From Candidatus Woesearchaeota archaeon (lineage in GTDB: Archaea > Nanobdellota > Nanobdellia > SCGC-AAA011-G17 > PNOQ01): a stretch of 64,000 nucleotides of DNA. Of the stretch, positions 1-64,000 are shown piece after piece. The translations under genes and the position numbers were made by a program. The stretch lies in contig JBDRML010000045.1 in assembly GCA_043812195.1 (NCBI GenBank), positions 972-64,971 of the forward strand, written 5' to 3'. Numbering within the stretch: the stretch's first letter is position 1; each line of letters opens with the position of its first letter. The notes under the pieces are model-generated. The model did no database searches. It had not been told where the DNA came from and saw only the letters and a program-made list of their open reading frames with translations.

Positions 1-258
1 TTTAGCAGCATCACAAGTAGCTTTCATCTCAACTAAATCATCATCATAAAGCACAATATTCAAAGCCAAATAAGTTTTAACTTTATTCTCTTTACATATT
101 CTCACAACTTCTTTCAAATCATCAATTGTAAAATTAATAGCAGCCCTTGAACGCATATTCAAATCACCAATTCCAAAATACACAGAATCCGTTCCTGCCT
201 TAATTGCAGACTGCAAAGTTTCAAAATCTCCAACTGGTGCCATAATTTCCATTTTCAT
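1..258 (-). CDS. U32-family peptidase (collagenase-like/RlhA-like), N-terminal part; C-terminus lies outside the window
   Basis: Minus-strand translation from ATG at ~258 gives MKMEIMAPVGDFETLQSAIKAGTDSVYFGIGDLNMRSRAA..., the typical U32 N-terminal motif. The ORF runs off the window start. Confidence 0.55.
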   Translation of the reverse strand, partial: MKMEIMAPVGDFETLQSAIKAGTDSVYFGIGDLNMRSRAAINFTIDDLKEVVRICKENKVKTYLALNIVLYDDDLVEMKATCDAAK

Positions 259-308
259 TAAAAAAGAATACCAAAATTTATATAAACCTTCTTCTTCAAA
301 ATATTATC

Positions 309-848
309 ATGAAAAAAAGAGGTATCAGTCCTTTAATCGCTACAGTTTTATTAGTTGGAATAGCAGTAGTTTTAGCAACAGTTTTAATGATTTTTCTTCG
401 AGGTGTAACAGATGATCAAACAACAAGATCAGAAGATAAATTATTTCTAGGACAAGTTTGTTTAGAAAACGTTGATATTGAATATGATTCATTCTGTTTT
501 TGGGAAGACGCAACTGATAATTACATAAATATAACAATTAAAAACAAAGAAGAAATCCCAATAGAAGAATTTGGTTTTAAAGTTATTGGGAATGAAATTA
601 AGGTTACGAATAGACAAGACCAACTAGACCAATACACCACAAGAACATATAATATGAGTGTAGATCTCAGTGATATATCAGATCCTGAAAATACTCCACT
701 AGAACCAAGAGATGATAAAATAACAAACATAGAAATATTAATAAAAAAGAAAATAGATTATAGTGGAGTTACAGGCTATTGTGACGATGATGAACTAAAC
801 ATAAATATTATTTATCATTGTAGTAAATCAGAATTACCACCACCATAA
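309..848 (+). CDS. Archaeal type IV pilin-like protein with class III signal peptide
   Basis: N-terminus MKKRGISPLIATVLLVGIAVVLATVL matches the archaeal prepilin/archaellin signal (KRG-ISP + hydrophobic helix). Confidence 0.6.
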   Translation: MKKRGISPLIATVLLVGIAVVLATVLMIFLRGVTDDQTTRSEDKLFLGQVCLENVDIEYDSFCFWEDATDNYINITIKNKEEIPIEEFGFKVIGNEIKVTNRQDQLDQYTTRTYNMSVDLSDISDPENTPLEPRDDKITNIEILIKKKIDYSGVTGYCDDDELNINIIYHCSKSELPPP

Positions 849-883
849 AAACTTATTTAAACCTACTCTAAAACTTTCTTCTT

Positions 884-1798
884 ATGATTCAATTTCCAGA
901 ATTCAAAGAAAAATTCATAGAAAGATATTCCAAACTAACTAATTTTCAAGAATTCAAAGAAGCTTCTCTAAAACAACATCCAAAATCAATAAGAACAAAC
1001 ACATTAAAAATCACACCAACAAAACTAAAACAAAGATTAAAAGAATTCAAACTAAAACAAATACCTTGGTGTAAAGAAGGTTTCTGGGTTGAAGGAGAAA
1101 GAACAGACTTAGGAAATCTTCCAGAACATGGTCTAGGTTATTTTTACATTCAAGAAGCTTCGTCAATGTTACCATCTATAGCATTAGACCCAAAAAAAGG
1201 AGATTTCGTTTTAGACATAGCAGCTGCACCAGGTTCAAAAACAACACACTTAGCAGCACTAATGAAAAATACAGGATTAATAATTGCAAACGACCCAGAT
1301 TATAAAAGAATTAAAGCATTAAATATGAATATACAAAGATCTGGAATAACAAATACCATAATAACAAAAATGCCAGGAAGATTTTTCAAAAATTTAAATT
1401 TTGATAAAATATTATTAGACGCACCATGTTCAGGAACAGGAACTATTAGAAAATCTCCAAGAACAATTTTAGAATGGAACCCAAATAATATAAAAAGAAT
1501 AGCAGGAATCCAAAGACAATTAATTAAAACCTCATTTGAAAATCTAAAAAAAGGCGGAATCTTAGTATATTCTACTTGCACTTTAGAACCTCTAGAAAAC
1601 GAAGGCATAGTATCTCACTTATTAGAAAACTATCCTAACGCCAAACTAGAAAAAATAAACATAAAAATCAAATCCAGCCCAGCAATATTAGAATTTGAAG
1701 ACCAAAAATTCGATCCAGAAGTCAAAAAATGCCTAAGAATCTGGCCACAAGACAATAACACAGATGGTTTCTTTGTAGCTAAAATACTAAAATCGTGA
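884..1798 (+). CDS. NOL1/NOP2/Sun family RNA cytosine-C5 methyltransferase
   Basis: SAM-binding motifs DIAAAPGSKTTH, DAPCSGTGT and catalytic STCTLEP. Confidence 0.8.
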   Translation: MIQFPEFKEKFIERYSKLTNFQEFKEASLKQHPKSIRTNTLKITPTKLKQRLKEFKLKQIPWCKEGFWVEGERTDLGNLPEHGLGYFYIQEASSMLPSIALDPKKGDFVLDIAAAPGSKTTHLAALMKNTGLIIANDPDYKRIKALNMNIQRSGITNTIITKMPGRFFKNLNFDKILLDAPCSGTGTIRKSPRTILEWNPNNIKRIAGIQRQLIKTSFENLKKGGILVYSTCTLEPLENEGIVSHLLENYPNAKLEKINIKIKSSPAILEFEDQKFDPEVKKCLRIWPQDNNTDGFFVAKILKS

Positions 1799-1833
1799 GC
1801 TGTAAAGTTAGCGTCACTTTTTCTTCTAAAAAT

Positions 1834-2469
1834 TTAAGGTTTTTTGGCTAAATAATTCCCGCCCGCAAAAAGGGTGTTCCAGGCTATTTCCACAACGCTA
1901 TAAAATGGTCGTAACCACTTTTGTGTCTTAGGTTGGCTAAATTTCTTAATTGCTACATAATCGGCTGCGAGGTAAGGAATAGTGGCAATTCCAAGAGTAA
2001 TAGCTCCCGCTAAATTATCCTCTAAAGTGATAGGAGCCTGATTTTTAACTGTTAGATAATTCCAATAAACCATATTAACTGGGAAATACATGGCTGTTAA
2101 TAAAGATGTATTGAACAAAGTATGAGTTGTCTTATTACTCTTTAATGCCTTCCATGATTCGCTAACCTTGTTTGTTGCTTTAGTTGACCACTCAATCATT
2201 TTTGGAGCTAAGTAACTATAAGCTATTGCTGCAGTAGCTGTAAATGCCACATCTCTCGGTGTTACATCTGGATTATCAGTAAATTGTTTAGCTATTGCAT
2301 CCCCTCCGACTGTTCCAACTGCAGAGGATAGATAATTGGTGACAAGAGGATATGAAGAGTGCATTCTTTCGTAACCACGCAAGGCAAAATCTACTGTTCT
2401 TCCAACTACCGATTTCTTCTCAACTGGCAGTTCAGTGCCATTTTCATCTATCCTTTCTTCTAGTCTCAT
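1834..2469 (-). CDS. Hypothetical protein in a GC-rich island
   Basis: 211-aa ORF with local GC clearly above the AT-rich flanks. No recognisable domain. Confidence 0.4.
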   Translation of the reverse strand: MRLEERIDENGTELPVEKKSVVGRTVDFALRGYERMHSSYPLVTNYLSSAVGTVGGDAIAKQFTDNPDVTPRDVAFTATAAIAYSYLAPKMIEWSTKATNKVSESWKALKSNKTTHTLFNTSLLTAMYFPVNMVYWNYLTVKNQAPITLEDNLAGAITLGIATIPYLAADYVAIKKFSQPKTQKWLRPFYSVVEIAWNTLFAGGNYLAKKP

Positions 2470-2494
2470 TTTATAATAAAAATTTATTTTTTAT

Positions 2495-2869
2495 CTAAGT
2501 TTTCATCTGTGATAGATATTTTTCACGAGCGACTAATGCCATCTCTATAATTTCTGGATTTTCCATGAAGTCATGAAACATAGGATGATACAAGGTGTAA
2601 CCCTGCTCAAGTTTTCCTCTCTTAAGACCATTAATGGACCTTAGAAATTTATCTCGGAAACCTTTTCCATCTTCTAATTTCCCACACCACATCCACTCAA
2701 TACATACCTTATTGCCTTCGTACTCAGCTTCCAGAGCTTCGCTTGATATTTCTTCCATTGGTGGTCTGTATGCAACCATACCATCCCAATACACCTCCCA
2801 GTGTTTAAACTCTGGTGCATTACGTACAATCTTTGCTAAATCTTCAAGACTTGTTACTTCACGTTCCAT
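2495..2869 (-). CDS. Hypothetical protein in a GC-rich island
   Basis: 124-aa ORF, GC-rich codon usage unlike its neighbours. Confidence 0.4.
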   Translation of the reverse strand: MEREVTSLEDLAKIVRNAPEFKHWEVYWDGMVAYRPPMEEISSEALEAEYEGNKVCIEWMWCGKLEDGKGFRDKFLRSINGLKRGKLEQGYTLYHPMFHDFMENPEIIEMALVAREKYLSQMKT

Positions 2870-3036
2870 TTTATTTACCTCCTATTATATTTAATTTTTG
2901 AGCTGTAACTAAACTGCTCATTCTTACTTTTTGATTTTCCATAACAAATTAATGATTTACTATAATGATAAAACTTATTATTCAATTTTTTAACTAAATG
3001 ACAAAATTTATATAGTATAAGGTATTATGTAAAACT

Positions 3037-4008
3037 ATGGATATAGACAAGCTGGACTCAAAGATTTTAGCTGTTCTAGATGAAGATGCAAGGTTGCCAG
3101 AAGCTGCTATTGGTAAAAAAGTTGGAACAAGCAAACAAGTAGTAAGATACAGATTAAACAGATTTAAGGAAAGAAAAATAATTGATAATTATTACACAAT
3201 GTTAGATGTAGGAAAATTGGGATTTGACTCCTACTATGTTTTTGTTCAATTAACCGGGCTAAATTCAGAAGAAGAGAATAAAATTTATCAAAAAATACTA
3301 AAACTTCCTCAGATTGCTTGGTTGGTTACAGGCGTTGGGAGATGGGATGCAGTACTCTTGTTTTGTGCTAAAACTATAGCAGATTTTAATGGGCAATTAG
3401 AAGATTTGAAAAGACTTCTAGGATCACATCTTCACGAGTACACTTTTACAACACTTATTCAAGCAGAGCATATCAGCTATAAGTTTCTAAGACCCTCTGC
3501 CAGCGAATCATTAAAAACAACACCAAAAGGTAAAATTTATTCTCTTGATGAAACTGATAAAAAAATTCTTCAAATAATAAACCAAAATGGGCGGATGGCT
3601 ATAACTGAACTTTCAGAACAAACAAAATTACCCTTACATACGGTTCATCATAGAATAAAAAAATTAAAAAAAGAAAAACTAATTCAAGGATTTAGACCAA
3701 AAGTAAATATTCATAAATTAGGAATGCAGTGGCATCTTCTTTTAATAAAATTCAATTCTGTTTCTGAAGAGAGAATTAAAGGTTTTATAGAATATTGTAA
3801 AAGACATGAACACGTTTATTACGTTACTAATACAGTTGGAATATACAATGTGATGTTGGATGTTCATGTAAAGGACACAGAAGAATTTAGAAAATTTCTT
3901 TTTGATATTAAAAATTCTTATGAAGATGTAATTCTTCTTTATGAATCTATGTTAGTATTTGAGGAATTAGCTCTAACTTATGTTCCACCAGTTATTCTTA
4001 ATGATTGA
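3037..4008 (+). CDS. Tandem Lrp/AsnC-family transcriptional regulator
   Basis: Two winged-HTH modules (LDSKILAVLDEDARLP...; DKKILQIINQNGRMAITELSEQT), each followed by a RAM-like domain. Confidence 0.65.
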   Translation: MDIDKLDSKILAVLDEDARLPEAAIGKKVGTSKQVVRYRLNRFKERKIIDNYYTMLDVGKLGFDSYYVFVQLTGLNSEEENKIYQKILKLPQIAWLVTGVGRWDAVLLFCAKTIADFNGQLEDLKRLLGSHLHEYTFTTLIQAEHISYKFLRPSASESLKTTPKGKIYSLDETDKKILQIINQNGRMAITELSEQTKLPLHTVHHRIKKLKKEKLIQGFRPKVNIHKLGMQWHLLLIKFNSVSEERIKGFIEYCKRHEHVYYVTNTVGIYNVMLDVHVKDTEEFRKFLFDIKNSYEDVILLYESMLVFEELALTYVPPVILND

Positions 4009-4012
4009 ATTT

Positions 4013-4885
4013 TTATTTGGCACTTAGTTTTATCAAATCTAACCATCTATTCTCTCCTAATTCTAAACTAACTCCTGCTCTTTCAGAAGGGACTTCATCA
4101 GTGGTAGAATGATTTTCTATAAAGTTGTGTTGGATAATTATTGCAGTCATCAGAATTGGAGCAGACCATATGGCTTTTAAACCTCTAAAATCTATAACTC
4201 TATCTTTAATCTTCATAAAAACAGTTTCAATTCTATAATTGTGTATTTTTGTCTTCCTTACATTTTGTATTTTATGCTCTATTGTTAAGCCACCCAACTT
4301 ATTGGAATAGAAGAGTTTTCTAAATGCTCTCGGATAAAAAACTCCTGCATCTGTCTGTATATATTTAGGCTTTCCTTTCTTTACAGACTTTATAAGAAAT
4401 TCTTGGGCTTCAATAGGATTTGCAGATAGAGAATAATGAAATCCAGTTATTAGTCTTGTATCCCAATCAAGACAACACCAAAACCTATCTAACCTACCTT
4501 CTCTATTGATCAAAGTTTCATCTGCATAGAAGCTATTTCCTAAGTTATAACCTTGTTTTTCTATGAATTTATGAACTTTCAAAGTATATCTTCTAACCCA
4601 ATCCAAAACAGAAACGTGGCTTACTTTATGGCTTAGATGCCTCTTCAATTGGTTCCTCATTTTCCTACTTGATAAATTAGAGACATACATATCAATAGAC
4701 ATTGTAATAATCTCAGGTTTATTTCTCATTCTGTAAAATCCATCATCGTTTGTGAAATATTTGTGGCAATCTTTACAGAAATATTTTTGAATTTTCCCTC
4801 GGTGTTCTGTTTTTCTAAAGCCTTTTTTTAGAAAATTCTTGCCTGAACAATGTTTGCACTTAATCATACCTATATTCAGGTACAT
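4013..4885 (-). mobile_element. DDE transposase with N-terminal zinc ribbon (IS6/IS1595-like IS element ORF)
   Basis: CKHCSG...CKDCHKYF zinc ribbon, then YADETLI...LDWDTRLITGF...QTDAG consistent with a DDE catalytic core. Terminal inverted repeats were not identified. Confidence 0.55.
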
Positions 4886-4917
4886 GAACTATATAAATCT
4901 TTCGGTACATGAAAAAC

Positions 4918-5076
4918 TTATACTTCTTCTAGTATGATTTTTCCTTTTTCGGTTCTTGCTTTTAGCTCTTTACCTAAGAGTTTTGAGTCTTTAACTACAT
5001 CTTTTGGCAGTGTTGTTATGTACCTCGTATATTCAGTATTTCCTACTTTCTTGTCTAAGACTTCTCTTATTTTCAT
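4918..5076 (-). CDS. Small ORF (52 aa) upstream of the transposase; possible AbrB/SpoVT-like DNA-binding protein
   Basis: Hand-translated as MKIREVLDKKVGNTEYTRYITTLPKDVVKDSKLLGKELKARTEKGKIILEEV. The TLPKDVV segment resembles a swapped-hairpin motif. Confidence 0.3.
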   Translation of the reverse strand: MKIREVLDKKVGNTEYTRYITTLPKDVVKDSKLLGKELKARTEKGKIILEEV

Positions 5077-5225
5077 AATTTAATTCAGGAATATGAAGTA
5101 TTTAAATTTGTCTGTACCTGAAAGAAAAATACATCATTTTAGGTGACTTTAACTTAACAGCTCATAAAATCGTAAGCTTTTTAAACAGACTAACTGTCCA
5201 AAAATAACAAATTGGAGGACAAAAA

Positions 5226-5459
5226 ATGTTAAAATATGAATTTCCAAATAAAGATACTGTAAATATTACACTAGACGGATTAATGACACCCAGAGAATTC
5301 TTAAAATTTCATGAAGAACTCCAAAACACAGGAAACACAAAAAGATATGGTTTAGTTCATATTGGAAGTAGAATTTGTGAAGGTAGCCCACCAAGACTAT
5401 CATATAGAATCCTAAGAGAAAAAGAACTGGATTTAATTAAAAGAGAAGACAGAAGATAA
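5226..5459 (+). CDS. Hypothetical small protein
   Basis: 77-aa ORF with no recognisable domain. Confidence 0.3.
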   Translation: MLKYEFPNKDTVNITLDGLMTPREFLKFHEELQNTGNTKRYGLVHIGSRICEGSPPRLSYRILREKELDLIKREDRR

Positions 5460-5909
5460 TTATAATTCTTTTATTTCTTTTTTTAATTTTTCAACATCTA
5501 AATCTCTATGAATACTTAAAAACCTCAAATAAGCAATTTTATCCATTTCTCTCAGCCTATTTAACACCATAGAACCTATCAAAGAACTATGCACTTGGGC
5601 CATATCATTACTTCTTAATTCCTTCTCTATTTCATCCACTAAAGCCTCAAATTTACCTATTTCAGCCCTTTTCTTACCACAAGAACCATATAAACCCCTC
5701 AATAATTTCTCCCTATTAAAAGACTCAATTTTGCCATCTTTCTTAACAACGAATAAGCTCAATTTACTAAGATTTTCAGCAGTTGTCCATCTCTTAGTAC
5801 ACCTTAAACACTCTCTTCTCCTTCTAATTCTCTCAAAATCAACAGAATTTCTCTTATCTATTACCTTACTTCCTAAATTTTGGCAATATGGGCACTTAAT
5901 AAGCATCAC
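5460..5909 (-). CDS. nrdR: NrdR-like transcriptional repressor (zinc ribbon + ATP-cone)
   Basis: MLIKCPYCQNLGSKVIDKRNSVDFERIRRRRECLRCTKRWTTAE is the NrdR zinc-ribbon signature, and an ATP-cone follows. Confidence 0.7.
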   Translation of the reverse strand: MMLIKCPYCQNLGSKVIDKRNSVDFERIRRRRECLRCTKRWTTAENLSKLSLFVVKKDGKIESFNREKLLRGLYGSCGKKRAEIGKFEALVDEIEKELRSNDMAQVHSSLIGSMVLNRLREMDKIAYLRFLSIHRDLDVEKLKKEIKEL

Positions 5910-5975
5910 CTCAATATATTGTGTTATTTGACTATTAAAACATACAATATCTTGGTATTTAAAGATTTATGTACT

Positions 5976-6743
5976 TCACAAAACACTTTTCATCCGCAAC
6001 GCATCTCCAAAGGGATCTGGGCTCTCACAAACAACACTAAAATCACATTCAACTTTTTTCATGCTTTTAACCAACTCTTTCCACTCTTTAATATCAACAA
6101 GCTTATGATTTCTCTCTCCCTTATCTCCATAAACAATCCCAGAATAATGACAATGAATATGTTTAAACTTCTTAATCTTATCAACAACAGAATCATAATC
6201 AATCTTACCAAGATTTCTAGCTTTCAAATGAGCAAAATCCACACAAAAACTACATCCAGTATCCTCAACTAATCTTAAAATTTCATCCATACTGCCAAAA
6301 ACATTAACCTTTCCAGTTGTTTCAGGACACAAAAGAACATCCCATTTATTCTCCTTAATAGTTTTCATTAAATTTTTAATCTCATTCATAATATTTTCAT
6401 AAGTAACTTTAGGATCTCTTTTTCCATAAAATCCAGGATGAAAAACAACCACTTTAGCTCCCAAATAATGAGCACTTTCACAACAATCTAATATCCTCTT
6501 CTTACTCATATAAACTTTCTTCTTATCTTCAGAATTTAAATTAACAAAATAATGACCATGAATACTCAATTCAATTTTATTTTTCTTAGCTATCTTACCA
6601 ATCCTTTTAGCATCTTCAGGTTTCAGATAAACACTATAAGTATAAGCAATCTCAGCCAAATCCATCTTATTTTCTTTATACTCATCTAAAATATCTTCAG
6701 CTTCTTTAGCACCACCAATTCCAGAAGGACCTACTTTAATCAT
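5976..6743 (-). CDS. nfo: Endonuclease IV / AP endonuclease family 2 (xylose-isomerase-like TIM barrel)
   Basis: Motifs IHGHYFVNLNS, VVFHPG, CPETTG and CVDFAHL fit Endo IV metal-binding segments. Confidence 0.6.
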   Translation of the reverse strand: MIKVGPSGIGGAKEAEDILDEYKENKMDLAEIAYTYSVYLKPEDAKRIGKIAKKNKIELSIHGHYFVNLNSEDKKKVYMSKKRILDCCESAHYLGAKVVVFHPGFYGKRDPKVTYENIMNEIKNLMKTIKENKWDVLLCPETTGKVNVFGSMDEILRLVEDTGCSFCVDFAHLKARNLGKIDYDSVVDKIKKFKHIHCHYSGIVYGDKGERNHKLVDIKEWKELVKSMKKVECDFSVVCESPDPFGDALRMKSVL

Positions 6744-6807
6744 AACACAAGATTTAGGTTTAGGTTTATAAAAACATTTATATAATCAGAACCATATTTA
6801 AATTCTA

Positions 6808-7281
6808 ATGAAAAAGAAAGATATATTCACTTTGACAATAAGCACAATAGCAATCTTATTACTCCTAGTTACACCTATAAACACAAAAATAAAAGAAATG
6901 GGAAATCAAATAACAGGTTTTGCTGTAGAAGATTTAGGAACTACAACTTCAGAAATAATTCCAGAAACAACTGAATCTCCAGATTTAGATTTAACAGATG
7001 AAAATATACAAAAAGCAGCAAGCACTTCAGAATCCTTAAGAACCCCTCAAATAAATTCTATCCTAAGTAAATTACAATTATCAAGCACAGAGAAATTAAT
7101 AATAAAAGAATTAGCAGGAAATTATCTAGAAGATCAAGCTAAAATATCAAGATACACCCCAGCACAATTAGTAGTTCCACTACCTAAACAATTAAAATTA
7201 AGCATTCCTGCAAAAAATACAGATGTAATATTAGCAGTTAAAGATCAAAAACCACAAATAAGGATTAATATAAAAGCCTAA
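6808..7281 (+). CDS. Hypothetical secreted/membrane-anchored protein
   Basis: N-terminal hydrophobic segment followed by a low-complexity T/S/E-rich region. Confidence 0.4.
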   Translation: MKKKDIFTLTISTIAILLLLVTPINTKIKEMGNQITGFAVEDLGTTTSEIIPETTESPDLDLTDENIQKAASTSESLRTPQINSILSKLQLSSTEKLIIKELAGNYLEDQAKISRYTPAQLVVPLPKQLKLSIPAKNTDVILAVKDQKPQIRINIKA

Positions 7282-7282
7282 A

Positions 7283-8476
7283 ATGAATATTCTAAAGGAA
7301 ATAACACCATCTAACAAAGAAATAGAATTAAATAAAAAACTTCTAAAGTCATTCATATCAAAATTCAAACTAAAAGATATAAAATTAACACCTGGAGGTT
7401 CATATGCAAAAAACACATGGATATCAGGAAATATAGATATAGATATTTTTGCAAAATTCAATTATAAAAAATACGAAAATAAAGATATCTCAAAAGATCT
7501 TAAGAAAATACTATTAAAAAAATTTAAAAGAGTAAAAACAATCCACGGCTCAAGAGATTATTTCCATATCAAACAAAAAAATATAATTTTTGAAGTTGTA
7601 CCAGTATTGGATATTGAAAATCCCTCAAAAGCTAAAAACGTAATGGATGTTTCTCCCTTACATGTTAATTATGTAAAAAAACACACAAATAAAAAACTTC
7701 AAGATCAAATCAGAATCTTAAAACAATTTTGTAAAGCAAATGAGCTATATGGAGCTGAATCATACATTAAAGGTTTCTCAGGTTATGTACTAGAAATATT
7801 AATCATTTACTACAAATCTTTTAAAAATTTATTAACAGCAGCAAAAAGATGGAAATCCAAAACTATCATAGATCCCTCAAAATTTTATAAATCAAAAGAA
7901 GAACTCTTATCTCTATTAAATAAATCTAAAGCAGAATCTCCATTAATTCTAATAGATCCTGTTCAACCAAATAGAAACGCAGCAGCAGCATTAGGAAAAG
8001 AGAAATTCCAAAAATTATTAGAACTAGCAAAAATCTATGATAATTCAGAATCATTTTTTAAGAAAAAAGAAGTTGATATTAAAAAACTAAAAGGCTATTT
8101 AATTTTTAAAGTAGAACCTAAAGGAGGAAAATCCGACATCATAGGAGCAAAACTACTAACATCATTAGAAAGAATGAAAAAAGAATTCGAACAAAAAGAT
8201 TTTGAAGTTCAAGATTACGGTTGGAAATGGAATAAAGAAGCATACTTCTGGTTTAAAATTCCAAAATTATCAAAAACTAAAAAACACTACGGACCAGAAT
8301 TAAAAAGAAAGATGCACGTAAGAGCATTCAAACAAAGATGGAAAAGAACAAAAACAGAAAAAGGAATAATATATACAATAATAAAAAGAGAATTCACAGA
8401 CCCAAAACAATTTTCTAAAGTCCTAATAAAAAAAGATTTTATTAAAGAAAAATTAAGGAAGATTAGTTTAATTTAA
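7283..8476 (+). CDS. cca: Archaeal CCA-adding tRNA nucleotidyltransferase (class I)
   Basis: GGSYAKNTWISGNIDIDIF nucleotidyltransferase motif, length ~400 aa, archaeal CCA architecture. Confidence 0.8.
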   Translation: MNILKEITPSNKEIELNKKLLKSFISKFKLKDIKLTPGGSYAKNTWISGNIDIDIFAKFNYKKYENKDISKDLKKILLKKFKRVKTIHGSRDYFHIKQKNIIFEVVPVLDIENPSKAKNVMDVSPLHVNYVKKHTNKKLQDQIRILKQFCKANELYGAESYIKGFSGYVLEILIIYYKSFKNLLTAAKRWKSKTIIDPSKFYKSKEELLSLLNKSKAESPLILIDPVQPNRNAAAALGKEKFQKLLELAKIYDNSESFFKKKEVDIKKLKGYLIFKVEPKGGKSDIIGAKLLTSLERMKKEFEQKDFEVQDYGWKWNKEAYFWFKIPKLSKTKKHYGPELKRKMHVRAFKQRWKRTKTEKGIIYTIIKREFTDPKQFSKVLIKKDFIKEKLRKISLI

Positions 8477-9161
8477 CTTCATCAATGATTAATTTAGCAA
8501 CACTCTTATTTTCTTCAACAACTCTGCTTTTTAAAATCTTCAATCTTTTTTTAAATAAAGGACAATTCAAAACAAAACTTTCAGCTTCACCACCCTCCAA
8601 AGCAATGTTCAACCCATTTTTCTTATTCAATTCAACTAATTTATCAATATCTTCATTTGTAATAATTCTACCTAACCAACTTTTATCCAATCCATCCGCA
8701 GCAACAGAACTAAATATAATCTCAAACTTATTTTCAATTAATTCTCTCATATATTTTTCCTGATTTTTATGCCATAATGGTGAGATAACTTTCAAATTCA
8801 ATTTCTCAGCTATCTTCTCAATTCTTTCTCTTTGATAATCACTATATAAAGCACCAGTAATTATTCCATCTAAATTATATTCTTCCTTAGCTTTCTTAAT
8901 TGTCTCTTCTAAATCTTCCAACTCAACTTCTTTCTCACCTTTAGTATTTCCAATAACCAAAGGTAAATCCATAGCTTCGGCCTGATATAAAACTAAATCA
9001 ATATTAGGTGTATGAAACATATAAGAATCAGGATTATCCGATTTCATACTAATTAAACAAACTAACTCATGCTCTTTACTAGCTAAATAAGCAGCATAAG
9101 TACTATCTTTTCCTCCACTAAATAAAACGCCTAATTTCATTTCAATATATTTAACAACCAA
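8463..9161 (-). CDS. PP-loop ATPase of the MJ0570/diphthine-ammonia ligase family
   Basis: LFSGGKDST PP-loop and overall similarity to the Dph6 N-terminal domain. Confidence 0.7.
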   Translation of the reverse strand: MVVKYIEMKLGVLFSGGKDSTYAAYLASKEHELVCLISMKSDNPDSYMFHTPNIDLVLYQAEAMDLPLVIGNTKGEKEVELEDLEETIKKAKEEYNLDGIITGALYSDYQRERIEKIAEKLNLKVISPLWHKNQEKYMRELIENKFEIIFSSVAADGLDKSWLGRIITNEDIDKLVELNKKNGLNIALEGGEAESFVLNCPLFKKRLKILKSRVVEENKSVAKLIIDEVKLN

Positions 9162-9221
9162 AAACTTTATAAATAACTATCTTTTATTACTTTTAGAATT
9201 CATTCTCAAGGTGAAAAATTA

Positions 9222-9872
9222 ATGACCCAAGAACAAGATATTCAAAAGTCAGTTCATAAAGGAACTACAACTGTAGGTATAGTCTGTAAAGACGGTCTAG
9301 TTCTAGCTGCAGATAAAAGAGCAAGTGCGGGATATTTAATAGCAAACAAAAAGATGGATAAAATCCATAAAATATCAGACAAAGCAGTAGTCACTATGGC
9401 TGGTTTAGTTTCAGATGCACAATTAATAGTTAAACTAGCAAGAGCAGAAATAGAGCTTAAAAAAATAAGAACAGAGCATGATCCTTCTACAAAAGAAATA
9501 GCTAACTTACTAGGAAACATATTGTATCAAAATATAAGAAAGATGAGTATGGTTCCAGGAATAGTTGGATTCTTATTAGGTGGAGTAGACAAAAAAGGAT
9601 TCCATTTATACGAAATAGGAATTGACGGTTCAATCACACCATCAGATGATTACGTATCAAACGGATCAGGAAGTATATTGGCTTATGGTGTATTTGAAGC
9701 GCTTTATAATCAAAATATAACTATAAAAGAGGGCATAGAGCTAGCAAAAAAAGCAATAGGTGCTGCTATGCAAAGAGATATGCCAACAGGAGACGGACTA
9801 GATATATTCATAGTAACAGAAAAAGGTATACAAAAAGCAGCAGGTTACAAAGTAGAACAAGTCTTAAAATAA
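9222..9872 (+). CDS. psmB: Proteasome subunit beta
   Basis: TTTVGIVCKDGLVLAADKRAS with the active-site Thr after the propeptide. Confidence 0.9.
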   Translation: MTQEQDIQKSVHKGTTTVGIVCKDGLVLAADKRASAGYLIANKKMDKIHKISDKAVVTMAGLVSDAQLIVKLARAEIELKKIRTEHDPSTKEIANLLGNILYQNIRKMSMVPGIVGFLLGGVDKKGFHLYEIGIDGSITPSDDYVSNGSGSILAYGVFEALYNQNITIKEGIELAKKAIGAAMQRDMPTGDGLDIFIVTEKGIQKAAGYKVEQVLK

Positions 9873-9914
9873 ATTAAATTTCATATTATTCTAAATTAGT
9901 AGAATTCATAAAAA

Positions 9915-11816
9915 ATGGCAATAAGAATATTGGATGACATCAAAGAGATGCTTCCGCAAAATGCTGATATTTCTAATATCTCATTTGAAGGAGCAAATAT
10001 AGTTCTTTATACAAAAAATAAAGACTTCTTCCTAGATAACAATGGATTAATCCAAGAAATAGTTTCAAAAATCAAAAAAAGAGTTGAACTAAGAGCAGAT
10101 CCTTCTTTAACTTTAGAATTAGAAAAAGCAGAAGCCACAATAAATAATATAATCAAAGATGAAGCAGGAAAATTAAACATTATTTTTGATTCTCAAAGAT
10201 CTCAAGTTATTATAGAAGCTGAAAAACCAGGAATAGCAATTGGAAAATCTGGTGAAAACCTAAAAGAAATAAAAAAACAAACTTTCTGGGTTCCCTACGT
10301 AAGAAGAATACCAGCAATAAAAGCAAATTTAATCACTAATATTAGAAATGTTTTGTATGAAAATAATGATTACAGAAAAAAATTTCTTCACCAAGTTGGA
10401 GAAAGAATTTACGGACCAAAAAGAAAAAATAAACAAACTGAATGGGTTAGAATTGCATGCTTAGGAGCTTCAAGGCAAGTAGGAAGATCGTGTTTCTTAT
10501 TGCAAACAGAAGAATCCAATGTCTTAATTGATTGTGGTATAGATGTAGCAGCACAAGGAGAAGACCAATATCCATATTTTTCAGCACCAGAATTCAGGAT
10601 TAATGAATTAGATGCAGTAGTTGTATCACATCCACACTTAGACCATTGTGGTTTAGTTCCTTTATTATTTAAATATGGATACAAAGGACCTATTTATTGT
10701 ACTGAACCAACAAGAGATATAGCAGCTCTATTATGTCTAGACTTATTAGAAATAGGCAAAAAAGATGCTAAAAACGCATTATATTCATCAACAGAAATTA
10801 AAGAAATGGTTAAACACGCCATCACGCTAAATTTTGAAGAAGTTACAGACATAACTCCAGATGTAAGATTAACATTTTATAATGCTGGCCATAATTTAGG
10901 AAGCGCAATGTGTCATTTCCATATAGGAGAAGGGTTACACAATTTTTTATACACAGGAGATTTAAATTATGAATTATCAAATTTATTAGCTCCAGCAGCA
11001 ACTAAATTTCCAAGATTAGAAACCATAATGATAGAATCAACTTATGGTGGAAAAGAAGATGTATTAGCAACAAGAAGTGAATGTGAATCTTATCTATTAA
11101 ATATAATCAAAGATACAATAGAAAGGGGTGGAAAAGTTTTACTTCCTGTTTTGGGTGTAGGAAGAGCCCAAGAAATTTTAGTAATTTTAGAAAAAGCAAT
11201 AAGAGAAGGAAAACTAAAGGAAGTTCCAGTATTCTTACAAGGAATGCTTTGGGATGTTAATGCAATCCACACTACATACCCAGACTTTTTCGCTCATAAA
11301 ATCAAACAGTCAATATTCCATAAAGGAGAAAATCCTTTCTTAGCTCCATACTTTAAAGAAATAGTTGGAAGAAAAGAAATGACTCAAGTATTAGAAGAAA
11401 AAGGTCCATGTGTTATAATGGCAACATCTGGAATGTTAACAGGGGGAGCATCTGTAGAATACTTCAAAAATTTAGCAGACAATCCAAAAAATTCCATTGT
11501 TTTCACATCATACTTAGGTGTTGGAACAACAGGTAGAAGAGTTCAACAAGGAGAAAAAGAAATTATGTTCCAAGAAGACAACAAACAAATGCCTGTGAAA
11601 GTTAGACTAGAAATCTATTCAATTCATGGTTTTACAGGACATTCAGATAGAAATCAATTAATGAATTTCATCAGAAGATTAAGTCCAAAACCAAAAAAAG
11701 TAATAGTAATTCATGGTGAATCTTCAAAAACTTTAGACTTAGCTAGTTCTATACATAAATCAGAACGTATTGAAACCACAGCACCAAAGAATTTAGAGAT
11801 AATTAGATTAAGATAA
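9915..11816 (+). CDS. Archaeal CPSF1 (KH + metallo-beta-lactamase + beta-CASP ribonuclease)
   Basis: N-terminal KH domains, HPHLDHCG MBL motif and beta-CASP C-terminus; 633 aa. Confidence 0.85.
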   Translation: MAIRILDDIKEMLPQNADISNISFEGANIVLYTKNKDFFLDNNGLIQEIVSKIKKRVELRADPSLTLELEKAEATINNIIKDEAGKLNIIFDSQRSQVIIEAEKPGIAIGKSGENLKEIKKQTFWVPYVRRIPAIKANLITNIRNVLYENNDYRKKFLHQVGERIYGPKRKNKQTEWVRIACLGASRQVGRSCFLLQTEESNVLIDCGIDVAAQGEDQYPYFSAPEFRINELDAVVVSHPHLDHCGLVPLLFKYGYKGPIYCTEPTRDIAALLCLDLLEIGKKDAKNALYSSTEIKEMVKHAITLNFEEVTDITPDVRLTFYNAGHNLGSAMCHFHIGEGLHNFLYTGDLNYELSNLLAPAATKFPRLETIMIESTYGGKEDVLATRSECESYLLNIIKDTIERGGKVLLPVLGVGRAQEILVILEKAIREGKLKEVPVFLQGMLWDVNAIHTTYPDFFAHKIKQSIFHKGENPFLAPYFKEIVGRKEMTQVLEEKGPCVIMATSGMLTGGASVEYFKNLADNPKNSIVFTSYLGVGTTGRRVQQGEKEIMFQEDNKQMPVKVRLEIYSIHGFTGHSDRNQLMNFIRRLSPKPKKVIVIHGESSKTLDLASSIHKSERIETTAPKNLEIIRLR

Positions 11817-11848
11817 TTTTATAAAGAGTACTAATTTCCTTAAAAAAC

Positions 11849-12223
11849 ATGGCATTAACATTACAACACAGAGTCGGAAACGGAGGAGCAAACATATTTG
11901 ATTTTAATACTCGTACTTATGTATGTGGTATAACTTTAGTAGATATGGTTAGAACTGAAATAGGTGATGGTGAATTAACAATTGAAGTAGAAAGAGTTAA
12001 AGAAAGGAATGGAGAACCCTATATAGTAAAAAAAGATATTAAATTCTATGAAAAAGATCGTGATGCCAAAGCTATTAATATTCTAAATGGTTTAGTCCTC
12101 ACAATCAAAGAATGGGGATCAATGACAGCAAGAATAACATATCATGATCCTTACAAAACCTACAAAATACTAAGAAAAGAAATTCAGGGCAGTGAAGAAG
12201 CAAGAGAAAGAAGATATTTATAA
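11849..12223 (+). CDS. Hypothetical protein
   Basis: 124-aa ORF directly downstream of aCPSF1. Confidence 0.35.
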   Translation: MALTLQHRVGNGGANIFDFNTRTYVCGITLVDMVRTEIGDGELTIEVERVKERNGEPYIVKKDIKFYEKDRDAKAINILNGLVLTIKEWGSMTARITYHDPYKTYKILRKEIQGSEEARERRYL

Positions 12224-12227
12224 ACAA

Positions 12228-13124
12228 TTACATATTTCTTAATCTTTGAATACGATTTGTTAATGGAGGATGAGTACTCCACCAAGAAGAATCTGATTTT
12301 TTCTCTTTCTTTAAAGGATTAGAAATAAACAAAGCAGCATTTCCTTTACTAGCTTTTTCAATTTTAGATTTAGGATCTTCTTTTATTTTCTCTAAAGCAG
12401 AAGCTAAACCTTCAGGATATCTAGTTAACATAGCACCAGAAGCATCAGCTAAATACTCTCTTTTCCTACTTATAGCCAATCTAATTAACTGAACCAAAAT
12501 TGGACTCAAAATAACCAAAACCAAACCAATTATAATAAACACAATATTAGCACCACCAGAATCTTTTCTTCCACTATGTCCACCAAACCATAGAGACCTC
12601 AAAAATATATGACTCAATAAAACTACAACACCAACCAAAGCAACAGTAAACATCATAAATCTAATATCATAATTTTTAATATGACTCATCTCGTGTGCAA
12701 TAACACCTTCCAATTCTTGTCTATTCATTTTTTCTAATAAACCTGTAGTCACAGTTATAGAAGCACTCTTAGGGCTTTTTCCAGTAGCAAAAGCATTCAA
12801 AGCAGGACTATCAATAACATAAGCTTTGGGTTTTGGAATCCCAGCAGCAATAGCTAATCCATCAATAGTATGCCACAAAAAAGGATATTCACTTCTTTTC
12901 AACTCTCTAGCTCCAGTACTAGATAATATCATTTTATCCCCAGAACTAAAAGTTATAGCAGTATAAATTACAGCAATAAAAAAAGCCAATCCAAATCCAA
13001 AATAAGGGCTCCCCCAATAATAACCTAAAAAATAACCAATAGCACTAACAATCAACACAAAGAAAACTATCAAAATATAAGAGTTCCATTTATTCTTGCT
13101 TATCTCATTATACATATTTGCCAT
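12228..13124 (-). CDS. htpX: HtpX-like M48 zinc metalloprotease
   Basis: HEMSHIKNYD HExxH motif and multiple transmembrane segments. Confidence 0.85.
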   Translation of the reverse strand: MANMYNEISKNKWNSYILIVFFVLIVSAIGYFLGYYWGSPYFGFGLAFFIAVIYTAITFSSGDKMILSSTGARELKRSEYPFLWHTIDGLAIAAGIPKPKAYVIDSPALNAFATGKSPKSASITVTTGLLEKMNRQELEGVIAHEMSHIKNYDIRFMMFTVALVGVVVLLSHIFLRSLWFGGHSGRKDSGGANIVFIIIGLVLVILSPILVQLIRLAISRKREYLADASGAMLTRYPEGLASALEKIKEDPKSKIEKASKGNAALFISNPLKKEKKSDSSWWSTHPPLTNRIQRLRNM

Positions 13125-13133
13125 TTTCTAAAA

Positions 13134-13739
13134 CTAAAACTTAACCTTAACAGGCTCTCTTTCTTTTCCTTCAGTTTTGAAGAATTCTTCTTCCTTAAAT
13201 CCTAATATTCTAGCAAACATATTAGTTGGAAAAACTTGTATCTTAGTATTGAAATCCATCACATTATCATTATAGAATTGTCTTGCATATGAAATCTTAT
13301 TCTCAGTACCAGATAATTCCTCTTGAAGCATCTTAAAATTATCACTAGCCTTCAAATCAGGATAATTCTCAGCTACTGCAAATAAAGACTTAAAAGCATT
13401 AGTTAATTGATCAGAAGCTTCAGCTCTTTTATGAATATCTCCTTTCATCAAATTAGCTCTAGCATTTGTTATAGTAGTCAAAACTTCTCTCTCATGTTTC
13501 ATGTATCCTTTAACAGTATCCATTAAATTAGGAATTAAATCATATCTTCTCTTTAATTGAACATCAATCTGGCTCCAAGCATTCTTAACTCTATTTCTTA
13601 AAGCAATCAAAACATTAAAAGCTATAATAATGTATAATACTATCACTCCAACTATAATTCCAACAATTAATAATGTATTTACCATAAAATTAAAAAACAA
13701 GCTGTATTTATAAATCTTACTAATTAAATCCTCTTCCAA
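13134..13739 (-). CDS. LemA family membrane protein
   Basis: N-terminal TM helix followed by the LemA core ([31 protein letters not shown]). Confidence 0.75.
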   Translation of the reverse strand: [201 protein letters not shown]

Positions 13740-14545
13740 CCAACTTTCTTCTTTTTCAACTTAACTAACTGAGGCCAATTCTCATCCAAAGTCTTTCTCC
13801 TAGCCTGATATAAAATTCCAATAGGAATCTTTCCTTTAATATTATCATAATTCCACTTATCAGCTAATTCCATAGCATTCTTCATATTATTCTTATTCTC
13901 AACTATATACATATTTTTATCCAAATTATTAATATCTAAATTAAACACTATACAATCTTGTAAAATTTCAACAAATGAAAACCCTTTATGTTTAATTGCC
14001 TTTTCAATCATCATAGCAGTATGTTTAACATTCCTAGCATTACATCTTGCAACAAAACTAGCACCAGAAACCAAAGCTAACTTAATAGGATTAAGAGTTA
14101 AATTAACCAAACCAAGAGGTTCTGCTTTACTTTTATAACCTGATTGTGAAGTAGGAGTTCCTTGTCCAGTTGTTAAAGAAAAAGATCTATTATCATGTAC
14201 AATCAAAGTCATATCATTATTATATCTACAAGCATGTATAAAATGTGAAATTCCTTCAGCATAAGTATCTCCATCACCAGCAAAACCAAGAACATGCAAA
14301 TTGGGATTTCCTAACTTAATACCTAAAGCAGTTGGTAAAACTCTTCCATGTAATCCATATATGCCTCCAATATTCAAATAGTCAAATATTTTAGCATGAC
14401 AACCAATTCCAGTTACCATTGCAAAATCTTTTTGTTTATAACCATTCTTCATCAATCTAGAAATAGCTAACTTAGCAGCCTCACAAATTTTATAATTAGG
14501 ACATCCAGGACACCATGTTATTGTATTTTTAGTATCTAGTTTCAT
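13724..14545 (-). CDS. 2-oxoacid:ferredoxin oxidoreductase beta subunit (TPP-binding)
   Basis: WCPGCPNYKI...GIGCH and the GDG TPP-binding motif. Confidence 0.85.
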   Translation of the reverse strand: MKLDTKNTITWCPGCPNYKICEAAKLAISRLMKNGYKQKDFAMVTGIGCHAKIFDYLNIGGIYGLHGRVLPTALGIKLGNPNLHVLGFAGDGDTYAEGISHFIHACRYNNDMTLIVHDNRSFSLTTGQGTPTSQSGYKSKAEPLGLVNLTLNPIKLALVSGASFVARCNARNVKHTAMMIEKAIKHKGFSFVEILQDCIVFNLDINNLDKNMYIVENKNNMKNAMELADKWNYDNIKGKIPIGILYQARRKTLDENWPQLVKLKKKKVGWKRI

Positions 14546-16059
14546 CTTACTTTCATCAACTCCTTTCTCAATTCATCAGATAAAAACGGCCTTGCATCAT
14601 ATTTCAAAATTCTTTTCTCAATTTTAATTCCTGTTTTTTCTCTAATTAATCTACCTAATTGTCCAGTTAAATTATTTTCAACTAACACTACATTCTTAGC
14701 TTTCAAAATCTCTTTTTTAATTTGTTCAGACAAAGGCATCATATACAAAACCTGTAAAAACTTAAAATCCAAACCTTCAATAGCATCTAAAATAGCACCC
14801 TTAGTAGAACCCCAACCAATAACCAAATTCTTACTATTCTTTTTACCATAAATCTTAATCATCTCAAATCTTTTAGCAACTCTTTTAATCTTAACATATT
14901 TTTTTAATCTATAAATAGCATTTTTCTCAGTAATAGAAGCATCCTCAGTTGTATTTCCATGTTTATCATGTTCATAACCACTAGCTTTAACAATACATTC
15001 ACCAGGAACTTTTCTATTAACTTTAACTTTCAAAGCTTTCTTAGCTTTTCCATCAAAACTAAATTCAGATTCAGCTAAATGTTTATCAGACAATAAAATA
15101 CTTAAACAACCAAATTTTTCAGATAAATAAAAAGCTTCATTAGTTTTTTCAATAGCCTCAACAGGATCACCAGGAGCAATCACAACTCTAGGAAACTCTC
15201 CATGCCCGCCTCTTAAAGCAATATTCAAATCACCTTGTGAAGTATAAGTAGGAACACCAGTTCCAGGACCAGGCCTTGCAGCCAAATAAACAACTAAAGG
15301 AATCTCACTCATACCTTGTAAACTCAAACCTTCACACATCAAATCAAAACCTCCTCCAGAAGTTCCAACCATCGTTCTAGCACCAGAAAAACTAGCACCC
15401 AAACCTGCATTCACAACAGCAATTTCATTTTCAGGTTGAAACACCATAAAACCATTTTTAATCTGTTTAGCAGCCAACTCATGTAAAACTCCAGTAGCAG
15501 GAGTCATAGGATAAGCAATATACAAATTTATCTCAGAATTCACAGCACCAATGGCAACTGCTTGAGATCCAGACATAATATTAATCTTATTCTTTAATTT
15601 TTTCAAACTAAATATTTTTTTCTCAGCTTCAAAACCCTTATCCGCAGCATTAATAGATTTTTTATTATTCAATTCTTTTTTAATCTCATCAATCAAAATC
15701 TTCTTATCAAATCCCAATATCTTAATTAAACATCCAGCTAATGCAACATTTAAATTTCTACCATACTCCAAAAAATCATCAGGTCTAATAATAAATCCTC
15801 CTTTTTTCAAATCTTTTTTATGAACTTTAACAGTATTATTATCCATAGCTATAATGCCATCTATTTTACTTTCATAACTTCCAACTCTTTTGTCAGAAAT
15901 ACTCAAAATATTAAAATTATGTCCACCACGAATTATTGAAGGATAATCTCTATAATTAAAAGTAAAATATCCTTGATTAATCATAATCTTAGATACAATG
16001 CCGGAAATCTTATTAATTCCTTGACCAGCACTTCCACCTATAACAATATTTAATCTCAT
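14542..16059 (-). CDS. 2-oxoacid:ferredoxin oxidoreductase alpha subunit with fused gamma domain
   Basis: The N-terminal gamma domain (IVIGGSAGQGI) is fused to the alpha core. It overlaps the beta gene by 4 nt, so the two form an operon. Confidence 0.8.
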   Translation of the reverse strand: MRLNIVIGGSAGQGINKISGIVSKIMINQGYFTFNYRDYPSIIRGGHNFNILSISDKRVGSYESKIDGIIAMDNNTVKVHKKDLKKGGFIIRPDDFLEYGRNLNVALAGCLIKILGFDKKILIDEIKKELNNKKSINAADKGFEAEKKIFSLKKLKNKINIMSGSQAVAIGAVNSEINLYIAYPMTPATGVLHELAAKQIKNGFMVFQPENEIAVVNAGLGASFSGARTMVGTSGGGFDLMCEGLSLQGMSEIPLVVYLAARPGPGTGVPTYTSQGDLNIALRGGHGEFPRVVIAPGDPVEAIEKTNEAFYLSEKFGCLSILLSDKHLAESEFSFDGKAKKALKVKVNRKVPGECIVKASGYEHDKHGNTTEDASITEKNAIYRLKKYVKIKRVAKRFEMIKIYGKKNSKNLVIGWGSTKGAILDAIEGLDFKFLQVLYMMPLSEQIKKEILKAKNVVLVENNLTGQLGRLIREKTGIKIEKRILKYDARPFLSDELRKELMKVR

Positions 16060-16101
16060 CCTCTTTTATTAAAATTTGAAATTTATTATTTATAAAGTTG
16101 T

Positions 16102-16605
16102 CTAATCTCCAATCAAATCTCCTAACCTCTCTCTAACTCTCTCAATAAAATCATTATTCAAATTCTTTATAATTAACTTAGTCTGTATAACAAATTTTTC
16201 AGTATTTTTTAATAATTCCTGTGTAATCTCTTTTGTTATATCATCTTTTTCTGTTGTCACATAATATTGTTTATCAATCCTTTCTTCCTTAGCATCGGAA
16301 ATTAACTTAAACAAATCATTTTTACCAAATAATAATTTCAATAATAATATAGAACCAGCATGATTTTCACACTTTATTCCTGTTTTAAAAAGAAGAGCAA
16401 TCAGAGAATTATACATAGCATAATAAGACATACTAATGGAATTTTCATATAAATCGTTCTTCAATAATAATTTTGCAGAAAATAAACAATTATCCGACTT
16501 CTCTAAATAAGATTCACAAACTTCTTCAGTAGGTTCAATTAACTCCAATTTCTCTTCTTTCTTAAGTTTACTCAAAAATTTATTTTTTTTCATAAAAATG
16601 TTCAA
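16102..16605 (-). CDS. HEPN-domain protein (toxin component of a HEPN/MNT pair)
   Basis: Alpha-helical HEPN-like sequence with a conserved R/H region; overlaps the upstream MNT gene. Confidence 0.5.
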   Translation of the reverse strand: MNIFMKKNKFLSKLKKEEKLELIEPTEEVCESYLEKSDNCLFSAKLLLKNDLYENSISMSYYAMYNSLIALLFKTGIKCENHAGSILLLKLLFGKNDLFKLISDAKEERIDKQYYVTTEKDDITKEITQELLKNTEKFVIQTKLIIKNLNNDFIERVRERLGDLIGD

Positions 16606-17131
16606 CTCCCTGAATTATTATATGATTTTTAATAATCTCTTTTATAAGTAGAGATTTTGTATCAAACTCCCCTATCTTAACTCTAATCCTTGAATTAACG
16701 CTTTCTATATTTCTTTTAACATTTCTATCTTTAGTCTCTATATAAATATCAATATCGCTATTTTTTTTCTCTATACCTTTTGCATAACTCCCAAACAAAA
16801 CAATCAAATCTTTATCATTTTTCTTTAATATATCCTCAAAAATTACACTTAATTCTGGATGTTTACTTAAAAAAATTATCAATTTGTGTAATTCAGCTTT
16901 TAGAATATAACTTTTTGAAATTATATTGTCCTTTAAATAAAAAACCTTATTTTTCCCCTCTTTTCTAAAATCAACTACATTTTTTTCAAGCAATCTATTT
17001 AACTTTCTAAAAACTGTAGAATGAGACTCGTCTAAATTATTCGCAAGACCCCTAATATGGCTTTCTCTTTTTATCAATAATAAAATAATATCCATTTCCA
17101 TATCGTTTCTATTTTGAACCATATGTACCAT
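16580..17131 (-). CDS. Winged-HTH + minimal nucleotidyltransferase (MNT) protein
   Basis: LFGSYAKGIEKKNSDIDIYI is the GS...DxD nucleotidyltransferase motif; N-terminal wHTH. Confidence 0.65.
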   Translation of the reverse strand: MVHMVQNRNDMEMDIILLLIKRESHIRGLANNLDESHSTVFRKLNRLLEKNVVDFRKEGKNKVFYLKDNIISKSYILKAELHKLIIFLSKHPELSVIFEDILKKNDKDLIVLFGSYAKGIEKKNSDIDIYIETKDRNVKRNIESVNSRIRVKIGEFDTKSLLIKEIIKNHIIIQGVEHFYEKK

Positions 17132-17179
17132 ATATGAACCAATAGTATTTAAATCTTTCTATTTTACGAAAAAAATACA

Positions 17180-17482
17180 TTAAATATCAAAACGATTATC
17201 ACCAATTAACTTTCTAGCCTTTCTCCTTTCCTGCAATTTCTTTTGTTTTATATTCATTTTAATCCTTTTTTCATATAATTCATTATTAAAAAATTTAACA
17301 CTACGATTAATTCTCTTAATAATTTTAGAATCCCTAAACCAATCTCTGAAACCATCTCTCCAATTTATCCAATCATCATAAAAAGGATTAATTATTATAT
17401 TTTCTTGATCAAGTAATTTTTTAGGAAATATAGATTCAGAAATTTTATATCCACTTCTTCTCTGCCATTTTTTTATTCCCAT
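17180..17482 (-). CDS. Hypothetical basic protein
   Basis: 100-aa K/R-rich ORF. Confidence 0.3.
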   Translation of the reverse strand: MGIKKWQRRSGYKISESIFPKKLLDQENIIINPFYDDWINWRDGFRDWFRDSKIIKRINRSVKFFNNELYEKRIKMNIKQKKLQERRKARKLIGDNRFDI

Positions 17483-17542
17483 TTTAAATAATTAAATAAT
17501 CAGTCTCATATTATATAAAAAATCTGGTTCTCAAACATAATA

Positions 17543-18007
17543 ATGATAACCATTATTTTAGCACATATAATCGTTCAATACCATAACTTTTATAAATCTC
17601 CCAAAAATACCGAATCCATGAAAGCACATAAAATACAAAGGTCCAGCGGAGCAGCTCATGACGTGCATATACAAGAAGATCTATATATTCCAGAACTTGA
17701 GGTATCTTTTTATGCAAGAACAGAGAATCTTATGAGTAAACCAATATTTGGAAAAGTTACTCACCAAGAAATGAGTGTAGGTATGCGTGACGATTTAATT
17801 AGAGTTTCTCAAGGAATAACCTCAAATAATCAGTATAATGTTCACAATAAAGGTGAAATTGATTTAAGCGAGTCAGACATAAGAAGGCTTGAAGAAAAAT
17901 TAGCAGAATATAATGCATTAAATCCTAAACTAAAAGCAATTACCAATGGATTATTTGAAGCAATTACCAATGGAAGTTTCGTCCCTTTAGTTAGACTGGA
18001 TCAATAA
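17543..18007 (+). CDS. Hypothetical protein
   Basis: 154-aa ORF. The true start may be the internal Met (MKAHKIQ). Confidence 0.3.
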   Translation: MITIILAHIIVQYHNFYKSPKNTESMKAHKIQRSSGAAHDVHIQEDLYIPELEVSFYARTENLMSKPIFGKVTHQEMSVGMRDDLIRVSQGITSNNQYNVHNKGEIDLSESDIRRLEEKLAEYNALNPKLKAITNGLFEAITNGSFVPLVRLDQ

Positions 18008-18015
18008 TTTATTTC

Positions 18016-19932
18016 TCAACCAATTATCTCTTTTATCTTCTCAACAGTTTCAGGATTAACTAAAGTCATCAAACCTTTGGGTTCTTCCTTTGCCAATAAA
18101 GCTTTTAAAATTCTTCTCATAATTTTTCCAGATCTAGTTTTAGGCAAATCATCAACAAAATATATCTTAGCAGGTCTCGCAATTGGTCCTATCTTACTAT
18201 CAACTTGTTTCTTGATTTTTTTAACTAATTCATCAGAAGGAGAACCTCTTTTTAATATCACAAAAGCAACAGGAACCTGCCCTCTTAATTTATCAGCCAT
18301 CGGCACTATAGCACTCTCATTAACATCTGGATATCCATTAATTGCATTTTCAATTTCAGCAGTGCTCATTCTATGCCCTGCAACTTTCATCACATCATCA
18401 ACTCTTCCAACAATTCTAATATATCCATTCTTATCCATAAATGCTCCATCACTAGTATCATATTTTCCTTTAAATCTTGACCAATATGTTTTTCTATACC
18501 TCTTAGAATTATTATAAATATCATGCAGCATTCCAGGAGCAAATGGACTAACCTGAACTAAATTACCAGCCTTACCAGCTTTAACCTTCCTTCCATTATC
18601 ATCTACAATCATATGTCTAGTCCCAGGAAAACTTCTACCAGAAACAGTAGGAATAAAAGGACCAATTCCAGGTAAACTCATTATTAAAGTTCCACCAGTT
18701 TCAGTTTGCCACCAAGTATCTACAACTGGACAATTTCCTTTTCCGACTTTATTAAAATACCACATCCAAGCATCTACATCTATAGGCTCTCCAACAGAAC
18801 CCAATAATCTTAAACTTTTTAATTTATACTTCTTAAACCATTTATTTCCAGCTTTCATAAACATTCTAATCGCAGTTGGTGCAGTATAGAAAATACTAAC
18901 TTTATTTTTATCAACAATATTCCACCACCTACTAAAATCTGGATAATCAGGAGTTCCTTCATAAATCAAAGTTGTAATTCCATTAGCCAAAGGACCATAA
19001 CAAGCATAAGTATGCCCAGTCACCCAACCAATATCTGCAGTGCACCAATGAATATCATTCTCATGCATATCAAACACATATCTACAAGTCCAATAAGCCT
19101 GTGTAATATATCCACCACTATCATGTAAAATTCCTTTGGGTACTCCAGTTGTCCCCGATGAATAAAGTATAAACAACGGATCATTACTCTCAACATAAAC
19201 GGGCTCACAATAAGGATTTTGTTTCTCTACCTCTTTCCATGAAACAAATTTCTTTCCTCTAATTTTTTTACCTAATCTAGGAACAACCACAACTTTCTTA
19301 ACCTTAGTTCCTTTAAGACCTTCTTTAGCCTTACTTAACAAATCTAAAGCTTCTCCCCTCCTATAATATCCATCAGCAGTAATCAAAACATTAGCCTTAC
19401 CATCTTTTAATCTAGTTTGCAAAGCATCAGCAGAAAACGCAGAAAACACAACAGAATGAATAGCCCCAATTCTAGCACATGCTAACATAGAAATTATAAC
19501 TTCGGGAATCAAAGGCAAATAAATTGCAACCACATCACCTTTCTTAACTTTCAACTTCTTCAACAAATTAGCAAGCTTATTTACTTTGTCATAAAGTTCT
19601 TGGTAAGTATACTTCACAGTTTTTTCTTTAGTAGGTTCAGGAACAAAAACCAAAGCAGTGTTATCTTTTCTATTTTTCAAATGTCTATCTAAACAATTCA
19701 CAGAAACATTTAATTTCCCACCAACAAACCATTTAAAATAAGGCGGTTTTTCTTCATATGTTTTTTTCCATTCTTTATTCCATGTTATTCCTTCTTTAGC
19801 TAAATTCTCCCAAAATTTAACAGGATTTTTATCTGCTATTTTATAAATATTTTTATTGTTAACCCAAGCTCTTTCTTTTATCTCTTTTCCAGGCCAAAAT
19901 ATCTTCCCTTTTTTAATTACTTTCTTCACCAT
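18016..19932 (-). CDS. acs: Acetyl-CoA synthetase (AMP-forming)
   Basis: YSSGTTGVPKG AMP-binding motif; 638 aa with the full ACS architecture. Confidence 0.9.
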   Translation of the reverse strand: MVKKVIKKGKIFWPGKEIKERAWVNNKNIYKIADKNPVKFWENLAKEGITWNKEWKKTYEEKPPYFKWFVGGKLNVSVNCLDRHLKNRKDNTALVFVPEPTKEKTVKYTYQELYDKVNKLANLLKKLKVKKGDVVAIYLPLIPEVIISMLACARIGAIHSVVFSAFSADALQTRLKDGKANVLITADGYYRRGEALDLLSKAKEGLKGTKVKKVVVVPRLGKKIRGKKFVSWKEVEKQNPYCEPVYVESNDPLFILYSSGTTGVPKGILHDSGGYITQAYWTCRYVFDMHENDIHWCTADIGWVTGHTYACYGPLANGITTLIYEGTPDYPDFSRWWNIVDKNKVSIFYTAPTAIRMFMKAGNKWFKKYKLKSLRLLGSVGEPIDVDAWMWYFNKVGKGNCPVVDTWWQTETGGTLIMSLPGIGPFIPTVSGRSFPGTRHMIVDDNGRKVKAGKAGNLVQVSPFAPGMLHDIYNNSKRYRKTYWSRFKGKYDTSDGAFMDKNGYIRIVGRVDDVMKVAGHRMSTAEIENAINGYPDVNESAIVPMADKLRGQVPVAFVILKRGSPSDELVKKIKKQVDSKIGPIARPAKIYFVDDLPKTRSGKIMRRILKALLAKEEPKGLMTLVNPETVEKIKEIIG

Positions 19933-20510
19933 TTTATGAAAAACTTCTTATCTTTAATTCCCTTATCATACAATCTCTTAGTATATCCAGTATTATCAAT
20001 ATCTTTCTTCTTAACACCAAGTTCTTTCAAAGCACCCATAATTTTTTTCTTAGCTTTTTTCATCTCTTTTTCCTGGCATAAATACTCAATCTCTAAAAAA
20101 TAACCTAAATGTTTAACCTTATTCAATTCTATAATCAATCTCTTATCTTTCTTATGTTTATAAGACTCAGAAGTTTTTAATTTTTTAATCCACTCTTCAA
20201 ACTTTAAATCTTTTAACAATGCCAAAAAATTCTCCATCTGCTCTTTATCTGTTAATTCGAACTCAAATTCTTGTTTTACAACTATGTAATCATCATAATA
20301 TTCCTTCAACCTTTTCTTAAAATTAACAACATGTGTAGTTTTAGTATTTCTAATTCTAAATGCTTTCTTAGGATATCCTTTTTGTTTTATAGCGAAATAA
20401 TCATCGCCTCTTTTTTCTTTTTTAGTAAAATTAGCAATCTTCCTAATTCTCTTTCTCATATCACCTGGATCTTTAACAATTGCCTTAGTTTCAACTTCTA
20501 ACCAAACCAT
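19926..20510 (-). CDS. CYTH-domain protein (triphosphate tunnel metalloenzyme / CyaB-like)
   Basis: N-terminal EVETKA motif and alternating charged beta-strands typical of CYTH. Confidence 0.5.
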   Translation of the reverse strand: MVWLEVETKAIVKDPGDMRKRIRKIANFTKKEKRGDDYFAIKQKGYPKKAFRIRNTKTTHVVNFKKRLKEYYDDYIVVKQEFEFELTDKEQMENFLALLKDLKFEEWIKKLKTSESYKHKKDKRLIIELNKVKHLGYFLEIEYLCQEKEMKKAKKKIMGALKELGVKKKDIDNTGYTKRLYDKGIKDKKFFIKW

Positions 20511-20562
20511 AATACACCTCTTACTAAAAAATTAAATTAGATATATATAAAAGTTTTCATAA

Positions 20563-20835
20563 TTATTTTTTTCCATTATTGTCTAAATAACGCAAAGCTA
20601 CTTTATAAGAAGCATCATAAACTATTCCTATAAATTGAATAGCTCCTGGACTAATAAATAAATTTTTTCCTGTTCCTAAATCTTTTAAAAATCTTTCAAG
20701 CCCAGCTTTTATAAGATATCTCCTAGCTATATCAGCTGCAAGGATAGATGCTTTATCCATTGAATCAATAAGATCTCCCCTAAATTCTTCATCTGTTTCT
20801 TTAACTAGTTTATTAAAATCATATTCTATTTTCAT
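20563..20835 (-). CDS. Hypothetical protein
   Basis: 90-aa ORF. Confidence 0.3.
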   Translation of the reverse strand: MKIEYDFNKLVKETDEEFRGDLIDSMDKASILAADIARRYLIKAGLERFLKDLGTGKNLFISPGAIQFIGIVYDASYKVALRYLDNNGKK

Positions 20836-20893
20836 TTTAAAAAGGAAAACACAGAAAACCTTATAAAACTTATTAAATTTGATTACTCATTAG

Positions 20894-23281
20894 TTAAACA
20901 ACTTTTCCAACACTAACTACTTTATCGCCTTCACCAAGTTTCATTAATCTAACACCTTGTGTATTTCTTCCAACTTTAGCAATGTTTTCAGCTTTAACTC
21001 TAATCAAAACACCTTTCTTACTAACTAACATTAATTCATCACTAGAAACTACAGATCTAATCTCAATAACTTTACCATTTCTTTCAGAAGTCTTAATATT
21101 AATCACACCCTTTCCACCACGATTTATTAATCTATAATCATCAATAGATGTTCTTTTACCATAACCTTTCTCACAAACACTTAAAATATCATTTTTAGCA
21201 AAGCACATTCCAACAACTCTATCATTAACTAATTTGATAGCCTTCACACCTTGACCGTTTCTTCCAACAACTCTAACTTGTTTTTCATCAAATCTAGCAG
21301 CACGACCATTAGCAGTAGCAACCAATAACTCTTGATTACCATCGCTTAAAATAGAACTAACCAATTTATCTCCTTGTTTTAAATGAATTGCAATTATTCC
21401 ACCTTTTCTTGGTCTAGAATATTCACTCAATTTAGTTCTCTTAACCAATCCTTTTTTAGTAAGCATAGTTACAAATAAATCATCTCTAAATTCAGACACA
21501 GGCAACACAGAATTAATCTGCTCATCTTTACTTAATTTTAATAAATTAACCAAATTAGTTCCCCTAGCATATCTACCAAAACTAGGTATCTGATAAGCCT
21601 TCATCCAATAACATGTTCCTTTATCACTAAATAATAAAAGATAATTATGTGTATTTGTAATAAATAAATCATCAACAAAATCATTATCTTTCATAGCAGT
21701 TGCCTTAATGCCTCTTCCACCACGCCCTTGAGTTTTATACTCTTCCATAGCAATTCTATTTACATATCCAGCATTACTTACAGTCACAACCACATCTTCT
21801 TTCTTAATCAAATCCTCATCCTCAATATTCTCTTCACTTTCAACAATTTTAGTTCTTCTCTCATCACCATAATTTTTTCTTATTTCTTTTAATTCATTTT
21901 CAATTATTCCATAAACTTTTTGATCATCACCAAGAATTTCTTTATAATAAATAATTCTCTTAATTAATTCATCATATTCATCTTTAATCTTGTTAGTTTC
22001 TAAAGAAGTCAATCTATGCAATCTCATTTCTAAAATAGCATTAGCTTGTACTTCATCAAACTCAAATCTTTTAATCAATCCAATTCTAGCTTCATTCACA
22101 TCTTTACTTCCTTTAATCAATGAAACAATAGGATCAATGTTCTCCAAAGCTTTTTTCAATCCAACTAAAATATGGGCTCTTTTTTCAGCCTTATCTAAAT
22201 CAAATTTAGTTCTTCTTACAACAACTTCAAATCTATGTTTAAGAAATTCATTCAAAATTTCTTTCAAACCTAAAAGTTTAGGCTCATTATTAACTAAAGC
22301 CAATAAATTAATACCAAAACTAACTTGTAATTGGCTGTGTTTATATAATTGATTTAAAATTAATTCTCCATTAGCATTCTTCTTCAAAATAATAACAACT
22401 CTCATTCCTTTTTGGTCACTTTCATCTCTAATATCTGATATTCCTTCAATAGTTCCATTTTTAACTAGATCAGCAATTTGCTCAATTAAATTAGTCTTAT
22501 TAACTTGATACGGAATCTCATTAATAATTATTTTATTATCTTCAATATCACAAACAGATTTAACTTTTATAATCCCTTTTCCATTATTATAAGCATTCAA
22601 TAAACCACCAGAATAAATTATTCCTCCAGTAGGAAAATCAGGACCTTTCACATACTGCATCAATTCAATAGTTGTAATTTCTCTATTTTTAATTAATTCA
22701 ATTATGGCATCTATAACTTCAGTAATATTATGCGGAGGAATATTCGTAGCCATTCCAACTGCAATTCCAGAAGATCCATTTATCAATAAATTAGGCAACT
22801 TAGAAGGTAAAACAACAGGCTCTTTCAAACTCCCATCAAAATTATCCACAAAATCAACAGTATCTTTATCAATATCAATTAATAACTCTTCAGCTAATTT
22901 AGTTAATTTAGCTTCAGTATATCTCATATGTGCAGCCGAATCTCCGTCGATCGATCCCCAATTTCCTTGTCCATTTATCAAAGGATATCTTAAAGAAAAA
23001 TTCTGAGCCATTCTAACCAAGGCGTCATAAATAGATATATCTCCATGTGGATGATATCGTCCTAAACAATCCCCGACAATCCTAGCTGATTTCTTAAAAG
23101 GTTTATTATGAAACATTCCCATTTCATTCATTGCATACAGAATCCTTCTATGAACAGGTTTTAACCCATCACAAACATTAGGCAAAGCTCTTCCAACTAT
23201 AACAGACATAGCATAATCTATATAAGATTCCTTCATCTCTTCTTCAATAAACCTATCCTTAACTCTATCCGCCAACTTCAA
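20894..23281 (-). CDS. gyrA: DNA gyrase subunit A
   Basis: [28 protein letters not shown], active-site Tyr region and C-terminal beta-pinwheel repeats. Confidence 0.95.
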
Positions 23282-23851
23282 CTCCTAATTTCTTTAAATC
23301 TTCAGCCAATTGTTCATAATTTTCAAATTTAATGCATTTAATTCCGTATTTAGAATATGCTTCAATAGTTCTTTCAGAATCATCCACAAAAACAATTTCA
23401 TCTTTCTCAACACCCAACTTTTTAATAATTAAATCAATAGATTCATTATCTGGCTTTTTTACTTTATCTCTATTGCTTACAACAGCTTCAGCTATCTCTT
23501 CAAAGTTCCATAATTCTAATTCTTTCTTATACATATCTTCAATAGTGTTTGTTAAAATTCCTATCTTATAGTTCTTCTTTAAATCTAGTATAAGTTTTTT
23601 TATTCTTTCATCAAGCTTTATGTCTACAAGATAAGATTTAGCTTCCTCAATACTGCAACCAATCCTATCAGCAATTAATTTATAAAAATCAGCACAGCTC
23701 ATCTTATCAACTTTAGTCTTATTCCAGCCATCTCTAAATTCCTCAAAAAACTTAGTAAATTCCTTACCATGTTTTATACAAGCATTCTCAACAAATCTAT
23801 AAAAATCAGCAGAATAGACAACTCCACCCAAATCAAAAACAATAGCTTTTA

Positions 23852-23855
<4 letters not shown>
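23265..23855 (-). CDS. HAD-superfamily hydrolase
   Basis: [13 protein letters not shown] motif I and a downstream DD motif. Confidence 0.7.
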
Positions 23856-27027
<3,172 letters not shown>

Positions 27028-27188
27028 AATACTTTATAAAGCTTTCTGCCAGAATTTGGCCGTTTCAAGCCCTCTAGAGCCAATATTCAATTTTAGAAAA
27101 TTCATTTAAAAAGAGCATTAAAAATCTCAAATTTAATTAAAAACAACAACATTTATAAAACATTACAATTCACTATTTCCGGTTAAAA

Positions 27189-27512
27189 ATGGAAGAAAAA
27201 TTAGTAACAATCATAAAAAAATTTGCAACGACAGATTTTATGTTTGGTAATACAGAAGATACATTAATTAAAATAGATCTGGAAAATATACCCTTTTTAG
27301 ATGAAAAAGTAGAAATTTATATGGATAAAAGGGGAACTCTTATGCAAAAAATAAGTGGCCCTCAAGCACAAAACAGCAATGCTCCAAAAGATTATGAAGG
27401 AAATAAATATATAACTTTTAATCATACTAATTCTGGATCAAGATTCACAGAAACTCATAAAGAATTGCTTGCTAAGAATTTAGAAACACTTAGAAGATAT
27501 CTAGATGAATAA
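27189..27512 (+). CDS. Hypothetical protein
   Basis: 107-aa ORF. Confidence 0.35.
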   Translation: MEEKLVTIIKKFATTDFMFGNTEDTLIKIDLENIPFLDEKVEIYMDKRGTLMQKISGPQAQNSNAPKDYEGNKYITFNHTNSGSRFTETHKELLAKNLETLRRYLDE

Positions 27513-27543
27513 CTATTTATATTCTTAAATTTAATTATTAAGC

Positions 27544-27897
27544 ATGAAAATCATACTTGATACAGACTTTTTAGTAAACGCAGTAAAATATAAAATAGAC
27601 ATAGATGAAGAACTAAAAAGAAATCTAGATTCAACCTTTGATATTTTCATTATAGACAAAACTATAGATGAACTAAAAGGAATAAACAATTTAAACTCAA
27701 AAATAGCCATAAAATTAATCAATTTCAAACAATATAAAATTCTAAAAACAAAAAAAGACAAAATAGTAGATGAATTAATCAAACAAATAGCCACAAAAAA
27801 AGATATAGTAGCAACTCAAGACAAAGAACTAAAAAAATCTCTAAATGAAAAACTAATAAAGACAGTTTCTATTAGACAAAAGAAGTATATAAGATAG
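27544..27897 (+). CDS. PIN-domain protein (VapC-like nuclease)
   Basis: MKIILDTDFL N-terminal acidic motif and C-terminal VATQDKELKK motif. Confidence 0.55.
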   Translation: MKIILDTDFLVNAVKYKIDIDEELKRNLDSTFDIFIIDKTIDELKGINNLNSKIAIKLINFKQYKILKTKKDKIVDELIKQIATKKDIVATQDKELKKSLNEKLIKTVSIRQKKYIR

Positions 27898-27928
27898 TTT
27901 TTTAAACTTTAACAACCTAAAACAGAGT

Positions 27929-28228
27929 ATGTATAATTTATACGCCACAGATACTTTTAAAAAAATTTATGATTCTATAGATAAAAGTGGAAAAATATGA
28001 ATTGATAAAACTAAAAAGAAATTAAAAGAAAATCCTACAAGAAAAGCACTTCATTTTAATTAGTTTAGTGAAAAGAAATATCTAAATAAAAGACTTTATT
28101 TTATAGTAAATAAAAAAAACCAGAAAATCTTATTCTTATCATTTGCTTCAAAAAAAAGAACAACAAAATATCATAGACTTCGTAACAAAAAAAAAGAAGA
28201 ATTATTAGAACATTTAAAAAATCTTTAA
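27929..28228 (+). pseudogene. RelE/ParE-like toxin reading frame interrupted by in-frame TGA (27998) and TAG (28061)
   Basis: Hand-translated single frame: MYNLYATDTFKKIYDSIDKSGKI*IDKTKKKLKENPTRKALHFN*FSEKKYLNKRLYFIVNKKNQKILFLSFASKK..., resembling the RelE/ParE layout. Confidence 0.35.
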
Positions 28229-28359
28229 TCAAACTTACTTACTTTTCCATGTTTCAAGTCCTCTAAACTTAATTTAAGTTGAACTATTGCATCATCAGCT
28301 ATTTCAGCTTTTCTTTTCAACATTTCCAATTCTCCTTTAGGGATACTAACTGTTTTCAT
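28225..28359 (-). CDS. Small ORF (44 aa), antitoxin-like
   Basis: Hand-translated as MKTVSIPKGELEMLKRKAEIADDAIVQLKLSLEDLKHGKVSKFD, VapB/RHH-like in character. Convergent with the RelE-like pseudogene. Confidence 0.3.
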   Translation of the reverse strand: MKTVSIPKGELEMLKRKAEIADDAIVQLKLSLEDLKHGKVSKFD

Positions 28360-28478
28360 AATAAAATTGATTATAATTCTTGCTTATATATTTTTCTAAT
28401 AAAAATAATTTCTATAAGACAGAAGAAGCATTTAAGATAAAAAGATAAGCTTTTAAGATTTTCTAATATCTCTAAAAT

Positions 28479-29291
28479 ATGAAGAAAGATTCAGAATGGC
28501 ACCAAAAGATAATGCTAGAAGATAAAGTAAGAGAAAGAATTAGAGAAGAATTAAGAGATATAGCTATATTAACTCCAACTTCTCCACCAGAACGAAGAAG
28601 TTTTGGTGGTTTTCATTTTATATATCCCAAACCAACAAAACCAGACCAATTAAAAACAAGATATAGTCAACTAATTAGTGAGGTAGAAAAAACATATACT
28701 GATCTCACTAATAATTTAAGGGAACTAACATCGGAAAATGTCAGATTATTAGAAAAACTTTATCAGACCATAGATGATAAATTCGGGAAAAATATACGAA
28801 CTTACTTAGTAGAAAACGACGATCTTAAAAAATTTATTGAAGAAAATTATGTAAAAAGCAGAACCGAAACCAAAATTATATCAATAAAAAAAGATGAAGA
28901 ATGGAGAATGGAGTGCAAAGATAAAATTAAAAAAGCTATTTTTAAAAAGATTCCAACAATAGAGGAGCAAACACACACAATAGAAATTGATCCTGAATGG
29001 AAAAAAGATAATAAAGCTATAAAAATGCTAAGAGTAATGTATAACTTATTACCAGATTGTGAAAATGGCGCAAAAAGCGTTTTTGATTCTTGGCAAAAAT
29101 TAGCAAAAAACGATAAAGAGATAGATTCATTAATTGAATCTTTAGAAACCGGCCCGATAGAGAGAAAGAGTGCAAGGTCTGATTTAAAATATTTAAGCTC
29201 CTTTACCCCTCCTTATAGAGTTAGTTCTGCAAAAACCCTAATAGAAAATGTAGAGAAAGCTAAAAATTACTTTGCAGGAGTTTTTATTTAA
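28479..29291 (+). CDS. Hypothetical protein
   Basis: 270-aa charged ORF. Confidence 0.4.
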   Translation: MKKDSEWHQKIMLEDKVRERIREELRDIAILTPTSPPERRSFGGFHFIYPKPTKPDQLKTRYSQLISEVEKTYTDLTNNLRELTSENVRLLEKLYQTIDDKFGKNIRTYLVENDDLKKFIEENYVKSRTETKIISIKKDEEWRMECKDKIKKAIFKKIPTIEEQTHTIEIDPEWKKDNKAIKMLRVMYNLLPDCENGAKSVFDSWQKLAKNDKEIDSLIESLETGPIERKSARSDLKYLSSFTPPYRVSSAKTLIENVEKAKNYFAGVFI

Positions 29292-29925
29292 AATGACTCA
29301 AAAAACACACGACATAGGTTTCCTATTAGCAGGAGAAAACAAAGAAAAAAGACCTAGATCTAATCATACAATAGATATTTTTAGAAAGGGGAGAATAGGT
29401 TATATATTTGTATCTGGTGGGCCAGGCGCAGAAGCAAAATCTGTTCCTATAATAAGTGAGGCACAAAAAATTGCCAATTATTTAAATTTAGGTGGAATAC
29501 CTTCAAACAGAATTTATTTTGATGGAAGATCATTCGAAACTTTAGGAAATATTACTTTTCCTTGTGCAGATCCAATTAAGGGAAATCCAAAAATAGACGA
29601 CCTAGAATCAATTTTAATGATAACAGAAGAAAAACATATGGAAAGAGTTCCATCATATGCCGAATTAGTTATACCAAAAGAAAAATTATCATACGAATCA
29701 ACAAATGGTTTTTATAAACCAAATCCATTCTTAGAACCATATCACATAGCAATGCTACATAGATTAAGAGGAATTAAAGAGCCAAATCCAAAAAGAATTA
29801 TTGAGTTCTTGCAAAAAGAAAACCCAATTTATCAAAAAGAGTGGTTTAATTCAGATATGAAAACAAGATATGCAAAATTAGCCTTAGCAATAGCTAAATG
29901 GAGTTTTGGAAGATCTTTTTCCTAA
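29272..29925 (+). CDS. DUF218 (YdcF/SanA-like) domain protein
   Basis: IFVSGGPGAE...SEAQKIANYL...ETLGNITF matches the DUF218 core. The true start is probably the Met at ~29293. Confidence 0.5.
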   Translation: MQEFLFKMTQKTHDIGFLLAGENKEKRPRSNHTIDIFRKGRIGYIFVSGGPGAEAKSVPIISEAQKIANYLNLGGIPSNRIYFDGRSFETLGNITFPCADPIKGNPKIDDLESILMITEEKHMERVPSYAELVIPKEKLSYESTNGFYKPNPFLEPYHIAMLHRLRGIKEPNPKRIIEFLQKENPIYQKEWFNSDMKTRYAKLALAIAKWSFGRSFS

Positions 29926-30464
29926 TTATACTTAGGAGTCTTCAACAATCTTTTCTTAACAGAAACATCATCCCCAGATTTAACACCAGCAAACAACACT
30001 CCAGCAAAGGCCAAACCTTCACTTTCAGATAAATATCTTTTATTTCTCCATTTAGACAAAAAATTAGTTCTAGATTTAACTCCAACAATTTTATATTTTT
30101 CCCCAAACACATGTTTAAAAATATAAAGTGACCTTTTTAAATGATAATCAGAAGTAACAATAATAATATTCTTCCATTTATTCTTCTTAATAATAGATTT
30201 AGAAAAAACCGCATTTCCAATTGTATCCTTAGATTTTTCTTCAATAAATAAATCTTTAGATTTTACTCCCAAACCAACAGCATATTTCTTCATTAAATAA
30301 GAAATCGATTTGCCATTAAAAATACCGCCAGACATCAGAATTTTATTAGAAACTCTTTTTTTATACAATTTAACTGCTTTTTTAACTCTAGACTTAGTTT
30401 CTTTATCAATATCATTTTTATTAAAACCACAACTTAAAATTATAATAACATCTGCTTTATTCAT
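29922..30464 (-). CDS. DUF218 (YdcF/SanA-like) domain protein, second copy
   Basis: ILMSGGIFNGKS...KDTIGNAVF...VTSDYHLKRS; convergent with the first copy. Confidence 0.55.
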   Translation of the reverse strand: MNKADVIIILSCGFNKNDIDKETKSRVKKAVKLYKKRVSNKILMSGGIFNGKSISYLMKKYAVGLGVKSKDLFIEEKSKDTIGNAVFSKSIIKKNKWKNIIIVTSDYHLKRSLYIFKHVFGEKYKIVGVKSRTNFLSKWRNKRYLSESEGLAFAGVLFAGVKSGDDVSVKKRLLKTPKYN

Positions 30465-30548
30465 AACAATATTTCAAAAAAGACTTTTATTAACTTTTCT
30501 AATCCTCAACAGTAAGCTTTATAAAACCCGCCTTTTAACTTATTATCT

Positions 30549-31103
30549 ATGTTTTACGAACTAGAAATTAAAGATCATATAAGAGTAGACCCAAAATCTT
30601 TTAATGAAGATGTAGAAGCATCTGTTTTAAAGAGTCTTATTGAAAGATTTGAAGGTTACATATCAGAAGAGTTGGGTTTTGTAATTGGAATATCAGAAAT
30701 CCAATCTATTGGAGAAGGCATAATAACTCCTGGAGACGGAGCAGCCTACTACGAAACAACATTTATAATTACAACTTTCAAACCAGAAATACACGAAACT
30801 ATAGTAGGAAAAATAACAGATATAACAGAATTCGGAGCATTTATAGATATGGGCCCTGCAGATGGAATGATTCATATATCACAGACAATGGATGATTTTG
30901 TTTCATTAAGCAAAGAAAAAGTATTAACAGGAAAAGAATCAAAGAAAATTTTAAAAGTAAATGATATATGCAGAGCAAGAATAGTTGCAATATCATATAA
31001 AGACACAGCAAATCCTAAAATAGGTTTAACAATGAGACAACCTTTATTAGGAAACATTAAATGGATTGAAGAAGAATTAAAAGAAGCAAAAAAAGGTAAA
31101 TAA
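30549..31103 (+). CDS. rpo7: DNA-directed RNA polymerase subunit Rpo7 (E')
   Basis: MFYELEIKDHIRVDPKSF N-terminal domain plus an S1 fold. Confidence 0.85.
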   Translation: MFYELEIKDHIRVDPKSFNEDVEASVLKSLIERFEGYISEELGFVIGISEIQSIGEGIITPGDGAAYYETTFIITTFKPEIHETIVGKITDITEFGAFIDMGPADGMIHISQTMDDFVSLSKEKVLTGKESKKILKVNDICRARIVAISYKDTANPKIGLTMRQPLLGNIKWIEEELKEAKKGK

Positions 31104-31105
31104 AA

Positions 31106-31288
31106 ATGGCAAAAAAAGTATGTAAAAAATGTAAAATCTTCATCGATGGAGATAAATGTCCTATTTGTAAATTAAATCAATTCTCAGAAAACTGGAAAGG
31201 AAAAATAGCAATAATGGATCCAGAAAGATCAGAAATAGCACAAAAATTAGGAATCAAAGTAAAAGGAGTCTACGCTATTAAAGTTTAA
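31106..31288 (+). CDS. spt4: Spt4 / RNA polymerase subunit E''
   Basis: Zinc ribbon CKKCKIF...CPICK and the conserved gene order after rpo7. Confidence 0.75.
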   Translation: MAKKVCKKCKIFIDGDKCPICKLNQFSENWKGKIAIMDPERSEIAQKLGIKVKGVYAIKV

Positions 31289-31290
31289 AA

Positions 31291-31704
31291 ATGAAAATTC
31301 TAGAAAAAAATCAATCAGAGTTAATTGCAAGAACAGAAATAATAGCAGAAGTAGAACACACTGCAAAACCTACACCATCAGAAGAAACAATAAAAGAGAA
31401 TCTATCAAAAGAACTTAAAATAGAAAAAGATTTAATAATAATAAAACACATATTCTCAAAATTTGGAGAAGGAAAATCAAAAATAATAGCTTACACTTAC
31501 AAAGATAAAGAAACTTTAAAAAGAGTAGAAAAAAAATCTAAAAAACAAAGAAAAGCAGAAAAAGAAGCAGCTAAAAAGAAAGCAGCTCCAAAAGAAGAAA
31601 AAACTCAAGAAACTAAAGTAAAGGAGCCAAAAGCTAAAGAACCTAAAAAAGAAGAAGTAAAAGAAAATGCCAAAGAAACAAACAAAGAACAAGAGAACAA
31701 GTAA
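31291..31704 (+). CDS. rps24e: Ribosomal protein S24e with K/E-rich C-terminal extension
   Basis: NQSELIARTEIIAEVEH...TPS...IIAYTYKDKETLK core. Confidence 0.75.
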   Translation: MKILEKNQSELIARTEIIAEVEHTAKPTPSEETIKENLSKELKIEKDLIIIKHIFSKFGEGKSKIIAYTYKDKETLKRVEKKSKKQRKAEKEAAKKKAAPKEEKTQETKVKEPKAKEPKKEEVKENAKETNKEQENK

Positions 31705-31855
31705 AAAGTTCGAAAAGTACAAAATGGAAGGAGATACTCTAAAAAGATCTCCAAATTGTCCTAAATGTGGACCAGCATTCTTCCTAGCAAATCATACAAA
31801 TAGATTATATTGCGGCAAGTGCCATTACGTCGAGATAAAAGCTAAAAAGAACTAA
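31667..31855 (+). CDS. rps27ae: Ribosomal protein S27ae
   Basis: CPKCGPAFFLANHTNRLYCGKCHY zinc ribbon; overlaps the S24e 3' end out of frame. Confidence 0.75.
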   Translation: MPKKQTKNKRTSKKFEKYKMEGDTLKRSPNCPKCGPAFFLANHTNRLYCGKCHYVEIKAKKN

Positions 31856-32039
31856 TTTTATGTAACCATTATAAAGTGGCGAATAAACCGAAACCTTTAT
31901 AAATAACCTGTAATTTATATGATTATCACCTCTTTTTCCCCATAAGAAGATTTCGATCTTTTTGTGGGGTTTTACACTCGAACAGATAGAACTCTCTTAA
32001 AAATAAACATTTATAAACAACCAATATCTAAACACTAAT

Positions 32040-32756
32040 ATGCAAGATCAACTACTAGATATGCTTCTTAAAAAAGATGAAATTACTTGGCAAGATTTAA
32101 TCTATGATTTAGTAAAATCTGAAAAAATGAACCCTTGGGACATAGATGTCTCTATCTTATCTAAAAAATATTTAGAAACAATAAGAAAAATTCAAGAAAT
32201 AAATTTTTTCATATCAGGAAGAGTTATTTTAGCAGCAGCAATCCTATTAAAAATCAAATCTCAAAAATTATTATCAGAAGGAATCAGAGATTTTGATGCA
32301 AGTTTATTCTATTCACCTGAAGAAGACCAAGAATTAATAGAACAATTAAATGAAGAAGAACAACAAATATTAGTTCATCCAAAATTAACAATTAAAACTC
32401 CTTTAACTAGAAAAAGAAAAGTTCTGTTACAAGATTTAGTTCAAGCACTAGAAAAAGCATTAGAAGTAGATACAAGAAGAAAAAAGAGAAATATAATTTA
32501 TAGAGACATACCACAAGGTATAAAAATACCAGATAGAAAAATAGATATAGGTGAAAAAATAAAAAGCCTTTATGAAAAAATAACAACACTTTTCAAAACA
32601 GGAAATAAACTTACATTCACTACATTAATACCATCACAAAAAAAAGAAGACAAAGTAGCGACATTCATCCCATTATTACACCTAGAAACCCAAAACAAAA
32701 TAAACATGGAACAACAAATTCCGTTTGGAGAAATCCAAATACAATTAATAAAATGA
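32040..32756 (+). CDS. scpA: Segregation and condensation protein A (kleisin ScpA)
   Basis: N-terminal LLDMLLKKDEITWQDL...NPWDIDV motif; ~240 aa. Confidence 0.7.
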   Translation: MQDQLLDMLLKKDEITWQDLIYDLVKSEKMNPWDIDVSILSKKYLETIRKIQEINFFISGRVILAAAILLKIKSQKLLSEGIRDFDASLFYSPEEDQELIEQLNEEEQQILVHPKLTIKTPLTRKRKVLLQDLVQALEKALEVDTRRKKRNIIYRDIPQGIKIPDRKIDIGEKIKSLYEKITTLFKTGNKLTFTTLIPSQKKEDKVATFIPLLHLETQNKINMEQQIPFGEIQIQLIK

Positions 32757-32760
32757 AAAT

Positions 32761-33063
32761 ATGAAAAAAACAAAAAACTCAAAGGAACTAGAAAAAATCA
32801 AGAAGCCAATAATCAAAGTTTTAAAAAAATATAAAATTAAAAAGGCTGGAATATTCGGAAGTTTCGTAAGGAATGAGCAGAAAAAAAACAGCGATGTTGA
32901 TATTTTGATTCAACCAACAAAAGATATGAGCTTATTGTTGTTCATCCATGTAAAACATGAACTGGAAGATAAACTGCACAAAAAAATAGATTTGGTTAGT
33001 TATAAAGGCATTCATCCTCTACTTAAAAAACAGATACTGCAAGAGGAGGTAAAAATTATATGA
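32761..33063 (+). CDS. Nucleotidyltransferase (MntA-like antitoxin)
   Basis: GIFGSFVRNEQKKNSDVDILI GS...DxD motif. Confidence 0.75.
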   Translation: MKKTKNSKELEKIKKPIIKVLKKYKIKKAGIFGSFVRNEQKKNSDVDILIQPTKDMSLLLFIHVKHELEDKLHKKIDLVSYKGIHPLLKKQILQEEVKII

Positions 33064-33422
33064 AAAGAAGTTTAGATTTATTTATAAAAGATATATTAGA
33101 TAGTATAAAGAATATAGAAATTTTCATGAAAAATATTTCAAAAGAACATTTCCTTAAAAATAGAGAAAAGCAAAATGCAGTAATTAGAGAAATAGAAATA
33201 GTTGGAGAAGCTGTCAAAAACATTCCAAATTCTTTTAGGAGTAAATATCCTGATATTCCTTGGAGAGATATTTCTGGGATTAGAGATATAATAACTCACG
33301 GATATTTCAGAATAGATTTAGAAACGGTTTGGAAAGTAATAGAAGATGATCTTCCAGACTTAAAACAAAAAATAAAAAAAATAAAAAAAGATTTAGAGAA
33401 AGAAGAAAAGGATAAAAAATGA
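33060..33422 (+). CDS. HepT-like (DUF86) HEPN toxin
   Basis: RDIITHGYF Rx4HxY motif; overlaps the MNT gene by 4 nt. Confidence 0.75.
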   Translation: MKRSLDLFIKDILDSIKNIEIFMKNISKEHFLKNREKQNAVIREIEIVGEAVKNIPNSFRSKYPDIPWRDISGIRDIITHGYFRIDLETVWKVIEDDLPDLKQKIKKIKKDLEKEEKDKK

Positions 33423-33613
33423 TAGAAATAATATTACTCATAGCAATTCTCTTATTCGTAATATTCTGGATGTGGATGTTAGCAGATGTAGCCATAACCC
33501 CCCATAATTCAAGAGCAAAAAGAAGAATATGGCTTTTATTAGTTGGTTTCACATTTTTTCCAGGAGCATTAATATATTATATATTTAACAAAAGAAGGAG
33601 GTCAAGCAAATGA
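33419..33613 (+). CDS. Small membrane protein of the PLDc_N (PLD-nuclease N-terminal) family
   Basis: Two TM helices: IFWMWMLADV...W..LLVGFTFFPGALIYYIF. Confidence 0.5.
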   Translation: MIEIILLIAILLFVIFWMWMLADVAITPHNSRAKRRIWLLLVGFTFFPGALIYYIFNKRRRSSK

Positions 33614-33873
33614 TGAAAGAAATTAAAAAGGTATCACTAAAAAGCCTTATGCTCGTAACAGGTATATTGGGTTTATTAGTTGGTTTAGCTTATTCTGTTA
33701 TCTTTGGTGTATTATTAAGCTCATTAACAGGAATACCATCATCAACAGTTGGTGAAATAATCTATCTTACAATAGCTTTCGGAATTGGTTCAGCACTTAT
33801 GTGGCTAATTTATGGTATATTATATAATTACCTCGCAGTTCCATTAATTGGTGGAATAAAAATAGACATTTAA
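33610..33873 (+). CDS. Small membrane protein
   Basis: 87 aa, mostly hydrophobic helices. Confidence 0.4.
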   Translation: MMKEIKKVSLKSLMLVTGILGLLVGLAYSVIFGVLLSSLTGIPSSTVGEIIYLTIAFGIGSALMWLIYGILYNYLAVPLIGGIKIDI

Positions 33874-35129
33874 TTTTTCTTTATTTTTTTTACCAATTCT
33901 TTAAAATCCAACAAACACTCTTTCCCAGAATTCATATCTTTTAATTTAAACTTCTTCAATTTCAATTCTTTTTCTCCTAAAAATATAACATAAGGAATAT
34001 TCAATTTACTAGCATAATCTAAATTCTTACTAATACTTCTAGAATTAAAATCAATATCAGAATTAATTCCATTCTCTCTTAATTTTTCAACAATTTCAAA
34101 AGCTTTCTCTTTAATTCCAATAGGAATAACATATACCTTAACAATATTCTCAAATTTCTCTTTCTTCATAGCTAAAACAATCCTATCTAAACCAAATGAA
34201 ATTCCAACAGCAGGATACTCTCTTTTACCACCCAAGAAATTTCCAATCATATTATCATACCTTCCACCTGCAGCAACAGAAGTCTTAACTTCAGAATTTT
34301 TCAAATAAACTTCAAATACAGTTCCTGTATAATAACTCAAGCCCCTAGCTAAAGAAACATCAAAAACAAAATCCTTAGAATATTTCATCAATTCACTAAT
34401 TTCTTTTAATCCCTGACTCTCTCCAATTTCTCTTTTCAAAAAGTCTAATTTCTGTTTATTAGTTCCTTTAATAGAAATTAATTTCAATAATCTACTAATA
34501 GAAGTTTTACTAACACCCTTTTCCAATAATTCATCTTTAACTCCCTTATCATCAATCTTATCTAACTTATCAATACTTAATATCACACTATCAACTAAAT
34601 TCTTTTTAACATTACATCTTAAAATTATATCATCTAATATTTTTCTATTATTAACTCTAACAAAAACTTTCATGTCTAATTTCTTAAACACCAAATTAGC
34701 AATCTCAATAAACTCAGCATCAGCCATCATAGAACTAGTTCCAACCACATCGACATCACATTGATAAAACTGTCTTAATCTACTTGAAGTCAAAGGACCA
34801 TCTCTAAAAACATTACCAATTTCATATCTCTTAAAAGGCATCTTTAAAGTTGGATTCATACCAACAAATCTTGAAAAGGGAACTGTCAAATCATATCTCA
34901 AAGCCAAATCTCTTTTGCCTTGATCTTTTAATTTAAAGATTTCTCTCAATATTTCTTCTCCACCAGCATACTTAGAAGCCAACACATCAAATCTTTCTAC
35001 AATAGGAGTTTCCAAAGGATTATATCCATATAACTCAAAAACTTCTTTCAAAATAGAGATAACTCTCTCTCGTAAAATCTTCTCTTCAGGTTTAATATCC
35101 TTTACTCCCTTAGCTGTTTCTAGTTTCAT
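33870..35129 (-). CDS. hisS: Histidine--tRNA ligase
   Basis: Class II aaRS motifs and LALRYDLTVPFSRF; 419 aa. Confidence 0.9.
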   Translation of the reverse strand: MKLETAKGVKDIKPEEKILRERVISILKEVFELYGYNPLETPIVERFDVLASKYAGGEEILREIFKLKDQGKRDLALRYDLTVPFSRFVGMNPTLKMPFKRYEIGNVFRDGPLTSSRLRQFYQCDVDVVGTSSMMADAEFIEIANLVFKKLDMKVFVRVNNRKILDDIILRCNVKKNLVDSVILSIDKLDKIDDKGVKDELLEKGVSKTSISRLLKLISIKGTNKQKLDFLKREIGESQGLKEISELMKYSKDFVFDVSLARGLSYYTGTVFEVYLKNSEVKTSVAAGGRYDNMIGNFLGGKREYPAVGISFGLDRIVLAMKKEKFENIVKVYVIPIGIKEKAFEIVEKLRENGINSDIDFNSRSISKNLDYASKLNIPYVIFLGEKELKLKKFKLKDMNSGKECLLDFKELVKKIKKN

Positions 35130-35175
35130 AATATAAACTTAATATCTTAGCTTTAAATAAGTTTTGAAAAAAGTA

Positions 35176-35263
35176 GACGGTACGCGGGACTTTCGCCAAT
35201 TGGTATCGAACCCGCGATCTCACGGACCACAACCGTGTGTTTTGCCTCTAAACTAGCACCGTC
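35176..35263 (-). tRNA. tRNA-His (anticodon GTG) with encoded G-1 and a ~15-nt intron in the T-loop
   Basis: Minus-strand read: G-ACGGTGC-TA-GTTT-AGAGGCA-AAAC-A-CACGG-TTGTGGT-CCGTG-AGATC-GCGGG-TTCGATA[CCAATTGGCGAAAGT]CCCGC-GTACCGT-C. All stems pair, the anticodon is GTG, G-1 pairs with C73, and the T-loop is 22 nt instead of 7. Confidence 0.75.
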
Positions 35264-35298
35264 ATTACAATTCTAAGAGAAATAATTAATTTATAAAG

Positions 35299-36066
35299 CT
35301 ATCTTCTCAACCCAATTTTACGTAAAAAAGATCCAAAACCACTATCAACCTTTTCATCAAACTCAACACCCATTAAATCAGCAGCTAATTTCTTATACGC
35401 TATAGCACTCTTACTTTTAGGATGTGTATAAATAACAGGCTCTTTCATTTTCAAACTCTCTTTAACATATTTATCATATGGAATAATGCCAATAATATCT
35501 TTATCCAACATAGACTTAACAGCTTCCAATGTAAGACCTTCACCTTCACCAGATTTAGCTACTACAACACCACGAATATTTTTTCCCATTTCCTCAGCAA
35601 TTCTAATAGTTTTCAATGCATCAGTCACAGCTGGCAATTCAGAATTTGTAACAATAATAATATCATCAACTGCCCTCATAACAGCAAGGCACTCTTTTCC
35701 TAATCCAGCACTTCCATCAACTAAAACCACATCAGCCAATCCATCTAGATAAGGTAAAACTTTTCCAATATTATCGGGATTAGCACCTTTTAAATCAGCA
35801 ATAGAAATCCCAGCAGGAATAATTTTCAATCCAGAAGGATGTAAATAAACAGATTCACTCAAATGATTATTACCTTTCAAAACATCATGTAAAGATATAG
35901 GAACAACAGGAACTCCCAAATGTAAACCTAAATTAGGAGTACTTAAATTCCCATCAACAATAATAACATCACGACCAAAATAATTCATAGCACTTCCTAA
36001 ATTAACAACAGTAGTAGTTTTAGCAACACCACCCTTTCCGCTTAAAACACCAACAAATCTAGTCAA
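35299..36066 (-). CDS. minD: MinD/ParA-family ATPase
   Basis: Deviant Walker A GKGGVAKTT. Confidence 0.85.
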   Translation of the reverse strand: MTRFVGVLSGKGGVAKTTTVVNLGSAMNYFGRDVIIVDGNLSTPNLGLHLGVPVVPISLHDVLKGNNHLSESVYLHPSGLKIIPAGISIADLKGANPDNIGKVLPYLDGLADVVLVDGSAGLGKECLAVMRAVDDIIIVTNSELPAVTDALKTIRIAEEMGKNIRGVVVAKSGEGEGLTLEAVKSMLDKDIIGIIPYDKYVKESLKMKEPVIYTHPKSKSAIAYKKLAADLMGVEFDEKVDSGFGSFLRKIGLRR

Positions 36067-36506
36067 CCTAGTTCACCTTCAACATATTTTATGAATTCTT
36101 TAGTCTTTTTAAAATATTCTGTTAATAAAGGAACATCAACATCTAACTTTTTTCCATCAATATTAAACGCCATTGTTATATGTTTTCTAAATTCTTCTCT
36201 AGCAGTATAAGAACTATCATCAAGTTTCTTCAATAAAAGGTACATATCCATATGCTTTTTACTATTAGGTTTTACTTTCTTAACATATTGTACTTTAATT
36301 TGCCAATTATTAGGAACATCTGGTATCTTCTTTTTAGATTCAGCATCCTCTAAAATAGCTGCAATAGCCAATTCATCAGCAGCAATAAGTCTAATTATAA
36401 TATTTTTCATGACATCTCTAGTTCTTGTATACTTCAAACTGATGTAAAGTAGGTGCTCTGCTCTCTTAATTTCCTCGTCCGCGTCCTGAAGCAATAAGTG
36501 GGTCAT
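36063..36506 (-). CDS. Hypothetical protein, paralog of the upstream gene, in an operon with minD
   Basis: 147 aa. Shares an aligned block with 36466..36969 (AEHLLYISLKY...KKIPDVP versus ADHMLYMTYPL...VKIPDDF). Confidence 0.45.
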   Translation of the reverse strand: MTHLLLQDADEEIKRAEHLLYISLKYTRTRDVMKNIIIRLIAADELAIAAILEDAESKKKIPDVPNNWQIKVQYVKKVKPNSKKHMDMYLLLKKLDDSSYTAREEFRKHITMAFNIDGKKLDVDVPLLTEYFKKTKEFIKYVEGELG

Positions 36507-36969
36507 TCCTTAATATATTATTCAGTCTTAATATAAAAGGTTTTGCTTTCAAAACATAGCCCTTCACGTCCTCATAGCCTATACTTTTAAGCTTATATGT
36601 GTTATAACTAATCACAAATTTATCATTTTTAATAAATTCTACAGGACTTTGCCTATGTTTTACCATAATTTCATCAATTTCCTTAGCAAAATCAATATCA
36701 CTCAGCTTAAACCCATATCTATTAACACTAATTTTTTTAAACAAATCTAATCTAGCATCAAAATCATCAGGGATTTTAACAATTCTCTTATAAATCCAAT
36801 CATACCTCAAAAAAGCCATAATACTCAATTTAACAGCCTTATCAATATTATTAGAAATAGTTATTAATAATTTAACATCTTTAACCAATGGATATGTCAT
36901 ATAGAGCATATGATCTGCATTTTTCAAGTACTTGCTAGATATAAGAACTAATTCTTTAAATTTCTCCAT
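36466..36969 (-). CDS. Hypothetical protein, paralog of the downstream gene
   Basis: 167 aa. The overlapping three-gene arrangement ends in minD. Confidence 0.45.
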   Translation of the reverse strand: MEKFKELVLISSKYLKNADHMLYMTYPLVKDVKLLITISNNIDKAVKLSIMAFLRYDWIYKRIVKIPDDFDARLDLFKKISVNRYGFKLSDIDFAKEIDEIMVKHRQSPVEFIKNDKFVISYNTYKLKSIGYEDVKGYVLKAKPFILRLNNILRNDPLIASGRGRGN

Positions 36970-37146
36970 AAAAAAGGTAACATGTCTAGATTTAAAAATT
37001 ATTCTTTTAATGTTAATCCAAATACTATTTTTTCCTAGTATTCTAACTCTTGAAGTATTTCATATGACATTTTAGAAGACCTCCTTATGTTATTTGAAAG
37101 TGGTAACAATCAAAAGGTTTAAAAAGAGTGTAATATTCATTAATTT

Positions 37147-37590
37147 ATGCCAGAAGAAAGTACTTATTGGATTGATATGTATCAGCAAAGAATAGATAAA
37201 CTCAAGAGGGTATATTTAGAAAAACAAAGCCCTTCTATAAGGGGAAGAATTCTTTCTGCCTTACAAAGAATCACATCTCTCTCAGAAAGATTACCAGATA
37301 ATGAAGGTCTATTTGATATTCTTAATGAACTAAATCCTTTATATGAAACACCTGAAGATTCTAGAACGTTAGAAGAAAGTGATGGGGGAGTAGTGCGCGA
37401 AAATTTCCAAGAGATACTAAAAAGATTAAGAAGTGATAATGGGGTATCTCATACTAAGCTTGCATCGACATTAGGATGTACTACAAGAACAGTATCAAGA
37501 TGGGAATCAGGAGACAGCAAGCCACGAGGGCTTTATTTAAAAAGATTAGCAGAAGTATTTAATGTCCCAGTTAGGACTTTCTATCAATAA
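37147..37590 (+). CDS. XRE-family HTH transcriptional regulator
   Basis: C-terminal Cro/C1-type HTH (SHTKLASTLGCTTRTVSRWESG); GC-rich gene. Confidence 0.6.
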   Translation: MPEESTYWIDMYQQRIDKLKRVYLEKQSPSIRGRILSALQRITSLSERLPDNEGLFDILNELNPLYETPEDSRTLEESDGGVVRENFQEILKRLRSDNGVSHTKLASTLGCTTRTVSRWESGDSKPRGLYLKRLAEVFNVPVRTFYQ

Positions 37591-38014
37591 TTTTTGAGAA
37601 AACAAAACAGTTTTGACCATCCCAGAAATTCTTAATAAACTCTTCCTCTTTCCAGCCATTCTTTTTGTAAAAGTTTTCTGCATTATATATCTCAAGGCTA
37701 TGACACCATATCTTTTTCAATCCTTTTTCTTTAGTTAGTTCTTCGGCAAATCTCAATAATTTTGAACCAATCTTGTTTTTCTGAAACTCTGGTTTCACTG
37801 CTAATGGTCCAAATTTTGCTTCAAAATCCTCAAATTTTATTCCAAATGCTCCAAGGACTTCTTTTTTGTCCAATACTAAATAGTATTCTTTTTCTTTTGA
37901 CTTAATCTTTTTGCTTATTTTTTCTTTTGTCCACTTTAATTCCGGTTTATACAATATTGAGAATAATTGTTTTAAAACTTCAGAGTCACTATCAATGGCT
38001 TTTTGTATAATCAT
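37571..38014 (-). CDS. GNAT N-acetyltransferase
   Basis: Acetyl-CoA-binding region (KLLRFAEELTKEKGLKKIWCHS) and size fit GNAT. Confidence 0.6.
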   Translation of the reverse strand: MIIQKAIDSDSEVLKQLFSILYKPELKWTKEKISKKIKSKEKEYYLVLDKKEVLGAFGIKFEDFEAKFGPLAVKPEFQKNKIGSKLLRFAEELTKEKGLKKIWCHSLEIYNAENFYKKNGWKEEEFIKNFWDGQNCFVFSKIIDRKS

Positions 38015-38048
38015 ATCTCCTTAAATTCATTTTAATTTATAAGTCTAT

Positions 38049-38492
38049 CTACAAATAAGTAAGTAAATCTTCTATGGTATTAATTCTGTATGTGGGTTCT
38101 CCTGTTTCCTTATTTGGAGCTTCATGCGCCCACTTTCCCTTTTGAATCCAAAAAGTTGTGCACCCAAGACTATTTCCAATAGCGATGCCCCGAATAGATC
38201 GATCATCAACAATTGCAGTTGTCTCTGGTGTTGTTCCCATCTCTTTCATGCACTGTAAGAACTGCTCTTCTGTTTTCTCTCCTCCAACTAGAACAGAATC
38301 AAAGTATTTTAAGATTCCTGTAACTCTGAAATCCTCCCATCTTTCTTCAATTCCCCTACCTGCTAAAGAAATTAATCCCAGTTTATAACCTCTCTTTTTA
38401 CATTCTTTTAAAACTCTTTCAGAATAAGGAAATAGACTTCTGCTTCCACTGCTTAAAGTCTTAACCCAATCAAATATTATTCCTTTTATCAT
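38049..38492 (-). CDS. HAD-like hydrolase (short)
   Basis: MIKGIIFDWVKTL motif I and a downstream DD motif. Confidence 0.5.
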   Translation of the reverse strand: MIKGIIFDWVKTLSSGSRSLFPYSERVLKECKKRGYKLGLISLAGRGIEERWEDFRVTGILKYFDSVLVGGEKTEEQFLQCMKEMGTTPETTAIVDDRSIRGIAIGNSLGCTTFWIQKGKWAHEAPNKETGEPTYRINTIEDLLTYL

Positions 38493-38509
38493 ATATTTTT
38501 AGTAACCCC

Positions 38510-38959
38510 CTACGTTATCTCATATACAACCCACTCCAGAGTTCCAGGAAACTCTTGATTATATCCGCTTATGGCATCTTCAATTTTACCTGGCCAATTA
38601 TGCCACGAATTCATCCAACCATTCTCTGTTTTTAACAACCAATGGCCTTCTGGGTATTTCTTTCCTCTTTTGGCAAACACAATTGATCCTACCCTATTGA
38701 TTATTTCATCGTTGCTTTCTTTTACCTTTTTAAATTTATATTTTAAACCTCTGCTTGCTAAAACTTCAACTAAATCTTTACAATAATACCCCTTTGTTGA
38801 AGATCGTTCAGGATGAGCAAACAATTTACGTGTTTCTTGATATGATATACCTATTCTCGATGTTACGCATGCAATTCCACATCCCATTGATTCCTCTTGT
38901 TTTACTAAATTCATATTTTCTAAAGATTTACATTTCCTTAAAAAGATTGTTGTAGTCAC
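38510..38959 (-). CDS. Papain-like cysteine peptidase (C39-like)
   Basis: Cys in ESMGCGIACV and His in EGHWLL resemble a C39/papain-fold catalytic dyad. Confidence 0.45.
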   Translation of the reverse strand: MTTTIFLRKCKSLENMNLVKQEESMGCGIACVTSRIGISYQETRKLFAHPERSSTKGYYCKDLVEVLASRGLKYKFKKVKESNDEIINRVGSIVFAKRGKKYPEGHWLLKTENGWMNSWHNWPGKIEDAISGYNQEFPGTLEWVVYEIT

Positions 38960-39093
38960 TAGTCTTCAGAACTATTATCTAATTCTCCTATAATTCAAGT
39001 TTCCCCCTTTATATTACGCACTTCAAACAACAAACTTAACAGCAAAAAAGCAGCTTTAATCATGGCAAACACAATCAAAAAAAGAAAAAAATA

Positions 39094-39435
39094 TCATTTA
39101 TTGTTTTTCAAACTCAAAATTGCTTCAGCCAAATCACCATTATGTTTTTCTAAACTCTTGCGTGCTTCACTTTCAGAAACCTCAGCCTGCTCAGCTACAG
39201 TCTTAACATCTTCATCACTAATTCCGCTCTCTTCAGACATTTCACCAGTAACTTGCAATGTTTTCTGACCCATCATATCAACCTGAACAACACTAGGATC
39301 TCTAACAATTAAATTACTGCCATCTCTTTTTTTAATAATTACTTCAGAAGCATCAATCTCTTCCTGTTTCATACCCATCTTTTTCATAGCTTGCTGAATT
39401 GCTTTTTGATTCATTCCTGGAATCATCCAAACCAC
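39094..39435 (-). CDS. nac: Nascent polypeptide-associated complex alpha subunit
   Basis: NAC domain (IPGMNQKAIQQAMKKMGMKQEEI...) and a C-terminal UBA-like tail. Confidence 0.8.
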   Translation of the reverse strand: MVWMIPGMNQKAIQQAMKKMGMKQEEIDASEVIIKKRDGSNLIVRDPSVVQVDMMGQKTLQVTGEMSEESGISDEDVKTVAEQAEVSESEARKSLEKHNGDLAEAILSLKNNK

Positions 39436-39614
39436 CCTTGTCCATAAGTATGTAAAATAACCTCAATCAAAACAACTAATAATATCAAAACTATAACAAC
39501 ACTAGGAGATAACTCTATTTTGCTCTTATACTCATCAAAATATCTTACTAATCCACCCATACTTGAGGGCATTTGAACTTTATCTGCCATGCTAAATTCA
39601 AAGACTATGACCAT
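39423..39614 (-). CDS. Sec61 beta / SecG-like translocon subunit
   Basis: MADK...GGLVRYFDE... followed by one TM helix. Confidence 0.55.
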   Translation of the reverse strand: MVIVFEFSMADKVQMPSSMGGLVRYFDEYKSKIELSPSVVIVLILLVVLIEVILHTYGQGWFG

Positions 39615-39665
39615 TTATAAAGATTTCTAAAAACTATTTTATATTCAGATAAACTCACTAAATTA

Positions 39666-40607
39666 ATGAAACCAATTATCTGGAGTCCAAGCAGAATCTC
39701 ATTAGCATCTCAATGCCTTAAAGCATATTTTTACAATTACCTCTCAAAAGAAAAATTCCCAACAAATGGAGAATTTGCAGCAGGGGTTCTATTACATAGA
39801 AAAATGGAAAAATTCTACAAAGAAGACAGAACCCCAAAATACAAATCCCCAGAATCATTCGCAAACGCATCTATGGCTCAATGGCAAAGATTTAATATTA
39901 ATACAGGAAAAAGCAGAGGGCAACCAATAAGATGGAGAAGTGAGAATCACCCATATATACTAAAACATATGATAGGAGAAGCTTGTAAAACAGTATACCC
40001 AGCATATGCTAATCAACAACCACCAATAGAAACAGAGTTTTCATTTGAGTTTTGTTTTGGCAATAGATTTTACAGAGGAAGTATAGATGAAATAAGAAAT
40101 AATGCAACTATAAGAGATCATAAATCAGACGGATTTGAAAGACCACAGACCTCACTAGATAATGATATTCAATTCACTAATTATGCCTTAGCAATATCTC
40201 AATATCTTTACGCAGATAAAAAACTTAGGAAAAAAGTTAATATATCAAAAGAATTAAAAGAAGAAATAAAAAATAAAGAAAAAATTATCTTACCAATAGG
40301 TATAGAAATCCATTATTTAAGAACAGGTAATATAAAAACAACAACAAGAAATGACTCACATTATTATGAACTAACAGAGATAATAGATGAACTAGAAGAA
40401 CAAATAAGAAGAAGAAATTTCAAAAGAAACCTTGGTAAACATTGTGACTTCTGTCTTTTCAATGAAGCTTGTGCAAGAGATACAAAACAATCAAATATTA
40501 CAATCCCCGAAAACCCACAATTACAATTATTTGCAACTTCAGAACCAAAACCAAAAAATATCAAGCAATTAAGATTATCATTTCCAAGAAAATCAAAAAA
40601 AGTGTAG
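39666..40607 (+). CDS. PD-(D/E)XK nuclease of the Cas4/RecB family (stand-alone)
   Basis: SPSRISLASQCLKAYFYNYL N-terminus and a C-terminal Cys cluster GKHCDFCLFNEAC. Its stop codon lies inside the left 14-bp direct repeat. Confidence 0.6.
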   Translation: MKPIIWSPSRISLASQCLKAYFYNYLSKEKFPTNGEFAAGVLLHRKMEKFYKEDRTPKYKSPESFANASMAQWQRFNINTGKSRGQPIRWRSENHPYILKHMIGEACKTVYPAYANQQPPIETEFSFEFCFGNRFYRGSIDEIRNNATIRDHKSDGFERPQTSLDNDIQFTNYALAISQYLYADKKLRKKVNISKELKEEIKNKEKIILPIGIEIHYLRTGNIKTTTRNDSHYYELTEIIDELEEQIRRRNFKRNLGKHCDFCLFNEACARDTKQSNITIPENPQLQLFATSEPKPKNIKQLRLSFPRKSKKV

Positions 40608-40616
40608 GCAAGTGTA
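40603..40616. repeat. Left 14-bp direct repeat GTAGGCAAGTGTAA (partial copy of the rnpB 3' end); putative attL
   Basis: Identical 14-mer occurs at 52548..52561, where it forms the 3' end of the RNase P RNA gene. Confidence 0.65.
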
Positions 40617-40705
40617 ACCTCTAAAGTAGTTTATACTTCTTTTGTATATTATAGTAATTTAGTTAATTATATAAATATTTCTGTTAGTATTAAAAGGGGT
40701 TAGAA

Positions 40706-41521
40706 ATGATAAAATGGATAATTGCTGTGATTATTGCACTTCTTGTAGTTAGTTATATTGTTTCCCCAGAACAAAGATTTGAGATAGAACGATTTTTTAA
40801 GAATTTAGGTGAAGATATAAAAAATGTGAAAATAGATACGCCAATAGTTTCAAGCTGTGAAAAAAATGCTATAGAAATGACCCCAAAATATTGGCTTACC
40901 CATGACTCAAATGCTTACTGGGGATATTATTCACGTGCTGGTGATTGGGGCTATGGAAATTTTCCAACCCCATATAATATTGTTTTCCCGCATCTTAATA
41001 AATGGAATGATGGAAACATCATTAGGCTAAATTTAGATGATTATACAAGAGCTGGTTTTGGAAGTGGGGAGAATATAAACTATAGATATTATAATGATAA
41101 AGATAATTTAGAGTATAGTAAAGATATTATTGATAAAAACGGATTAGTTTTAGGGACTAATCATTTTGGAATTAGCCCAGTTTTTAAAGTTAATGATAAT
41201 TTTGAAAGCCCAACCTATACGTGGTGGGAAGATACTGAACTTTCAATCTTACATTTTAATTATTCAGGATTTAACAAAAATATTAAAAAGATGTTAGATA
41301 CTGACAAGTTTGAAATAATTGTTAAATGCGACAAAATAGGACGAGAAGAAGAAATTTGCAGAGAAGAATTTAGTCAAGAAGAGGGAGATTTTGATTGTGA
41401 TTATAGTTCCTACGATAATTGTATAAGTATTTTTTCTGAAACAGAACCAGATATATTTAACAATTTAGTTTATGAAATTATAGAATATAATATTAAAAAT
41501 TGTGAATGGGTAAAACAATGA
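40706..41521 (+). CDS. Membrane-anchored hypothetical protein (element-borne)
   Basis: N-terminal TM helix; W/Y/G-rich extracellular domain. Confidence 0.45.
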   Translation: MIKWIIAVIIALLVVSYIVSPEQRFEIERFFKNLGEDIKNVKIDTPIVSSCEKNAIEMTPKYWLTHDSNAYWGYYSRAGDWGYGNFPTPYNIVFPHLNKWNDGNIIRLNLDDYTRAGFGSGENINYRYYNDKDNLEYSKDIIDKNGLVLGTNHFGISPVFKVNDNFESPTYTWWEDTELSILHFNYSGFNKNIKKMLDTDKFEIIVKCDKIGREEEICREEFSQEEGDFDCDYSSYDNCISIFSETEPDIFNNLVYEIIEYNIKNCEWVKQ

Positions 41522-41682
41522 AAGGAAAAATAGAACTAACAAGGAAAATACAAAGAATAGGTAACTCTCTTTGTGTAGTCTTACCTAAACAAATTGCACA
41601 ATTAAAAGGATGGAAACCTAAGGATTCGGTTTCTATTGTTTTGAATGAAAGGGGTGAATTGATTATAAGGGAAGTGAAATAG
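41518..41682 (+). CDS. AbrB/MazE (SpoVT-AbrB) family DNA-binding protein, 54 aa
   Basis: Hand-translated as MKGKIELTRKIQRIGNSLCVVLPKQIAQLKGWKPKDSVSIVLNERGELIIREVK. The GNSLxVxLPK swapped-hairpin motif is present, and the start overlaps the upstream stop (ATGA). Confidence 0.6.
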   Translation: MKGKIELTRKIQRIGNSLCVVLPKQIAQLKGWKPKDSVSIVLNERGELIIREVK

Positions 41683-41712
41683 ATGGAAAAACATAGAAAT
41701 TGCATGGGTTAG

Positions 41713-41931
41713 ATGGTAAAATCAACATTAAACAAATTAGAAAGAAAGATGATGATTTTGGGTATCTCTGGAGGCCTTATAGTTTATATCAGCATCGTGC
41801 TTGGAGAATTAATTGGATGGGTTCTCGGCGTAGAAAAATCTATCTTTTATTTTTCAGCTATAAAAATTATTTGTTCAATTTTTATAACATATCTTATTTA
41901 TTTGATTGTTGTATATAGAAGAAATAAATAA
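41713..41931 (+). CDS. Small two-TM membrane protein
   Basis: 72 aa, hydrophobic. Confidence 0.4.
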   Translation: MVKSTLNKLERKMMILGISGGLIVYISIVLGELIGWVLGVEKSIFYFSAIKIICSIFITYLIYLIVVYRRNK

Positions 41932-41941
41932 ATAGACTAAA

Positions 41942-42442
41942 ATGAAGATTGATAATGTTATCAAGGGGGATGGTATTAAACTTGAATTTTTAACTTACGA
42001 TTTAATAAGAATAAAAGATATATTAAGAAATAAATTTATTGGAATTATAGAATGTAATAAAGATTTAGAAGTTATTAGTTTATGGTTTTCTGACATTGTG
42101 CCAGATGGATTCTCAATGAAAAAATCAATCATTGAAAAATGGAATATGAAAAAAATAGAGTTGAAAGAAAAACAAAAAGTTTGTCCCGATTGTAAAAAAA
42201 ACTGGTTAGAAGTTATTTGTGTATTGCACCACAAAAACAAAAATCAAGAGATTGACAAACTTACAAGAATTAGTTTAGAAATTGAAAAAAGAATATTAAA
42301 AGGGTATCTTAGTATTTTTGTAGGTTATAATCTATATAAAGATGCCGTAGCAAAATATGTTAAATACTACAAATCATTAAAAGACACTAAAATACTTTGC
42401 TGGAATTGTCATGGATTAGAACACCAATTAAAAAAACCATAA
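41942..42442 (+). CDS. HNH-motif nuclease-like protein
   Basis: CPDC...VLHHKNKN...CWNCHGLEH forms the CxxC / HH / CxxCH arrangement. Confidence 0.45.
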   Translation: MKIDNVIKGDGIKLEFLTYDLIRIKDILRNKFIGIIECNKDLEVISLWFSDIVPDGFSMKKSIIEKWNMKKIELKEKQKVCPDCKKNWLEVICVLHHKNKNQEIDKLTRISLEIEKRILKGYLSIFVGYNLYKDAVAKYVKYYKSLKDTKILCWNCHGLEHQLKKP

Positions 42443-42490
42443 TTTTGGTAGAATTAATTCCACACCCTTCCCACTATAAATAAAAATAAA

Positions 42491-42757
42491 TCAAAGAATT
42501 ACTGCAGTAGCAATATTAGAACCAGCAGAGGTCAATAATGAAACAACACTTCCTTCCAAATTTAATGTTTCTCCAGTTTTTGAAGGGTGCCTAATACTTA
42601 AACCTGCTGTAGTTGAAAATGAAGCGTGTCCTTTTGCTTTTCCAAAATTTTGATTCCCATAATATATTTCTGTTCTTTTGGGTTCTTCTAATTTATTTTG
42701 TTGTGTAACAAATAATCCTTCCTTTCTTATTAATGAATATCTATTCTTTTTAGCCAT
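42491..42757 (-). CDS. Hypothetical protein
   Basis: 88-aa ORF. Confidence 0.3.
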   Translation of the reverse strand: MAKKNRYSLIRKEGLFVTQQNKLEEPKRTEIYYGNQNFGKAKGHASFSTTAGLSIRHPSKTGETLNLEGSVVSLLTSAGSNIATAVIL

Positions 42758-42760
42758 TTT

Positions 42761-42991
42761 TTATTTACACTTGCAATAAGGCAATCCTGAATTTGCTTTA
42801 AGGTAGGCTAATCTTTGGCTGATAACATTCAAACCTCCGCATTTCTTACATGCCAATCTTTTAGCTTCCTTTAATTTTTCTTGATCTTCTCTTTTATCTT
42901 CCTCTCTTTCTTTTACTATCTTCTCTTTCTCTATCTTCTTTAGCTCTTCTCTTATAAGCTTTCTAATTTCAGTTTTTGTTGCTTGATCCAT
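42761..42991 (-). CDS. Hypothetical zinc-ribbon protein
   Basis: Charged helix followed by CKKCGG...CKCK. Confidence 0.35.
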   Translation of the reverse strand: MDQATKTEIRKLIREELKKIEKEKIVKEREEDKREDQEKLKEAKRLACKKCGGLNVISQRLAYLKANSGLPYCKCK

Positions 42992-43105
42992 TATGTATAA
43001 AATACCTTATCAAAAAAAGAACCTATTTCTATATAAATAACTTACTGTATAAAATAGAAGTGTAAATTAGACAGATTTATAAGATTTAGAATTCTTCGAT
43101 TAAAC

Positions 43106-43660
43106 ATGTCAAAAACAAAAATTCCCAATACAAAAAGAGTTCAGATATTAAATAGAGATGGAAATAAATGCTTATGGTGTGGTAGTAGTGTAGTTGACGG
43201 TGTAAGATTAGAAGTTGATCATATTATTTCAGAACATTTTGGGGGTTCTTCGGACTTAGATAATTTAGGAACTTTGTGTAATTTATGTAATAGTGGCAAA
43301 AGTAGTGAATATTACGGAAACTATCTTTTATCAACTGTTCTTAATGTTCAGAATATTTGGGATAGAATTAAAAAGTTTTCAAAAGAAGACCCAGGCATTT
43401 GCTTCAATTATACTTGGCGTTTAGATTTTTATAAATTTGATGGAATTGGATTCCAAGAAGATAAAATTTTACATCAGTTTTCTATTGATTCTAATATTGC
43501 TGAGTTTAAAGATAAAAGTGCTAATATGGAAATACAATTTAGAGAAGCAGTAAAAAAAGCTTCGTTAGATTTCAAAAACTTAGTTAAGAATTTTCTTTTT
43601 GAAAATAAGGGGTTCTTTGAACTTTCAGGGGAAAAACTAGTATTTAAAAAATGGGAATAA
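43106..43660 (+). CDS. HNH endonuclease
   Basis: CLWCGSS...EVDHIISEHFGGSSDLDNLGTLCNLCN is the canonical HNH motif. Confidence 0.7.
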   Translation: MSKTKIPNTKRVQILNRDGNKCLWCGSSVVDGVRLEVDHIISEHFGGSSDLDNLGTLCNLCNSGKSSEYYGNYLLSTVLNVQNIWDRIKKFSKEDPGICFNYTWRLDFYKFDGIGFQEDKILHQFSIDSNIAEFKDKSANMEIQFREAVKKASLDFKNLVKNFLFENKGFFELSGEKLVFKKWE

Positions 43661-43938
43661 AGAAACTAATTAAAAGTAAGGGGAAGAAGATTATTATCCA
43701 AGGTTTAATCTTTTGGTATTTAATTCCTTATATCATATATTTAAAGGACGCAACCGTTTTTATTTTTGATAAAAATATCAATAGATTTACTGAAGGTTTC
43801 GTGAAGGTTTTACTTTCAACTGTTATACACCCAGTTATATCTTTTTTTATGAACCCTCTTAAAATGCTTGGAGAAATACTCTTAGCCATATTATTTGTTT
43901 TCTTAATTTATTATTTAATTGAATGGCTAAGAGAATAG
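43651..43938 (+). CDS. Small membrane protein
   Basis: 95 aa with three hydrophobic helices. Confidence 0.4.
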   Translation: MGIKKLIKSKGKKIIIQGLIFWYLIPYIIYLKDATVFIFDKNINRFTEGFVKVLLSTVIHPVISFFMNPLKMLGEILLAILFVFLIYYLIEWLRE

Positions 43939-43975
43939 AAACAAATTGATAACTACATTTATTTTTAATAGCACC

Positions 43976-44131
43976 TTATTTCTTTCCAGTAAATAATTTT
44001 CTTAAAGCAAAATTAACTACTTGAGCCCTGCTTCTTAAATCTAATTCAGGATGCCCTTTAATATAAACATCAATAGATTTAGCCAACCCTTCGGGAATAC
44101 TAACATTCACATATCTAATTCTTTTGGGCAT
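43976..44131 (-). CDS. Ribbon-helix-helix (CopG/Arc-like) protein, 51 aa
   Basis: Hand-translated as MPKRIRYVNVSIPEGLAKSIDVYIKGHPELDLRSRAQVVNFALRKLFTGKK, a typical RHH beta-strand plus two helices. Confidence 0.55.
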   Translation of the reverse strand: MPKRIRYVNVSIPEGLAKSIDVYIKGHPELDLRSRAQVVNFALRKLFTGKK

Positions 44132-44218
44132 TTTATTCATTTAATATTAAACGACAGGTTTATATATGAGTTTTCACTTAATATTAAATGATTATTATAC
44201 GGGTGTTTTTAAATTAAA

Positions 44219-44875
44219 ATGGGTGCGAAACGTGTGGTGAAAGGTATTATCTTTATACTTGGATTCTTTGTATTCATATGGATATTTTGGATTTTATCAT
44301 TTTTTCTTTTTGGTTCATATGGGGGTATCCAGACTATTATATCTACACTCATTCTTTCATTAATCGTCTTAATTGCTTTAGTAAACATATGGAGAAAAGG
44401 TTTCAAGAAAATTAAACCCAAATCAATTTTAGTATATATTTTCGTTTCCCTATCAATTGTTTTATTAATTACCAGTATTAGTGCGTTTTCACAGATTAAA
44501 GAAAAGGATGAAGAACTTGATGATTATAGATTCTATTACAGTGCATTAACTTGTTTTGATGGCGATCAATTAATGTATCTTCCTAAGTATACTGAATATG
44601 GACGCAAATGGCTTGATTATAATTCACACAAAGAAGTTTCTTTTAAAATGACTGCCGATTATAGTATCAGTCGGCATACCTGTGAGGAAGAATTTGAGAG
44701 GCAAGGTTATATGGTTGAAGATCCCTATGATAATTTAGAATATCCATTTAAAATCGGTTCTCTTAAAAATTTTGCATGTGAAATTATTTGGGTTAACAAG
44801 CTTGGATTAGATGGAGGTTTAGAGTATGGATGTAAGTGTGAATACATCGCAGATGATAGTGATCCATCAACATAA
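44219..44875 (+). CDS. Polytopic membrane protein with C-terminal Cys-containing domain
   Basis: 218 aa; 3-4 TM helices followed by a soluble domain. Confidence 0.45.
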   Translation: MGAKRVVKGIIFILGFFVFIWIFWILSFFLFGSYGGIQTIISTLILSLIVLIALVNIWRKGFKKIKPKSILVYIFVSLSIVLLITSISAFSQIKEKDEELDDYRFYYSALTCFDGDQLMYLPKYTEYGRKWLDYNSHKEVSFKMTADYSISRHTCEEEFERQGYMVEDPYDNLEYPFKIGSLKNFACEIIWVNKLGLDGGLEYGCKCEYIADDSDPST

Positions 44876-45077
44876 AATGAAGATAAAGATTGTAATTATG
44901 ATGCTATTAATGTTTATTATTGGTTTTGGCATTATTATTAGTGGATGTACAATCTCTAATGAAGCAAAATGCGAAATTGAATATAAATCGTGTGTTCACG
45001 ATTGCGGGGAAGGTATTTTAAGTAGTATATGTAAAGAAAAATGTACCTATGACCGTAAACAATGTTTGGATAAATAA
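44826..45077 (+). CDS. Small Cys-rich secreted/membrane protein
   Basis: TM/signal segment followed by 6 Cys in 45 residues. Confidence 0.4.
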   Translation: MDVSVNTSQMIVIHQHKMKIKIVIMMLLMFIIGFGIIISGCTISNEAKCEIEYKSCVHDCGEGILSSICKEKCTYDRKQCLDK

Positions 45078-45099
45078 CTAATATTAAGAGGTACGAAAT

Positions 45100-45432
45100 T
45101 TGAAAGGAGGTGAAAATGGCAAGATGAAGAAATTAATTCTAATTGGATTATTTTTAGTGATGATTGCTTTTGTAGTATTCTCTCAAACTGATGATATGCA
45201 ACAATCCCCAGAGTTATCTAACATAAGACTCTCAAAAGGTGTGGATTGTGAAGTGATTTGTAATGGCGGATGTGCACCAGCTCCAGATGGTTGGAATTTG
45301 ACTGAGAATATAGGAACATCTGGTGGGTGGTCTTCAAATGGGGCTGGCGGTAGATGTGCTTGGTCTGTAAATGAAAATGGATGGCAATATTATCCAGGCG
45401 TAGAAAGGATGTGTTGTTATTTCCAAAATTAA
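45100..45432 (+). CDS. Small Cys-rich secreted protein
   Basis: Signal peptide; CEVICNGGC...GGRCAW...MCCY. Confidence 0.45.
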   Translation: MKGGENGKMKKLILIGLFLVMIAFVVFSQTDDMQQSPELSNIRLSKGVDCEVICNGGCAPAPDGWNLTENIGTSGGWSSNGAGGRCAWSVNENGWQYYPGVERMCCYFQN

Positions 45433-46034
45433 TTTTTTCTTTTATTTTCATTTTCATACAACCGATTATAAAGCGTTTGGTGATTCAACCCTAATTCCTT
45501 AGCAACATCCCTTAAGCTTCTCCCTTTATCCAGTTCAGCCTTAGCATAATGCTCATTAAATTTAACTTTATTCCTTCCCCATTTCCCCCTTTCTTTTATA
45601 GCTCTGGCTACACCATCCTTAACTCTTTCAGCTATTATGCTTCTTTCAAACTGAGCAAAACCTGAAACAATAGTAAAAAAGAACTCTCCCATAGCTGAAG
45701 TTGTATCTATGTTTTCATTATAGGAAACAAAATCAATACCTAAAGCCTTAAACTCATCTAAAGTTGTAAGCAGATGTTTTGATGATCTTCCAAATCTATC
45801 ATAGCGATAAACTAAGCAAACATCAAACTTTCTTTTTCTTGCGTCATCCATTAATTTATTTAGTTCTGGTCTTGATTCCTTAGCTCCAGATATTCCCTTA
45901 TCAATATATTTCTTAAAGACTTTCCAGCCTCTCTTCTTGCAGTAATCGGCTAAAAGACTATCTTGGGTTTTGATATCCTGTTTATCCTTTGTGCTTACAC
46001 GCATGTAAACCCCAGCAGTTTTATTTTGTTTCAT
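45429..46034 (-). CDS. Serine recombinase (resolvase/invertase family)
   Basis: VYMRVSTKDKQD catalytic Ser region, resolvase core and C-terminal HTH. Confidence 0.85.
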   Translation of the reverse strand: MKQNKTAGVYMRVSTKDKQDIKTQDSLLADYCKKRGWKVFKKYIDKGISGAKESRPELNKLMDDARKRKFDVCLVYRYDRFGRSSKHLLTTLDEFKALGIDFVSYNENIDTTSAMGEFFFTIVSGFAQFERSIIAERVKDGVARAIKERGKWGRNKVKFNEHYAKAELDKGRSLRDVAKELGLNHQTLYNRLYENENKRKN

Positions 46035-46058
46035 TCTTCAGATACAACCTCCTTTTTG

Positions 46059-46502
46059 TTATCTACATCCTTTGGAAACTTCGTAGTTATACGAGGTTTG
46101 TAATAATTCTTTTTGCATCTCTTTAGGAGCTTTTGTAATTTCCATGCCTGTTGTTAATGGTATTTCCTTTCTCTCTATTGCTTTTTGTATTTCTTTAGGA
46201 GCTTTTTCTAACATTAAAACTTGTCTAATCCATCCCTCTGAACATCCAATTCTTCTTGCTACTTCTCTAAATCCACCTTTTTTACCACGACCGCCTTGAA
46301 ACTGCGTATCACTACGCATTAATTTCTTTATAGCTTCTCTTTGGTCGTGGATTGTCATTGATTGTCTTGCTACTTCTGAATAACCTTTTGAGGGTCTCCC
46401 TTCTCCCCCTCTACCTCTTATTGAATCAGTTTTCGTAGCACTACGAATACTCAATAACTTTTTTATAGCTTCTCTTTGGTCGTTTATTTTTACATCAGTC
46501 AT
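46059..46502 (-). CDS. ParB-like HTH protein with an internal tandem repeat
   Basis: VARRIGCSEGWIRQVLMLEKAPKEIQKAI is ParB/Spo0J HTH-like. The segment DQREAIKKL...GRG...EVAR occurs twice, mirrored by a ~25-bp DNA repeat at ~46322 and ~46462. Confidence 0.45.
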   Translation of the reverse strand: MTDVKINDQREAIKKLLSIRSATKTDSIRGRGGEGRPSKGYSEVARQSMTIHDQREAIKKLMRSDTQFQGGRGKKGGFREVARRIGCSEGWIRQVLMLEKAPKEIQKAIERKEIPLTTGMEITKAPKEMQKELLQTSYNYEVSKGCR

Positions 46503-46679
46503 ATTCTAATCTCTTATTTTCTTGTTTAATCCTACCAAATTCTTTCAAATTCTTGAACCCCGACCCCTGCTACCTGCCTCCAAACATTTTTATGTTAGTA
46601 TCATATTATATTTATAGCAAACCATAACGTTTGCCCAAACATCCCACAAATTATTTGTTTATTAATTAATTTATTTTTA

Positions 46680-47063
46680 TTAATCATTTCTCAAAACCTT
46701 ATAAGCCCTGTATTGCTTTTTTCTCCAGTTGCGCTTGCTTATTTCATAAGCTCTGCCATCTTGAAAATTAATTAAGATTACAGAACAATTCCATAATTCT
46801 TGATGCTTGTAATCACTGAATCTTCCCCCTATCCAGTAATATCCATCATCACCATCAAATTCTTTTCCTATTATTTCTTCCAAAAAACATACAAGATCAT
46901 AAATTGTTTTTATTTTTAGATATTCATTATAATATTTGCTATCCATATTAATAATTAAACTGTCCTGCACATCAATACATTCGGCTGGAAAATTCTTGTG
47001 CCCTTTTCTCTTTTTTCTAAATGGGCAGATTCTTATTCCTAGTTCTTTGCTCCATTCTTTCAT
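46680..47063 (-). CDS. Hypothetical protein (element-borne)
   Basis: 127-aa ORF. Confidence 0.35.
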   Translation of the reverse strand: MKEWSKELGIRICPFRKKRKGHKNFPAECIDVQDSLIINMDSKYYNEYLKIKTIYDLVCFLEEIIGKEFDGDDGYYWIGGRFSDYKHQELWNCSVILINFQDGRAYEISKRNWRKKQYRAYKVLRND

Positions 47064-47590
47064 GATCTCACCTTTTCTTTAATTAATATATTCCATGCAA
47101 AATTCTTTTCTGGTTTTTTAAGATTTAATCTATCAATTGGTTCTATTACAACTGGCAACCATCTGGGTTTGGAATATGTTGCACCTTGTTGATTTCTGTA
47201 ATGTTTGCCTTTATACTTAATTAATTTTATTTTATCATTTCCTTTTTCATGCTTTTTTAAATTACATTTCCTGAAAAAAATCCTTCTCTCATCCAGTAGT
47301 TCCCAAAACGATTGTTTAAATTCTTTTGAAACATTACCGCACAAATAAAGGTTTAAATTTGGAAATCCTATAAATTCATTGCCTTTATCATTTAAATGCT
47401 CTTTTAATTTGTGAAAAGTTGGTTTTTTATTATTTACAATAAATTTTATCATTGATTGTTTTATTTGTTCTATATTCTTTTTCATGTTTCTGTACCTCCT
47501 TCTTTTTCTTTTTTGTTTCCTATAAGCCCAATCAAAACTAAAACAAAGGCTAAAATTCCTAGAATGTAATATGCAATCAACAGCATCCAA
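47060..47590 (-). CDS. Hypothetical basic protein (element-borne)
   Basis: 176-aa ORF; the true start is probably the internal MKKNIEQ. Confidence 0.35.
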   Translation of the reverse strand: MDAVDCILHSRNFSLCFSFDWAYRKQKRKRRRYRNMKKNIEQIKQSMIKFIVNNKKPTFHKLKEHLNDKGNEFIGFPNLNLYLCGNVSKEFKQSFWELLDERRIFFRKCNLKKHEKGNDKIKLIKYKGKHYRNQQGATYSKPRWLPVVIEPIDRLNLKKPEKNFAWNILIKEKVRS

Positions 47591-47703
47591 TTTGATTTTA
47601 TGATTGTGTTAAACTCTTCAATTATATACGAAAATGCCAAGATTATGCTGGCTAACCAGAACAAAAACATTAATGCTATTCCAAACCAAAAAATCGGTTT
47701 CAC
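47482..47703 (-). CDS. Small membrane protein
   Basis: 73 aa with two TM helices. Confidence 0.35.
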   Translation of the reverse strand: MKPIFWFGIALMFLFWLASIILAFSYIIEEFNTIIKSNWMLLIAYYILGILAFVLVLIGLIGNKKEKEGGTET

Positions 47704-47939
47704 TCTTCAACCCTCAGAAAACCAAGCAAAGATTCAAATATAATTTCTTTGTGTTTATCCTTTTCAACATACATGTTCAATTCTGTTTTCCCAATTTCCA
47801 ATTCCTTTGAATTTTTGAGTGAATGCAATGTTATGAGAAAAAAAGCATTGCTGTCTTTAATCTGTTTTACAGCTTCTTCTTTTGCTTTTGCTATATTCTT
47901 TTCTGTTGATTTTATTTCCCAGAATGTTTTGTATTTCAC
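47700..47939 (-). CDS. Hypothetical protein
   Basis: 79-aa ORF. Confidence 0.3.
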   Translation of the reverse strand: MKYKTFWEIKSTEKNIAKAKEEAVKQIKDSNAFFLITLHSLKNSKELEIGKTELNMYVEKDKHKEIIFESLLGFLRVEE

Positions 47940-47984
47940 TTATTGTACCTCCTTGCTATCTTTTTTGTACAAAAATATCGGGAT

Positions 47985-48262
47985 ACTCAATTGTGCTTTT
48001 GGCACGTGGCTGGCTGACCATGAGATACCCCGATATCTCAGATCTGAGATTATGAACCAGCCACTACAAGGGAGAAGTAGAGGCTGGAAATGGGTTATGT
48101 AATTGATGGCAAGCATTAGATTATAAGCCCACTTCATCGGAGGTGAAGGCTGACAAAACCTATTTCTCAATGAAGCAGGCTTAGGATGTAGCCTGAAAAA
48201 AAGTGAAAGTGGCAAATCCTTCCACTTAACAGGACTACCCCACATGCGAGTATTAATATGAG
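47985..48262. ncRNA. Candidate structured non-coding RNA of unknown class (GC-rich, multiple hairpins) inside the element
   Basis: GC well above the flanks. Complementary pairs include GTGGCTGG/CCAGCCAC, palindromic TCTCAGATCTGAGA, CAGGCT/AGCCTG, AAGTGG/CCACTT and ATATCGGG/CCCGATAT. Overlapping ORFs translate to P/W/S-rich low-quality peptides. Confidence 0.4.
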
Positions 48263-48264
48263 TT

Positions 48265-48450
48265 TTAGGTGTCATCATCTATCTCCTTATTAAAAACGGC
48301 GTTAACACTATTCTTTAGCTCTTTTTTGGCGATTAATTGTTGTTTAACCCAATACTTGTAACGGCATGAATCTGAGCAAAAGCGTGCATTTCTCTGGCTC
48401 CAAGAATCTATTTTTTTCGAACAATTTAAGCAAAATCCAACATTTACCAT
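48265..48450 (-). CDS. Small zinc-ribbon protein
   Basis: CLNCSKK...CSDSCRYKYW. Confidence 0.4.
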   Translation of the reverse strand: MVNVGFCLNCSKKIDSWSQRNARFCSDSCRYKYWVKQQLIAKKELKNSVNAVFNKEIDDDT

Positions 48451-48477
48451 TTTGATTTTTTATACTTAAATAAGAAA

Positions 48478-48540
48478 ACACCCTGACAACCCTGACAATC
48501 CTGACATTTGCGTCAACCTTGTCAACCTTGTCAACCTATT
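48478..48540. repeat. Iteron array: 3 x CC(C/T)TGACAA, then 3 x TTGTCAACC in inverted orientation, at 9-bp spacing
   Basis: Sequence acaCCCTGACAACCCTGACAATCCTGACATttgcgTCAACCTTGTCAACCTTGTCAACCtatt lies immediately 3' of the primase-helicase gene. Confidence 0.7.
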
Positions 48541-48547
48541 TCCTAAT

Positions 48548-50119
48548 TTAAAGTCTTTGGACGTCACCCCCATTTTCGCTTTTTTGATGCTTTATTCCTT
48601 TCCAGCATTGTACTCTTTGCTTAATTCCTTCAATCTCTAATTGCGGTCTGTAATCTTCGACTCTAATACTTCTTTGCAAATCCCTATGAAATGTGCCCTC
48701 TGAAAGTGGTGGATAACTCTTTTCCCTACAATAATCAGTGTAATGTGTAAACAATTCTCTTTTTTGCTCAAACGATTCAGGTGAAATCTTTATACAATCC
48801 ATAATAAATGCCTTTACACTATCGGACATTCGAATATATTCTTCTCTAACTTCCTTCACTGATTTTGCAGTACTGAAATCTTTGTTATCCAAAAGTCTCT
48901 TCAAACCGATAATAGCCCAATTTAAAATTCCAGATAACTCAGATTCTGTTGTTAATTTTGATAATAAATCCTTGTTAGCACTAGATCCGATAAATTGATT
49001 TGGAAAATTGATTATGATCCATCTTCTAAAAAATGCATCCGAATCATCGGGAGTTTTAGGAACTGCATTACAACTAAAAATCAATTTTGCGTAATTATCA
49101 AAGAAAAACTCATCCTTAAATTTTCTTTCTGCTCGTATGCTGTCCTCTCCTGTCAATGCTTTAAATATTCCAGTTTCTTTCAGCTCCGCTGAGGATAAAT
49201 CAGCATAAATATTAGCTAATTTCCCAAACAAAGATGACACCGAAAACCGATTTATACACAGTTGTTGCAAAGGTATTGCACTAATATTCTGATTTCCTAA
49301 AAAATATCGTAATACATTCAACAAAGTAGATTTACCGTTTGCCCCAACACCAACAAACATTATAGCTTTATGAATATTATATTTTTTGAATAATACATAA
49401 CCAAAAATTTCCTGAATTATATTATGTGTATCCTCTGGCAAAATCTGTTTTAAAAATTCTTCAAACTTATTGCATTTAGATTCTGAATCAAAATCCACAG
49501 GTATTTTGTTGAAAAATATTATATCAAAGTTATGTGGCTCTACTTCCATTGTATTTAAATCCAAAATCCCATTATTCAAACATATCTTATAAATCGGTTC
49601 AACAATTTTAATTCTATTTTTGTATGATGATCTCCTAATATGTGCCAACGTTTCATTTACAACGTGAATCGACGATAATCCACCAAGCCCTTTTTGAATA
49701 AATTGTGCAATTTTAATTTCTCCATAAGGAACATAAACACCACTTTCATAAACAAAAATCTCATCTGTGTCCTGAACAGTAAACAAATAAAATTTATTCA
49801 TACAAAGGGCAGATAGCCTATACAAAGCCTCTGAATTTTTTGTGTCTTTAGCATTCAACATGGATTTTATTTTTTGGAATTCCTGCTGTACACTTTCTTG
49901 AACATCATCTGCTTCAAGAGAATCCAATATTTTATCAAAGTCTATAAAAAAACCATCAGTTTTTTCATTTAATATATTTACCTGATGCATTAAATCATCT
50001 TCACTTTTTGCAAATCTTATTTTGTTTCTAATTCTATTTCTTTCTGAAACTGCCCATTCCCTAGTATGGGGTAATATTTTATTTTCAACAATTTGTTTTA
50101 TCTGAATCAAATCTGCCAT
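48548..50119 (-). CDS. D5-like / P4-type primase C-terminal domain + SF3 helicase (replication initiator)
   Basis: Walker A VGVGANGKST, a Walker B region and overall primase_Cterm/D5_N-like architecture; 523 aa. Confidence 0.75.
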   Translation of the reverse strand: MADLIQIKQIVENKILPHTREWAVSERNRIRNKIRFAKSEDDLMHQVNILNEKTDGFFIDFDKILDSLEADDVQESVQQEFQKIKSMLNAKDTKNSEALYRLSALCMNKFYLFTVQDTDEIFVYESGVYVPYGEIKIAQFIQKGLGGLSSIHVVNETLAHIRRSSYKNRIKIVEPIYKICLNNGILDLNTMEVEPHNFDIIFFNKIPVDFDSESKCNKFEEFLKQILPEDTHNIIQEIFGYVLFKKYNIHKAIMFVGVGANGKSTLLNVLRYFLGNQNISAIPLQQLCINRFSVSSLFGKLANIYADLSSAELKETGIFKALTGEDSIRAERKFKDEFFFDNYAKLIFSCNAVPKTPDDSDAFFRRWIIINFPNQFIGSSANKDLLSKLTTESELSGILNWAIIGLKRLLDNKDFSTAKSVKEVREEYIRMSDSVKAFIMDCIKISPESFEQKRELFTHYTDYCREKSYPPLSEGTFHRDLQRSIRVEDYRPQLEIEGIKQRVQCWKGIKHQKSENGGDVQRL

Positions 50120-50426
50120 TTTTCACCTTATTTTTTAAGAATAAATCAATATCAATAAGCTGTGTTACGCCCCTCAATCTACACTTCTTTTTATCACACT
50201 TTGTAAGCCCGCCAAAAGAATTTAACAAGCTTCCACAACTTGAACATTTTCTTAATTTTAAAATAAAATTTGTAAGGTTATCTTTATCTAAAATAAAAAA
50301 TTGATTTGAAATCTGCAAAAGAGACCTTAAAACATCTGAAATTGATAGGTCTGTCTCTGTTTTTAGCTCATTTATAAAAATCCTATCTTCTCTTTCAACC
50401 CTAAAATTTATTAGTTGTTTTACCAT
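50085..50426 (-). CDS. Hypothetical Cys-containing protein
   Basis: 113 aa; CSSCGS...CDKKKC. Confidence 0.35.
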   Translation of the reverse strand: MVKQLINFRVEREDRIFINELKTETDLSISDVLRSLLQISNQFFILDKDNLTNFILKLRKCSSCGSLLNSFGGLTKCDKKKCRLRGVTQLIDIDLFLKNKVKNGRFDSDKTNC

Positions 50427-50696
50427 TTTTTAAATATTACAAACCTTTTAAACAACCAGAACTAAGCCAATTTGGATTATTAATAAAAAATTTAGTTCCC
50501 TGTTGTTAAAGGTGAAGTTTTGGCTTCACCTTTGATTTGCGATTTAATCTCCTCCCACCACACTGAAATTGGCAGATTTTCCTTCACATCTTTTTTTTGT
50601 TTCATTTCTATTACAGGTTATGAAATATATTACGGTTATAGTTCAAAAGATATATAAATGTTTCGATTCCTGTAATATATGGTTTAAGGAGGTATA

Positions 50697-51035
50697 ATGG
50701 AAAAAAAGAAGCTGAAAAATTATGGAATAGACAGCACACCAATAGATATAGATGAAAAAACATGGGCTATCTTTGACTTATGTTCCAAAGAAAAAAATAT
50801 ATATCAGATTTCTAAAGAAATTGGACTTGCTTATAAAAACACGATGGCAAGGCTAAAATCTTATGAAAAAAAGGGATGGTTGAAAAAACATCAAATTCAA
50901 ACTGAAAGAACGCAAACCATCTATAAGTTAACTCCAAAGGGGATATCATTTTATAAATTAGTAAAAGATATCTTTACAAAAACAACAGACGAAACAGGAA
51001 GAAAGATTGACATAAAAAAGATTAGAATAAATTAG
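50697..51035 (+). CDS. Winged-helix transcriptional regulator
   Basis: IYQISKEIGLAYKNTMARLKSYEKKGWL is wHTH-like. Confidence 0.5.
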   Translation: MEKKKLKNYGIDSTPIDIDEKTWAIFDLCSKEKNIYQISKEIGLAYKNTMARLKSYEKKGWLKKHQIQTERTQTIYKLTPKGISFYKLVKDIFTKTTDETGRKIDIKKIRIN

Positions 51036-51282
51036 TTCGTAATATATAGCGGTAAACAACATATTTAGTGCCATACTAAAATAGATTTATAAAGAATAGA
51101 ATCTTTCAATTTTTATGAAAAAAAAATATTTGAAAATTATGAATATCCTAATTCCTAAAAATAAAAAAAGAAAAATATCAGAGCCAGATTATAAAAGTGA
51201 AAATTTTTCAGTATGGATTAAATAATCTTTAATTATTAACATCATCCATCCTTCTAAACATCCCATTCTTCTTACTATAACT

Positions 51283-52482
51283 TCAACTAATTTTATTCAT
51301 AATCTCTTTTAACCTTTCAGATTTTACTTCTTTCATTAACAATTCAACAAAAGACTTAATCTGGCTTTCTGATTCCTTAAATTCCATAGCTCCTTTGTAA
51401 TCTAAGGGTCTTCCACACTTACTACAAAACTTATTAGTTGCAGAATTTTCATAACCACAAACAGCACAGGTTTTAGGTTTGGTTTTATCTCCATTCTGTT
51501 TTTCATTGATTAATTTACCTGCTTTCTCCAATTGCTTTCTATCAACATCAGCTCCAGATAAATGAATATAAACTTTAGGCATTTGGCTATCTGCACTCCA
51601 ACCAGCTATGATCCTTAATTCTGCTTCAGTAAAACCATCCCCTGCTAAATGTGTTAATCTACTATGTCTTAACAAATGTGGATATATTTTCTTGTTAAGT
51701 TTAGAATTTTTGGCATATTTATTTAGAATAGTATGCAGACCATTAAAACCAAGTCCCATATCCAAATGAGAACCTATATTAGTCCATAAAGGAGCTTCTG
51801 GATCATTCTTGCTTGGATGTTGGTTTAACCAACTAGTTAAATCTGGCACAGAATCTAACAACCTAATTCTCCTACTGCCTGTCTTTCCAGAAACAACAAC
51901 CACAGCTCCATATTCATCTAAAGCAACATTCTTTAATCTTACATTTAGCCATTCACCACTCCTACAACCACTCTCATATAAAGTAAATACCAATGCCTTA
52001 TCTCTAAAGTTATCTGCACAGCCAACTAGCTTTAATATATCCTCTTTAGTAAAAATATCATCTGGCACTTTAAACTTCTTATTTCTTTTTATCTTAATAT
52101 CTTCAACAACTTCTGACTTACCTATTCTCTTAAAAAAAGTTTTAATTGATAGTTTTATTTGTTCTATTGTTTGTTTGGAATACATACCTTTTCTCTTAAA
52201 TCTCTTACTTTGAACATTATATCCATTCTCCAATAAGTCTATTATAAAATCATCTACAGCCTTTTTTGTTAATTGATCTACTTCCTTCCCTGTGTTTCTA
52301 AATAACATAGATAAATTCTTTATGTTAATGCTTCTTGAATGAGCAGATAACCCATTTTTTAATAAAGTCCTATTGTATTCTAACATAGTTTTTCTTTGCT
52401 TTTCTGTTAGTCTATCATCTTCTATTTGTTTTTTGATTCTGTTCTCTTTATTTCTAATGTCTTTATCTCTGGCAATTTCCAT
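51283..52482 (-). CDS. Tyrosine recombinase / integrase with C-terminal zinc ribbon
   Basis: Catalytic region HLLRHSRLTHLA...KVYIHL (R..H..Y) and C-terminal CAVCGYEN...CSKCGRPL. Confidence 0.85.
   Translation of the reverse strand: MEIARDKDIRNKENRIKKQIEDDRLTEKQRKTMLEYNRTLLKNGLSAHSRSINIKNLSMLFRNTGKEVDQLTKKAVDDFIIDLLENGYNVQSKRFKRKGMYSKQTIEQIKLSIKTFFKRIGKSEVVEDIKIKRNKKFKVPDDIFTKEDILKLVGCADNFRDKALVFTLYESGCRSGEWLNVRLKNVALDEYGAVVVVSGKTGSRRIRLLDSVPDLTSWLNQHPSKNDPEAPLWTNIGSHLDMGLGFNGLHTILNKYAKNSKLNKKIYPHLLRHSRLTHLAGDGFTEAELRIIAGWSADSQMPKVYIHLSGADVDRKQLEKAGKLINEKQNGDKTKPKTCAVCGYENSATNKFCSKCGRPLDYKGAMEFKESESQIKSFVELLMKEVKSERLKEIMNKIS

Positions 52483-64000: not shown

Follow-up and report, generated by a model that had tools for sequence, protein, structure and literature searches.

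The minus strand of an archaeal contig carries, upstream of the histidyl-tRNA synthetase gene (hisS), a tRNA-His(GUG) gene that is very probably functional and spliced, with a 15-nt archaeal bulge-helix-bulge (BHB) intron in its T-loop at position 59/60. The sequence, the fold of the precursor, the cloverleaf restored by excision in silico, the match to a tRNA-His family model, and an intronless orthologue in a relative all bear on this reading, and from them we infer splicing itself. Positions refer to the window, the whole 64,000-nt stretch of DNA that was analyzed.

The presence of archaeal 16S and 23S rRNA genes and of archaeal RNase P RNA marks the window as archaeal. Its histidyl-tRNA synthetase (HisRS) is 100% identical to a protein of an NCBI Woesearchaeota metagenome-assembled genome (MAG) and at most 55% identical to those of species-representative genomes, and the placement of this protein assigns the host to Candidatus Woesearchaeota. 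Most of the window has a G+C content of about 29 to 32%, and the genome is roughly 29% G+C; the tRNA-His region forms an island of 54% G+C. The features of the locus are as follows.

35176 to 35263, minus strand: tRNA-His(GUG) gene, 88 nt with the intron, from G-1 (35263) to the discriminator C73 (35176); CCA is not encoded.
35205 to 35263, minus strand: 5' exon, G-1 to U59, with the anticodon GTG at 35230 to 35228; its end is set by the predicted BHB cut AU/A (the slash marking the cut) and the covariance-model alignment.
35190 to 35204, minus strand: predicted 15-nt intron ACCAATTGGCGAAAG at tRNA position 59/60, from the BHB fold, splicing in silico, and the covariance alignment.
35176 to 35189, minus strand: 3' exon, U60 to C73, from the BHB-predicted cut and the covariance-model alignment.
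35184 to 35215, minus strand: BHB motif, in the unconstrained minimum free energy (MFE) and centroid folds.
35290 to 35297, minus strand: TATA-like box TTTATAAA, about 30 nt upstream of G-1 and directly past the stop codon of the MinD/ParA-like gene; putative tRNA promoter by the archaeal consensus.
35167 to 35172, minus strand: run of six thymines (T6), 3 nt past C73; putative archaeal oligo-T terminator of the tRNA.
33870 to 35129, minus strand: hisS, encoding a HisRS of 419 amino acids (Pfam tRNA-synt_His, E = 1.2e-41; HGTP_anticodon, E = 3.9e-18).
35299 to 36066, minus strand: gene for a MinD/ParA-like P-loop ATPase, upstream of the tRNA (Pfam CbiA and ParA; synteny).

Read from 35263 to 35176, the minus-strand sequence is GACGGTGCTAGTTTAGAGGCAAAACACACGGTTGTGGTCCGTGAGATCGCGGGTTCGATACCAATTGGCGAAAGTCCCGCGTACCGTC. 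Its acceptor stem, ACGGTGC/GTACCGT, has 7 bp, including one G-U pair, and is extended by G-1 pairing with C73. The D-stem is GTTT/AAAC, and the 5-bp anticodon stem CACGG/CCGTG closes the 7-nt loop TTGTGGT. Every element named in the original prediction, which had folded this gene by hand, is present where it had been placed, and the T-stem GCGGG/CCCGC does enclose 22 nt, as claimed, in place of the usual 7. The identity of the tRNA follows from the 7-nt loop that holds the GUG anticodon and is closed by a 5-bp stem, and from the extra G-1:C73 pair, both in the sequence and in the call that ARAGORN makes after splicing. Degeneracy, which had been named as grounds for rejecting this copy, is not seen: the conserved tertiary positions (U8, A14, G18G19, G15:C48, U33, G53:C61, U54U55C56, A58, and G-1:C73) are all intact.

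The additional nucleotides form a substrate-like structure with the T-arm. When the 88-nt precursor is folded without constraints, the MFE structure (-30.3 kcal/mol) combines the cloverleaf with a strict 3-4-3 hBHBh' motif, and the centroid has the same T-arm; a BHB at the exon-intron junctions was the feature that the original prediction had proposed to look for. The outer helix h is the 5-bp T-stem, GCGGG (35215-35211) paired with CCCGC (35188-35184). The central 4-bp helix joins UUCG of the 5' exon (35210-35207, positions 54-57) to CGAA of the insert (35195-35192), and it is flanked by bulges of 3 nt each on opposite strands, AUA (35206-35204) and AGU (35191-35189). The inner hairpin, CC(AAUU)GG (35203-35196), corresponds to the palindrome CCAATTGG previously noticed in the insert, which does lie at 35203 to 35196; its stem, h', has only 2 bp and closes a 4-nt loop. 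The helices h and h' that flank a BHB are reportedly at least about 2 bp each, a length that both helices attain here, h' marginally (CC/GG).

Such a structure is more than chance would provide. The strict 3-4-3 rule is satisfied by 0.33% of shuffles of the insert and by 0.29% of random 15-mers of 30% G+C, and the BHB is the MFE fold in 16 of 2000 insert shuffles, which places its occurrence at 0.3 to 0.8% of shuffled or random 15-mers. The z-score of the whole-molecule fold of the precursor, only -1.46, is modest and a weakness of the case, though we do not count it against the structure. The BHB helix is without covariation support because the intron occurs only in three near-identical assemblies representing one population. 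The sole near match to the intron within the window is a 15-mer with 2 mismatches inside an integrase gene at 51536; it was judged to be a chance match, and nothing in the window points to transposition of the intron there.

Cuts past the second nucleotide of each bulge (AU/A and AG/U) would release ACCAATTGGCGAAAG and leave the T-loop TTCGATT. Excision in silico yields a 73-nt RNA that ARAGORN calls as tRNA-His(gtg) with this T-loop, which is also that of the intronless orthologue L078. The loop had originally been parsed as TTCGATA followed by a 15-nt insert, one base off the junction that the BHB geometry defines, and the BHB-defined junction is favored because U60 is invariant in 23 related DPANN tRNA-His genes. 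The claim that the intron lies in the T-loop at 59/60 is supported, with the BHB fold, the postsplicing call by ARAGORN, the covariance alignment, and the intronless L078 gene in agreement.

Run on the window, ARAGORN calls no tRNA but the tRNA-Ala of the rRNA operon, missing the insert-bearing locus also with its intron option (-i), and the match of the Rfam tRNA model there is partial (model positions 8 to 63), at 25 bits against a gathering score of 29. The view that standard scanners overlook such genes is correct for ARAGORN and for the Rfam gathering threshold but may not extend to tRNAscan-SE 2.0, whose archaeal mode is designed for such introns, searching for noncanonical BHB introns by default with intron models trained on Crenarchaeota/Euryarchaeota and on Thaumarchaeota (PMC8450103). 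A covariance model (R1) trained on 23 tRNA-His genes without introns that ARAGORN had called in DPANN loci, with the window sequence left out, matches 35263 to 35174 from end to end (model positions 1 to 75) at 60.2 bits (E about 1e-14), above the scores of non-His tRNAs, which are 45.2 bits for the tRNA-Ala of the window and 46 to 55 bits for tRNA-Glu in the loci compared. Its alignment places 16 nt where 1 is expected, directly past GGGUUCGAU, that is, past position 59. An ad hoc intron-tolerant acceptor-stem finder for tRNA-His returned mostly spurious AT-rich pairings, and the covariance model was used instead. Among other G+C islands considered as hidden tRNAs, those at 15150, 24757, and 45263 overlap open reading frames (ORFs) of the greedy ORF set, and that at 47977 has no Rfam match; none of the four resembles a tRNA, and a window-wide sensitive Rfam scan found no further tRNAs.

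The tRNA-His genes of relatives are interrupted at various positions. Two records with a HisRS about 100% identical, L076 (ENA ERZ27247117) and L077 (JGI 3300015370), have an upstream tRNA-His with the identical 15-nt insert, the gene in L076 differing from that of the window by one single-nucleotide polymorphism (SNP), in the variable loop. At 70% HisRS identity, the tRNA-His of L078 is intronless, with the T-loop TTCGATT, and the gene order MinD-tRNAHis-hisS is common to the window, L076, L077, and L078; the box TTTATAAA also recurs at a similar distance upstream of the L078 gene. Inserts at 37/38 measure 14 nt in L079 and L086 (HisRS, 62% and 61%), 15 nt in L072 (41%), and 52 nt and 96 nt in L075 and L033, respectively (40%), and inserts at 32/33 measure 30 nt in L082 (62%) and 24 nt in L084 (60%). 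The gene of L003 (55%) has several inserts, that of L088 (61%) is intronless, and that of L087 (61%) has three, at 32/33, 37/38, and 59/60. The 59/60 insert of L087, of 30 nt, is unrelated to that of the window, and its motif is relaxed, with a U:U in the central helix and a 5' bulge that can pair; the same cut rule yields TCCGATT, the T-loop of L086. In all 23 aligned related tRNA-His genes, the T-loop has 7 nt, and L017 has an intronless tRNA-His with the identical T-arm, GCGGGTTCGATTCCCGC. Both L022 and L017 have two tRNA-His copies upstream of hisS, and the tRNA-His of some relatives have U:U mismatches in the acceptor stem.

On these sequences, BHB-type inserts interrupt tRNA-His at many sites in this lineage, and position 59/60 appears to have been used at least twice, in the window and in L087. 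The intron of the window looks lineage specific: it was gained recently, or else L078 lost it. The L078 gene serves, at the level of sequence, as a natural control for the product expected from splicing. A metagenome scan with a 24-mer of the 5' exon recovered only the known JGI contig, with no intronless allele, paralogue, or intermediate relative. Since inserts in orthologues make interrupted tRNA-His genes routine in this lineage, a splicing machinery is implied.

A different reading of the locus would have it be a decaying or inactive pseudogene, its T-loop disabled by random insertion of 15 nt while a functional copy lies elsewhere in the genome. The failure of ARAGORN to call the gene, its score below the Rfam gathering threshold, the fact that only 64 kb of the genome are visible, and the coexistence of two tRNA-His copies upstream of hisS in L022 and L017 would all suit this account, but a random insert makes a strict BHB in only 0.3 to 0.8% of trials, and the gene has kept its conserved tRNA positions, a full-length covariance match, and its TATA and T-run signals. 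Moreover, it fills the orthologous slot of the intronless L078 gene, its insert is identical in three assemblies, and the scan with the 5'-exon 24-mer turned up no intronless allele or paralogue in the metagenome. We regard a pseudogene as improbable. A sequencing or assembly artefact, which the origin of the sequence in a MAG might bring to mind, is hardly credible, given that these 15 nt are shared by three records of separate assembly (the NCBI MAG of the window, ENA ERZ27247117, and JGI 3300015370), one of which differs by a nearby SNP.

The 15 nt might also be retained, giving a mature tRNA whose T-loop is enlarged to 22 nt or has an additional mini-hairpin. Splicing is deduced here rather than witnessed directly, and DPANN tRNAs have other oddities, such as the U:U acceptor mismatches in relatives; however, pairing of U54-G57 with CGAA would block the universal interaction between the T-loop and the D-loop, all 23 of the aligned relatives have 7-nt T-loops, and the intron-bearing relatives regain one once their inserts are removed. 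The geometry, in addition, exactly matches that of a known endonuclease substrate (PMC3239211), and retention therefore seems very unlikely.

For the favored reading, a functional gene whose intron is removed, the transcription signals, cleavage, ligation, and order of steps can be proposed as follows. Transcription of tRNA-His would start from its own TATA box, TTTATAAA (35297 to 35290), and end at the T6 run (35172 to 35167). In the precursor, U54-G57 would pair with CGAA at the 3' end of the intron, extending the T-stem into the strict hBHBh' motif, and the elbow would be blocked before intron removal because U54-G57 are base-paired. The tRNA splicing endonuclease (EndA) would then cut at AU/A and AG/U, and an RtcB-type ligase would join the exons, restoring the 7-nt T-loop UUCGAUU, so that the elbow between the D-loop and the T-loop could form. 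RNase P would leave the encoded G-1, the 3' end would be trimmed, and CCA would be added by an enzyme whose gene is in the window:

7283 to 8476: gene for the CCA-adding enzyme.

A Pfam scan of 77 ORFs in the 64-kb window found neither EndA nor RtcB. Because the motif is strict, any type of EndA should cut this intron.

The position of the gene next to hisS is itself a recurrent arrangement. As the original prediction had it, tRNA-His lies directly upstream of hisS, which begins 46 nt downstream of C73. Among the 41 archaeal (DPANN) loci from a HisRS search with usable upstream sequence, 24 have a tRNA-His within 2 kb upstream of hisS on the same strand, 14 of them at a distance of 160 nt or less, and the same order occurs in 7 of 7 further relatives with usable upstream sequence (L078, L079, L082, L084, L086, L087, and L088). 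No tRNA-His precedes hisS in any of the 31 bacterial loci recovered by the same query, and the adjacency is absent from L001, L002, L004, L006, L069, and the Aenigmatarchaeota loci. If DPANN genomes are taken to be roughly 1 Mb in size, this same-strand adjacency of a single-copy gene across species is far beyond chance, and it can be regarded as a conserved trait of the group. On the sequences compared, the placement of tRNA-His beside hisS is ancestral and, within this group of archaea, widespread though not universal.

The junction between the two genes comes in two types. In the first, found in the window, L078, L022, L027, L035, and L040, AAAAC-TTATTTAAA comes after a T-run and lies about 25 nt ahead of the ATG, an arrangement that suggests an independent, leaderless hisS transcript. 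The box of the window is as follows.

35152 to 35160, minus strand: TATA-like box TTATTTAAA within AAAACTTATTTAAAG, centered about 27 nt before the hisS ATG; putative hisS promoter.

L078 keeps the motif AAAACTTATTTAAA ahead of hisS, and L022, L027, L035, and L040 have similar motifs. In the second type (L005, L079, L003, L084, L059, and L072), the spacer is only 2 to 26 nt, in some cases with a GAGGTG-like Shine-Dalgarno sequence. Such a spacer leaves no room for a promoter, thus suggesting cotranscription, and tRNA-His and hisS are plausibly cotranscribed in these relatives. An operon would have neither a terminator nor a promoter between its genes; the spacer of the window has both a T6 run and the TATA-like TTATTTAAA, which suggests separate transcription units, and hisS in this genome appears to have its own promoter. 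The proposal that the pair forms a coupled unit is therefore upheld as a linkage conserved in related DPANN archaea but not as an operon in the window.

A broader hypothesis, which we offer only tentatively and consider rather doubtful as a whole, is that tRNA-His and hisS are an ancient linked pair in Woesearchaeota, Pacearchaeota, and Nanoarchaeota; that lineages with short spacers make one tRNA-mRNA precursor, in which tRNA 3' processing generates the 5' end of the hisS mRNA; and that the locus is a hot spot of BHB-intron turnover, with 0 to 3 introns at 32/33, 37/38, 59/60, and a D-region site among close relatives. If so, tRNA 3' processing would couple synthesis of HisRS to that of the tRNA it charges, and the locus would provide a natural series for intron gain and loss outside Thermoproteales. 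Integrases may target this tRNA gene, as partial duplicates of the 3' end of tRNA-His in L016 and L038 hint, and one might speculate that the T-loop intron disrupts a site that integrases favor.

What may be new here is the conserved linkage of tRNA-His and hisS, apparently an undescribed small regularity, together with a synteny-anchored series of intron positions; a literature search turned up no paper on the synteny of tRNA-His with hisS in archaea and none on a synteny-anchored series of tRNA-His intron positions. The locus is a clean example of a strict BHB at 59/60 for Woesearchaeota, with an intronless orthologue as a natural control, and this orthologue and the relatives with other intron positions indicate that tRNA-intron turnover like that of Thermoproteales operates in this DPANN clade too. 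There is also a practical consequence. The genome would seem to lack tRNA-His without this gene, because ARAGORN and the Rfam gathering threshold miss the locus, and where DPANN MAGs are annotated with such tools, tRNAs will be undercounted and completeness or auxotrophy wrongly judged; PMC5829648 says as much of the incomplete tRNA sets of DPANN.

Several known systems offer comparisons. As in dicistronic tRNA-mRNA units and tRNA-linked aminoacyl-tRNA synthetase genes, the cognate tRNA lies immediately 5' of the synthetase gene on the same strand, and several relatives have spacers of 2 to 26 nt, but the window differs in having a T6 run and a TATA box between the genes. The geometry is identical to that of a canonical 37/38 intron, with a 5-bp stem, a 4-bp exon-intron helix, two 3-nt bulges, and cuts past the second bulge nucleotide, and 59/60 in the T-arm can be viewed as corresponding structurally to 37/38 in the anticodon arm. 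Unlike the canonical intron, which masks the anticodon loop, that of the window resides in the T-arm, where it would sequester U54-G57 and block the elbow, and it is missed by the anticodon-loop intron routine (ARAGORN -i). T-loop introns have been described generally for archaea (PMC3241643, PMC6379350), and the strict 3-4-3 hBHBh' motif is a substrate of the archaeal splicing endonuclease (PMC3239211, PMC5829648).

For Thermoproteales and Crenarchaeota, PMC3239211, PMC6379350, and PMC8450103 (citing Sugahara et al. 2008 and Marck and Grosjean 2003) describe short BHB introns outside 37/38, numbering up to 3 per gene and rapidly gained and lost. The tRNA-His orthologues compared here, with 0 to 3 introns at 32/33, 37/38, and 59/60, resemble that pattern, whereas the hosts there belong to TACK and have an (alpha-beta)2 EndA with a Crenarchaea-specific loop and many relaxed motifs, the motif of the window being strict. 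Within DPANN, Kaneta et al., whose survey covered, among others, one genome each of Woesearchaeota and Pacearchaeota, found alpha4-type EndAs with an L3 loop in multiple lineages, associated with raised tRNA gene disruption (PMC5829648).

The closest precedent is ARMAN-2 (Candidatus Micrarchaeum), also of the DPANN, which has an epsilon2-type EndA (PMC3239211). In its pre-tRNA-Cys(GCA), a 13-nt relaxed hBH intron lies at 59/60, and the cognate endonuclease cleaves it in vitro; its pre-tRNA-Pro(GGG) has strict introns at 53/54 and 59/60 (Fujishima et al. 2011, PMC3239211). BHB introns at 59/60 are thus already known in DPANN, and that of the window is a further case: it shares with ARMAN-2 the T-loop site, the superphylum, a length similar to that in tRNA-Cys, and the strict hBHBh' form seen in tRNA-Pro, and it differs in interrupting tRNA-His and in belonging to a Woesearchaeota lineage.

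Introns in the tRNA-His gene extend to relatives of the window's organism and differ in number among close relatives. The tRNA-His gene upstream of hisS in the L087 locus (positions 1304-1448) is interrupted at three positions: 32/33 (about 22 nt), 37/38 (about 19 nt), and 59/60 (30 nt). Among close relatives of L087, L088 has no insert in this gene and L086 has one. Archaeal tRNA genes are known to hold at most three introns each, so the L087 gene equals the known per-gene maximum. Directly upstream of hisS in L003 (3857-3980), a tRNA-His candidate contains an insert of about 24 nt after the anticodon as well as additional D-arm sequence; no more than its 3' two-thirds can be aligned to the covariance model, at 27 bits, and the candidate is probably a multi-intron gene.

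The copy number and the acceptor stem of tRNA-His also vary among the hisS loci of relatives. Two loci have a tandem pair of different tRNA-His genes upstream of hisS, and two others have a partial second tRNA-His 3' end located 100 to 150 nt downstream of the full gene and before hisS:

L022, 3646-3720 and 3882-3955: tandem tRNA-His genes
L017, 189-262 and 1780-1853: tandem tRNA-His genes
L016, about 3860-3885: partial tRNA-His 3' end, CTCCTTCCGCTTTC
L038, about 3975-3990: partial tRNA-His 3' end, CTCCTTTCGCTTTC

The hisS-proximal gene of L022 (GACGGTG... acceptor) is similar to the tRNA-His gene of the window, and the partial copies in L016 and L038 could be remnants of att sites, left by elements that once targeted tRNA-His. 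In many Pacearchaeota- and Nanoarchaeota-type tRNA-His genes (alignment A1; the loci are L013, L015, L016, L019, L031, L032, L034, L036, L038, and L043), the 3' strand of the acceptor closes with CYTYCGC opposite GCGRTTG, which implies U:U mismatches around 5:68 and 6:67, and the discriminator opposite G-1 is T, not C. This is unusual in terms of tRNA-His identity rules.

Four uncultured-archaeon and Aenigmatarchaeota loci that have no tRNA-His upstream of hisS conserve a hisS leader of about 95 nt, which is weaker in a fifth locus, L012:

L018, L020, and L023, 3900-4003 in each: conserved hisS leader
L024, 2010-2114: conserved hisS leader

In these four loci, a TATA element (YATTTAAA) is followed by YTGTGRTWAAAGTGAA-CGGCGRTTTAC-TTCAC, then CTAGTCCTATTTCTAAAAATAAAG, and then the ATG; the start of the leader resembles a His anticodon loop (TTGTGGT or CTGTGAT), and a 5-bp hairpin lies within it. 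The leader, seen in few and highly similar sequences, could be cis-regulatory. In other relatives, the tRNA-His/hisS spacer has acquired insertions: that of L082 (967-2004), shared with L083, is a 345-amino-acid ORF with a weak LAGLIDADG_3 match, and that of L078 (1737-1961) is a 74-amino-acid ORF. In L082, the GAGGTGAT motif still adjoins tRNA-His. About 110 to 140 nt upstream of tRNA-His, the motif GAGTTACAARATGACTGGTGGTTRTATTCA (TTGTCACAAAATGGCAAGTGGTTGTATTCA in L084) is conserved in three relatives and could be a further small RNA or a promoter-proximal element:

L079, 1760-1800: motif upstream of tRNA-His
L082, 655-690: motif upstream of tRNA-His
L084, 1-35: motif upstream of tRNA-His

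In the closest species-representative genome (L001), tRNA-His is absent from the 305 nt of available sequence upstream of hisS, where positions 45-215 hold three tandem copies of a roughly 57-nt repeat (TAAATCATTATCCAAATTCAAAATATTGACATATGCCATGAATGTTGTTGTTTTTTG).

The window contains several other mobile, toxin-antitoxin, and RNA-related genes:

4013-4885: DDE (IS240-type) transposase
7283-8476: CCA-adding enzyme
9915-11816: termination factor FttA/aCPSF1
16102-17131: second HEPN/NTP_transf_2 pair
26035-26853, minus strand: LAGLIDADG_2 homing-endonuclease-like ORF (E = 2.5e-40)
32761-33422: nucleotidyltransferase/HepT-like (MNT/HepT) toxin-antitoxin pair

The CCA-adding enzyme is consistent with a tRNA-His gene that does not encode CCA. 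The LAGLIDADG_2 ORF sits immediately upstream of gyrB (24162-26042), whose start it overlaps, and appears to be free-standing rather than borne by an intein or intron. The MNT/HepT pair, placed between ScpA and small ORFs downstream of hisS, is also present in the near-identical assemblies L076 and L077 but missing from the corresponding place in L078, whose HisRS is 70% identical, and thus looks like a recent insertion. The 23S rRNA gene (57453-61378, minus strand) exceeds the Rfam model in length by about 940 nt. It includes a group I intron at 59170-59481, which scores 82.6 bits with Intron_gpI; rRNA group I introns of Woesearchaeota have already been described (PMC6125680).

An integrated element, about 11.9 kb long (40604-52561), lies between two identical 14-nt direct repeats, GTAGGCAAGTGTAA, a sequence that forms the RNase P RNA gene's 3' end:

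40604-40617 and 52548-52561: direct repeat
51283-52482: tyrosine integrase of the element, adjoining the RNase P RNA 3' end
52847..52548, minus strand: RNase P RNA gene

The element's other cargo includes a D5_N/DUF5906 primase-helicase, a resolvase, a ParB-HTH protein, and an HNH nuclease. Within the element lies a 100-nt, strongly self-complementary island (47977-48077) of at least 50% G+C. Over 161 nt, its folding energy is -46 to -49 kcal/mol for either strand; Rfam yields no match to it, and the ORFs that overlap it all lack a Pfam match. The island could represent a small RNA carried by the element or an origin of replication. The RNase P RNA gene appears to serve as the attachment site of the element, paralleling the use of tRNA genes by other elements.

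Follow-up and report, generated by a model that had tools for sequence, protein, structure and literature searches.

The window analysed here is a 64,000-nt stretch of the genome of a Candidatus Woesearchaeota archaeon, with a background GC content of about 30-31%. An Rfam search of the window placed on its minus strand the archaeal SSU rRNA (61626-63096), the LSU rRNA (57453-61378) with a group I intron in it (59170-59481; RF00028) and the RNase P RNA (52548-52847), while ARAGORN and Rfam both located a tRNA-Ala at 61515-61585, also on the minus strand. The gene for a tyrosine integrase (51283-52482, minus strand) adjoins the 3' end of the RNase P RNA gene, and the last 14 nt of the latter (GTAGGCAAGTGTAA, 52548-52561) are repeated directly at 40604-40617. 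About 10 nt inside each of these att-like copies we found the 12-nt AGTTTATACTTC in inverted orientation, and together the direct repeat and the inverted AGTTTATACTTC delimit an integrated element of ~11.9 kb. Its genes include the tyrosine integrase, an SF3 helicase, a ParB-like gene and a resolvase, and these, with the 14-nt att-like direct repeat, support the placement by an earlier note on this DNA of the region described below within an integrated element. The insertion site of the element, the 3' end of the gene for RNase P RNA, may be of interest for the question of integrase target choice.

The replication protein of the element is a D5-type SF3 helicase (48548-50119, minus strand; Pfam DUF5906, 4.6e-23, and D5_N, 5e-9); a wHTH protein is encoded at 50697-51035. 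Right behind the helicase stop codon lies a block of iterons (48466-48551), in which three copies of ACCCTGACA and three copies of TTGTCAACC in inverted orientation form an 86-nt imperfect inverted repeat with a folding z-score of -4 to -6; this block would be the likelier replication origin. It is followed by p61 (48265-48450, minus strand), which encodes a treble-clef zinc-ribbon protein (Pfam DUF2116, E 3.5e-4; PHROG 2308, E 4e-7), and then by the region that is the subject of this report, which is intercistronic between p61 and p79, about 270-280 nt downstream of the helicase gene and 200 bp from the iterons. The downstream neighbour p79 (47700-47939, minus strand) has a strong Shine-Dalgarno sequence, AAGGAGGU, 7 nt before its GUG and is the first gene of a tightly packed p79-p73-p141-p127 cassette, the order in the operon being helicase, iterons, p61, candidate, p79, p73, p141 and p127. 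On the same strand, beyond a 177-nt gap after p127, are the ParB-like and resolvase genes, to which the operon perhaps extends. A database search with p79 (79 aa) returned as its sole match the protein itself (NCBI ABIH25_05710, Candidatus Woesearchaeota archaeon). Both p79 and p127 are thus ORFans, and p141 comes close to being one.

Composition, folding and strand of the candidate region

The GC content of 200-nt windows rises to as much as 0.455 at the candidate versus about 0.30 in its surroundings, and with 250-nt windows the candidate holds the top value of the whole window outside the rRNA and RNase P RNA genes (0.46, z = 4.0). This figure is reached by just 0.002% of non-RNA windows and slightly exceeds the GC content of the RNase P RNA (0.448). 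Folding of 47970-48275 gave z-scores of -3.86 (plus strand) and -5.72 (minus strand), with 0 of 100 shuffles folding as well, and for 47971-48266 the corresponding scores were -2.7 and -5.8, with a minimum free energy (MFE) of -98.3 kcal/mol on the minus strand. The 57 kb upstream of the rRNA operon were also scanned in 97 tiles of 296 nt, among which 47953-48248 was an extreme outlier against a null with a mean of -0.58 and a standard deviation of 1.05, the worst tile elsewhere scoring -4.29; with sliding windows of 120 nt the signal was confined to about 47940-48300. The next island of high GC, at 15117-15518 and inside a long conserved open reading frame, is unstructured (z +0.66), which shows that GC content alone is insufficient for strong folding. 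The candidate also folds significantly on both strands when DNA energy parameters are used (z -4.6 and -3.2), and an origin of the structure at the RNA level is therefore not proven.

The earlier note had called the region GC-rich relative to a genome of ~30% GC and highly structured, and both descriptions are borne out, by the GC peak of 0.46, by a minus-strand z of -5.8 and by the top rank among the 97 tiles. All of the complementary pairs that it had listed by eye were recovered as well: the 8-mers ATATCGGG (47975-82) with CCCGATAT (48029-36) and GTGGCTGG (48006-13) with CCAGCCAC (48057-64), the palindrome TCTCAGATCTGAGA (48036-49; 16 nt if extended to 48035-50), CTTCA (48132-36) with TGAAG (48144-48), CAGGCT (48176-81) with AGCCTG (48190-95), and AAGTGG (48207-12) with CCACTT (48222-27).

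The strand of the candidate is most likely minus. By the same folding method the RNase P RNA of the window scored -2.6 in sense and -0.7 in antisense and the LSU group I intron -5.3 and -1.35, whereas two coding controls ranged from -0.6 to +2.4 on either strand; the sense/antisense asymmetry of the candidate resembles that of the two genuine RNAs. The genes flanking it are all on the minus strand and tightly packed. Read in this direction the sequence has U runs at 48196-48202 (U7) and 47971-47975 (U5), and inside the candidate the plus strand is devoid of T runs of five or more; against the minus reading count the internal position of the U7 tract, which has no counterpart on the plus strand, and the fact that the plus strand is the purine-rich one. 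The folding asymmetry, the G.U pairs in the second hairpin (see below) and the minus-strand flanking genes are the grounds on which we say that the candidate behaves as a minus-strand RNA.

As delimited here, the candidate is a putative structured RNA of ~295 nt (47971-48266, minus strand) that runs from ~48265 to the U5 run and comprises five hairpin domains (H1 to H5) and one unpaired linker, with helix pair probabilities in the minus-strand fold that are mostly 0.75-0.99. H1 (48188-48238) has an outer stem GUAG.CCUG/CAGG.CUAC around a hairpin AAGUGGAAG/CUUUCACUU (pair probabilities 0.89-0.99), and this hairpin leads into the U7 tract. H2 (48124-48183) is a long hairpin of 16 + 2 + 5 bp that contains, by our own reading of its paired strands, three G.U pairs where the plus strand would have A.C mismatches; at its apex is an iteron-like 9-mer, UUGUCAGCC, with one mismatch to both iteron types, a statistically weak resemblance. 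The linker (48088-48123), 36 nt long, unpaired and AU-rich, separates the two structured halves. H3 (48057-48087; CCAGCC.CUAC/GUAG.GGCUGG, pair probability 0.98-0.99) bears a C/U-rich loop of 9 nt, UUCUCCCUU, complementary to the Shine-Dalgarno-like AAGGGAGAA, and H4 (48035-48050) is the 16-nt perfect palindrome ATCTCAGATCTGAGAT, whose fold is a hairpin with 6 bp in the stem and 4 nt in the loop. Finally, H5 (47977-48034) is a three-way junction (pair probability 0.75-0.87) with a closing stem of 9 + 4 bp (AUCGGGGUA.CUCA/UGAG.UAUCCCGAU) that is followed by the U5 run. Two of the hairpins, H1 and H5, thus have U runs behind them, and 19 nt past U5 come the ribosome-binding site AAGGAGGU and the GUG start of p79. 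A scan for bacterial-type terminators flagged neither hairpin-plus-U module.

An archaeal promoter for the candidate is not convincing, and this speaks against the RNA reading. The RNase P RNA gene has a TTTATAAA box that ends 21 nt upstream of its start, and another such box lies upstream of the 16S gene, yet between 47850 and 48520 no box of this type with at most one mismatch was found on either strand. The best TATA-like sequence, TTTAATAA (48287-48294, minus strand), is a weak one with two mismatches to the TTTATAAA box; it ends 21 nt before ~48265, a spacing equal to that of the RNase P RNA promoter. Lacking a good TATA box, the candidate is likelier to be co-transcribed with the operon than to be an independent gene.

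Known RNA families and the search for relatives

Searched against Rfam 15, which covers RNase P, SRP and 5S RNAs, group I and group II introns, riboswitches, self-cleaving ribozymes and RNAs of phages and plasmids, the region gave no match at gathering score, only noise at E <= 10 on segments of 901 nt and 331 nt, and no match for the candidate at E <= 1 across the whole element, while the same search recovered the rRNAs, RNase P RNA, tRNA and group I intron of the window. ARAGORN found no tRNA or tmRNA in the candidate, its sole match in the window being the tRNA-Ala. The impression in the earlier note that no RNase P, SRP, tRNA or group II signature is present is thereby upheld, and the Rfam search that it had proposed as a check yields no family. 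The possibility that it had raised of a degraded piece of rRNA or rnpB is rejected: the candidate has no similarity to the window's own copies of rRNA, RNase P RNA or group I intron from which a fragment could have been captured, and as regards a group I intron the RF00028 model was silent here even at E <= 10.

Several more specific identities were considered, and none was supported. An intron in a protein gene is at odds with p79 having its own Shine-Dalgarno sequence and an in-frame TAA right before its start, and a type III toxin-antitoxin RNA, with its ~36-nt tandem direct repeats before the toxin, with the lack of tandem direct repeats. The 8-mers CCAGCCUC, GUGGCUGG and CCAGCCAC could on paper pair as either 1:2 or 2:3; however, a fold forced into the 2:3 pairing (GUGGCUGG:CCAGCCAC) reaches -16.7 kcal/mol versus -49 kcal/mol for the MFE fold and is thus much less stable, which leaves a classical attenuator switch unsupported on energetic grounds. 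An antisense RNA to the resolvase mRNA is not indicated either, since the similarity (12 nt of identity, or 17/18 with a gap, E 0.72) is at chance level, and in a duplex scan the candidate did no better than an rRNA tile.

We then have the question of homologs. No relative of the candidate was found by blastn in phage and plasmid collections, by a search for four exact 22-24-mers in IMG/VR viral contigs or by a search for one exact 22-mer in JGI metagenomes. From genomes, viral contigs and metagenomes we assembled 91 loci with relatives of the helicase (37-58% identity), and neither nhmmer nor blastn detected similarity to the candidate in them; a single 31-nt match in one locus (L015) proved to be the end of a coding gene. 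Two covariance models built on the two structural halves (R1 and R2) and run over 750 kb returned self matches alone. Beyond the helicase and integrase, these 91 loci share with the element just two weak resolvase matches (29-34% identity), and scans of viral contigs with p176 and p127 were empty. Among 77 helicase relatives a structured segment downstream of the helicase gene was present in 7.8% versus 5.2% of controls, which is no enrichment. A look for GC islands at the equivalent position in relatives gave none that was convincing. Nor is there a second copy of the candidate within the 64 kb. By these sequence comparisons the candidate belongs to a unique cargo segment of the element.

With no homolog found, the claim of an RNA rests on one sequence, and as a singleton the candidate falls short of the usual standard for naming an RNA family, that is, homologs with compensatory changes. 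The proposal of a novel ncRNA in the earlier note accordingly survives in part: it is the best reading and the sequence matches no known family, but homologs and covariation, the absence of which the note had named as refuting its proposal, were both missing as far as searched.

Competing explanations

An ordinary protein-coding gene deserves attention because the minus strand has an open frame of 112 codons (47940-48278) that spans the structured region exactly. It starts 14 nt inside the end of p61, stops on the base preceding the p79 GUG, and is thus packed as tightly as the real genes downstream; its AUG has an AAGGAG 5 nt ahead of it, and a frame open for at least 110 codons arises in just about 1% of dinucleotide shuffles. 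The dismissal of the overlapping open reading frames in the earlier note was therefore too quick. If genuine, the frame would be an ORFan gene for a basic protein of 112 aa with hydrophobic stretches, translationally coupled to p61 and p79, whose mRNA is GC-rich and structured incidentally; its neighbours are also ORFans, and some of the small ones likewise have flat codon-position GC and low composition scores. Even so, we consider this very unlikely. The folding z of -5.8 lies about 5 standard deviations away from the coding tiles of the window, and GC at codon positions 1, 2 and 3 is flat (0.41/0.43/0.42), at 42% in a genome of 31% GC. The predicted protein contains 1 Glu in 112 residues alongside 12 Pro, 5 Trp and 5 His, and its score for amino-acid composition, -0.134, falls at the low end of what the small open reading frames of the element show (-0.13 to +0.05) and is nearer to the mean of spurious frames (-0.23 +/- 0.11) than to that of long real ones (+0.085 +/- 0.05). 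Log-odds of codon usage did not discriminate for any of the small genes. A search of 5.8 billion proteins returned no match, not even to itself, although p79, p127 and p141 of the same NCBI record are in the database, which implies that the depositor's gene caller did not call the frame. Pfam and PHROGs also gave no match, and the AlphaFold2 pLDDT is 43 (weak evidence, being from a single sequence). Dual use, as a translated and structured spacer, is possible.

A different kind of explanation places the function in the DNA: the region could be part of an origin or a single-strand initiation (sso-like) site, with hairpins in the unwound DNA loading helicase or primase and iterons binding the initiator. 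Its location near the iteron block and ~270 bp beyond the end of the SF3 helicase gene suits such a role, as do the significant folding of both strands with DNA parameters, the loop-less perfect palindromes (16 nt at 48035-50 and 14 nt at 47962-75) and, at the H2 apex, an iteron-like GGCTGACAA with AACCTATTTC behind it, an arrangement similar to the last iteron and its flanking sequence. Replication origins, however, are usually AT-rich, and the candidate is a GC maximum; the iteron-like match is at chance level, a zinc-ribbon gene stands between the candidate and the iterons, and the strand asymmetry of folding is like that of the window's true RNAs. A close precedent is the essential origin of pRN1, a stem-loop of ~100 nt that falls within the 166-232 bp directly following the primase-helicase gene and is conserved in its plasmid family; like the candidate, it is a structured stretch on a small mobile element of archaea, placed 3' of a replication gene of the SF3 helicase type (PMC4234260, PMC3869888). 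Unlike that origin, the candidate has five hairpins and 46% GC, begins ~280 nt past the helicase stop with an intervening gene and shows neither conservation nor enrichment of a structured segment in the 77 helicase relatives, and the iteron inverted repeat at 48466-48551, right behind the stop, fits the pRN1 pattern and position better; a pRN1-type origin is thus not indicated for the candidate, and a cis-acting DNA element of any kind strikes us as unlikely. Less probable still is a non-functional remnant, either decayed foreign DNA that was structured and of higher GC or a MITE-like insertion between two genes. A composition unlike the rest of the element, the failure of every search to find relatives, and imperfect terminal inverted repeats of ~20 nt (47975-47995 versus 48241-48261) can be cited in its favour. 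We saw no target-site duplication in the flanks and no second copy in the window, which speaks against a MITE, and the well-defined local hairpins are not the single long foldback of a MITE; decayed foreign DNA, for its part, is opposed by the finding that the region resembles neither rRNA nor RNase P RNA nor introns and matches no Rfam family, and decay in a 31% GC genome should have eroded both the GC content and the helices.

The explanation that we favour is that of a lineage-specific structured RNA of ~230-295 nt, on the minus strand (~48265 to 47971) in the replication/maintenance operon of the element, to which we assign a probability of roughly 45%. It is the best reading: in GC content the region is on a par with the genuine RNAs of this genome, and it folds with a z-score as extreme as theirs or more so and with a like asymmetry between sense and antisense.

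Proposed role and comparison with known systems

If such an RNA exists, it would be co-transcribed in a transcript that runs from the helicase gene and p61 to p79, and would probably work in cis, as a control element between cistrons. Oligo-U is a termination signal for archaeal RNA polymerase, and the hairpin-plus-U-tract modules might stop or attenuate the enzyme and so set the expression of the ORFan cassette downstream. The internal U7 would be expected to end many minus-strand transcripts before H2-H5, which weighs against the RNA reading. The stable GC-rich body perhaps persists as a processed small RNA, and its exposed C/U-rich UUCUCCCUU and UCACCUCC might base-pair with Shine-Dalgarno sequences, for instance that of p79 (AAGGAGGU). 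A bolder version, that the candidate founds a new structured-RNA family of DPANN integrative elements, excised from the replication-operon transcript and controlling gene expression or copy number of the element, is doubtful, though conceivable.

In comparing the candidate with systems already described we found it to be a member of none of the GC-rich archaeal ncRNAs, the P4 CI RNA or the pRN1 origin. Klein, Misulovin and Eddy (PNAS, 2002) reportedly used composition to find GC-rich ncRNA genes in AT-rich archaea, the RNAs of which are said to be chromosomal, conserved between species and confirmed by Northern analysis. The candidate is likewise a GC island in an AT-rich archaeon, with good folding and a GC content on the level of the rRNA and RNase P RNA genes, and the absence of coding signal in the Klein-type ncRNAs belongs to the same detection logic by which we liken it to them; it differs from them in lying on a mobile element, in having no homolog and in being known from sequence alone. 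Satellite phage P4 supplies a second parallel. Its CI immunity RNA, ~69 nt long, is excised from an operon transcript, processed by RNase P and pairs with the seqA and seqC sites, controlling transcription termination of the element's own genes. Like P4, the present element combines an integrase with a D5/alpha-type primase-helicase and would carry a small structured RNA, here the candidate, in its operon, but no target repeats were found at the candidate, and it has no sequence or structure similarity to the CI RNA.

The sso and ssi sites of rolling-circle and IncQ plasmids are orientation-specific, structured, non-coding segments of 150-300 nt beside the replication module, and are defined by their function in converting single-stranded to double-stranded DNA and by conserved motifs (RSB, CS-6). 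The candidate is akin to them in being highly structured, orientation-specific and next to a replication module, a likeness drawn from these traits. The Rsa RNAs of S. aureus, conserved bacterial RNAs that are transcribed on their own and whose targets have been verified, have C-rich (UCCC) loops (PMC2790875). They resemble the candidate in that its unpaired C/U-rich UUCUCCCUU (in H3) and UCACCUCC complement Shine-Dalgarno sequences, for example the AAGGAGGU of p79; in contrast to theirs, this complementarity is short and generic.

To the best of our knowledge, almost nothing is known about the regulatory and structural RNAs of DPANN archaea and their mobile elements. What the present analysis offers now is a well-delimited candidate with a proposed strand, ends and helices, in the form of one sequence without relatives. 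Should it be real, it would add a new family to a kind of RNA that is known in general, the structured RNAs of mobile elements, and if the bolder version is true archaea would have in it an equivalent of the RNA-based immunity of satellite phage P4, carried by an element whose own target is the gene for RNase P RNA. A real RNA of ~300 nt in the replication operon would provide a first handle on how the mobile elements of DPANN archaea are controlled.

Putative attachment sites of the element

The sequence GTAGGCAAGTGTAA, 14 nt long, occurs as a direct repeat at 52548-52561 and 40604-40617 (E = 0.04 by BLAST), and the RNase P RNA gene ends with exactly these 14 nt. Each copy is accompanied, about 10 nt inward, by the 12-nt sequence AGTTTATACTTC in inverted orientation (52526-52538 and 40627-40639), and the integrase gene adjoins the RNase P copy of the repeat. 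The two copies of GTAGGCAAGTGTAA look like the attL and attR sites of a mobile element of ~11.9 kb, inserted at the RNase P RNA gene, in its 3' end. This gene seems to be an unusual target: none of the papers listed by a literature search mentions integration into RNase P RNA.

Iterons, promoter motifs and coding content

Directly 3' of the stop codon of the D5-type SF3 helicase gene (48548-50119, minus strand) lies a block of iterons (48466-48551), comprising three copies of ACCCTGACA and three of TTGTCAACC in inverted orientation, which together make an 86-nt imperfect inverted repeat with a folding z of -4 to -6. This block is probably the replication origin of the element or an operator.

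The stretch running from the zinc-ribbon gene p61 (48265-48450) through the candidate structured RNA (47971-48266) to the ORFan p79 (47700-47939), all on the minus strand, seems to be without a strong internal promoter, because the TTTATAAA box, taken from the RNase P RNA and 16S promoters of the same genome, had no match with one mismatch or fewer on either strand of 47850-48520 (670 nt); the window mean at this threshold is 3.9 matches per kb per strand. With regard to the rRNA operon itself (57453-63096), the LSU rRNA gene carries a group I intron at 59170-59481, minus strand (Rfam RF00028, 82.6 bits), and no 5S rRNA gene was detected by Rfam beside the operon, including its flanks, or elsewhere in the 64-kb window.

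Further along the element, the 176-aa ORF listed mechanically at 47060-47590 (minus strand) probably encodes a 141-aa protein starting at Met36; its database copy aligns to residues 36-176. With this start, most of the apparent overlap with the gene of a 73-aa membrane protein disappears. A ParB-HTH-like ORF (46059-46502, minus strand) contains an internal duplication, in which DQREAIKKL…GRG…EVAR is present twice, and the tile within it at 46177-46472 was the second most structured (z -4.3) of the window's 97 segments of 296 nt, scored over the 57 kb upstream of the rRNA operon.

tRNA-adjacent integrases in related elements

In two related elements, drawn from metagenome-assembled Woesearchaeota and Aenigmatarchaeota genomes, the homologous integrase adjoins a tRNA gene and not RNase P RNA (tRNA gene and integrase at 3307-3392 and 3870-4694 in locus L004, and at 828-930 and 1047-2024 in L007). 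These tRNA neighbours are consistent with a family whose target sites are the 3' ends of genes for structured RNAs.

Follow-up and report, generated by a model that had tools for sequence, protein, structure and literature searches.

An integrative element of about 12 kb, carried by a Woesearchaeota (DPANN) genome, very probably starts its replication at the inverted array of short repeats described here. This array was analysed in the window, that is, the whole 64-kb stretch of DNA, and in loci that encode relatives of the adjacent helicase. The reading as an origin is supported because arrays recur at the 3' ends of homologous helicase genes and the corresponding region of plasmid pRN1 is required for replication. 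The putative origin is of a kind already known from pRN1, SaPI and P4, and the window appears to hold a compact, permuted variant in which the two halves are swapped. The first-pass annotation had proposed a likely replication origin of the element, and this proposal is now supported by homology and by conservation next to homologous helicases, including that of pRN1.

Anatomy of the iteron array

Six 9-bp units, three per strand, occupy 48481-48536 of the window in a single unbroken 9-bp register. Their order on the + strand is CCCTGACAA CCCTGACAA TCCTGACAT TT GCGTCAACC TTGTCAACC TTGTCAACC, and the 5-nt cores (TGACA/TGTCA) start at 48484, 48493, 48502, 48511, 48520 and 48529. Each arm is flanked on its outer side, at a fixed offset from the outermost unit, by a T-rich box that is almost devoid of G and ends in TTTAA. 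Boxes included, the dyad unit measures 90 bp (48464-48553), with its symmetry centre at 48508.5. The features of the array and the two flanking genes are as follows.

48481-48489, + strand reading: unit 1, CCCTGACAA, perfect
48490-48498, + strand reading: unit 2, CCCTGACAA, perfect
48499-48507, + strand reading: unit 3, TCCTGACAT, inner, degenerate
48510-48518, + strand reading: unit 4, GCGTCAACC, inner, degenerate
48519-48527, + strand reading: unit 5, TTGTCAACC, perfect
48528-48536, + strand reading: unit 6, TTGTCAACC, perfect
48481-48507, + strand: arm A, three 9-bp iterons, a direct repeat family with the same units in relatives L001, L005, L008 and L037
48510-48536, - strand: arm B, three 9-bp iterons, GGTTGACAA, GGTTGACAA and GGTTGACGC (the last inner and degenerate), in inverted pairs
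48466-48478, - strand: box A, TTTTCTTATTTAA, 9/13 to the consensus TTCTATATTTTAA, starting 5 nt past the outermost arm A core
48539-48551, + strand: box B, TTTCCTAATTTAA, 9/13 matches at offset 5, overlapping the helicase stop codon (48548-48550)
48548-50119, - strand: Rep helicase, 523 aa, by Pfam, TIGR01613, AlphaFold2, Foldseek and BLASTP to ORF904
48265-48450, - strand: zinc-ribbon ORF, 61 aa (C..C...FCS..C), with a weak DUF2116 match, directly downstream of the putative origin

Arm A reads TTGTCAGGG on the - strand and is oriented toward box A, while arm B reads GCGTCAACC TTGTCAACC TTGTCAACC on the + strand and is oriented toward box B. Four of the six units are perfect (CCCTGACAA / GGTTGACAA), the degenerate inner cores being TGACAT and GCGTCA. 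The array is intergenic, 11 nt past the helicase stop codon and 30 nt ahead of the zinc-ribbon ATG (48448-50).

The sequence and a repeat finder, which returned a direct family of three copies at 9-bp spacing and a 40-nt imperfect inverted repeat, confirmed the 3+3 inverted array with 9-bp spacing of the first-pass annotation, and its location between an SF3 helicase gene and a zinc-ribbon gene was as claimed. Other details needed revision. The three plus three repeats are all present, but only four are perfect and the two inner cores are degenerate. Between the two sets of 9-mers there are 2 nt instead of the 5 nt stated. The inverted arms had been recognised, but the extent of the symmetry was understated, as the mirrored boxes ending in TTTAA widen the dyad to 90 bp.

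With an exact 5-mer detector, this array was the only one in the 64-kb window to score at least 5, a score reached anywhere in 2/100 dinucleotide-preserving shuffles of the whole window. A chance origin of the array is not plausible, and the shuffles speak against random low-complexity DNA, which had been named earlier as a reading that would overturn the origin. The motif CCTGACAA showed no further enrichment across the 64-kb window, and no second motif cluster was found there. A 7-mer consensus search with one mismatch allowed was dropped, as it was flooded with AT-rich noise.

Over 50 arrays, arm-to-arm complementarity was 96% at the cores and 51% at inter-core positions (25% for the inter-core positions of the window array). 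A single strand of the window array folds into 6-bp helices interrupted by 3x3 internal loops (-9.1 kcal/mol, z -3.3), and no Rfam family was found at 47600-48700. Because the cores pair between the arms and the inter-core positions do so poorly, these origins are best described as motif arrays, not as a selected hairpin.

The adjacent helicase

Rep matches Pfam profiles for D5_N, an SF3 ATPase (DUF5906) and a Pox_D5-like C-terminus; its N-terminus is helical, and residues ~420-511 make up a winged-helix domain at the C-terminal end. The protein matched TIGR01613 ('phage/plasmid primase, P4 family') with 218 bits (cutoff 108.7) and shares 100% identity with a protein from a Candidatus Woesearchaeota MAG. 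It had no match to PF09250 or PF01807, primase domains that some of its homologues do carry, and no primase was found in any other scanned ORF of the element, which counts against the origin reading. The name 'D5-like primase-helicase' given earlier was therefore too broad: the helicase and winged-helix parts of the P4/ORF904 family are present and the primase domain is absent.

In the AlphaFold2 model of Rep (pLDDT 84), the C-terminal helical domain (421-511) ends in a beta hairpin (strands 499-502 and 505-511), whose wing-tip residue, Q504, is encoded at 48608-48610. The best Foldseek match to the model was SaPI5 PriRep 7OLA (7ola_A/C; E 5e-22, TM 0.67-0.70, 439 columns, C-terminal domain included), which was also the best match by sequence, and the 7OLA matches include chains with a resolved C-terminal domain. 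ORF904 of pRN1 aligned with Rep by BLASTP at 29% identity (E 4e-53; residues 60-510 of Rep against 327-835), up to the same C-terminal hairpin.

Conservation in related loci

Of 8000 candidates scored, 1505 were homologues of Rep at E<=0.001. The comparison set comprised 240 fetched loci encoding Rep relatives. In a strict test, an array was counted if it was inverted, had two or more exact cores in each arm spaced by 8-12 bp and lay within 280 nt past helicase residue 510. Positives were found in 38/118 loci, 18 of them perfect 3+3 arrays, against 9/1046 control segments from the same loci; a relaxed detector returned 54/119 loci. The search for the iterons in related elements or plasmids, suggested as a check in the earlier annotation, was thus positive for the same inverted layout in these loci and also in plasmids, including pRN1; absence from homologous elements, named there as a refutation, is the opposite of what was observed. 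That the array was found in a third to half of the homologous loci with the detectors used counts against the origin reading.

Positive loci span DPANN, Bathyarchaeia, Thermoplasmatota, Nitrososphaeria (Nitrososphaerales) and a few bacteria, and the array period is 9 bp almost everywhere among them. The closest relatives (49-58% identity, Woese- and Pacearchaeota) share the same architecture after a conserved C-terminal motif, CWKGIK, with TGACA, TAACA (archaeon GW2011_AR20) or GGACA as the core, depending on the locus. Across lineages the cores include TGACA, TAACA, GGACA, AGACA, GGTCA, TTCCA, GGATG and others, both arms always changing together. L004 and L005 have both arms in one 9-bp register, as in the window.

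The arrays lie past the stop codon in the window, L004, L023, L027 and others; elsewhere they fall within the helicase ORF, where all three frames are represented. Because of this placement, the constraint must act on the DNA. A comparable origin within coding sequence is ori-lambda, inside gene O. In Bathyarchaeia (L014-L020, L094, L113 and others), the helicase ORF reads through the whole putative origin, ~0-520 nt past residue 510. The iterons are translated there as (V/M)S-x three times and LDT three times, and the ORF ends in a conserved ~60-aa domain (...EKLEQLKTWLxENKD..GLVD...GKWGVK).

The helicase is the only gene common to all 240 related loci. Homologues of the integrase and of the resolvase of the element were detected in 17 and 8 of them, respectively, and tblastn retrieved no homologue of the zinc-ribbon (61 aa), 113-aa, winged-helix or ParB-like proteins in the 240 loci. 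A scan of viral contigs retrieved distant helicases only (≤39% identity). Haloarchaeal plasmids had no clear arrays with the detector used, and the C-termini of their helicases align poorly.

T-rich boxes and putative half-origins

Boxes A and B are exact positional mirrors of each other about 48508.5. Across arrays, the flank consensus is AGG.TTTTT.....TTTAAT. When a box was called from at least 9/13 positions matching TTCTATATTTTAA at the conserved offset, it was present on 40/76 module-side flanks of long-spacer arrays, against 1/76 opposite flanks and 20/1040 random sites; among short-spacer arrays, 6/24 outer flanks carried it. The box is constant while the iteron core varies between lineages. 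Each half-origin is accordingly made up of three iterons with a box after them.

Half-origins occur in two arrangements. They stand face to face in most lineages and in the DPANN loci L003 and L081, with the boxes inside a 50-200-nt AT-rich spacer, and back to back, with the boxes outside, in the window, L001, L002, L005, L008 and L037. The central spacer measures 55 nt in L001 (73% AT), 25 nt in L002, ~60 nt in L003, ~190 nt in L081 and 2 nt in the window. A central AT-rich spacer is required in the SaPI and pRN1 origins, and its absence from the window counts against the origin reading. The same is true of the array flanks, which are not more AT-rich than the 30% GC background.

An AT-rich unwinding element had been suggested at 48400-48470. 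This stretch is mostly coding and its AT content is no higher than that of the 30% GC background; the conserved AT elements are instead the two boxes. GC skew, another proposed check, was of no help, as both GC and AT skew around the array follow the direction of transcription and are uninformative for replication at this scale. Relative to the ATG of the ORF at 48265-48450, box A is at about -16 to -28, and it is possible that it doubles as the TATA box of this downstream zinc-ribbon gene.

Proposed recognition by the helicase winged helix

Covariation was analysed in 35 non-redundant helicases with xGAC-form iterons, over 394 aligned columns. The highest mutual information with the variable iteron base x was found for the column of Q504, at the hairpin tip (0.948 bit; 0.794 for the next column), and label shuffles, which ignore phylogeny, reached this maximum in 11/300 trials. 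Residues Q, S, P and V occur with TGAC; N, H, S and R with GGAC; K with TAAC; and Y with AGAC. The Y-AGAC pairing is present in five lineages whose nearest relatives fall in other classes. A counterexample is provided by pRN1 and pHEN7, which both have W at the 504 position and differ in their cores. Residue 504 did not stand out in a pairwise same/different covariation test, as one iteron class can go with several residues. The pattern, which is a statistical one, supports recognition of the iterons by the helicase's own winged helix, although not through a clean code. The ParB-like and wHTH proteins offered as binders in the first-pass annotation have no detectable homologues in array-carrying loci, and it is unlikely that they bind the array.

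Proposed mechanism

From these comparisons we infer how the origin is bound, where it melts, in which geometry helicases are loaded and that it is active. After excision, the SF3 helicase of the element would recognise the 9-bp iterons through its C-terminal winged helix. Each half, with three iterons and a TTTAA box, would serve as one helicase-loading unit, and two opposed units would load two oppositely directed hexamers, leading to bidirectional unwinding. Opening of the DNA would most likely begin at the two boxes, which lie outside the arms here and inside the AT-rich spacer in pRN1 and most relatives. Priming would come from a host enzyme or from another enzyme encoded by the element, because no primase domain was matched.

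The putative integrated element

The features that delimit the element, together with its recombinases and its ParB-HTH-like gene, are listed below.

51283-52482, - strand: tyrosine integrase with a C-terminal zinc ribbon, by profile matches; homologues in 17 related loci
45429-46034: serine resolvase; homologues in 8 related loci
46059-46502, - strand: ParB-HTH-like protein, ~2 kb from the array
52548-52561, no strand assigned: candidate att core, GTAGGCAAGTGTAA, identical to the terminal 14 nt of the RNase P RNA gene and adjoining the integrase
40604-40617, no strand assigned: second copy of the att core, a 14-nt direct repeat and the candidate far end
52548-52847, - strand: RNase P RNA gene

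With the terminal 14 nt of the RNase P RNA gene repeated at 40604-40617, the sequence suggests an element of ~11.9 kb (~40.6-52.55 kb) that is inserted into this archaeal gene at its 3' end, 66 nt from where the integrase gene starts. Upstream of the array, the element contains a 113-aa ORF, a winged-helix protein gene and the tyrosine integrase gene. Related elements have tRNA genes beside their integrases instead of an RNase P RNA gene, and no report of integration into archaeal RNase P RNA genes was found in the literature.

A small zinc-ribbon gene with the pattern C..C...(F)CS..C also follows the array directly in L002 (archaeon GW2011_AR20), at ~5425-5680, and the helicases of L003, L037, L113 and L135 carry fused cysteine-rich tails. 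The zinc-ribbon protein may belong to the replication module as a conserved accessory.

A patch at 47945-48275 (- strand), immediately past the zinc-ribbon ORF, has a GC content of 0.43-0.50 against a background of 0.30. Compared with shuffles, its - strand folds with z = -5.8 (-109.5 kcal/mol) and its + strand with z = -2.6. The mechanical ORFs that overlap it are not protein-like, no Rfam match was obtained at E<=1, and blastn retrieved no similar sequence in the 240 related loci. The patch may be an element-encoded structured RNA of no recognised kind.

Further observations concern the genes of the element and its surroundings. The ParB-HTH-like gene (46059-46502) is internally duplicated, with 41-nt and 31-nt direct repeats and the peptide DQREAIKKL encoded twice. 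A PD-(D/E)XK (Cas4-like) nuclease gene (39666-40607, + strand) terminates within the far copy of the att-like repeat. Beyond the RNase P gene lies an ORF (53883-55031, - strand) whose product resembles, by eye, an RHS/YD-repeat C-terminal region. Along with the archaeal RNase P RNA, the window holds a thermosome gene and an archaeal rRNA operon. A group I intron (RF00028, 82.6 bits) was detected at 59170-59481 (- strand), within the 23S rRNA gene (57453-61378). This gene spans 3926 nt against 2987 nt for the model, so further insertions are likely.

Alternative explanations

The array could instead be a transcriptional operator for the downstream zinc-ribbon operon, bound by the helicase C-terminus, the winged-helix protein or the 113-aa protein. 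Box A (TTTTCTTATTTAA), at -16 to -28, resembles an archaeal TATA box, and the iterons are placed where a BRE-proximal repressor site would sit. Iteron plasmids, moreover, often pair origin function with autoregulation. However, an equivalent box is mirrored on the other side, where it points into the helicase 3' end, and many relatives have the array and both boxes inside the helicase ORF, hundreds of nucleotides from the next start codon. Neither the winged-helix nor the 113-aa protein has homologues in array-carrying loci, and the homologous pRN1 region is needed for replication even when relocated (PMC4234260). An operator in place of an origin is improbable; a secondary promoter role of the array region is possible. 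The array might also be a partition site, similar to a centromere, to which the ParB-HTH-like protein (46059-46502) binds, since such sites often consist of direct or inverted short repeats and the element does encode a protein with a ParB-HTH domain. Yet the gene is 2 kb away and has no detectable homologue in the related loci that carry arrays, and no partner ATPase was seen in the element, which makes this reading very unlikely.

Archaeal chromosomal origins are formed by inverted repeats about an unwinding element, next to an initiator gene, so the array might be an origin recognised by the host Orc1/Cdc6 (ORB-like) instead of the element helicase. Against this, the core varies among close elements of similar hosts (TGACA, TAACA and GGACA in DPANN) and covaries with the helicase, the same architecture is found in bacteria, which have no Orc1, and 9-bp units are far shorter than ORB elements; we regard recognition by Orc1/Cdc6 as very improbable. 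Genes for a resolvase (45429-46034) and an integrase (51283-52482) are both present in the element, and recombination sites are typically inverted repeats about a short spacer. It is nevertheless extremely unlikely that the array is a res/dif-like site of the serine resolvase or provides the tyrosine integrase with arm or core sites. A better att candidate is located at the 3' end of the RNase P RNA beside the integrase, the arrays invariably come after the helicase whereas the integrase and the resolvase are present in 17/240 and 8/240 loci, and three tandem 9-bp units per arm that covary with the helicase wing are unlike a recombinase core. There is, finally, a negligible probability that the array arose by chance as a low-complexity repeat, is what remains of a peptide repeat at a protein C-terminus or forms a terminator hairpin. 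In many relatives translation of the iterons does give tripeptide repeats, and the single strand does fold (-9.1 kcal/mol, z -3.3), but the shuffle statistics oppose chance and only the cores pair. Arrays also occur outside ORFs and in all three frames, and inverted symmetry would be meaningless for a peptide. Archaeal termination, for its part, uses T tracts and not hairpins.

Significance

To our knowledge, almost nothing is known about the replication of mobile elements in DPANN and other uncultured archaea. With the array read as an origin, the locus offers a concrete origin-initiator pair, made up of 90 bp of DNA and one 523-aa protein. The comparison suggests that ORF904/P4-family origins share a grammar of 9-bp iterons in threes plus a constant T-rich box, and it would reinterpret the 'stem-loop' of pRN1 as iteron arrays. 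The use of half-origins both face to face and back to back would limit models of how opposed SF3 helicases are loaded. Such a grammar could help to annotate origins, to predict incompatibility groups of archaeal plasmids and proviruses and to design shuttle vectors.

A broader proposal, which we put forward tentatively and hold to be somewhat less than an even bet, is that the half-origin is an autonomous helicase-loading module common to ORF904/P4-family helicases across Archaea, that the pRN1 'stem-loop' consists of two such modules face to face and that the residue at the Q504 position partly sets iteron specificity. Among archaea, the module would span DPANN, Bathyarchaeia, Thermoplasmatota, Nitrososphaeria and Sulfolobales plasmids. 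If the proposal is true, modules also work back to back without a spacer, the assembly of two hexamers does not require a melted centre common to both, and origin-helicase pairing is predictable from sequence.

Comparison with known systems

The minimal replicon of pRN1 needs a region of ~100 nt that starts 54 bp past orf904 and works when relocated on the plasmid (PMC4234260). Its AT-rich loop is itself required, and stem mutants regained replication when compensatory changes were made (Berkner et al. 2014, PMC4234260); the authors read the origin as a stem-loop, binding motifs not being identified (PMC4234260). The pRN1 origin sequence, TGTCCAtagTGTCCAacTTTTTTTTCTATTATTTTGA ... 58 nt ... GGACActatGGACA, can be read as two face-to-face modules of iterons plus box. 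As in the window, inverted units spaced at 9 bp (TGTCCA in pRN1) are followed by a box (TTTTTTCTATTATTTT in pRN1) just downstream of rep. The two differ in that pRN1 has two clear units per arm, within a perfect 21-bp inverted repeat, whereas the window has three per arm and its inter-core positions are not complementary. The boxes of pRN1 face inward into a 58-nt AT-rich loop, while in the window the arms are 2 nt apart and the boxes face outward. ORF904 also has a prim-pol domain, unlike the Rep of the window. Arm-to-arm pairing may matter in pRN1, and the poor pairing of the window arms counts against the origin reading. A module of iterons plus box is also found in pHEN7 (TGTCACcacTGTCACaacTTTTTTTCTATTAT). 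Salinibacter pSR11 and a Pediococcus plasmid have inverted short-repeat arrays just past rep, the comparison here covering the arrays only.

The Reps of SaPIs recognise iterons of 5-6 nt through a C-terminal winged helix (Qiao et al. 2022, PMC9371898). SaPI origins contain 6-12 iterons directly downstream of rep, with at least two per side in opposite orientations around an AT-rich centre (PMC9371898). The window resembles them (see also Ubeda et al.; PDB 7OLA, 7PDS) in its SF3 helicase with a C-terminal winged helix and in having at least six iterons downstream, here 3+3. SaPIs differ in being bacterial satellites, in the low (~20%) sequence similarity of their proteins to Rep and in the central AT-rich region that the window lacks. 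SaPI-type Reps also bind their cognate iterons specifically and melt the origin without ATP; on this point the window comparison offers the Q504 covariation, which is indirect and has pRN1 and pHEN7 as a counterexample.

Rep is a member of the P4 family according to TIGR01613, and in phage P4, as in the window, repeats directly follow the helicase gene. Type-1 repeats of 8 bp are present on either strand of the P4 crr, directly downstream of the alpha gene, and one pair is spaced by 9 bp. In contrast to the single array of the window, P4 needs two separate cis sites (ori and crr, 4.5 kb apart), and alpha has a primase domain. The likeness between alpha and Rep is confined to the ATPase core (24% over 226 aa).

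In classical iteron plasmids (RepA/Pi/TrfA), the repeats are 17-22 bp long, direct and in one orientation, and a Rep_3-type initiator recruits the host helicase. The window differs in its 9-bp inverted units and in having a helicase encoded next to them, and the scanned ORFs of the element included no Rep_3-type protein. The SV40/polyomavirus core origin is served by an SF3 helicase, large T antigen, and has spacerless inverted recognition repeats at its centre with melting sequences on both sides. This is the layout that the window would most resemble, as an analogy of mechanism only, given that the origin-binding domain and the sequences are unrelated and the host is eukaryotic.
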